From a virus (Duplodnaviria; Caudoviricetes), in IMG/VR virus record IMGVR_UViG_3300021560_000710, positions 1 to 27,057 of that record: a DNA stretch of 27,057 nucleotides; one strand, given 5' to 3'. This document shows positions 1-27,057 of this stretch, in pieces. The translations under genes and the position numbers were made by a program. Positions within the stretch are counted from its first letter, which is position 1. The number at the start of each line of letters is the position of its first letter. The notes beneath the pieces were generated by a model that was not told where the DNA came from, ran no database searches, and saw nothing but the letters and a program-made list of their open reading frames with translations.

Positions 1-663
1 CCGCAGACCGACGCGAGATATACCGGCCTGCAGGCCTGCGTATCGTCCACCCGCCAGATTCTACCGACCGGCGTGAGCGACGCGGGCGCGCTGACCAACA
101 CCAACACTTTCCAGCTGACCTTCTGGGATACCGCAGTGAGGACCGCCAAGTCGCTCACCAACGGTATCCGTCCCGTCAAAGTAAATGGCCGCGATTTGTA
201 TGTGGGCGTAATGCACCCCTCACAAGTCACGGATATGCGAACCAACACCTCGACCGGCCAGTGGCTTGACTTAGAGAAAGCGGCGTTAACTGGCGGTGAT
301 ATCGGTGACAACCCGATTTGGTGGAACGCACTCGGGATGTACCACGGCGTCCTGATGCATGAGTCCTCGCGCTGCACGAATTGCGTGGCCAACAACGGCG
401 CGGCGGTGGCGAACACCAAGCGCGCGTTGTTCTTGGGCGCGCAGGCCGCAGTGCTGGCCTTCGGTCGTGGCCAAGGTGAAGCGCAAAAATTCCGGTGGCT
501 GGAAGAGCTGCGCGATTTCGGCAGGCAGATCGGGATTGGTGTGAGCTGCATCTGGGGGATGGTCAAGGTCCAGTTCAATGCGCAGGACTTTGCCGACATG
601 GCAATCGACACCTACGGGATCGACATCGACCCGCTCGGAACCGCAGCGACCAACGCGCAGTAG
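1..663 (+). CDS. Major capsid protein, N4-gp56/DUF4043-like (5' partial)
   Basis: Frame is open from base 1 (PQTDARYTG...). Motifs IRPVKVNG, VMHPSQVTDMR, LGMYHGVLMHE, RALFLGAQA and W.EE..DFG match my recollection of this capsid family. Confidence 0.85.
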   Translation, partial: PQTDARYTGLQACVSSTRQILPTGVSDAGALTNTNTFQLTFWDTAVRTAKSLTNGIRPVKVNGRDLYVGVMHPSQVTDMRTNTSTGQWLDLEKAALTGGDIGDNPIWWNALGMYHGVLMHESSRCTNCVANNGAAVANTKRALFLGAQAAVLAFGRGQGEAQKFRWLEELRDFGRQIGIGVSCIWGMVKVQFNAQDFADMAIDTYGIDIDPLGTAATNAQ

Positions 664-672
664 GAGGGTGAC

Positions 673-1134
673 GTGGCAACGTACAACAGCAATTTGATCC
701 TTGCCGGTGGCGGGCAGGCGAACCCCAGCGTAGTGCCGGGAACCAGCAAGCCCGTGCTCGGGTCCATCGTCATCCCCAGCGGCGTGACCATCCTCGCCAA
801 CGACACCATGCCGCTGTTCTACATGAGCGCAGGCAGTGCCGGTCACATCATCTCGTACTGGTTCGACTCGCCTGCGCTGGACAGCGGCGCGACTCTCACC
901 ATGTCGCTGCTCGACTCGACTACGCCCACGCCGACGACCTTCTTCAGTGCGGTGACCAGCTTCAGGGCGGGTGCAGTTGTAACGTCGTCCAGTGCGGCCC
1001 GCGCCTCGCTGGGTAACGGGGTGAACTACACGGTGCCCAACCTCATCTTCCTGAAGGCTATTGCGGGTGCTGGTGCGAACGTCGGCGGCACGCCGGTGAC
1101 GGTGTATTTCGAGTTCGACATCACGAGGGATTAG
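673..1134 (+). CDS. Putative capsid decoration/cement protein
   Basis: 153 aa beta-rich ORF directly after the capsid gene, GGAGGG RBS, GTG start. Function inferred from position. Confidence 0.55.
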   Translation: MATYNSNLILAGGGQANPSVVPGTSKPVLGSIVIPSGVTILANDTMPLFYMSAGSAGHIISYWFDSPALDSGATLTMSLLDSTTPTPTTFFSAVTSFRAGAVVTSSSAARASLGNGVNYTVPNLIFLKAIAGAGANVGGTPVTVYFEFDITRD

Positions 1135-1137
1135 CCG

Positions 1138-1440
1138 ATGAGGGTTCCCAACACTGGACGTGCGATGCGCAAGCCGAAGCCCGAAGACGACGGGGTTCGC
1201 AAGCGCGTCAACGACGAGGTGCTGCCCTCGAACGATTGGGCGGACGAAGACCCGGAGGTTCCGCAGATGGAGGGCGTCGTGGACGCCTTCTATCCCCGCC
1301 CCCCGGCAGCGGGCAGCGGCCATCTGCAGAGTGCAAATGATGACGTGGATTATGCGGTCTGGGGCTGGAACGAGCAGGCGCGCACCCTAGCACAGGAACA
1401 GCGTCATCATTTTGAAACCATCAACACGAGGAAGAAGTAA
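1138..1440 (+). CDS. Hypothetical protein (100 aa, charged)
   Basis: Packed 3 nt after the previous stop and abuts the next gene. Confidence 0.6.
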   Translation: MRVPNTGRAMRKPKPEDDGVRKRVNDEVLPSNDWADEDPEVPQMEGVVDAFYPRPPAAGSGHLQSANDDVDYAVWGWNEQARTLAQEQRHHFETINTRKK

Positions 1441-1710
1441 ATGGCCGACAAGAAGAAAAATGGCGGGATGATCCATAGCAACGTCTTCAACGAGACGACC
1501 GGAGGCTCCGGGCCTGAAGACTACGACGAGTCAGGCGCGGGCGTTTACCACTCCTATGACGAGGTGCTGAGTGCGCACCTGTCGCAGGACAGCGCGTCTC
1601 TGCTCGAGTCGCCCAACATTGCGGACGGCAATGGGATCATGGGCGGGCCAGCTGCTGGCGAGCCGAATCCCTACGGGTACAGCGGCACGTCAGAGAGCGG
1701 CAAAAAATAG
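1441..1710 (+). CDS. Hypothetical protein (89 aa, acidic/Gly-rich)
   Basis: GAGG RBS; ATG directly after the upstream TAA; followed by a hairpin. Confidence 0.65.
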   Translation: MADKKKNGGMIHSNVFNETTGGSGPEDYDESGAGVYHSYDEVLSAHLSQDSASLLESPNIADGNGIMGGPAAGEPNPYGYSGTSESGKK

Positions 1711-1716
1711 GCGGCG

Positions 1717-1764
1717 TGAGCGGGTGTGTTTGTGCCTGAGAGGGGCGCCACCCGCTCAATTTTT
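1717..1764 (+). terminator. Putative intrinsic terminator after the capsid block
   Basis: TGAGCGGGTG (1717-1726) pairs with CACCCGCTCA (1749-1758), followed by ATTTTT. Confidence 0.6.
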
Positions 1765-1777
1765 CCTGTGATGACTG

Positions 1778-2743
1778 ATGTCTCAGCTATGGCCTCAGAC
1801 TCAGCCCGACCAAAGAACCTTCGGGGCGCAGCAGGCGCGAACCCTCGATGACTTAAATCGCCCCCAGCTCCAAGGCATTGTCGCGACCTACCTGCAGGAC
1901 GCGATGCGCTACTGGCAGAGGCGCCCGTTCTTTTTCACTTCTGCCGATAACCAAGATCCCCTCGTGTGGACGGCCAGCGTCTTTGCCACGCAGGGCTGCA
2001 CCATCCAGTACACCGACCCGAGCGGGCAGGTCTGGAACTTCGTCGCGGCCAACGCGGGCACCACCGACTCGGCCACTCAGCCTAACTTTCAGGCTGCGAC
2101 CGCCTTCCAGTTCGTGACTCCGGTGAACTCGACCGGAGGCCCGCCGCCGATACCGCCTCCGACTGCGGGGTGGCCGGGGACGGTGGACGACAATGGCGGG
2201 CCCCCGAGCGGGATCAGATGGATCAACAATGGACCGATCATCGGGGGATATCACGCGAATCCTCAATTGAGCACTGTTTACGGGGTCAATGAGTACCAGC
2301 TCCCCATCGACCTGATAGCGTTCACCCGAGTGGAAGTGACGTGGGCCCGGACCATCCGGCTTGAGATGGCCCCGTACAGCTACAAGGAGCTGCGCGACTT
2401 TGACGTCATCCGGCCCACCCCGCCCACGACCTACCCAACGGCCTATGCCTATTACCGGGGGCACCTGTACATCTGGCCCTACCCGATAGCCCAGTACCCC
2501 ATAACCTTCAGCTATCGCTCGGCGCCGCCTATCGCCCAGAACGCCGCCGACACCAACATCTGGACGACGCAGGCCGAGGCCATGGTCAGGCACTACGCCG
2601 AGGGCCGCATCCTCGAGGCCGTCATCGGCGATCAGCAGAGCGCGGTGATGTGCTTCGACTTGGCTAACCAAGAGTTCTTGGACCTCCAGCAGCAAACCTC
2701 GCAGCGGGACGTGCGGGCCGGGATCCCGCCGAGCGACTGGTAA
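1778..2743 (+). CDS. Head-tail adaptor/head completion protein with an inserted domain
   Basis: N-terminal helical pair (DDLNRPQL...QDAMRYWQRRPFFF), TVYGVNEYQLP.D and PTAYAYYRGHLYIWPYP motifs are typical of podovirus adaptors; lies directly before the nozzle-like gene. Confidence 0.7.
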   Translation: MSQLWPQTQPDQRTFGAQQARTLDDLNRPQLQGIVATYLQDAMRYWQRRPFFFTSADNQDPLVWTASVFATQGCTIQYTDPSGQVWNFVAANAGTTDSATQPNFQAATAFQFVTPVNSTGGPPPIPPPTAGWPGTVDDNGGPPSGIRWINNGPIIGGYHANPQLSTVYGVNEYQLPIDLIAFTRVEVTWARTIRLEMAPYSYKELRDFDVIRPTPPTTYPTAYAYYRGHLYIWPYPIAQYPITFSYRSAPPIAQNAADTNIWTTQAEAMVRHYAEGRILEAVIGDQQSAVMCFDLANQEFLDLQQQTSQRDVRAGIPPSDW

Positions 2744-2746
2744 GCC

Positions 2747-4186
2747 ATGCCGATTCGCAAGCTGGGAAGTGGGCAGGAAGTCCCGTTTTTCGACTTCGCG
2801 CCCGACCTCAACCTGACCACGCCGGGGATCATCATGGACGCGTCCAACGCGATCCCGACCATCAAGGGGTATCGCGCACGCCAGAGTCCCCAGCAGGTCG
2901 CACCGGCCCTCCCGGCGACCGGCACCGGGGTGCAGGAGCCGCCACTGGGCGGCTATGTGGCGCTTTACTCGGACGGCTCGACGTCCGTCGTAGTGGGCAC
3001 CGCCACGCGCCTGTTCCGCCTCGTGTCCGGGGCGTGGACCCAGATAGGCAGTGGCTACACGGCCACCTTCCCGTGGGTTTTTAATCAGTTCGCCGACGAC
3101 GTCATCGCGACCTCGGCTGGCAACGCCCACATGCAGGTGGCCTCCGGGCCGACCGGCACCTTCGCCAACCTCCCCGATACGGGTGGCGGAACCCCGGCGG
3201 GCCCGCCGCTCAACGCGGCGACCGCCATCTCGGTGGCGGGATTCGAGGTCGCCTATCAAAAGAATCAATGGTGGAACAGCGCCGCCGGGAATGACGGGGT
3301 CTGGTCCCCGCCCGCGAGCGCCACGCAGGTGGCCTTCGGCTTCCTGTACGACTTCCCCGGCAACATCGTTGCGGCGGCGCCCCTGTTCAGAACCCAGCTC
3401 GTCTGGAAGCTCGGCTCGATGTTCCTGCTCACCTATGTCGGGGCGCCGCAGATCTGGTCGAGCCAGATCCTCTCGAGCATCACCGGCACTTGGGGTCAGG
3501 GTTGCGTCTGCCCGATGCCCACGGCGGTCGCATTCCTTGGAACCGATGATTTTTATATGTGCCAAGGCTCGGCCCCCTCGAGAATCCCGAATAGCCACAA
3601 GGAGTGGTTCTTTAATCAGGTCCACAAGGACGCCAACGGGAACCCCGACCAGCTCAACCTGACCTCGAGCTGGTTCGATCCCAACACCGCCACCTGTTAC
3701 TGGCATTACGTCTCGAACAACCCGCCCTTTCCCGGCGTCCCAGACCGCTACGTCGCTTGGAACTCGAGATCCGGGCGGTGGGCCCCCGGCTACCTGAACA
3801 GCCCCTTGGTCATCTGGAACACGCAGGCCGGGAAGCAGGCGGGCTTCTATTTCGACACCAACGGCGCGCTCCAGAGCTGGACCGGCGCGCCCAGCACCAT
3901 GTTCATCCTGACGGGCTATCAGGGGGACGCGGACAATTTAACCCAGCTCCAGAAAGTCCGGGTTTCCTACAACCAAGCCCAGCTCCCCACCGGCCAGATC
4001 CTCATCCCGATGCACACCTACAAGATGGGCGATTATCCGGTGGTGGACACCCCGGCCATCCTCGCCGCCGATGGCTGGTTCAACTTCCGGGCTACCGACC
4101 GTTACCACCAAGTCCAGCTCTCCACGACCGGGAGCTGCGAAATCATGGCGATGGCCTATGAAGGCCGCATCGCGGGGGTGCGTTAA
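2747..4186 (+). CDS. Tail nozzle / packaged-DNA stabilisation protein (P22 gp10-like)
   Basis: 479 aa with beta-propeller-like repeats and an N-terminal FFDFAPD...ASNAIPTIKGY motif; follows the adaptor gene. Confidence 0.65.
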   Translation: MPIRKLGSGQEVPFFDFAPDLNLTTPGIIMDASNAIPTIKGYRARQSPQQVAPALPATGTGVQEPPLGGYVALYSDGSTSVVVGTATRLFRLVSGAWTQIGSGYTATFPWVFNQFADDVIATSAGNAHMQVASGPTGTFANLPDTGGGTPAGPPLNAATAISVAGFEVAYQKNQWWNSAAGNDGVWSPPASATQVAFGFLYDFPGNIVAAAPLFRTQLVWKLGSMFLLTYVGAPQIWSSQILSSITGTWGQGCVCPMPTAVAFLGTDDFYMCQGSAPSRIPNSHKEWFFNQVHKDANGNPDQLNLTSSWFDPNTATCYWHYVSNNPPFPGVPDRYVAWNSRSGRWAPGYLNSPLVIWNTQAGKQAGFYFDTNGALQSWTGAPSTMFILTGYQGDADNLTQLQKVRVSYNQAQLPTGQILIPMHTYKMGDYPVVDTPAILAADGWFNFRATDRYHQVQLSTTGSCEIMAMAYEGRIAGVR

Positions 4187-4683
4187 TGCCGTACAGCACG
4201 ATGGACTACCAGCCGCCCTCGCTGCCCGAGATCCGGCAGATCAAGAGCTTTGACGAGGTGCGCAACGCCATCCAAGAAATCATGCAGTACCTCCAGCGGC
4301 TCGTGGCCGCTGACATGGCGTACTTCCAGCACCTCAAGCACAACGTCAACCACGCCTCCGTCGCCGAGGGCCCCCCGCTTCAGGCGGCGGCGACCATCAG
4401 CCCCTCGCACTTCATCCATGTGGTCGAGGGCACCGCGACCATCACGACCATCGAGCGACCGGCCAACTTCATCGGACACCTGCTGCTGATCTCTCAGGAC
4501 GGGCTCATGCTCGACCAAGGCGGAAATATCAAGCTCATCGAGCCGCCGAATTACCTGAAGCCGACCGGCCACATCAACCTGACCTATGTGCCCTCGATGG
4601 ACATCTGGGTGACTGATACCTGCCGGTTGCAAAACACCCCCACCACGATGCGGATCGGCGGGCGGACGGTGCAGACGACATGA
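4186..4683 (+). CDS. Putative short tail appendage/fibre anchor protein (no signal peptide)
   Basis: TAATG coupling to the nozzle gene; N-terminal amphipathic helix and a C-terminal beta domain (QAAATISPSHFIHVVEGTATITTI). Confidence 0.5.
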   Translation: MPYSTMDYQPPSLPEIRQIKSFDEVRNAIQEIMQYLQRLVAADMAYFQHLKHNVNHASVAEGPPLQAAATISPSHFIHVVEGTATITTIERPANFIGHLLLISQDGLMLDQGGNIKLIEPPNYLKPTGHINLTYVPSMDIWVTDTCRLQNTPTTMRIGGRTVQTT

Positions 4684-5120
4684 CAAGAATACTGGCAATC
4701 GCCGCAATTCTAACCTTGGTGGTCTGGGCGCTGACCGTGTGCATCGCAAGGGCGCAGACCAACGTGCAGGGCAATCAGCACACCACCGCAGGGACACTCG
4801 AGGGGAGCCACCAGTTCACCGGCAACAAGATGACCGGCCTCTCGGTAACGTGGCACTCGCAAGCATCCCGCTGGCTGATGATCTTCGACAGCCAGAGTCT
4901 CCCGGCCAACGGAACCTTCAACGCCCAGACCCCGCTCATCGTCTGCCAGTGGGTGCAGGGTGCAGGTAACCAGCCAGACGGCACCCTGAATTTTGACTGG
5001 AGCGCACATCCGGTCATTGTCCAGACCGGCCTGACGGTGGCGCTCAGCATCAACGCCGCCGCCTGCACGGCGCTGACCGTAGATGGGAACAACAACTGGT
5101 TTGCGGGGCAGATGCAATGA
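4680..5120 (+). CDS. Signal-peptide-bearing beta-rich protein (146 aa)
   Basis: ATGA overlap; begins MTRILAIAAILTLVVWALTVCIARA|Q; 2 Cys in the mature part. Confidence 0.7.
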   Translation: MTRILAIAAILTLVVWALTVCIARAQTNVQGNQHTTAGTLEGSHQFTGNKMTGLSVTWHSQASRWLMIFDSQSLPANGTFNAQTPLIVCQWVQGAGNQPDGTLNFDWSAHPVIVQTGLTVALSINAAACTALTVDGNNNWFAGQMQ

Positions 5121-7003
5121 CCGGAGCGCTGCTGGTCCTCCTGCTCTTTTTTTTCTGCGGGAACGCTCGCGCCCAGATCGTCACGCCGATCTCGGCAGCC
5201 CCCGCTCAGGCTGCGGTGAACGTGCCAAACGGCACCCCTCCGCAAGTTCTGGGCTGGTCAGCTCCAAACACCCCCGAAGCCGAGACAATCGTCGGTGATA
5301 TGACCCTCTCCCGCACTGGGGTGAACCAGTACACCGCCACCGTGCTGACGCTCAGCGGCACCCCGGTCGGCAACCTTGCGACCCTGAATGTCGGCTCGGG
5401 CTTCTCGACCGTGGGCGGGAGCCTCAACCTCTCCGTGCCCATTCCTGTGACCAGTGGTGGAGCTGGTTCGAGCACTGCTGCCAGCACGGGGGCCATCCGC
5501 ATCGCCCAGTCGGCGACCGATTATGAGCCGAAGATTTTGAGCGGGGACGCCACCGTTTCGGTGGCAGGAGTCGTGTCGGTGACCAAGGTCGCCGGGAACA
5601 CTCCCGGTGGTTCCTGCTCCGCGAATAACTACGTCACTTCAATCGACTCCAGTGGAAGACCGACTTGCAGCCCCGTCTCGGGGAACGGGATGCCCAACGG
5701 CAATACGCCTCAGATCGTTGGCTATTCGGGCATCAATACCGGCGAGGCGTGGACGGTGAGCGGTGGAGCGGGGAACTGCACATATGCCAGAACCGGGGCC
5801 AACGCCGCCACCCTGACGTGCTCCGGGTATGCCCCCTTGGCCTCACCGACCTTCACCGGCACGGTGACGATGCCGGATGCCGGGACGTGGACGAGCAGCG
5901 GCATTACCAGCACCGCTGCGACCTTCTCGGGGAATGTCGGGGCGGCGACGGTCAATGCGGCCAACTTCCAGATAAACAGCGGCACCGGCTCGCTCAAGGC
6001 CGCGAACGGAGCCATCTACTATCAGCCGGGATATTCGCTCCCTACCTACCCCGCGACTTGGGATATCAACGGACTGAACAATTTCGAGGGGCTGGGCATC
6101 GGGCAAGCGGTTGGGACAGACCCCATCGACATCACCGACAACATCGCCGGTCCCTCGTGGATCTATGCGCTGAATAACAACGCTGCTGGCACGGCGCTGG
6201 CCGGGGTGAAGTTGTCGAACGGAACCAACGCCGCATCATTCGCAATGATGGGAACGAGTGCCTCTAATCCGGAGGGTGGCGCCAACACGGCGGTACTCCA
6301 TTCCGATCAGGGCCTCAACCTTGCCGCGAATACTGGTCAACCCATCAAGTTTGAAATCAACGGCACCGTGGTGGGGAACTTCGCGGCCAACGGTCTGCAC
6401 CTGACCACGCCGCTTGAGGTTTACAGCGGCGGCACCGGCACTGCGACGGCACCCGCACAGAACCAGATCCTCGTCGCCCAGTCCGCGACTGCATACGCGC
6501 CGGTAACTCTCGCGGGCGATCTGAGTATCACGAGCACCGGCACGGCGACTGTAAACAAGATTCAGGGCTATCCCACCGGGACAGCCATCGCATGGACTCC
6601 GTATTTTGCGAACATCGGCACCGGGACCGCGATAACGGCCACCTACACCACGCAGGATGGCTTCTACGTTCAGATCGGGAAAATTGTCATCTGGACGATA
6701 CATTTGATGTGGTCGAGTTTTAGCGGTGGCAGTGGCAATACGGTGATCAGGGGATTCCCGCTCACGCTGGCGAGTGCTGGGGGTACGATGCCGGGGATAT
6801 CAGGGGCGGCGACCTATGGAGGCATCACATACTCAAGCGGCACGGGTGGCATCCCCGGCATGACAGAACTCGCCTGCCAGATGTCGGGCAACATGATCAT
6901 CTTGGGGGCCAGCGGCAGCGGTCAGGCGGGCAATCTCTCTCTCTCGTACAGCAATTTCGGGAACACGGGCGCGATCTATTGCTCAGGGATAGGTTCACTG
7001 TGA
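5117..7003 (+). CDS. Tail-fibre-like protein 1 with signal peptide (628 aa)
   Basis: Begins MTGALLVLLLFFFCGNARA|Q; fibre motifs YAPLASPTFTGT and PLEVYSGGTG; C-terminal WTP...YTTQDGFYVQIGK...GFP head domain. Confidence 0.8.
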   Translation: MTGALLVLLLFFFCGNARAQIVTPISAAPAQAAVNVPNGTPPQVLGWSAPNTPEAETIVGDMTLSRTGVNQYTATVLTLSGTPVGNLATLNVGSGFSTVGGSLNLSVPIPVTSGGAGSSTAASTGAIRIAQSATDYEPKILSGDATVSVAGVVSVTKVAGNTPGGSCSANNYVTSIDSSGRPTCSPVSGNGMPNGNTPQIVGYSGINTGEAWTVSGGAGNCTYARTGANAATLTCSGYAPLASPTFTGTVTMPDAGTWTSSGITSTAATFSGNVGAATVNAANFQINSGTGSLKAANGAIYYQPGYSLPTYPATWDINGLNNFEGLGIGQAVGTDPIDITDNIAGPSWIYALNNNAAGTALAGVKLSNGTNAASFAMMGTSASNPEGGANTAVLHSDQGLNLAANTGQPIKFEINGTVVGNFAANGLHLTTPLEVYSGGTGTATAPAQNQILVAQSATAYAPVTLAGDLSITSTGTATVNKIQGYPTGTAIAWTPYFANIGTGTAITATYTTQDGFYVQIGKIVIWTIHLMWSSFSGGSGNTVIRGFPLTLASAGGTMPGISGAATYGGITYSSGTGGIPGMTELACQMSGNMIILGASGSGQAGNLSLSYSNFGNTGAIYCSGIGSL

Positions 7004-9654
7004 TCAAGCGACTGATTCTATTTTTGCTGATACTCGGCTACTCCCCGGTTGTCTTCGCGCAGATCGTCACTCCCGGCGGGGGCAACACTGGAGCTGGTCA
7101 GATTACTGGCGGTTCCTGCACGGGTGGGCAATTCCAGAACGGGATGAATACCAACGGCACGCCCCAGTGCGCGACCGTCACGGGCGGCTCGGGCTACCCT
7201 CCCGGTGCCCCAGCGCAGATAGGCGGGTTCGCGGCGACCAACACGTCAGAGGCAGAAACCGTTGGAGGAGATGCGACCTACACGCGAGCGTCAGCGAACA
7301 ACTACACCCTCACGGTGACCAAGACCAACGGCTCGCTGCTCACGGGCATGGCGACTGCGGCGATCCCCTTGAGCATCCTCAATGGCGGCACGGGGATCAC
7401 GACCGCCCCGAGCGCCGGTCAACTACTCATCGGCCAGACCGCGACGACCTATGGACCAAAGACACTCTCAGGAGACGCGACCATCAACTCGTCAGGCGTC
7501 ATCTCAGTGGCGACGGTGGCTGGGGTTGCGCCGGGGCCACTTTACAGCGTGGCGTCTCCACTTCCGGTTGCGAATGGCGGAACTGGACTCAACACCGCAA
7601 CCGCAGCAGGCGACATTCCGGTCGCGCAGACTGCGACCAGCTACCTGATGAAGGCTCTCAGCGGTGACGCAACCATGACGCTGGCCGGGGTTGTGACGGT
7701 CACCAAGATCAACGGGATCACCCCCGGCGGTGTCTGTGGAGGTGGTCAATTCGCCTCGACGATTTCGAGTTCAGGAGTGCCGACTTGCACCACGCCGGGG
7801 GCTTCGGTTCCTGCCGGAACGCTGCCGCAGTTTGTTGGCTATGCGGGCGTGAACACGGGTGAGGCAGAAACACTTTCTGGTGATGCAACCCTGACTCGGG
7901 CCTCGGCGGGCAGCTACACCATCGCGGTCACCAAGACTGGGGGTGTTGCGTTCACTGGCCTAGCGACTGCTGCTATCCCGCTTTCAATTGCCAATGGTGG
8001 TCTGGGCAACACCACCGCTCCGTCTGCGGGCATGATCGATATTGCCCAGTCCGCAACCCTGATCCAGCCCAAGGCACTTTCCGGCGATGCGACCATAACC
8101 AGCGCTGGCGCGATCACCGTAACCAAGACGAACGGCACCGCATTCGGTGCGGCGGCGACTCTGGGAGTCGGTACGAATCTGGCCTCCAGCGGCGGTAACA
8201 TCAACCTCGCCTCGCCGGTCAACAATCTCACCACCAGCGGCACATTGACTTTCCCTGACGGAGCAACAGCCATCGCGCAGGGTCTTTCCAATTTGACTCA
8301 CCTCGCCGTTGGGGCCGCAACCCCCAACGGTGCGTTCAAGGCTGGGCAAGCCGATGCACTAGCCGTCTACAGCCCCGGTGGTACGAGCTTCAGCGCTGGT
8401 CTTGGGGGAGTCTTCGACGGTTGGCTCAGCACCGCCAGCCCGCCGGTCGCGGGAGGCAATATCACTTGGGGCATGTACAACAACGGCACCAATTGGCTCG
8501 CCACTGCCAAGAACATCGATCACATGGCGGTCAACACGGGTGAGATCGGCTGGTTCATGTACGAGAACCAGACGGTGGGGTCAGCGCCCACTAGCTATGT
8601 TCAATACATGGCCCTGCGCGACTCCAGTGCGGGCAGCGGACAGGGACTGTTTCTCACCCAAGGTCAGTTCATTGCCACCAGCGCCAGCGGCGGGACGGGA
8701 GCGGGCGGGCTGTGTATCGGCTGCACTTCCGCATCCACTGACGACATCACCGTCAACGAGAATTTCAACGGTGGAGCGCGCATAGTCACCCAGAACTCCA
8801 GTCACGGGACAAGCTCGCAGGCGCTGGTCAGCGTAATAAACGACAACGGCGTGATAGGCGGGTTCGGAGTCACTGGACATAGCTCTACGTTTGGCGGTTC
8901 CTACCCACCGGACACGGTTTACTGGAACGGCTCTGGCACCAACACCCTGAACATGGCGATTGCTGCGGGCGGGGCTATCCCCAACGGGCAAATTTCTATC
9001 TGGCCCTCCGGTTACGGAGCGTCAGCATTTCTGGTCCGTGCCAACCAGTTTGAGGGCTTGTCCGTATGCGGGTACGCAGGGATGTTTTGTACTGCGAATG
9101 TCGCCGGTCTGGGCGTGGGCAATAGCTATTTATCGGCGCAGACCTTCGCCAACCTAAATATCAGTGGCGGTGCCTACTTCAACGACGGCACGGGGCAGTG
9201 GGTTACAGACGGCGGCGCGGGCAATGGAGTTGGACTAGCTTCGCAAGTCGCTAGTGGTTGGTCGTTCTACACCAGTCCGGGTGGTGCGGCGGGGGTAAAC
9301 GTAGCGTGGACGCGACAAGGACTTTACGACGGCAACGGCTTTCACGTCACTAATATTATGACGGACGGTGGTTCTGCCGCCCCCACCTTTACCAATTGCG
9401 GGCCAATGGCCGGGAGCAGAGATTCCTTCGGCTATTGTAACGTCTCGGCTTGGCCGATCACGATAACCTTCTCTCGCCCGTTCAGCAGCGGCGTCAATAT
9501 AGGCTGTGTTGCAAACGGCGGGGCGGGATCATCGGGACTGCTCTACACCCTCAACCAGAACAATGGCAGCATCCAAATCGGTTGTGTCAACTATGCTGGT
9601 GGTCCCGTGTGCGGTGGGATGTGGATTCAATATATGTGTTTCGGAGTGGGGTGA
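7000..9654 (+). CDS. Tail-fibre-like protein 2 with signal peptide (884 aa)
   Basis: Start reassigned to GTG 7000 (GTGA overlap): MIKRLILFLLILGYSPVVFA|Q. Repeated PLSI.NGG.G and LSGDAT motifs; Cys-rich C-terminal domain. Confidence 0.8.
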   Translation: MIKRLILFLLILGYSPVVFAQIVTPGGGNTGAGQITGGSCTGGQFQNGMNTNGTPQCATVTGGSGYPPGAPAQIGGFAATNTSEAETVGGDATYTRASANNYTLTVTKTNGSLLTGMATAAIPLSILNGGTGITTAPSAGQLLIGQTATTYGPKTLSGDATINSSGVISVATVAGVAPGPLYSVASPLPVANGGTGLNTATAAGDIPVAQTATSYLMKALSGDATMTLAGVVTVTKINGITPGGVCGGGQFASTISSSGVPTCTTPGASVPAGTLPQFVGYAGVNTGEAETLSGDATLTRASAGSYTIAVTKTGGVAFTGLATAAIPLSIANGGLGNTTAPSAGMIDIAQSATLIQPKALSGDATITSAGAITVTKTNGTAFGAAATLGVGTNLASSGGNINLASPVNNLTTSGTLTFPDGATAIAQGLSNLTHLAVGAATPNGAFKAGQADALAVYSPGGTSFSAGLGGVFDGWLSTASPPVAGGNITWGMYNNGTNWLATAKNIDHMAVNTGEIGWFMYENQTVGSAPTSYVQYMALRDSSAGSGQGLFLTQGQFIATSASGGTGAGGLCIGCTSASTDDITVNENFNGGARIVTQNSSHGTSSQALVSVINDNGVIGGFGVTGHSSTFGGSYPPDTVYWNGSGTNTLNMAIAAGGAIPNGQISIWPSGYGASAFLVRANQFEGLSVCGYAGMFCTANVAGLGVGNSYLSAQTFANLNISGGAYFNDGTGQWVTDGGAGNGVGLASQVASGWSFYTSPGGAAGVNVAWTRQGLYDGNGFHVTNIMTDGGSAAPTFTNCGPMAGSRDSFGYCNVSAWPITITFSRPFSSGVNIGCVANGGAGSSGLLYTLNQNNGSIQIGCVNYAGGPVCGGMWIQYMCFGVG

Positions 9655-9890
9655 TGAGAATACTCATCTTGCTGGGAGTGTGCCTGTTGCTGGCTGGGCT
9701 GGCGTATGCCCAATTGCAGTCGCAACCTCTGGCAGTGCCGGGGCAGAAGTCGAGCAGCAATATGCCGATTATGGCCTCGCCCTATCCGACTATCACCCCC
9801 AGCCCCGTGCCAACCCCACCACCACCGGGATGGGAGCGGGCTAATCCACCAATGTCCGGTCCCTCGCCGTGGGGTACGCCTGTACCATGA
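9654..9890 (+). CDS. Small Pro/Thr-rich secreted protein (78 aa)
   Basis: Start ATG 9654 (TGATG coupling, GGAG RBS): MRILILLGVCLLLAGLAYA|Q. Confidence 0.7.
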   Translation: MRILILLGVCLLLAGLAYAQLQSQPLAVPGQKSSSNMPIMASPYPTITPSPVPTPPPPGWERANPPMSGPSPWGTPVP

Positions 9891-11191
9891 GGAAGCTATT
9901 TGCACTGCTGGCGTTCCTGCTCTGGCCGACCCTGAGCTGGGGCGCGGGCTGCACCATCACGGGACAGGTCTTTAATCCGGACGGTACACCCTTGGTGAAC
10001 GGGACCGTCCAGTTCAACTCCATCGTCCAGCAGACCCTGCAGGGCAACGTCACCATTCCGCCGACCCAGATCTCCACCACCACCGACTCGACCGGGACCA
10101 TGAAGCCCATCTCCATCGTGCAGGGCCTTCAGGGTCAGTTCGTCTTTTGCTCCCCGGCCCAAGGCGGCTGCGGGAACCCGACCCCGGTCCTCATCCCGGT
10201 CGCCTCGACCGCCAACATCTCGGCCATCCTCATCGGCATCCAGCTCTCGAGCGGCGGCAACGTCGTTGCCAGCTCTTTAAACGTGACCGGGAACTCCACC
10301 ATGGGTGGAACCCTAACCGTGACCGGCCAAACGTCTCTGGGGGCACTTACGGCCTCGGGAGCCACTATCCTGCAGAGCACCTTGGCGGTCACCGGAGCCG
10401 CAGGCTTCTCGACCATCACCGCCAGTGGGACTTCTACCCTTGCCGGGGTGACGGCCAGCTCGCTCAATGTCTCCGGAGCCAGTTCGCTGACCACTCTGGG
10501 GGTTACCGGGGCGACCACGCTGGCCGGGGCGACGGCCACCTCCCTGACCGTCAGCGGGCCGGGACAGTTCACCAGCCTCGGAATCGGAGCTGCCCCGGTC
10601 TGGTCGCTGGACGTTCAGGTCAACCAGAACGCGGCCACCAAGGCCCATGTCCTGAATAACAGCTCGGGCACCGGAGCTGCCTCGATGCTCGAGGCCGACA
10701 ACGGGGGCTGCGTGACGGATGTCGGGGTCTTCGGGACCGGAGCCACCCCGAGCGGGTCGCCCTTCTATGTGGCCAACCGCAACTTCCTGTTGGGTGGATG
10801 CGGCCCCGGCCTCCTGATTCAGGCCTCCGGGCCCAGCTCGATGCTCTACCTGTCGGCCCCCAACGGCAACAACGTGGACGTCTTGGGGAATAACCACTTC
10901 GGCATTTCCCGCAATGGCGTGGGTCCGGGCCCCACCGTCAGCGCATGCGGGACCAGTCCCAGCGTGACCGGCACCTCAACCGACAATGCCGGAATCGTCA
11001 CCGTGGGCAGCAGCGTCTCCAACTGCACCATCACCTTTGCCGCAGGCTTTCCGAATATCCCGGCCTGCACCTGTTCCACCGTAAACATCGGGACGTGGTG
11101 CGTGGCCAACCCGAGCACCAGCGGACTCAGCCTGACCTTCGGCACGGCTATAACTGGCAATGCCAGTTGGGTATGTATGGCCCTATTATGA
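9887..11191 (+). CDS. Tail-fibre-like protein 3 with signal peptide (434 aa)
   Basis: Start ATG 9887 (ATGA): MRKLFALLAFLLWPTLSWG|A. ITGQVFNPDGTP N-domain resembling lambda Stf-type fibre N-termini; L.VTG.T.L beta-helix-like repeats. Confidence 0.8.
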   Translation: MRKLFALLAFLLWPTLSWGAGCTITGQVFNPDGTPLVNGTVQFNSIVQQTLQGNVTIPPTQISTTTDSTGTMKPISIVQGLQGQFVFCSPAQGGCGNPTPVLIPVASTANISAILIGIQLSSGGNVVASSLNVTGNSTMGGTLTVTGQTSLGALTASGATILQSTLAVTGAAGFSTITASGTSTLAGVTASSLNVSGASSLTTLGVTGATTLAGATATSLTVSGPGQFTSLGIGAAPVWSLDVQVNQNAATKAHVLNNSSGTGAASMLEADNGGCVTDVGVFGTGATPSGSPFYVANRNFLLGGCGPGLLIQASGPSSMLYLSAPNGNNVDVLGNNHFGISRNGVGPGPTVSACGTSPSVTGTSTDNAGIVTVGSSVSNCTITFAAGFPNIPACTCSTVNIGTWCVANPSTSGLSLTFGTAITGNASWVCMALL

Positions 11192-11439
11192 AAACTCTCG
11201 CCCTAGTTCTCTGGATACTCTGCTCTGCAGTCGCGGCCTATGCGCAGGCTGCTCCACCCCAGATTCAGCAGCCACCCACGGCGGCAGACCTCGAGCAGCA
11301 GCTCGAGGCGGTCGGTTGCAAGGCCGAGCGGCAGGCGGCAGCGAGCACCATCGTGCAGCTTCAGAAGCAGAACCAAGATCTCCAGAAGCAGATCACCGCG
11401 AAGGATCCGCCACCCAAGTCGGGAGCAACCAAGCATTGA
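11188..11439 (+). CDS. Small secreted coiled-coil protein (83 aa)
   Basis: Start ATG 11188 (ATGA): MKTLALVLWILCSAVAAYA|Q; heptad pattern IVQLQKQNQDLQKQI. Confidence 0.7.
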   Translation: MKTLALVLWILCSAVAAYAQAAPPQIQQPPTAADLEQQLEAVGCKAERQAAASTIVQLQKQNQDLQKQITAKDPPPKSGATKH

Positions 11440-13505
11440 AGAGCTGGCTCTGGATTCCGCTGGCGTTCTTGTTGATGGGGCAGGCCACGCCCACGGCCAC
11501 CCCCACCCCGACTGGACCCACGATGTGCAGCGTCACCGGGAGCGTCGTCAACGCCGACGGAAGCCCGTTCGTCAACGGTGTCATTACCTTCAATAGCAAG
11601 AACATTCAGGTCATCAACGGAGTCCCGGTAAACCCGACCAACGTCACCACCAACACCGACGCCAGCGGGGTTATCCGGGCTATCTCGCTCCCGCAGGGCC
11701 TCGTGGTGCAGGTGACGGTGTGCCCCCCGGCGCAAGGTCAGGGTCAGCCCGCGAACTGCTCGGCCCCGTTCTCGGCCTTCATCCCGTTCAGCACGAGCGC
11801 CAGCTTCGGCAACTTGTCGCAGGGCACCTCGCTGTCGCCGCCCAACCCTCCCGGCTCTGCACCGCAACTCATCGGCTATAACGCCAGCAACGCGGTGACC
11901 GCAGCGACCCTTGGAGGCGACATCAGCCTCGCTGGGATTGCCCCGACGTATACGGCCACCGTGCTCAAGCTCAACGGCCAGACCCCCGGCGGGGCGTGCC
12001 CTGCCAATCAGTTCACGAGTGCAATCTCAACAAGCGGAGTGCCCACTTGTTCCGCGCCTGCGGGGAGTAGCATACCGACCGGACCCTTTCAGACCCTGCA
12101 ATCTAACGCATCGAATGCGTCGGTGTGGAATAGCAACATCGCCATTGGTATGCCCGTGGCGACCCCCACCGCTGGGCAGAACACTGCGCTCCAGATCGCG
12201 TCTGCTGGGTCTACTACATGGGCGGGAACCTCTTACACCAACAACGGCGGCGTCAATAACCAAGCAAATGCATGGGGCGTGAAGAACCCGCCGCTGACAT
12301 CAGGCACCGGCCTTTATGCAGCGTATTACGCCAATTACTGCGACCCCGCACTGGGGAACGCTTGCACAGGCCCCAACGATTTCTACATGGTGATGCAGGC
12401 CAACGGGGCGGGATCGACCATAGCGACACCGTTGTCGGCAGAGCTTCAGACCGTCGCTCCCGCCGGTTTGCAGATCAACAATCTCGCTGCCAACAGCAAG
12501 CTGAGTATATACAGTGGGGGTTTGATCACAATCACCCCCAGCGGTGGGGCGCAACTGGCACAGTGGCGCACGGGCGGGTTGGACATCGGCAGCACCACGG
12601 TCGGGGCTGATGCGATAGATGTGACCGGGGCCGGATCATCTGAACTCATTTACGTTAAAAACACCGGCACCAGCACCACTGGTCAGGCCGGATTCGGCGC
12701 GACCAATAATGTCAGCGGCGTTAACCTCTGGCTCAATCAAACCGGCCCCAATTACACAGGCAGCACCGTGGGACCGAATACCGGCTACCTGTACGCGGAT
12801 CGCGGGCTGGCGCTGCTTTCCGGCCAGAACGACGGCTCGCCCATAACCATGTGGGTCGCAGGCGCCAAGATGGGAACTCTGAGCAACACGGGCGGGTACG
12901 ATGAACTGATGTTCACTGGTGGCGGAATAAATTCCGGCGCGATGCCCAACATGAACTACGTCGCCGGGGCGCACGTCAACGCCGCTGGGAGCTGGCTGGC
13001 GGATGCGACCAGCGCGAATATCATCAATGAGTACAGCGCGACCATCGGGTTCTATGCAGACACAGGCCTCACTGCGGCCAGCACCTTTTCGCCAACCCTG
13101 CGAGCAAAAATTGATTCCGCTTGGAATGAAGTCACTTTCACTCCAGTGCTTTCGTTCGGTGGGGGCAGTGTGGGCATCGTCTACACGAGTCAGGGTGGAG
13201 AGTGCTGGAGTTTTTCAAGATTCGCCTACTGCGAAGGTGTAGTCACTCTTTCCAGCAAGGGAACCTCCACAGGTAACGTCAAAATCTGCAATCTGCCCCT
13301 TATTCCCAGTGGCGCTGGCTGGATGGGTGGAACGGTGAATTACTTCTACGGATTCACCGGCTTCTTGGGTACGCCGACGTTAATAACCAACAGCGATGGT
13401 TGCGTACAAGTCGGTCAGGGCAATCCGAATGGGTTCGTCGCTGCTACTGATGCCAACTTTACGGCCACCTCAAACTTCCAGTTTTCAGTCTACTTCGTTC
13501 AATGA
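11436..13505 (+). CDS. Tail-fibre-like protein 4 with signal peptide (689 aa)
   Basis: Start reassigned to TTG 11436 (TTGA overlap, GGGAG upstream): MKSWLWIPLAFLLMG|QATPTATPTPT. N-domain paralogous to fibre 3; C-domain (FTPVLSFGG...YTSQGG...NLP) paralogous to fibre 1. Confidence 0.8.
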   Translation: MKSWLWIPLAFLLMGQATPTATPTPTGPTMCSVTGSVVNADGSPFVNGVITFNSKNIQVINGVPVNPTNVTTNTDASGVIRAISLPQGLVVQVTVCPPAQGQGQPANCSAPFSAFIPFSTSASFGNLSQGTSLSPPNPPGSAPQLIGYNASNAVTAATLGGDISLAGIAPTYTATVLKLNGQTPGGACPANQFTSAISTSGVPTCSAPAGSSIPTGPFQTLQSNASNASVWNSNIAIGMPVATPTAGQNTALQIASAGSTTWAGTSYTNNGGVNNQANAWGVKNPPLTSGTGLYAAYYANYCDPALGNACTGPNDFYMVMQANGAGSTIATPLSAELQTVAPAGLQINNLAANSKLSIYSGGLITITPSGGAQLAQWRTGGLDIGSTTVGADAIDVTGAGSSELIYVKNTGTSTTGQAGFGATNNVSGVNLWLNQTGPNYTGSTVGPNTGYLYADRGLALLSGQNDGSPITMWVAGAKMGTLSNTGGYDELMFTGGGINSGAMPNMNYVAGAHVNAAGSWLADATSANIINEYSATIGFYADTGLTAASTFSPTLRAKIDSAWNEVTFTPVLSFGGGSVGIVYTSQGGECWSFSRFAYCEGVVTLSSKGTSTGNVKICNLPLIPSGAGWMGGTVNYFYGFTGFLGTPTLITNSDGCVQVGQGNPNGFVAATDANFTATSNFQFSVYFVQ

Positions 13506-13690
13506 AACTCGCATTCGCAATTGCACTCACGCTGCTCGCGGCTGTCGCCTACGCGCAGTCGAGCGCCACTCCGACGCCAGCTCCAATGTGGGCGCAACCG
13601 ACTGCCACCCCGACAGCAGGACCGGCGGTGACGCCCAGTCCGCTACCAGCACCACCATTGCCGTGGGCTAGCCCTGCAACCAAGAGGTGA
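13502..13690 (+). CDS. Small Pro/Thr-rich secreted protein (62 aa)
   Basis: ATGA overlap; begins MKLAFAIALTLLAAVAYA|Q. Confidence 0.7.
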   Translation: MKLAFAIALTLLAAVAYAQSSATPTPAPMWAQPTATPTAGPAVTPSPLPAPPLPWASPATKR

Positions 13691-13693
13691 ACT

Positions 13694-13984
13694 ATGGGAA
13701 CGATCCCGACTACGACGCTGCCTAAGGTCCAAGGCGAAAACGACGCCTCGGCGGTGCTGCGCTTCGACACCAGCGCCCGCTTCTACCTCGGCCTCTTCAT
13801 CATCCTGCAGTTCGTCCTGCTCATCGCCTATATCGTTTATCGCGGCGCGGCCCTGCCCGACAGCCAGCTCATCCTCGGCGCGGAAATCGGCTTTGTCTCT
13901 GTGGTCTTGCAGTATTTTTTCGGGAGTTCATCCGGCTCCGTTACCAAGTCCGCAAAGGAGGGGCCGACGCCACCACCTAAGTGA
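13694..13984 (+). CDS. Putative holin (two transmembrane segments)
   Basis: GAGGTG RBS; two hydrophobic segments; the VLQYFFGSSSGS motif is common in phage holin-like proteins. Confidence 0.6.
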   Translation: MGTIPTTTLPKVQGENDASAVLRFDTSARFYLGLFIILQFVLLIAYIVYRGAALPDSQLILGAEIGFVSVVLQYFFGSSSGSVTKSAKEGPTPPPK

Positions 13985-14313
13985 GCGACGAGCTAGAACT
14001 CGCCGCGAAGGAACCATGGTGGGCGAAAGCACCCGCATACTTAGCCGTGGCAATAGTGGGCGTGCCTTCCGCGATTGCCTTGGCGGCGGGCTGGTTCATC
14101 GCGAACAACGTGACCTATCGGCTCAAGCTGCTGGAGACTTACGACTTGTCGATCCTGAGCACGCTGAGTCAGATGAGTACCAAGAGCAACCAAGATATCG
14201 ACTCACTGGAGGGGTTCATGCGCGCGACCTTGCGGGCGGCGCAGCAGAACTGCCTCAACAACGCCAAGACCGTTGAGCAGCAGCACAAGTGCGTGCAGGT
14301 TCCGGACCCGTAA
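13981..14313 (+). CDS. Single-TM membrane protein (possible lysis accessory)
   Basis: GTGA overlap, AAGGAGG upstream; one long hydrophobic segment; C-terminal Cys pair (C-x12-C). Confidence 0.6.
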   Translation: MSDELELAAKEPWWAKAPAYLAVAIVGVPSAIALAAGWFIANNVTYRLKLLETYDLSILSTLSQMSTKSNQDIDSLEGFMRATLRAAQQNCLNNAKTVEQQHKCVQVPDP

Positions 14314-14397
14314 CCGTCTCCACCGTGAACAGGTTCCAGCGCCGCAGGTTGGCGAGGTGTTCAGGGGTGACGCGGCAGCGATAGCGCCCGTCGATCT

Positions 14398-14598
14398 TTA
14401 TCGAGACGAGACGACTCTCAGGTGGCGGGTTGCCTTCTTCTTTGGATACCATTTCTTTCGCCAGTGCGATCTGACTATGTAGGCACGCACCCGGATGTCG
14501 TCACTGCGCTTTTTGCCTACCATAGGCTCGAGCAAGTCCTCGAGCGTGCTGGTTATCGACCGGCCCCCCTTGCCGTCAATGATGTCCTGTAAAATCAT
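14398..14598 (-). CDS. Hypothetical basic protein (66 aa)
   Basis: ATGA coupling to the upstream minus-strand gene. Confidence 0.5.
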   Translation of the reverse strand: MILQDIIDGKGGRSITSTLEDLLEPMVGKKRSDDIRVRAYIVRSHWRKKWYPKKKATRHLRVVSSR

Positions 14599-14999
14599 CG
14601 TTTGGTCTGGTCCTCGATTAGATCGAGATTAGGCATCTTTCCCTTTTCTTTTAACTCGGTGAGCTGGGGCACCGCGAACTCACCAAAGGTCTGCCCGCTC
14701 GGAAGGACGATGTAGGGCAAGAACTCGGTTTCAAAGCTCGTGATCTTGCTCTCCACCGCTTCGAGCTTGGCCTTGATGGTGAGGCAGAGCGCTCGCCAGC
14801 GCTGGCGCTGGTCCTGCTCGTTCTTGTTGGGCAGGGGCAGGACGAAGCGGACCATCCAGTTCGACACCCGGAACTGGACCATCGCGCGGCTGTCGGCCAT
14901 AGCCGTACCAAACTGGTCCGCCTTGTACCGCTGGAGGATCTGCTCGATCTCCATCCGACTCTTCGCGATGGGAACCTTGGTGCGCGAGGCGTATCTCAC
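14595..14999 (-). CDS. Conserved phage hypothetical protein (134 aa)
   Basis: Start GTG 14999 overlaps the RusA TAG, with a GGGAG RBS. Motifs YA..T.V...KSR.EIE and RQRWRAL.L.IKAKLEAV...I.SFE.EFL recur in phages. Confidence 0.75.
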   Translation of the reverse strand: MRYASRTKVPIAKSRMEIEQILQRYKADQFGTAMADSRAMVQFRVSNWMVRFVLPLPNKNEQDQRQRWRALCLTIKAKLEAVESKITSFETEFLPYIVLPSGQTFGEFAVPQLTELKEKGKMPNLDLIEDQTKR

Positions 15000-15490
15000 T
15001 AGAGCAGCTCCCTTTGTCCCTCGATGGCGGGCTGTGCCGCGAGCGGATAGGCGCGCTCGTTCACCTCGATCTCGACCCGTGGCCTTTCTGAGTACCACTT
15101 GCCGATATTGAGTTGGACTATCTGCGCGTCATCGAGCCACGCCACCCCGGTCAGGGAATCACAAATGCTCTTGCTGTAGTTATCCGCGTCTGGCCGCGTG
15201 GTCGGTCGGATGGTCCCGTTGAGTGCCCACGCCTGCTTGGCCTTGGACATCGACTTGGGCACTGGCAGGTAAACCCGGATGTCCACCTCGAGCATCCCCG
15301 CCAGCGGGGGCTTGCCCTTCATCTGGGTAATGGCCAGCTGCTTGGCGGTGATCTGCCACTTCCTGACTTCCGCCGGGGTGTACATCGAGACGTGATGGCG
15401 CTTGCGCAGGGCCATCGGAAGGGGAGGGACAATAGCCCCTTGAGGTGGCCGCTGCGCTTGCGCGAACCCGTCGATGCATATCCGGATCAG
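14999..15490 (-). CDS. rusA: RusA family Holliday junction resolvase
   Basis: RPDADNYSKSICDSLTGVAWLDDAQIV and K.YSERPRVEI motifs. Probable CTG start at 15490 (the ORF track starts at ATG 15415). Confidence 0.9.
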   Translation of the reverse strand: MIRICIDGFAQAQRPPQGAIVPPLPMALRKRHHVSMYTPAEVRKWQITAKQLAITQMKGKPPLAGMLEVDIRVYLPVPKSMSKAKQAWALNGTIRPTTRPDADNYSKSICDSLTGVAWLDDAQIVQLNIGKWYSERPRVEIEVNERAYPLAAQPAIEGQRELL

Positions 15491-15735
15491 AGCTGTAGCC
15501 TCCAGCGCTCGTGGATCTCACGCAGTCGGGTCCGGTGAACGTCGCCGAGGGGTGCTTCGGGCGATGCGGAGGCTCCGTTGCCGTGGGTTGGCACCAGCAG
15601 CAGCACTATTTCCGCCATTAGTGCCAGATCCTTGCCCAGCTCGTGCGCCGCCTGCAGTGCGGTCTTCAGCTGCTCTTTTTTCTTGCTGGACTTCTTCTTT
15701 GCGGGCTTCTTGGTTGGCTTTTGCTTCTTCGGCAC
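15487..15735 (-). CDS. Lys-rich hypothetical protein overlapping the nuclease 3' end
   Basis: GTG start after GAGAGAG; its TGA overlaps the proposed RusA start. Confidence 0.45.
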   Translation of the reverse strand: MPKKQKPTKKPAKKKSSKKKEQLKTALQAAHELGKDLALMAEIVLLLVPTHGNGASASPEAPLGDVHRTRLREIHERWRLQL

Positions 15736-16693
15736 GTTTCACACTCTCTCTGAGATTCGCCTCGAGGTTCACCCCCAAGTCTACCGTTGCCAGACCTTTC
15801 CCGGCGCAGATGGACCAGTACCCGCAGAACTTCGGCGAGCATCCAAACCAGTCAGTCCGGGGGACGAAGATCCGATGGTCAATGGCCTTGGCCATGTTGC
15901 CGATGCGGTTTAGGTGGAACTCGATCTGCTCCCTCGAGCGGGTGGTGTGGAGCGACACGGCCTGCGCCTGCTTGGTCTTGACGATGACGTCCATCGCCAG
16001 CCCCTTCTCCACCTCCTTGGTCTTGAGGCGGCGCGCTATCGCGTACTGGGTCAGGTCCACCAGCTTGTCCGCGTCGAGCTGCTGCGGACTGGAGGCCCGC
16101 GTCTTCAGCTCCCTGATGATGCCCTTGTCGTCGGTGATGTCGATGATCGAGTCGAGCTGGTAGGCCGCGACCAATTCCCGGCCCTCGTTCTCCAGCTCCG
16201 CAACCTTGGCAATGGCCTGATCTCCCGCATCCCGCCACTCCGGACCCGCCAGCGTGAAGATGAGGTTTTTCTCGACTCCCTCCAGACTCTTCTCCATGAC
16301 GATGAGGTTCCAGATCTTCTGCTCGACCGCCGCGCGGTTCTCGGGCTGGACCTTGGGCGCGATCCCGGCGGCGTGGGCCCGCACCATGTCCACGCCTTGG
16401 TCCTTCATTGCCGCCGCGCTCTGGCCGGGGTCGAAGACCACCTCCTCGGCCTTGAGCCCGTCCTCCCACGTCTGGGCGAAATAGTCAGTCTGGTCCGAGA
16501 GCGGGAGATCCTTGCGGCTGTCGGCCTTCTGCTCGAAGTTGTGGGCCGCAGTCTCATGGATGCCCAGCCCCAGCTTCATCGCCCCGCTGGGCGGGATTTT
16601 CTTGCCTTCCAGATACCGCCACACCCACCGCATCTGGCAGTCGTTGGCGAAGGTGTTGATCTGGGTCTTGGAGAATCGGTGAATCGGAATCAT
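15518..16693 (-). CDS. PD-(D/E)XK exonuclease, RecB/Cas4-like with putative Fe-S cluster
   Basis: N-terminal S.TQI...C...W...Y, G.GIHE and IDI..D..I.ELKT motifs; C-terminal CSPKFCGYWSIC (1+3 Cys); close to RecT; ATGA coupling at 16693. Confidence 0.85.
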   Translation of the reverse strand: MIPIHRFSKTQINTFANDCQMRWVWRYLEGKKIPPSGAMKLGLGIHETAAHNFEQKADSRKDLPLSDQTDYFAQTWEDGLKAEEVVFDPGQSAAAMKDQGVDMVRAHAAGIAPKVQPENRAAVEQKIWNLIVMEKSLEGVEKNLIFTLAGPEWRDAGDQAIAKVAELENEGRELVAAYQLDSIIDITDDKGIIRELKTRASSPQQLDADKLVDLTQYAIARRLKTKEVEKGLAMDVIVKTKQAQAVSLHTTRSREQIEFHLNRIGNMAKAIDHRIFVPRTDWFGCSPKFCGYWSICAGKGLATVDLGVNLEANLRESVKRAEEAKANQEARKEEVQQEKRAAEDRTAGGARAGQGSGTNGGNSAAAGANPRQRSLRIARSTPRRRSPDPTA

Positions 16694-17100
16694 GGTTTCC
16701 ACACTTCCTGCCGGTTGCCGGTCCCGGCCTTCTTGGATTTGACGAGCCCCTCTTCCTCGAGCTTGTTCATCGCGGAGTATACCGCCGCGTAGCCGTGGCC
16801 CACCGCCTTGGCTTTCTCAATGATTTTTGCCTTGGGGGTCGGCTTGTTCGAGATATGCCTCAAGAGCCACGGCTTGAGCTGGTCCTTGGTCCCGTTGGGG
16901 CTGCTTTCGAGTACGCGGCTCAAGGCGCTGCCCAGCACCTCGCGCGCCAGCGTGATCGTTCCGATGTGCTGCGCCGCTGCGGCCTGCCGCTTGGGATCCA
17001 GAGCGAGGCGGGCGAGGCCGTCCTCGGGCACCAGCTTGGTCAGGAGCGCGTCGAGCGCAAGCAGCTCGCGCCTCAGTTCCTGTTGGTTCTCAGGGGTCAC
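16690..17100 (-). CDS. Hypothetical protein with a possible C-terminal winged HTH
   Basis: Coupled on both sides; KAKIIEKAKAVGHGYAAVYSAMNKLEEEGLV pattern. Confidence 0.6.
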   Translation of the reverse strand: MTPENQQELRRELLALDALLTKLVPEDGLARLALDPKRQAAAAQHIGTITLAREVLGSALSRVLESSPNGTKDQLKPWLLRHISNKPTPKAKIIEKAKAVGHGYAAVYSAMNKLEEEGLVKSKKAGTGNRQEVWKP

Positions 17101-17315
17101 GCCTTTGCGCTCCTTCGGTTGTCATATTCCGCTGGCGGATAAAGGTCGGGGCGCAATCTGTATCGTGGCACCTTGGTCAACCGCTCGAGTTCAAGCACCC
17201 GTGTTGGTGGGGTCCGTTTCCATTTCTGGACTGCTTGATAAGGGATTCCCATTAGCCGACCTAGCGCCACCAGCCCGCCCGCCCGCTTCACCGCCTCCTG
17301 TAACGCTGCGTCCAT
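17097..17315 (-). CDS. Cro/YdaS-like HTH regulator
   Basis: A...AGG..ALG..MGI.YQAV.KW...P..RV..LE..T.V.R..LRPDLY signature. Confidence 0.88.
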   Translation of the reverse strand: MDAALQEAVKRAGGLVALGRLMGIPYQAVQKWKRTPPTRVLELERLTKVPRYRLRPDLYPPAEYDNRRSAKA

Positions 17316-18335
17316 CTATCGCTTGCGCTCCTTCGCGGCCTTCGCGATGTCGTCCATGATCCTCGGAAGGTCCGAGATCTTCACTTGGTCCGACGACTCC
17401 ACCCCGGCGTACTTCTTGAGGACTTCGGGAATCTGCCGTACCGGCCAGCCCGAGTTGACGATGAGAGACGTAAGAGTGTCCTGCTCAGCCAGATCAAGAA
17501 ACCGGACTTCCTCAGGCTCTGGCTCTGCCTCCTTGTCCTCGAAGCCGGGGATCTGCTCTGCGGCCCCGCCCAGTGTCGTGGCGTTGGGTGCGGGCCCGTG
17601 CCCGTTGCTCTTGCCGTTGCCCGCCACGTCGTAGTTGTCATTGTCCCGTTCGCGGGTCTGGTTGTACTGCTCGAGCGCCTGCGGAGTCGCATGGGTGCGG
17701 TCGCCCTGCAGGCGTTTACAAAGCCGCCGGATGGCCGACTTCTTAATCATCTCACCCTCGAACTGGCCCCACGCCGGGGAGAGCTTGCCCTGCCCGCCGC
17801 GCGCCTGAATCCGCATGGCCGCGCCCTTGATGGCGTTGATGTCCTTCATCTCGAGGATCTCCCACTCCCAGATTTCAGGCACCGTCGAGATGAGCGCGGT
17901 CGCATACGCGCCGACCAGCGGGCCCCGGTCGCCGAAATACTTGGGGTGATGCTCGAGCTTGTGCTCGGTCCCGGCATGGACGACGAGGCCCTCGCCCCGC
18001 GTGTCGTTCTGGTAGACCAGCTCGGCGAAGATCATGATCGCGGCCTTCGCATCGACGGCCCGCTTGATCATCCCGGTGTAGCCGACCTGAAAGGTCAGCT
18101 TGTTGCTGTAGGGAATCAGGAACGCGTAGTGGTCCGGGGTGCCCAGCTCGAGCTGGCAGGAGGCTGCGTCGATGATGCACTGGATGCGCGACTCCATGGA
18201 GCAGGTCGGGTACTTCGAGACTTCGTTGATGGCCAGACCGATGAACCGCTTCTTGTCCTTGGGGTCCATCGCCAGCAATTCCTCTACGGCGCTGCGGCGC
18301 GCCTCGAACAGGGTCATAAATTGGTCGTTAGGCAC
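17316..18335 (-). CDS. recT: RecT/Redbeta-family single-strand annealing protein
   Basis: AFLIPY, FQVGYTGMI, AELVYQND, VGAYA and W..F..EM.KKSAIRRLCK.L motifs; AAGGAGG RBS. Confidence 0.9.
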   Translation of the reverse strand: MPNDQFMTLFEARRSAVEELLAMDPKDKKRFIGLAINEVSKYPTCSMESRIQCIIDAASCQLELGTPDHYAFLIPYSNKLTFQVGYTGMIKRAVDAKAAIMIFAELVYQNDTRGEGLVVHAGTEHKLEHHPKYFGDRGPLVGAYATALISTVPEIWEWEILEMKDINAIKGAAMRIQARGGQGKLSPAWGQFEGEMIKKSAIRRLCKRLQGDRTHATPQALEQYNQTRERDNDNYDVAGNGKSNGHGPAPNATTLGGAAEQIPGFEDKEAEPEPEEVRFLDLAEQDTLTSLIVNSGWPVRQIPEVLKKYAGVESSDQVKISDLPRIMDDIAKAAKERKR

Positions 18336-18560
18336 TTAACTTGCCCTCCTTTGTTCTAGGCCTTCTTCTAAAAGTATTCGGACCAAGCTGGTCATCGGGC
18401 GCCGTTCGCGCTCGGCCTGCAGACGGAGCTTGGCCAGCGTCACGAGGTCAATGCGCAAGTTGAAGACCTCCGTCGCTGGTGCGCGTTGTCGGCGGTTGAG
18501 GCCCCGGCGAACAACTCTGGGGATTTTCAGCCTGCGTGGCCGTTTCGATTTCTTCATCAC
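18336..18560 (-). CDS. Ribbon-helix-helix (Arc/CopG-like) regulator
   Basis: VFNLRID....AKLR..AERERR.M..LVR.LLEEGL. Start at GTG 18560 or ATG 18557 rather than 18695. Confidence 0.75.
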   Translation of the reverse strand: MMKKSKRPRRLKIPRVVRRGLNRRQRAPATEVFNLRIDLVTLAKLRLQAERERRPMTSLVRILLEEGLEQRRAS

Positions 18561-18567
18561 TGCGCTT

Positions 18568-18596
18568 ACCTTATTGAAATACGGTTCCGTAGTCAA
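18568..18596 (-). promoter_or_regulatory. Sigma70-like promoter for the recombination operon
   Basis: TTGACT-17 nt-TAAGGT on the minus strand; the palindrome TACGG-TT-CCGTA (18580-18591) overlaps the spacer. Confidence 0.55.
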
Positions 18597-18647
18597 GTGG
18601 CTATCATCCCACGGATGTGGGTTGCCAACGACTATCCACAGGGGCCC

Positions 18648-18675
18648 TTGACGGGTCAATCGTTTGGAGTAGGAT
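18648..18675 (+). promoter_or_regulatory. Sigma70-like promoter for the replication operon
   Basis: TTGACG-16 nt-TAGGAT; the -35 box is half of the palindrome TTGAC-GG-GTCAA. Confidence 0.45.
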
Positions 18676-18739
18676 CCGCGAGCGCCGCAAAACATACGAC
18701 TGCCGTAATAACGTCCGGAAGGGGAGCTGGTGTGGTGCT

Positions 18740-20182
18740 ATGTCCATCGCTGACGAGGCCAGAGATGCGGCTCGGAAATTCCTCCTCGACAGGGTCAATC
18801 AATACAAGAACAGTCAGAAAAAGGCTCGGGTAGCTCAGGCGGAAGAGCAGCGGACTTTTAAACCGCCGGTCGCGGGTTCAACTCCCGCCCCGAGCACCAA
18901 CGGTAACGGGCACGTCAACGGCAAGCGGCTCTTGAGCCCCATGGACATCTGGAAGGTCCGGATGGCCAAGGTTATCGAGGTCGATTGCGAAAAAGCCGGG
19001 AACCTGACCTTCCTCGGCACCGACCCCGAAAGACTTATCGACAGCTCCACCAGTTATGCACTGAGCGTCATCGAGCAGACCGGCCTGATGCCCCCGGAAC
19101 CCACCGACCTCCAGCTCGAGGTGCGCAACATCGCCTCCGGGGTCGTGCAAGGGTTTATCGACAAGTACGCGCTGACCAACGGCAACGGCCACCATCCCCC
19201 CGTCAACATCGACCCCGAACTGGTCTTGAAGCCCCTCGATCTGGGGGCGCTTTATGCCATCTATGCGGAGTGGCAAAAAGTGCCTTGGGTGTGGCAAGGG
19301 ATCCTGCCCCACGGGAGTCTGTCGTTGCTCGTGGGCAAGAGCGAGTCGGGCAAGAGCACGCTCGTCTATGCCCTCATCTACGCGATCATCAAGGGGCTGA
19401 ATTTTTTCGGACGCGAATGTGAGCGGGGCCGCGTCCTCTATCTGGCGGGCGATCCGGCTTCTGAGTACGTTGCGGCCCAGACTTTCCAAGCACTGGGCCT
19501 CGAAGAGCACGAAGGCATCCTCACCCTGCGTGGTGCTCTGGTCGGCAATCCCCATGCGTGGGCCCAACTCCGTCAGATCGTCGCAGACTTCCGGCCAACG
19601 CTCATCGTGCTCGACACGCTCGGTGCGGCGGTTGACCTCGACACCGAAAAGTACGCGCAGGCTTTGCGCTCCCAGCAGCCACTGACCCAGCTCGCCCGCG
19701 ACTTCAACCCCAACATCCTGTCCCTGCACCACTCCCAGAAGCAGGCCATGGAGGCCTACAACGTAGTGGATGCGGCGCTCGGGTCAGTCGGGGTGGCGGC
19801 GGTGGCATCCACCCGGATGGTGACCCGGACTTACCGCCGGGGACGTCAGACCTTCCATACTTTCGAGATGTCCAACCTCAGGATCGGCCAGCCGCTCGAG
19901 GGCGAGTGGATTCTGGTCAAGCTCGACAACGGCCTCATGGAACTGGGCAGTCTATGGTCCGAACGAGAGGGCAACCTCATCGAGGAAGCCATCCTCAAGG
20001 TCGTAGCCGACAGCGATGCGCCGGTCACCCAGACCGATATCAAGGACCGTATCGGTTTGAAGATGAGCCGGGGTCTGCTAGGTAAGAAGCTATCGGAATT
20101 GGTACGCGACCAGAAACTCAAACGGACTACCGCCGGGGTTAAAAGATACTCACCGCCAGACCCCCAAGAAGACCCGAGTTAA
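18740..20182 (+). CDS. AAA_25/RepA-like replicative helicase
   Basis: Walker A GKSESGKS, VLYLAGD, Walker B LIVLDT and LHH motifs; wHTH-like C-terminus. Start uncertain (ATG 18740 after GGGGAG; alternative ATG 18941). Confidence 0.85.
   Translation: MSIADEARDAARKFLLDRVNQYKNSQKKARVAQAEEQRTFKPPVAGSTPAPSTNGNGHVNGKRLLSPMDIWKVRMAKVIEVDCEKAGNLTFLGTDPERLIDSSTSYALSVIEQTGLMPPEPTDLQLEVRNIASGVVQGFIDKYALTNGNGHHPPVNIDPELVLKPLDLGALYAIYAEWQKVPWVWQGILPHGSLSLLVGKSESGKSTLVYALIYAIIKGLNFFGRECERGRVLYLAGDPASEYVAAQTFQALGLEEHEGILTLRGALVGNPHAWAQLRQIVADFRPTLIVLDTLGAAVDLDTEKYAQALRSQQPLTQLARDFNPNILSLHHSQKQAMEAYNVVDAALGSVGVAAVASTRMVTRTYRRGRQTFHTFEMSNLRIGQPLEGEWILVKLDNGLMELGSLWSEREGNLIEEAILKVVADSDAPVTQTDIKDRIGLKMSRGLLGKKLSELVRDQKLKRTTAGVKRYSPPDPQEDPS
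18824..18899 (+). tRNA. tRNA-Lys (anticodon UUU)
   Basis: 76-nt cloverleaf: acceptor GCTCGGG/CCCGAGC, D stem GCTC/GAGC, loop CT-TTT-AA, T arm GCGGG-TTCAACT-CCCGC, discriminator A, encoded CCA; one A31-A39 mismatch. Confidence 0.85.
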
Positions 20183-20265
20183 AACAGCTCAGCTAATGGA
20201 AAGAAATTTTCGGGACCATACGGGGAAAACGCAATTTTTGATCTCCGAAAGGAGGCCTTCGTCGG

Positions 20266-20595
20266 ATGAGTGAATCTAATGGAAAAGTGGCCTTGCTGAG
20301 GAAAGGTTGGTGGGTCACGGTGACGGTCAAGCCGGGGGTGTTTCCGCTGCGCGCTTACTGCGGTGAAATTCAAGCGATAGACGAACGGGGATTCAGGATG
20401 ACATTGGTCGATTGGTTCACCGGATATCCGGTGGGCTGGGATATCTCGGTGCCATGGGACCAGTTCGAGGGTGCTCTCGTCTGTACCGACCAGCACGATA
20501 AAAAGGGCTTCGGCGAACCCGCAGGGCAATGGCAGGAGGGCGTTCTCGAGCAGCGCAGCACCAAGCCCGTTGAACACAAGAAGACGACCGGATGA
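20266..20595 (+). CDS. Hypothetical protein (109 aa)
   Basis: AAGGAGG RBS; ATGA coupling to the next gene. Confidence 0.7.
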   Translation: MSESNGKVALLRKGWWVTVTVKPGVFPLRAYCGEIQAIDERGFRMTLVDWFTGYPVGWDISVPWDQFEGALVCTDQHDKKGFGEPAGQWQEGVLEQRSTKPVEHKKTTG

Positions 20596-20792
20596 TGTCG
20601 GATTGGACCCCGGCCCAGCTCGCGCGCTGGCTGAGGCAGAACCCCCCGGAGCGCGAGTGGCACTGTGCGGCCTGCGGGTTTATGTCGCCGTGGTGGCTGG
20701 GGTGTGACCAGTTTGCTTACTGTACTGATTGCGAACGGACACAAAGACGGCTGGATCAAGAGAAGATCGCACGCGAAGGACGACTCCTATGA
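20592..20792 (+). CDS. Small zinc-finger protein
   Basis: CAAC...CTDC; coupled on both sides. Confidence 0.65.
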   Translation: MMSDWTPAQLARWLRQNPPEREWHCAACGFMSPWWLGCDQFAYCTDCERTQRRLDQEKIAREGRLL

Positions 20793-20977
20793 GCAAGCTC
20801 AAGCTGATGCGCAGCTACAAAGACCCCTCCGATCCTCGGGCCGACCACGAGGGTTACGTCGTCACCGACGAAGAGATCCCGGTGCGCAAGTGCCTGAAGT
20901 GCGGGTTGCGTAATAAAGCCTTCGCGAAGCAGTGCTATCACTGTGGAAATCTGATGAAGGTGGTCGGGGATTTCTGA
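20789..20977 (+). CDS. Small zinc-ribbon protein (62 aa)
   Basis: ATG 20789 (ATGA overlap); CLKCG...CYHCG. Confidence 0.7.
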   Translation: MSKLKLMRSYKDPSDPRADHEGYVVTDEEIPVRKCLKCGLRNKAFAKQCYHCGNLMKVVGDF

Positions 20978-21336
20978 TGGGCCGACACTATGACACATAC
21001 CCAGTCCTGCCGGGGTTCAAGCGCCACGGCACCTCGGAGGAAGCGGCCCACTCGATGATCCCCGAGCTGTCCTTCCTGCGCGGCGAATGCCTCAAGGCCA
21101 TCGCGGCGCTGGATTCGACTGCCGACGAGGTGGCTACCGTGGTCGGGCGCACGGTCTTGGCTATCAGGCCGCGCATCACTGAACTCAACAAGCTCGAGCT
21201 GATCTATGACTCTGGTTTGCGCCGGAAGAACGACAGCGGGCGCAACGCAATAGTGTGGCGCTGGTCGGGCATAGCGGTGCCCGTCAATATCGAGGAAAAA
21301 GAAGAAGTGAGGAGGAAGAGAAATGGCCAGACGTGA
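20977..21336 (+). CDS. Conserved phage winged-HTH protein
   Basis: ATG 20977 (TGATG); TSEEAA, T.DEVA, IRPR.TEL, DSG.RR...SGR.A.VW motifs. Confidence 0.75.
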   Translation: MGRHYDTYPVLPGFKRHGTSEEAAHSMIPELSFLRGECLKAIAALDSTADEVATVVGRTVLAIRPRITELNKLELIYDSGLRRKNDSGRNAIVWRWSGIAVPVNIEEKEEVRRKRNGQT

Positions 21337-22138
21337 TGACGAGAACGACGTAACCGTAGAGGCGGTGACCCTAGAACCGGAGCCTCAGACCGCCAACCCC
21401 ATCACCATCTCCGGGGCCGCGCTGCTAGGCGACACCGTGCAGATAAGCGGGCTGACGCTCACCGGCACCACTGACTACTCGACCGGCACCAGTGGCGGCG
21501 GCGGGGGTGGAGGCACCACCACCGACACGGGTGGGTCCGAGCCTTGGGCGTGGAACCAGCTGTATCTGGATCCGGCGGGCTACGCGGGCAGGACGGTCAA
21601 CGCGGGGCAGAGCACTTGGCTTCCGATTGCCAGCGGCAAGTGGCCACCGGGGTACAAGGTGCCCGACAATCACACCAAAGGCGGGGTGAGCCCTTCGGGC
21701 ACGAGCGACGGCACCAAGCCCATCATAATCCAGCCGCCTCCGAAGGGCGTGGGACGGCTCAAGTTCTATAGTGCGTTCAAGCTCTTGGTAGTCAACAACA
21801 GCTCCAACAAGGGCTCTTACACCTGTTATATCGGAACGTACTATTCCAATGGGCCTTCCAAGCCACTTTACCCGTACTTGGGAGTAGCTCATGACGCCGG
21901 GAGCCTGTCCCCGGCCACTATCGGTGGCGGCGAGTCGCAGATGGTTCACGTTCACCGGCTGGATATTTGCGACAACTCATTCCAGTCAGACCAGCCTATA
22001 AGTGGCTGGCCGCAGTGGGAGATGTTGCTGCACACCTCGGGCACGATGATGTATCCCGGCTTGCAGCTCTCGATAGAGAACCGGGGGTCGGTGGCCCTGA
22101 CCATAAAGAATATTTTCGGCTTCGGCTTCGTGTGTTGA
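21323..22138 (+). CDS. Hypothetical protein (271 aa) with a poly-Gly linker and beta-rich domain
   Basis: GAGGA RBS; overlaps the upstream gene by 14 nt. Confidence 0.7.
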   Translation: MARRDDENDVTVEAVTLEPEPQTANPITISGAALLGDTVQISGLTLTGTTDYSTGTSGGGGGGGTTTDTGGSEPWAWNQLYLDPAGYAGRTVNAGQSTWLPIASGKWPPGYKVPDNHTKGGVSPSGTSDGTKPIIIQPPPKGVGRLKFYSAFKLLVVNNSSNKGSYTCYIGTYYSNGPSKPLYPYLGVAHDAGSLSPATIGGGESQMVHVHRLDICDNSFQSDQPISGWPQWEMLLHTSGTMMYPGLQLSIENRGSVALTIKNIFGFGFVC

Positions 22139-22294
22139 ATGAAGGCTCAGCTGGTACTCGGCCTGAAGATCCATCAGCCATGTTCTGAGTGTGGCCGGGA
22201 TATCGTAGTGTGGAGCCAGACGGAAGAGGGACACAGTTCCGAATATCAGGATGCAAGGGGGCGGTGCTATGAGTGCGCCGCGAAGAAGAAATGA
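22139..22294 (+). CDS. Small zinc-finger protein (51 aa; below the ORF-track cutoff)
   Basis: MKAQLVLGLKIHQPCSECGRDIVVWSQTEEGHSSEYQDARGRCYECAAKKK; abuts the upstream stop and has an ATGA overlap downstream. Confidence 0.7.
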   Translation: MKAQLVLGLKIHQPCSECGRDIVVWSQTEEGHSSEYQDARGRCYECAAKKK

Positions 22295-22512
22295 GACGAC
22301 GCCACGCGATGCAGGCAGTAACGGAGGGCGGCGATCTACTTACCCGGATCCACGAGCTTATCTGGCAGGGCGATTACCAGCAGGCCCGTGACGGTCTGGC
22401 GGTCACAGAGCGCCTCCTAGGGGCGACCAGAGGGCTGCTCAGGCTCATGCCTGCCCCGGACCATTCCGGGGCTCCCAGCGGGCACAAGCGCGCGAAGGCG
22501 GGGCAGTCCTGA
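22291..22512 (+). CDS. Hypothetical protein (73 aa)
   Basis: ATG 22291 in an ATGA overlap; helical pattern. Confidence 0.55.
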   Translation: MRRRHAMQAVTEGGDLLTRIHELIWQGDYQQARDGLAVTERLLGATRGLLRLMPAPDHSGAPSGHKRAKAGQS

Positions 22513-22520
22513 GCACGGTA

Positions 22521-22721
22521 ATGAGGAAAAAGTCGTGTCAGTGGTGCGGAAGGAGGAGGGACCAGCTGGTGTCGGTGTGGACCCCGGCTGGCCCGAGGCT
22601 GCTGTGTCAAGGGTGCCGACAAAGGCCGCTTCCGATGTGGGGCTCCCCGACGCGGAGATCCTCACGATCAGGGAAGTCAGCGACTACCTCCGCATCAGCC
22701 GGGGGACTATCTACCGGCTGA
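22521..22721 (+). CDS. Small zinc-finger protein
   Basis: CQWC-x19-CQGC; its 3' part overlaps the HTH gene. Confidence 0.5.
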   Translation: MRKKSCQWCGRRRDQLVSVWTPAGPRLLCQGCRQRPLPMWGSPTRRSSRSGKSATTSASAGGLSTG

Positions 22722-22819
22722 TTGAGCGAGGCGAGCTGATCGGTGCGTTCAAGTTGGGCGGCGACTGGCGGATCCACCGGGGTCAGCTGTTCAAGTGGAT
22801 CGAGAGCCAGACGGTTTGA
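22637..22819 (+). CDS. Excisionase-like HTH_17 DNA-binding protein
   Basis: ILTIREVSDYLRISRGTIYRLIERGEL.AFKLGG.WRI signature. Start uncertain (GTG 22637; frame open from 22535). Confidence 0.85.
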   Translation: MGLPDAEILTIREVSDYLRISRGTIYRLIERGELIGAFKLGGDWRIHRGQLFKWIESQTV

Positions 22820-23042
22820 TGTGGAAGCTGGTCACCAGTGTGCTGCGGTCCTTGGTGTGGCCGACATGCCAATGGCGCCGCGCACGCGGTGACCACGGGC
22901 AGCAGTAGGTGCCCATCTCGGGCCCCATCAGGCGGGCGACTTGGAGTGCCTCGTCGCGGGTGTAGTACTTGACCTTGCTCCAGCACTGGCCGCGAGGGTC
23001 GGAAGGCTTGCCCAAGTCGAAGGGGTCACCTTTCTTCTTCAT
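22791..23042 (-). CDS. Small putative metal-binding phage protein
   Basis: C..K..Y.TR.EA...Y.CP...WHVGH motif; AAGGTG RBS. Confidence 0.6.
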   Translation of the reverse strand: MKKKGDPFDLGKPSDPRGQCWSKVKYYTRDEALQVARLMGPEMGTYCCPWSPRARRHWHVGHTKDRSTLVTSFHIKPSGSRST

Positions 23043-23568
23043 CGCCCATCACCTTGCGCCTGTGCTCCGCGATGCGGCGGTCGGCCTCCTCGCCAGACAT
23101 GACGTCCTTGGGCCGGTCCTCCTTGGACCACGGCCTCTGGCGGGAGCCGCCCATGGAGCCCTCGACCACCGCGCGTTCCTTGAACATGAACGGGAACAGG
23201 TTGGGGCCGAAGGCCGGGGGCAGTACCCAGAGAAAATACTGATTGGCCGTATCCACGAGCATCGACTCGGGCGGGTAGAACTCCACGGCCAGCCGCTCCG
23301 GGCCCACGATCTCGTTCTTGATCTTCTGCAGGTGGCGCCAGTCGTGGATGGCCAGCTTGTCCCGCCGCTTGATTGAGAGCTGGAGGATCGGATCCTGCGG
23401 CCAGCCCGAGTCCTTGGGGTAGGGGCTGGGGATCTCGATGACGTTCACCTGATAGAGGGAGTTGAGGTAGCACCTCACGTCGGTCGAGCCGTAGATCAGC
23501 TCCTTCTCCTTGACGTGCATGGGAGGGAGCGTGGCCTCTTGGAACGGGGTCCACTCTGGCTGTTTCAT
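23026..23568 (-). CDS. Conserved phage hypothetical protein (180 aa)
   Basis: LSIKRRD...HDWR.LQ.IKNE.VG.E..AVE.YP.ES.LVD.AN.Y.LW motif; AAGGAGG RBS; ATGA overlap. Confidence 0.8.
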   Translation of the reverse strand: MKQPEWTPFQEATLPPMHVKEKELIYGSTDVRCYLNSLYQVNVIEIPSPYPKDSGWPQDPILQLSIKRRDKLAIHDWRHLQKIKNEIVGPERLAVEFYPPESMLVDTANQYFLWVLPPAFGPNLFPFMFKERAVVEGSMGGSRQRPWSKEDRPKDVMSGEEADRRIAEHRRKVMGDEEER

Positions 23569-23795
23569 CGCTCCTCCTTGCACCAGCAGTTACGGCTGAG
23601 GCGATGGCGAAAGTGAGACAACGCCCGCAACACGTCATCGGTATGGCGAAGACCGGCAGGGTCTTCGATGAGCGACATCCCGTAGTCATCGACCACTGGT
23701 TGCCCGCCGTAGTGCTGTGCCGCCTCCCGCAAACACCAGTCAGCGTGCTGGGGTGATTCAATTGGGACGCTGTACTTGAACCGTGGGCGTTTCAT
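23565..23795 (-). CDS. Hypothetical protein (76 aa)
   Basis: GGAGGT RBS; coupled on both sides. Confidence 0.6.
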   Translation of the reverse strand: MKRPRFKYSVPIESPQHADWCLREAAQHYGGQPVVDDYGMSLIEDPAGLRHTDDVLRALSHFRHRLSRNCWCKEER

Positions 23796-23989
23796 TATCG
23801 TGACCTCCTCAGTGCTTTGCGCGCGCGCTCCTCAGCTCGAGCCTGTCGGCAGCGCTCCTTGGCCTCCTCGGTCATGGGCTGGGCCTTGGGCTGCGCGGCT
23901 TCCCAGCGTTCGCGGATTTCGTTGCGGACTGTGATTGGTTGACCCCACATCCAGAAGTGGGGCCGTTTCGCTTCGTCGTAGACTTCCAT
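23795..23989 (-). CDS. Hypothetical protein (64 aa)
   Basis: ATG 23989 with GAGGTG RBS; TAATG coupling downstream. Confidence 0.6.
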   Translation of the reverse strand: MEVYDEAKRPHFWMWGQPITVRNEIRERWEAAQPKAQPMTEEAKERCRQARAEERARKALRRSR

Positions 23990-24008
23990 CTCTTCACCTC
24001 TACCCCTA

Positions 24009-24114
24009 AGATTATCAGATTCGATATCACGAGTCAAGTAGTGTCCGAAATTGATATTCCTTCCGAGGGGGCCTGTACGCCCGCCTTGACTACCGGACTG
24101 ATATCCACTACGCT
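24009..24114. promoter_or_regulatory. Divergent sigma70-like promoter pair with repeated TGATAT(C) sites
   Basis: Minus strand: TTGACT (24037-24032)-17-TAATCT. Plus strand: TTGACT (24086-24091)-17-TACGCT. GATATC lies in both spacers. Confidence 0.6.
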
Positions 24115-24121
24115 AGCGGTC

Positions 24122-24325
24122 ATGGAGATTGCACAGGCAGAAACGAACCGCCGGGATCGGCCCGTGCTGGTCCGGTTGACCAGCAAGACTTACGACTGGC
24201 TCAGCTCTCTGTCGGAACAGGCAGGGGGCGGGATCGCGACCACCATCCGGAGCATCCTAGAGGCGGCGCAAAAGGAGGGCGTCGAGGTCAGTGATCCGGA
24301 TACGAGGAAGAAGATCCGAGCCTGA
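24122..24325 (+). CDS. Ribbon-helix-helix regulator (67 aa)
   Basis: PVLVRLT...YDWL..LSEQ.G..IATTIRSILE; ATG 24122 lies 7 nt after the -10 box. Confidence 0.7.
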   Translation: MEIAQAETNRRDRPVLVRLTSKTYDWLSSLSEQAGGGIATTIRSILEAAQKEGVEVSDPDTRKKIRA

Positions 24326-24434
24326 ATACTCTCGCTCGGGGTGGGCGGCTTAACCAACCGTATCGGGAGCTGACTCGCCTGTCTCCACCCGATCAGAACG
24401 CCCCGAGCGTTTCCACACCCCAGCCCCACACATC

Positions 24435-24635
24435 TCAGTTAATCGCGCAGTCGCCTTCGTTGGCACAGAAGGCTTCCTTGCACTTGTCGCACTGCAGGTG
24501 CGGGTGGCTCATGTCCTTGTGAAAGAACCAGATGTTGAACGACTCGTTGTCGCAGGTGGGACACACGACGACCTCGACCTCTTCGATGTCGCTCGGGTCG
24601 ATCTGGGAGATGACCTTGTCGGCGCGGGTCTTCAC
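24435..24635 (-). CDS. Small zinc-finger protein
   Basis: CPTC...CDKC plus two further Cys; abuts the upstream stop. Confidence 0.65.
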   Translation of the reverse strand: MKTRADKVISQIDPSDIEEVEVVVCPTCDNESFNIWFFHKDMSHPHLQCDKCKEAFCANEGDCAIN

Positions 24636-24881
24636 TCAGTTGCCCTTGGGCTTGATGCCGGGGTGGACCAGCTCCTCGGTGAGCATCTGGAGTTCGCGCA
24701 TCTGGGCCGCGACCATATCGTTATGGTTGGCGCTTTCCTCGAGCAGCTTCAGCATGCCGTCGAGCTGCTCACCCTGTCTCAGGGTGAAGTTCACCAGTGT
24801 CTGGAACCTGCTCTCGAGTTCATCGAGCCGCTGGTACATCTCAGCTCGGAATCGGTTAAAGGCTGCTTCATCCATTTTCAA
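24636..24881 (-). CDS. Hypothetical coiled-coil protein
   Basis: Heptad pattern; GGAG RBS; TTGA overlap (or ATG 24875). Confidence 0.6.
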   Translation of the reverse strand: MKMDEAAFNRFRAEMYQRLDELESRFQTLVNFTLRQGEQLDGMLKLLEESANHNDMVAAQMRELQMLTEELVHPGIKPKGN

Positions 24882-25033
24882 TTCTCCGGGTGCTCCTTCA
24901 GGTAGTCCGCGACGAACGCCCTGATATCGGTAAGCGTCTGCCGGTCAACTTCCGGCAGGCACTCGTCACTGGGCAGCAGTGACATCAGGTAGCGCAGCCA
25001 GCCCACGGCCTCGGCCAGTTCATCCGCATCCAT
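24878..25033 (-). CDS. Hypothetical protein (51 aa)
   Basis: ATG 25033 with GGGGAGG RBS. Confidence 0.55.
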   Translation of the reverse strand: MDADELAEAVGWLRYLMSLLPSDECLPEVDRQTLTDIRAFVADYLKEHPEN

Positions 25034-25051
25034 ACAGCCTCCCCTTAAAGC

Positions 25052-25154
25052 GGGCCCAGACACATTCAAACGGACGGCGCAGTCATCAGAGCTTGGGAAT
25101 AACTCCCCGTTTCGCAACGGTCGGCCACGCCATCGAAACGTAGCGTCCGGGCCC
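25052..25154 (-). ncRNA. Candidate structured RNA (multi-stem)
   Basis: Nested 12-bp and 10-bp stems that need G-U pairs on the minus strand, plus a CCGTT-GCGA-AACGG hairpin. Confidence 0.4.
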
Positions 25155-25165
25155 AGCGGCGGATC

Positions 25166-25309
25166 TTATCGCCCGATTGTAATCATCAGCCAACCGGCGA
25201 CGACCCCGATGACAAACCCGATCACCAGCCCAGTGGCTAAGGCCGTCATTAAGCGGTCTTGAGCACGGTTCATCACGTCAAGTAGAAGTTCCGCCCTTTC
25301 GTTCGTCAT
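25166..25309 (-). CDS. Small single-TM membrane protein (47 aa; below the ORF-track cutoff)
   Basis: GGGGAGG RBS; MTNERAELLLDVMNRAQDRLMTALATGLVIGFVIGVVAGWLMITIGR. Confidence 0.65.
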   Translation of the reverse strand: MTNERAELLLDVMNRAQDRLMTALATGLVIGFVIGVVAGWLMITIGR

Positions 25310-25379
25310 GTGGCCTCCCCGCTTGATCAGCCGCGCGATACTACACGTCTCTTGTTAAGATCTGTTACAGCCTCCCCTT

Positions 25380-25460
25380 AAAAAAGTAGCCCACTCGGGC
25401 GAGTAGGTCGGAACGATGAATCCCGAGCCGGTCCTTACTCCCGGCCTAACCTGAGTGGGC
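25380..25460 (-). terminator. Putative intrinsic terminator with a long interrupted stem
   Basis: GCCCACTC/GAGTGGGC (25389-25396 and 25453-25460) with inner stems, followed on the minus strand by TACTTTTTT. Confidence 0.55.
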
Positions 25461-25469
25461 ATGAGCATC

Positions 25470-25826
25470 TTAGTGCTTGGTGCGCTTCTGCAGATAGCTT
25501 TTCCAAGTGCGCTCTGCAGTCTTTCCGATTAACCAGTCCTGCACGCTTTCAAACTGGCAGTTGGTGAATAGGTCCAGCAGCTCTGGTTCCTCGACCTTGT
25601 CTGGCGCGCAGCTCAGGCAGTAGTCGTGACCTTGCGGGTTGTCGCGGACGCCGACCAGAGGCTTGGAGGTGGGACGGTCGTCAGGTTCCTGTATCACTAG
25701 CCAGTAAACGCTGGCGAACTTGCAATCAGGATCATGATCATCGCCCAACGCCATGGAGCCGAATCGGTTATACTCGACCACGACATCGCAGCCGTGGCAG
25801 GTGAAATTGTAGGTTGGAAAGTCCAT
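25470..25826 (-). CDS. Hypothetical protein with CxxC motifs (118 aa)
   Basis: CHGC, H..DC and CLSC motifs; same orientation as its neighbours. Confidence 0.6.
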   Translation of the reverse strand: MDFPTYNFTCHGCDVVVEYNRFGSMALGDDHDPDCKFASVYWLVIQEPDDRPTSKPLVGVRDNPQGHDYCLSCAPDKVEEPELLDLFTNCQFESVQDWLIGKTAERTWKSYLQKRTKH

Positions 25827-25882
25827 CGTAGTTGTCCGGGGGACGAGCCCCGTCAGGCCCGTCCCCCAATGTGTGCCTCCCT

Positions 25883-26764
25883 TTACGGCGTTGCCTGCGC
25901 CGGTTGCGGTGCGGGAGACGCGGGCCGACCGCGCTCCTGCTCGAACCGCTTTTGGGCCCGGATGGCGGCAAGGCGCAGCTTGTCGCCCTTCTTGACCTTC
26001 ACCAGCGCGGCGACCAGCTCAGCGGCCAGCATGCGGCTGGCAGAGGTGTCGTCCGGGTCGGACTCATAGAACACAGCGGTCCAGAACTCCTCCGCTGCCG
26101 GGGCGTTCTTGAGCCACCACCCGTAACAGGCGCTCATCGGCTTCTTGAGCTTGATGAAGCGCCGGTTGTCGCAGCTCTCGAACTGGGCGAGCCAGAGCGC
26201 GAACTTGCGCACCTTCGGATCGGGGAGCATCACCTCCCCCCGATACCGCGCATCGCAGGGGTTGTAACTCGCCTGACCCTTGTTGTGCTCCTCGATGATG
26301 GCGGTCACCGCCACCAAGAATCCCGGCTTGAGCCTCTTGACATCGGGAAATCCTGCCTTGGCCATGGACATCCGATCCGTGATGCTCCGGGCGGACACCG
26401 AGGAGTCGAAACAATCGAAGACCTTGAGGCCCTCGTCCTCGATGTTGTCCACCTCCCATCTCTCGATGCTCATCGAGAGAGGCGAGCCGTCCCGCTTGGT
26501 CGGAAACTTGAGCCCATCCAGATTGCTCAATGTTCCGACGGCAGTGTGCTGGCCGTTGCAGCGGTGGATAGTGCCCGTCCGCTTGTCCAGCACGGTGGCC
26601 CAGCGCACGCTGTAAAACTCGCGCGCCGCGATCCATTCGCGCTGGCGTCGTATGCGGGCAGGGCGGATTTCCCGCTCGCCGGGGAGCGGGGGAAGTGCGA
26701 GAAACGCCTTGAGAGTCTCTGGCGTCAGCTCGCCGACATCGGTCCCAACATGCTCTATGGGCAT
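25883..26764 (-). CDS. ParB/Srx-like N-terminal domain protein
   Basis: LTPE...L...RE.R...R and RCNGQHT, resembling the LIDGQHR motif; FD.FD...R pattern. Confidence 0.55.
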   Translation of the reverse strand: MPIEHVGTDVGELTPETLKAFLALPPLPGEREIRPARIRRQREWIAAREFYSVRWATVLDKRTGTIHRCNGQHTAVGTLSNLDGLKFPTKRDGSPLSMSIERWEVDNIEDEGLKVFDCFDSSVSARSITDRMSMAKAGFPDVKRLKPGFLVAVTAIIEEHNKGQASYNPCDARYRGEVMLPDPKVRKFALWLAQFESCDNRRFIKLKKPMSACYGWWLKNAPAAEEFWTAVFYESDPDDTSASRMLAAELVAALVKVKKGDKLRLAAIRAQKRFEQERGRPASPAPQPAQATP

Positions 26765-26840
26765 ATAGGGGGTTTCCTGCGGAGTTCAGTCCGTCGCCGG
26801 TTTTAGTTGTTTTTATTTCGGCGCGGGTCCGCATCGGTCG

Positions 26841-27056
26841 TTAATCCTTGAGGACGCGATCCAGCTCTTCTTTGACCCAAGCCACGATCTCCCTCAGAAC
26901 AGGGAGCATCTGGGCGTCGGTGTTCCAGTACGACTGGCCGTGTCCTCGTGCTGCGGCCTCTCTCTGCTTCCTGAAGTCCTCCTCTATGGCTTTGATTCCG
27001 TCGCGCAGCCGCCGCGCCAGCGCGCCCACCTTTAATGCTTCTGGATCTGTGATGTT
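26841..27056 (-). CDS. Hypothetical protein (5' partial)
   Basis: Frame stays open to the window edge (NITDPEALKVGALARR...). Confidence 0.55.
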   Translation of the reverse strand, partial: NITDPEALKVGALARRLRDGIKAIEEDFRKQREAAARGHGQSYWNTDAQMLPVLREIVAWVKEELDRVLKD

Positions 27057-27057
27057 C

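Follow-up and report, generated by a model that had tools for sequence, protein, structure and literature searches.

Tailed phages are taught as assembling wholly in the cytoplasm, and the fibres of SU10-type phages are taken as cytoplasmic and signal-less. P22 tailspikes and T4 fibres attach in vitro to finished particles. In filamentous phages, the virion surface protein pIII is produced in an extracytoplasmic compartment and joins late, and inoviruses are extruded via membrane-anchored assembly without lysis. Rotavirus VP7 is also a virion surface protein from an extracytoplasmic compartment that is added late (available part of PMC13011347). Both pIII and VP7 are functional analogues only; neither is from a tailed phage, and rotavirus is a eukaryotic RNA virus. 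The Bdellovibrio MAT proteins carry, after the signal, a beta-rich domain that is conserved and ~130 aa long (available part of PMC10769870), and in A-1(L) gp82N joins the neck fibre to the neck (available part of PMC10966104).

The DNA analysed here, referred to as the window, is a stretch of 27,057 nucleotides from a soil phage of the short-tailed kind. Among sequencing runs, no RNA run is listed as containing it, and one DNA run that does may be its source. It resembles SU10-type tail machines in that an adaptor (PF24175) is followed by a nozzle-like gene; the podovirus type is predicted from genes, and portal, terminase, ejection-like, and lysis genes are present in a relative, G001. The window differs from SU10-type machines in that all four fibres carry predicted export signals. 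These fibres lie in a tail-appendage block (4680-13690, + strand) of eight coupled ORFs that are overlap-coupled to the nozzle and anchor genes within the late operon. The fibres are likely to be exported by Sec, to fold and oxidise outside the cytoplasm, and to dock on finished virions at lysis. An earlier note on this DNA knew of no described system like this, and no exported fibres of a tailed phage are described in the largely open-access literature that was searched. The features are as follows.

73..663, +, major capsid protein without signal, truncated by the window start to its C-terminal part; PF13252 E 2.3e-32, phrog_334 E 4.2e-34
1778..2743, +, tail adaptor, SU10-type, no signal; PF24175 39.3 bits, cut-off 27
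2747..4186, +, tail nozzle (probable) without signal; match to phrog_3287 ('virion structural protein') at E 2.6e-28, weak tblastn match to 'putative noozle protein' E 5e-6
4186..4683, +, 165-aa signal-less 'anchor' ORF with an N-terminal helix and a small beta domain; conserved position after the nozzle
4680..5120, +, 146-aa small beta-rich protein, predicted exported (signal rule), Cys pair
5117..7003, +, 628-aa fibre, predicted exported, without docking N-domain; alignment A4, structure model, tip fold
7000..9654, +, 884-aa fibre, predicted exported, 14 Cys, without docking N-domain; shaft paralogous to 5117
9654..9890, +, 78-aa Pro/Thr-rich peptide (28% Pro+Thr), predicted exported (signal rule), no lipobox
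9887..11191, +, 434-aa fibre, predicted exported, docking-type N-domain directly after the signal (fold prediction), 11 Cys
11188..11439, +, 83-aa coiled-coil-like protein, predicted exported, one conserved Cys; orthologues
11436..13505, +, 689-aa fibre, predicted exported, with Pro/Thr linker, docking-type N-domain, shared shaft repeat, and 5117-family tip (homology)
13502..13690, +, 62-aa Pro/Thr-rich peptide (34% Pro+Thr), predicted exported (signal rule), no lipobox
13694..13984, +, 96-aa membrane protein with a hydrophobic segment from residue 26, putatively holin-like (size and position); 82% identity to the G001 gene adjoining the G001 endolysin
13981..14313, +, 110-aa protein with a single TM segment (hydrophobic from residue 17), last in the late operon, possibly lysis-related; 63% identity to a gene in the G001 lysis region

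Predicted signal peptides of the tail-appendage block

The overlap with the preceding stop is 4 bases at seven of the ORF junctions and 1 base at the eighth (9654), and two of the starts are non-ATG (TTG at 11436 and GTG at 7000). Longer starts at 6979, 9450, 9869, 10945, and 11160 were rejected because they overlap upstream genes and the orthologues begin at the overlap position. Signals were scored with a home-made rule, not SignalP, that asks for an 8-residue uncharged core with a mean Kyte-Doolittle value of at least 2.3, a non-negative n-region, and small residues at -3 and -1. The thresholds were chosen with these ORFs in view and the test is therefore not blind. The eight coupled signal-peptide ORFs that the earlier note had described are all present and all meet the rule (8/8), and none of the 34 called genes outside the block does, which agrees with the description of the capsid block, adaptor, nozzle, and 4186-4683 ORF as signal-free. 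As background, the rule is also passed by 44 of 2356 internal positions and by 243 of 4000 shuffles of whole proteins. The n-region is basic in seven ORFs, as had been noted, and the exception is 5117 (MTG). The small-residue cleavage sites also stand as listed by start (4680 ARA, 5117 ARA, 7000 VFA, 9654 AYA, 9887 SWG, 11188 AYA, 11436 LMG, 13502 AYA), except that LMG/Q of 11436 is the weakest site and the rule places the cut at GQA/T. The 11436 signal is the weakest of the block, and its orthologues in L002 and L015 have clearer signals. With cleavage at the sites proposed in the note, Gln would be the first residue of seven of the eight mature chains. A regex scan of 17 ORFs revealed neither a lipobox nor a Tat (twin-arginine) motif. 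At the starts set by the stop/start overlaps the eight block ORFs match the sequence pattern of Sec/SPase I substrates, and the proteins would be translocated, cleaved, and disulphide-bonded.

The signals are conserved. In two relatives seven of eight block ORFs meet the rule, compared to 5/89 genes outside the block in G001 and 3/94 in G002, and the single failure in each block is a start truncated by the gene caller. Full-length orthologues of 5117 meet it in 14 of 15 cases, the remaining one being a start-truncated record, and none of the 144 nozzle homologues that start with Met does. At least 90% of the rows in the 5117 alignment (A4) share Ala at -3 and -1 and Gln at +1. This conservation argues against the hydrophobic N-termini staying uncut and tethering the fibres to the cytoplasmic membrane face during ordinary assembly, a reading that is highly unlikely although the 5117 n-region has no basic residue and export is itself a prediction here. 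By the positive-inside rule the basic n-regions imply an N-in/C-out orientation, and Cys content tracks the presence of a signal, both of which speak against tethers. The identity of leader and mature parts (0.47 vs 0.60) was set aside as evidence, the split at 'AQ' being circular.

The earlier note had described the entire tail-fibre module as apparently Sec-exported. As a prediction this holds for the eight block ORFs; however, the signal-less ORF at 4186-4683 probably belongs to the module, and half of the predicted-exported ORFs (4680, 9654, 11188, and 13502) are small non-fibre proteins. The anchor ORF lies immediately 3' of the nozzle in signal-bearing and signal-less relatives and is kept in all close relatives. 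It matches no Pfam or PHROG family, and in the ESM Atlas it has viral clusters as its only neighbours, one of which features the T4 gp9/10 N-terminal family (0.92, a lead only); it is probably a cytoplasmic proximal fibre or fibre dock. Orthologues of 4680 with a signal are found in L002, L015, L018, L063, L014, and L006, and ESM Atlas places the protein near unnamed viral clusters at 0.92-0.93 with recognition beneath the tool's mark; a possible role, at the level of a guess, is a decoration or fibre-base subunit. Peptides like 9654 are present in L017, L099, and L100. The 11188 protein, with signal-bearing orthologues in L002, L015, and L017 and similar ORFs in L099, L100, and L120, could be guessed to be a fibre chaperone. 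Spanins were considered for 9654, 11188, and 13502 and rejected, as the Pro-rich partner has no lipobox and AYA/Q sites are present instead.

Fibre shafts, tips, and the docking-type N-domain

The 5117, 7000, 9887, and 11436 ORFs are fibres. Fibre motifs had been reported in four ORFs; ASPTFTG and P[LI]x[IV]xxGGxG occur only in 5117 and 7000, and the other two are fibres on other evidence. Pfam and PHROG searches with the eight block ORFs, whole or in pieces, gave nothing above the cut-off (best phrog_29288, unknown function, E 4.3e-5), and PDB sequence searches with the A3 and A4 alignments gave weak, unrelated-looking matches only (apolipoprotein, Rab7). The 5117 protein features a repeat shaft with Cys loops, a beta-helix-like middle, and a receptor-binding-type tip; across A4 the shaft is conserved in its repeats and Cys loops and the tip is variable. 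The structure check that had been proposed was run on a monomer model (pLDDT 60.8), and its predicted tip (residues 461-609) is of the tailspike type, matching the C-terminal domain of Dettilon tailspike gp208 with Z 12.9 and NMV_189 with Z 13.0. The 11436 tip matches the 5117 tip family by HMM (E 6e-14), so that a repeat shaft with a variable C-terminal binding-type tip is present in both. The 7000 protein is paralogous to 5117 (E 3.7e-30), and over residues 115-528 it shares 32% identity (E 3e-27) with an 818-aa fibre of G008 (P0172) that has no signal and carries PF13884. Profile searches with the tips of 7000 and 9887 found no family.

For the mature N-terminus of 9887, and for that of 11436 by homology, a virion-docking-type fold like that of lambda Stf and gp82N is predicted. 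The 9887 N-domain was modelled with a pLDDT of 84.7, and the best eight Foldseek rows are all phage neck or tail-fibre chains. The VIA Z scores are 11.1 for A-1(L) gp82N (8keg_a), 10.9 for lambda Stf-N (9e7m_Ta), and 10.2 for the Bxb1 and XM1 fibre bases, and the next is 8.4. The likeness to these four (Z 10.2-11.1) is one of predicted fold; the window N-domain is 14-16% identical to them and differs in being preceded by a signal peptide. The 11436 N-domain is 40% identical to that of 9887. The top match of a PDB profile search is 9e7m_Ta (E 0.069), and PF08400, the Stf N-domain family, is found in 4/20 N-domain members at E<=0.1 (best 0.0027), compared to 10/20 for PF13620. Secreted bacterial proteins have domains of similar fold as well, namely pilin and carboxypeptidase-regulatory domains (Z 6-8), and a likeness to pili is remarked on in the available part of the A-1(L) paper (PMC10966104). 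Signals precede the N-domain in 35 of 39 homologues, a count biased by a search that left out short stand-alone domains (five weak bacterial rows of 44 were omitted, and one row is the window's own protein). Two of the four fibres, 5117 and 7000, do not have a docking domain.

The pilin likeness bears on whether the exported fibres are adhesins or receptor blockers on the host surface, like Bdellovibrio MATs or morons, with the short cytoplasmic anchor as the only virion fibre. The MATs are signal-bearing, phage-fibre-like trimers on the bacterial surface, and their layout of signal peptide, N-terminal beta domain, mosaic shafts, and variable tips resembles that of the window fibres (available part of PMC10769870). 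The best Foldseek match of 5117 is the Bdellovibrio fibre Bd2133 (E 8.2e-5), but with an rmsd of 16 and a TMq of 0.16, and VIA gives a Z of 5.3 over 105 residues. In contrast to the window genes, which sit in a phage late operon, MAT genes are chromosomal and encode predator cell-surface proteins (available part of PMC10769870), and Pfam finds no S74 match in the window's fibres. Phage-borne adhesins that are membrane-anchored (trimeric autotransporters, lipoprotein morons) differ as well, since the window proteins feature no lipobox and no C-terminal anchor, either as a Pfam anchor family or as a C-terminal hydrophobic 19-mer. Further points against surface adhesins are the overlap coupling to nozzle and anchor, the absence of an integrase family among the 69 G001 genes scanned, and sister phages that retain the N-domain without a signal. 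Of the two interpretations offered in the earlier note, secreted adhesins or blockers are thus weakened and unlikely. Folding outside the cytoplasm with joining at or after membrane disruption is better supported, because the docking N-domain is kept, signal-less orthologues occur in sister phages, there is no membrane anchor, and G001 has no other recognisable fibre gene.

Relatives, signal loss, and cysteines

A search of related phages for the same block, as the earlier note had suggested, found 13 of 20 loci signal-bearing, 4 signal-less, 1 mixed, and 2 uninformative. A signal-bearing ORF follows the anchor in 20 of 30 further loci, and among the distant nozzle relatives scanned the genes at the fibre position are mostly signal-less. 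In the nozzle tree the signal-less group L022/L023/L025/L027 falls within the signal-bearing rows (100/99 with L018, 96/96 with L012); a nozzle tree need not follow the history of the fibre block. This sister group has the same docking domain, homologous shafts, and fewer cysteines. The N-domain without a signal lies beside the same anchor gene in L022, L023, L024, L025, and L027, and an extra Cys pair that is present in most signal-bearing N-domain members is absent from the five signal-less ones. The median Cys content per 100 aa is 1.38 in 26 signal-bearing proteins and 0.52 in 11 signal-less proteins, with a p of 0.0015 that is overstated because the proteins counted are related. The signal-bearing proteins of L026 are nearly Cys-free (0-1 Cys), and disulphides are therefore not the sole reason for export. 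Two of the window fibres have an odd Cys count (11). Two Cys-rich ORFs with signals are still present elsewhere in G008, which belongs to the signal-less group.

G001 is near-complete, with ends that meet within the nozzle. From its nozzle to its lysis genes the anchor is the only signal-less called gene, barring one start-truncated call. Among its 69 genes of at least 75 aa that were scanned, portal, terminase, capsid, and endolysin families and ejection-like and lysis genes were found, and no fibre, integrase, tape-measure, tube, or sheath family. The lack of another fibre gene is a soft negative because PHROG recognises none of these fibres either. The exported proteins might instead be freed at lysis as matrix-binding or matrix-degrading helpers or decoys that never enter the particle. 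In some relatives the block is long and varied (G002, 15 kb), beyond the apparent needs of a short tail, and it is not evident where in a virion the two Pro/Thr peptides would sit. Such a role may apply to some block members. As an account of the whole block it is quite unlikely, since it leaves unexplained both the retained docking-type domain and a near-complete G001 without another recognisable fibre.

A proposed two-compartment assembly

For Sec-exported fibres that dock at lysis, the following route is proposed. The head, adaptor, nozzle, and short anchor protein would be made in the cytoplasm, and the four fibres and four small partners would pass through the host Sec translocon and be cut by signal peptidase I. 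The exported proteins would then fold and form disulphides beyond the inner membrane. Once lysis opens this membrane, finished particles would encounter the folded fibres and docking would proceed via the lambda-Stf/gp82N-like N-domain of 9887 and 11436; 5117 and 7000, which have no docking domain, would hang on 9887/11436 or on the small subunits. The same sequence evidence would fit export with docking organised before lysis, in which particles are retained at the inner membrane, or moved through it, and mature at that site. That variant is rather improbable: the adaptor, nozzle, and anchor are signal-less here, relatives have ordinary endolysin and holin-like genes, and no extrusion machinery was identified in G001, most of whose genes have no family. 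More generally, it is on balance favoured that the construction of tailed phages can be divided between two compartments, with a cytoplasmic head and tail core and exported fibres or decorations joined at lysis, and that the route is evolutionarily switchable, one nested lineage having returned the docking domain and related shafts to the cytoplasm with signals and cysteines lost together.

If this is true, infectivity would hinge on the host's Sec and signal peptidase and, probably, on its disulphide or glycosylation systems, and the final assembly step would be coupled to lysis. The added host dependence would be a possible target of anti-phage defence, and this would offer an explanation for annotation missing such fibres or giving them wrong starts. 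Within the clade the same docking domain exists both with and without a signal, which makes for a natural comparison.

Cultured phages feature the same pattern, and the claim is therefore testable now. In Tunturiibacter phage Tunturi_1, gp12-17 meet the signal rule and are consecutive, Cys-rich, and in the tail module; the Tunturi paper makes no mention of signal peptides in its text or supplement. In Cellulophaga phages, phi10:1 gp091-094 and phi18:3 gp087 meet the rule and are annotated in GenBank as 'structural protein, MS/MS', with the caveat that MS/MS of virion preparations can pick up co-purifying proteins. The phi10:1 gp091-095 and phi18:3 gp087 genes resemble the window block as signal-bearing tail-module genes in a consecutive run, but unlike the window fibres the proteins are Cys-poor. 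By blastp the proteins of these three phages have no similarity to window proteins at E<=0.01. INPHARED holds no close cultured relative; the best nozzle matches are 22-26% identical and the fibre match is a short low-complexity stretch. Among genome contigs the sole match consists entirely of phage sequence and is binned in a Ca. Acidiferrales MAG, and the nozzle is found in one of the 401 genomes searched of that MAG's phylum, namely the same MAG.

Gene layout of the record

The record is linear, with 27,057 bases and a completeness estimate of 45%. The whole stretch was found in one sequencing run, a soil metagenome, which may be the source of the window, and weak evidence for an Acidobacteriota host comes from a relative whose contig, phage throughout, was binned into an Acidobacteriota MAG.

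Left part, late operon: capsid protein (PF13252), three small ORFs, SU10-type adaptor (PF24175), nozzle-like gene (phrog_3287)
Late operon, continued: 165-aa signal-less ORF (4186-4683, the anchor), eight ORFs of the block (4680-13690), two membrane proteins
Right part: RusA, RecT, primase/helicase-like gene, small early genes

G001, a long relative syntenic with the window, is probably near-complete, against an estimate of 67%, because its two ends carry nozzle residues 1-43 and 45-479. PHROG searches of its 69 genes of at least 75 aa identified portal, terminase, capsid, a weak ejection-protein match and an endolysin located after the block; fibre, tape-measure and integrase families were not found among these genes, which is a soft negative for another fibre because PHROG also misses the block fibres. 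Between nozzle and lysis genes, both G001 and a second long relative, G002, have a single gene that truly lacks a signal, the anchor. Window 13694-14313 features both membrane genes that flank the G001 endolysin, without an endolysin between them, and the endolysin may be encoded in the portion of the genome that the record lacks. A 271-aa signal-less early-region protein with a Gly-rich linker (window 21323-22138, +) has 42% identity to G001 41820-42617 and is kin to a G001 gene beside the endolysin; Pfam and PHROG scans gave no family for it.

Predicted signal peptides of the block and its relatives

The block ORFs start at the preceding stops, with seven 4-base overlaps and one 1-base overlap, and all eight feature signal-peptide-like N-termini, from which lipobox and Tat motif are absent. 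The run of eight signal-peptide ORFs described in the earlier note is borne out by a home-made rule (hydrophobic 8-residue core, non-negative n-region, small residues at -3/-1), which has thresholds chosen with the block ORFs in view and is passed by 8/8 block genes versus 0/34 other called window genes; as a background, 44 of the 2356 internal positions and 243 of the 4000 shuffled proteins passed as well. The rule is passed by 7/8 block genes versus 5/89 others in G001 and by 7/8 versus 3/94 in G002, the single block miss being a truncated start each time, and by 0/144 nozzle homologues. Homologues of 5117 pass in 23 of 30 cases (full-length orthologues, 14 of 15), and the orthologues have nearly invariant Ala at -3 and -1 and Gln at +1. 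The signal-bearing block is real and clade-wide, and it is very improbable that its N-termini serve as uncleaved cytoplasmic tethers.

Among 20 post-nozzle loci, 13 are signal-bearing (counting the window, and L019 from its open frame), 4 are signal-less, 1 is mixed and 2 end too early. A signal-bearing ORF follows the anchor in 20 of 30 further metagenome loci; of the other 10, 5 are cut short or lack the true start and 5 have distant nozzles. Some of the loci are near-copies. The signal-less anchor, of 140-170 aa, is kept in all close relatives. At 26 distant-nozzle loci the genes at the fibre position are signal-less, L031 and L062 excepted. L031, L062 and L136, a lineage whose nozzle is distant (24% identity), share the anchor family, and their signal-bearing proteins after the anchor start with Thr-Ala repeats, which are suggestive of glycosylated linkers.

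Loci L022, L023, L025, L027 and L024 have the same docking-type N-terminal domain (N-domain) as window fibres 9887 and 11436, without a leader. In a nozzle tree of 27 rows the first four are grouped (88/82) and nested beside signal-bearing L018 (100/99) and L012 (96/96), and the signal label changes 3 times versus a shuffled mean of 8.4; given a midpoint root this pattern reads as loss of signals, with the proviso that fibre genes may not track the nozzle. Window shafts are homologous to a signal-less fibre of this group, with 32% identity (E 3e-27) over residues 115-528 of ORF 7000. In G008, which belongs to the signal-less fibre group, two signal-bearing Cys-rich ORFs (2-1252 and 1523-2647, -) are located far from the tail genes.

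Signals are linked to cysteine, with 1.38 Cys per 100 residues in 26 signal-bearing versus 0.52 in 11 signal-less proteins, all of them hand-picked ORFs that follow the anchor and are at least about 250 aa long. L026 is a counter-example to this trend, having signals yet being nearly Cys-free. Its region 14551-17236 encodes two fibres that have signals and the docking N-domain and are free of Cys; PF13884, the S74 chaperone family, is present in their close homologues. Bdellovibrio MATs likewise combine signal, fibre and S74 chaperone. The block proteins might be cell-surface adhesins resembling MATs (PMC10769870), which we consider unlikely.

Other arrangements were observed among the relatives. 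At L017:16018-19118 and L120:5112-8211 the fibre block lies between the nozzle and the capsid gene, and the adaptor follows the capsid block. Three signal-less ORFs lie between anchor and signal-bearing block at four loci; one, of ~100 aa, resembles an acyl carrier protein as judged by eye from its motif, and another, of 212-220 aa, contains Cys. Small signal-bearing Cys-containing proteins, possibly exported capsid decorations, occur among head/portal genes outside the fibre block, and a conserved ~430-aa gene, with no PHROG family in G001, lies immediately upstream of a scaffold-like gene in head clusters.

Three extra signal-less ORFs: L063:12269-13550 (G006:C39 37841-39125); L101:4467-5809; L102; L121
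Head/portal-region signal-bearing ORFs: L010:12336-12758; L012:6587-7423; G003 11670-12110 and 20312-21370; G006:C39 24039-24677
~430-aa head-cluster gene: G001 5546-6841; G002 36898-38175; G006:C39 28935-30230

Fibre folds and the proposed route

The earlier note took the entire block for a fibre module; this holds for four fibre ORFs (5117, 7000, 9887 and 11436), the other four (4680, the coiled-coil-like 11188 and the Pro/Thr-rich 9654 and 13502) being small non-fibre proteins, and the fibre motifs it placed in four ORFs were located in two. Shaft repeats are common to 5117, 7000 and 11436, and the N-domain to 9887 and 11436. The N-domain model (pLDDT 84.7) gave phage neck or tail-fibre chains in all top eight Foldseek rows, and an independent structural aligner gave Z 11.1 for A-1(L) 8keg_a, 10.9 for lambda 9e7m_Ta and 10.2 for Bxb1 and XM1, followed by 8.4; viral matches with names are mostly tail fibres. 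Sequence support is weak, with PF08400 in 4/20 members and PF13620 in 10/20 at E<=0.1. According to the A-1(L) report (PMC10966104), the matching domain fastens the neck fibre to the neck, and its authors pointed out a likeness to a pilus component. A model of mediocre quality was obtained for 5117 (pLDDT 60.8); the tip aligns best with NMV_189 (Z 13.0) and with the gp208 tailspike of Dettilon, in its C-terminal domain (Z 12.9), and the next match falls to 6.2. In 5117 orthologues the shaft is kept and the tip exchanged; the 11436 tip is of the same family (E 6e-14), and family searches gave no assignment for the 7000 and 9887 tips. That the block proteins are free factors released from the cell is improbable.

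The signals with their conservation, the gene context, the predicted folds and the link to cysteine are observations, and the route built on them is an inference. We consider it fairly probable that the fibres would be exported by Sec with cleavage of their leaders, would fold beyond the inner membrane, forming disulphides, and, with the breaching of this membrane at lysis, would dock on particles, the anchor being by position the obvious putative docking partner. Late attachment is workable outside the cell, as in P22 and T4 in vitro assembly. An organised maturation at the membrane before lysis is also improbable. The kind of particle is known; what would be new is the route by which it is made, which was found described for no tailed phage within an incomplete coverage of the literature.

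Parallels in cultured phages

Tunturi_1 and the Cellulophaga phages phi10:1 and phi18:3 are analogues, not orthologues, because their proteins have no sequence similarity to window proteins. In Tunturi_1, a podovirus infecting Acidobacteriota, the adaptor-position gene is followed by six signal-bearing genes in a row, an annotated tail spike among them, and the paper describing this phage (PMC11924767) makes no mention of signal peptides. The phi10:1 proteins gp091-094 and phi18:3 gp087 pass the signal rule and are noted in GenBank as structural proteins detected by MS/MS, and the other MS/MS-noted Cellulophaga phage proteins translated fail it.

Follow-up and report, generated by a model that had tools for sequence, protein, structure and literature searches.

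A tRNA-Lys(UUU) gene nested in the frame of a putative phage helicase gene, in the place of a protein linker

The window, a virus record of 27,057 bases (about 60% G+C), carries a complete tRNA-Lys(UUU) gene that lies, as a whole and on the coding strand, inside the stop-free frame of a helicase-family gene. From the N-terminal homology of relatives, the start signals and the codon usage, we conclude with high confidence that the helicase gene is read through the tRNA from ATG 18740. Comparison with relatives supports the view that the tRNA has taken the place of a protein linker that varies freely elsewhere. Our best reading, in which our trust is modest, is that one transcript yields either the helicase or the tRNA; given read-through, a tRNA that is processed and useful is reasonably probable. 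Feature coordinates are collected in Table 1.

Table 1. Features of the nested tRNA region, with coordinates in the window and the basis of each assignment.
Feature	Position	Strand	Basis
Divergent small gene, RHH/Arc-like	18336..18557	-	Weak matches: RHH_5 E 0.0013 (below its cut-off), Arc-like PHROG E 0.0099
Overlapping divergent promoter-like site, leftward arm (RHH-like gene, RecT, Cro-like gene, exonuclease)	18631..18659	-	9/12 consensus
Sigma-70-like promoter TTGACG-16-TAGGAT (putative)	18648..18675	+	Consensus match 9/12
Shine-Dalgarno-like stretch (GAAGGGGAG...GGTG) before ATG 18740	18719..18732	+	Duplex with generic anti-SD
480-codon AAA_25 (RepA-like helicase family) gene	18740..20182	+	Pfam PF13481, PHROG primase/helicase families
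28-codon N-terminal segment ending in Lys-Lys, also A-rich tRNA leader	18740..18823	+	Homology to L003 N-terminus
tRNA-Lys(UUU) gene, A73 and encoded CCA, also protein codons 29-53	18824..18899	+	ARAGORN, Rfam
Anticodon loop and top of stem, A31·A39 mismatch	18854..18864	+	Sequence; AriB comparison
Linker continuation (T-N-G-N-G-H ... N-G-K-R-L-L-S-P)	18896..18940	+	Repeat, NG motif of relatives, BLASTP, GC3
Conserved middle domain, begins at internal Met (M-D-x-W-K)	18941..19171	+	L003: 51/76 residues identical
AAA_25 ATPase domain with Walker A (GKSESGKST)	19268..19747	+	Pfam PF13481, invariant columns

The first-pass annotation had described a 76-nt cloverleaf with CCA on the same strand inside an open ORF; the open frame, Rfam and ARAGORN, the last a check that it had proposed, all bear this out. 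The only tRNA that ARAGORN reports for the window is tRNA-Lys(TTT), at 18824-18899 on the plus strand. Rfam model RF00005 matches 18824-18896 at full length (model positions 1-71 of 71) with 65.5 bits against a gathering score of 29 (E 2.3e-12). The anticodon TTT is at 18857-18859, the discriminator A73 at 18896 and the encoded CCA at 18897-18899, and the positions that are invariant in tRNAs (U8, A14, G18-G19, U33, T-loop TTC, A58 and CCA) are all present. Twenty of the 21 stem pairs are intact. The sole exception, which leaves the anticodon stem short of its five pairs, is the mismatch between A31 (18854) and A39 (18862) that had already been pointed out. The minimum-energy fold is the cloverleaf (z -2.41; 5 of 200 shuffles were equally good). 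Within the unmodified mRNA, the acceptor and T stems, which are what RNase P reads, pair with a probability of 0.90-0.99, the D stem with only 0.28 and the anticodon stem with 0.40; an A-rich 5' leader (18740..18823) precedes the tRNA. The UUU anticodon and A73 are described as the identity set of class II LysRS in the available part of PMC9976931, and both U34-U35-U36 and A73 are found here, with C2-G71 where class I LysRS substrates have G2-U71. No case can be made for codon compensation, AAA accounting for 32 of 183 lysine codons across 19 genes and for 8 of 26 in the helicase gene.

The protein matches PF13481 over residues 177-336 (81.1 bits against a cut-off of 27). It has both Walker A and Walker B motifs, and G204, K205 and D292 are invariant in 45 sequences; helicase activity is a prediction from this family membership. 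It shares this ATPase domain with RepA-like phage primase/helicases of the AAA_25 family. These relatives fuse the domain to Prim-Pol, Toprim-like or DnaB N-terminal domains, whereas no primase domain is present here. The closest annotated phage proteins are 25-27% identical, in the ATPase part, and a PDB sequence search with the protein returned no match at E 0.01. The middle domain is 58-73% identical to those of P0002, P0049, P0050 and P0053 and has no Pfam match, hence no family name. Together with the short N-terminal segment, which from its composition is probably a helix, it matches no known family; no usable Atlas match was obtained for residues 1-150, and no shorter homologs of these residues were found at E 1 among 50 candidates.

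No stop interrupts the plus-strand frame between GTG 18617 and its end at 20182, and the tRNA contains stops in both other plus-strand frames. Its in-frame translation is exactly that given by the first-pass annotation. An open frame through a tRNA-Lys gene is not rare: 26 of 53 distinct viral A39 tRNA-Lys genes have no stop in the corresponding frame, and among 107 distinct viral tRNA-Lys matches there are 5 whose frame stays open for at least 25 codons before and at least 60 after. The weight of the finding lies in protein homology on both sides of the tRNA. In favour of read-through, an unselected insertion would be in frame and stop-free in about 6.5% of cases (1/3 times the mean of 26, 5 and 0 of 53).

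A metagenome scan recovered four related loci besides that of the window itself, representing three independent lineages. Two of them, L003 and L004, are a near-identical pair from the same phage group as the window, with neighbouring genes 81%, 55% and 36% identical to window genes. In the L003 protein an N-terminal segment of 22 residues is followed by a proline-rich linker of 27 and then by the middle domain. The window protein has the same middle domain, preceded by 24 residues of segment and 43 of linker, the 25 tRNA codons being among the latter. Downstream of the tRNA, the two proteins share 67% identity by BLASTP. Upstream, where BLASTP alone reports no homology, the N-terminal segments align without gaps in the same frame (BLOSUM62 score 36, p=0.00025 in 20,000 shuffles; 8 of 20 residues identical), a score reached by none of 1280 25-residue tiles from other fetched proteins. 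The other two frames do not align with the L003 N-terminus (p 0.44 and 0.27), nor does the DNA upstream of the ATG. Nucleotide identity in this segment is 0.55, 0.60 and 0.20 at codon positions 1, 2 and 3, the pattern of selection on the protein. L003 and L004 differ at 11 positions over 195 codons, all synonymous, three of them in the N-terminal segment or linker. The upstream homology comes from this one lineage (L003/L004); the N-termini of P0049, P0033 and P0047 show no significant similarity (p 0.81, 0.22 and 0.53) and share only their short length and the proline-rich linker that follows. A search of representatives added one true relative, P0054. No relatives were found in viral contigs with the queries protein, A1, A3 and A5, or in a GTDB scan with A1. 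The matching parts of two further proteins, P0056 and P0057, are tRNA-like peptides.

Gene callers disagree about the start: P0001 (JGI) is called from TTG 18932, and P0058 (Logan/ENA), an identical 480-aa protein, from ATG 18740. Judged from the start signals and relatives, translation very probably begins at 18740, upstream of the tRNA. Among four candidate starts it alone has a Shine-Dalgarno match, with a duplex energy of -7.9 or -8.2 kcal/mol at a spacer of 13 or 8, against -2.1 kcal/mol at TTG 18932 and -1.9 kcal/mol at ATG 18941; the anti-SD motif is one that we take to be generic, and it may not be that of the host. The spacer is long. The first-pass annotation had noted 28 protein-like codons following a GGGGAG, and this hexamer lies at 18721-18726, 13 nt before the ATG, with the homology to L003 upholding the protein-like character of the codons. 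The L003 start also has a Shine-Dalgarno sequence, and the L003 equivalent of Met 18941 has none. In frame, codon usage resembles that of genes on either side of the tRNA (+0.22 bits per codon ahead of it, +0.34 behind it) and does not do so upstream of 18740 (-0.37 bits per codon). The homolog alignment that had been suggested for choosing between 18740 and 18941 thus comes out for 18740.

Alternatively, the tRNA could be an ordinary gene upstream of a protein whose translation begins at TTG 18932 or at ATG 18941, in which case the N-terminal codons would be a relic leader and the open frame a leftover or chance. P0001 is called from 18932 and P0002 and P0005 are called as short forms, and, as given above, half of viral tRNA-Lys genes are stop-free in frame and a few (5/107) sit in long open frames. 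Both downstream codons, however, lack a Shine-Dalgarno sequence and are base-paired (mean unpaired 0.25-0.28), conservation reaches upstream of both, and every relative with DNA has an open N-terminal extension. In P0049, P0054 and all four related loci for which there is DNA, the methionine at 18941 is internal, which speaks against a start at 18941 or later, the condition on which the nested arrangement was to have been given up. Short gene calls among AAA_25 relatives may themselves be truncations, since P0021 (424 aa) has a cluster mate of 481 aa, P0059. We regard the upstream-gene explanation as quite unlikely. Several JGI gene calls in this set are truncated.

Between the tRNA and the middle domain the linker continues. 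With its four final bases, ACCA, the tRNA opens the TNG linker motif of the family. Sixteen of 18 nucleotides of the linker continuation are repeated at 19175-19192, where they code for the same peptide; the N-terminal part of relatives contains NG in 47 of 52 cases and [TS]NG in 29 of 52; the BLASTP alignment with P0049 begins at N60, ahead of Met68; and the GC3 of the continuation is 0.93. Linkers of the AAA_25 family vary freely in length and sequence. Polar and small residues make up 88% of the tRNA-coded peptide, compared with 93% of the L003 linker, and from this composition the window linker is expected to be disordered. Measured against L003, the protein is lengthened by 16 aa. The idea of a tRNA captured as a protein linker, raised in the first-pass annotation, agrees with this alignment to L003, in which the tRNA fills the linker slot.

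The tRNA itself is found in none of the four related loci with DNA, a count that leaves out the DNA upstream of P0049 and of P0002, the closest relative; Rfam reports no tRNA in L002-L005 at E 10, and conservation of the cloverleaf in relatives, on which the first-pass annotation had made its reading partly depend, is not supported. A regular-expression test found no tRNA-like peptide in the fetched helicase-family relatives. Since there is also no supported relic, the tRNA is most simply seen as a lineage-specific gain. The L003 linker was considered as a decayed tRNA and rejected: its score of 40 gave p 0.027 to 0.089 under three nulls, with no profile match, 61 of 1622 background windows scored as well, and p was 0.02-0.03 against 60 other tRNA-Lys genes. 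Comparison establishes the linker replacement, while the order of events and the mechanism at the junction are proposed as follows. The ancestral protein would have been built like those of L003/L004 and P0049, its short N-terminal segment connected to the middle domain by some 27 residues of proline-rich linker. Part of this linker would then have given way to a tRNA-Lys gene, joined by its ACCA end to the TNG motif, a junction that places the tRNA in the frame most often stop-free for tRNA-Lys.

The left side of the record carries capsid, adaptor and other virion genes, and the right side a divergent early region, with RusA, an exonuclease, a Cro-like gene, RecT and the RHH-like gene on the leftward arm and the AAA_25 gene plus small genes on the rightward arm. 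The helicase/tRNA transcript likely comes from the putative promoter at 18648-18675. L003 has TTGACG-17-TAGAGT at the corresponding place, with the same TTGACG hexamer, and also has the divergent promoter-like site; a small gene stands at the matching place in L003 and gives no BLASTP alignment with the RHH-like gene of the window. An assembly chimera or a chance cloverleaf might in principle explain the arrangement, which comes from one sample only, and tRNAs of other organisms in run X1 (a soil metagenome, perhaps the source of the window DNA) partly match the stretch. Speaking against a chimera, a second assembly of run X1, not an independent sample, yielded a contig that agrees letter for letter over 17500-20500 (0 differences, 0 gaps). 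The E value of 2.3e-12 also counts against these explanations, as do the frame and the homologous flanks kept on both sides, and we give them hardly any credence.

Processing and charging of the tRNA, its competition with translation and its nuclease resistance are what we infer from these features. On the best reading, one early transcript from the promoter at 18648-18675 would meet one of two exclusive fates. Ribosomes starting at 18740 would melt the cloverleaf and produce the 480-aa protein, whose linker is longer and of low complexity. On ribosome-free transcripts, the acceptor and T stems would fold, RNase P would cut at 18824 and trimming would proceed to the CCA at 18899. Processing would release tRNA-Lys and leave a 28-codon 5' piece without a stop; little helicase would be expected from the 3' piece, because its first start codons are base-paired and have no Shine-Dalgarno sequence. 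A tRNA that acts as a processing switch limiting helicase is plausible. The likeliest benefit would be an early supply of tRNA-Lys(UUU) with A39, which should escape tRNA-cutting defences of the AriB type.

A39 is the informative feature of the anticodon arm. In E. coli tRNA-Lys, the change U39A alone abolishes cleavage by the PARIS nuclease AriB in vitro (PMC12409363, as excerpted), and the resistant tRNA-Lys of phage T5 reads U36AAACC41 in the available parts of PMC12409363 and PMC11464382. Positions 36-41 of the window tRNA are likewise U-A-A-A-C-C. Among these letters only A39 is informative, because C41 is also common in cellular GC-rich arms. The window tRNA has the A39 of the T5 type (18862) and lacks its compensating U31, position 31 (18854) being A. 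By analogy, resistance of such an A39 tRNA-Lys to AriB-type cleavage is plausible. The first-pass annotation had linked tRNA-Lys(UUU) to the anticodon nuclease PrrC: the link to a nuclease that targets this tRNA is retained, with PARIS AriB as the better name since U39A abolishes AriB cleavage; the available portions of PMC10264068 and PMC11555353 contain no statement on an effect of A39 on PrrC.

The combination of A31 with A39 is very rare. It occurs in none of 107 distinct viral tRNA-Lys matches, five of which have A39, and U31 accompanies A39 in 51 of 54 distinct viral tRNA-Lys among the matches listed. IMG/VR gave one match, in coding DNA, and no real tRNA with the pair; GTDB gave seven in 185,579 genomes, about four of them tRNA-like (two called by ARAGORN, two more that look tRNA-derived). 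In three of the four carrying genomes the A31·A39 copy is the sole pattern match, a weak indication given that the assemblies are incomplete. Within one phylum, leaving aside the centre genome, which had been picked for its A39, none of 300 sampled cellular genomes had A39, and A31-U39 was present in 194 of 301. A single change separates the arm from the phage U31-A39 type, and a single change also separates it from cellular GCGGA/UCCG arms, so that an escape mutation and decay look alike, and the uncompensated mismatch could be decay. Derivation from the phage type was for the same reason not adopted.

These observations bear on a simpler explanation, in which the captured tRNA is read from 18740 as a linker only, a recent passenger whose RNA is unselected, with A31·A39 as a first step of decay and any processing as a cost. 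The tRNA is a singleton among the related loci (0/4), its mismatch is hardly ever seen in the tRNA-Lys of viruses or cells, and its peptide, at 88% polar or small residues against 93% in L003, has the composition of a linker in a family whose linkers are free in length and sequence. Set against this, all other pairs and the invariant bases are intact, though among the fetched tRNA-Lys genes the nearest scores no more than 57 in an alignment over 73 bases. The closest annotated phage tRNAs have only 74-86% identity. When five random synonymous changes are made, at least 20 pairs survive only 5.4% of the time; a recent arrival would account for the intact cloverleaf equally well. The single broken pair, moreover, hits the one position known for AriB resistance, and A31·A39 copies that are the sole pattern match (3/4 genomes, incomplete and hence weak) also speak against decay. 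We consider it less probable than not, though a serious contender, that the tRNA is a linker and nothing else.

A more elaborate possibility is a defence-triggered switch, in which depletion of tRNA-Lys by a nuclease such as PARIS AriB or PrrC frees the nested tRNA. Ribosomes would halt in the helicase leader, at its lysine codons 13 and 23, the downstream cloverleaf would be left free, RNase P would release the cleavage-resistant A39 tRNA-Lys at the expense of the helicase mRNA, and replication would resume once lysine decoding had been restored. We find this improbable. The AAA AAG codons just before the tRNA, reported in the first-pass annotation, are indeed at 18818-18823. They are weak evidence for feedback, and a special meaning for them is not supported, since L003, which lacks the tRNA, likewise carries four lysines among its 22 N-terminal residues. 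Ribosomes halted at codons 27-28 would be expected to mask the 5' strand of the tRNA, a consideration that goes against the switch.

Preference for the either-or transcript also has to be weighed against a role in lysogeny, in which the tRNA is or contains an attP core and integration splits the helicase from its promoter, or in which the tRNA replaces a host tRNA-Lys destroyed by integration (tRNA-dependent lysogeny). The window holds an excisionase-like HTH_17 gene and a Cro-like gene, and the contig is partial. An attP inside a coding region is known (PMC4982277, in the part available), and mycobacteriophage Fionnbharth is described as using a tRNA-Lys-TTT that overlaps a protein gene for tRNA-dependent lysogeny (PMC10865867, as excerpted). 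Such a split would resemble what happens in integration-dependent immunity, where the attP lies within the repressor gene. No integrase was found among the window proteins scanned, which cover part of the ORFs of this partial contig, an attP core does not need a whole tRNA, and a lysogen would be expected to keep silent any promoter that also drives a replication gene. Among 15 records of run X1, only the phage contig itself is 99% alike and none falls at 95-99%, a comparison that would miss a core of about 10 bp. The attP relic suggested in the first-pass annotation thus gains no support from an integrase or from a near-identical second tRNA, and we judge either form of the lysogeny explanation very unlikely.

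The closest known arrangement is that of Alphaproteobacteria in which selC, the gene for tRNA-Sec, lies within the selB ORF (Mukai 2021, PMC8124441). In the available part of that account, a whole same-strand tRNA lies inside an ORF, as here, and an either-or outcome is proposed in which processing leaves a stop-less mRNA; in both cases this outcome is predicted from sequence only. The differences are that selC encodes a C-terminal extension of the protein rather than an internal linker near the N-terminus, that it is the partner of the protein in which it lies, whereas the gene here is a functionally unrelated phage replication gene, and that the selC/selB arrangement is conserved across many species, compared with a single occurrence here. 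The same account mentions a tRNA-Lys wholly within cox1 in direct orientation, as in the window, in the mitochondria of Armadillidium vulgare, though that tRNA is a truncated one of 60 nt in a compact animal organelle genome.

Among phages, the tRNA-Lys-TTT of Fionnbharth overlaps gene 37, whose relatives are without the tRNA, the same situation as here, and the protein is lengthened by 18 aa, compared with 16 aa in the window relative to L003 (PMC10865867, as excerpted). Its function is demonstrated, with a role in lysogeny, in contrast to the window, where no integrase was seen among the proteins scanned. It lies on the opposite strand with its own promoter and at gene 37's 3' end, unlike the same-strand tRNA here, so that the two products do not compete for one transcript. 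The tRNA-Lys(UUU) of T5 has the same isotype, A39 and the same letters at 36-41. According to the available parts of PMC11464382 and PMC12409363, its change is a swapped pair, whereas A39 here faces A31, its gene sits in a tRNA cluster rather than inside a helicase-family gene, and its AriB resistance also depends on distal positions. In the literature on nested and overlapping phage tRNAs, of which our coverage is incomplete, we found no case of a tRNA lying on the coding strand within a phage protein gene.

To annotation pipelines a stretch is either a tRNA gene or a protein gene, and at this tRNA one caller cut the protein by 64 residues and another called the whole gene. If both products are made, the gene would be a compact test of whether tRNA processing and translation compete for one bacterial transcript, a competition that, in the available part of PMC8124441, is proposed for selB/selC from sequence only. 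The arrangement also suggests a simple route by which phages may gain tRNAs, namely in-frame replacement of a flexible linker behind an existing early promoter. The uncompensated A39 would allow a direct test of whether escape from a nuclease costs a pair of the anticodon stem. Should the defence-switch reading be true, this one gene would by itself close a feedback loop between tRNA-targeting immunity and the replication of phage DNA.

The middle domain of the helicase-family gene is 58-73% identical among its relatives, comprising four related loci that lack the tRNA (L002-L005) and three related proteins (P0049, P0053 and P0054), and carries no family name. The ATPase domains of these same relatives share only about 27-33% identity with the ATPase domain of the window gene. 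This pairing of a conserved middle domain with a divergent ATPase indicates, at the level of sequence, that these relatives keep the N-terminal part and exchange the ATPase module that follows it. In other relatives the N-terminus is swapped instead, and is Cys-rich, Prim-Pol, Toprim-like or DnaB-N. Throughout the window gene's family, Walker A is followed by the motif YLAGDPxSE, whose Gly stands where the syntenic relative L003 (AASDDE) and P0049 (LASEDE) have acidic residues. RepA-type helicases have their catalytic Glu at the place taken by this Gly in the putative ATPase subfamily of the window.

Positions of features in the window and related loci
Feature	Sequence	Position	Remarks
Four consecutive long Gly/Thr/Ala-rich ORFs	window	5117-13505	628, 891, 440 and 781 aa; shared-looking repeats
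Hairpin directly 3' of tRNA	window	18900-18990	z -2.88
Middle domain	window	18941-19171	
YLAGDPxSE motif	window	19430-19470	residues 232-242
271-aa protein	window	21323-22138	
271-aa protein counterpart	L003	3257-4057	
Leader with two predicted hairpins	L003	875-985	z -1.35
tRNA and tmRNA set	L134	230-1642	

Among the genes compared between the window phage and the L003 phage, that for a 271-aa protein has the highest identity (81% over 201 residues); it had no Pfam or PHROG match, and a scan of viral contigs returned no relatives. The four Gly/Thr/Ala-rich ORFs, also lacking a PHROG match, are probably tail fibre or virion proteins.

Pair 31-39 is diverse in viral tRNA-Lys(UUU): the 107 distinct matches in the viral sample L135-L254 comprise A-U (59), G-C (21), C-G (20), U-A (5) and other (2). 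Cellular A31·A39 copies are rare (L127, L131, L132 and L133, in the incomplete assemblies G001-G004); such a copy is the sole pattern match in three of the four genomes, and in G003 it occurs in addition to an otherwise identical U39 copy. In two viral contigs, L053 and L118, the frame of an HNH-like ORF (in L053, 140 codons long) stays open upstream through a U31-A39 tRNA-Lys(UUU) and for 19-31 codons before it, which may be ordinary read-through or a further nested tRNA. Separately, the large viral contig L134 encodes both types of tRNA-Lys together with a tmRNA and two tRNAs whose anticodon is CUA, a set that suggests amber recoding or suppression.

In L003 the 5' leader is longer and is predicted to form two hairpins; it had no Rfam match. 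The stable hairpin predicted next to the window tRNA (2 of 200 shuffles were as good) covers both candidate downstream starts (TTG 18932, ATG 18941). If the tRNA is processed out, this hairpin may keep the remaining 3' piece silent.
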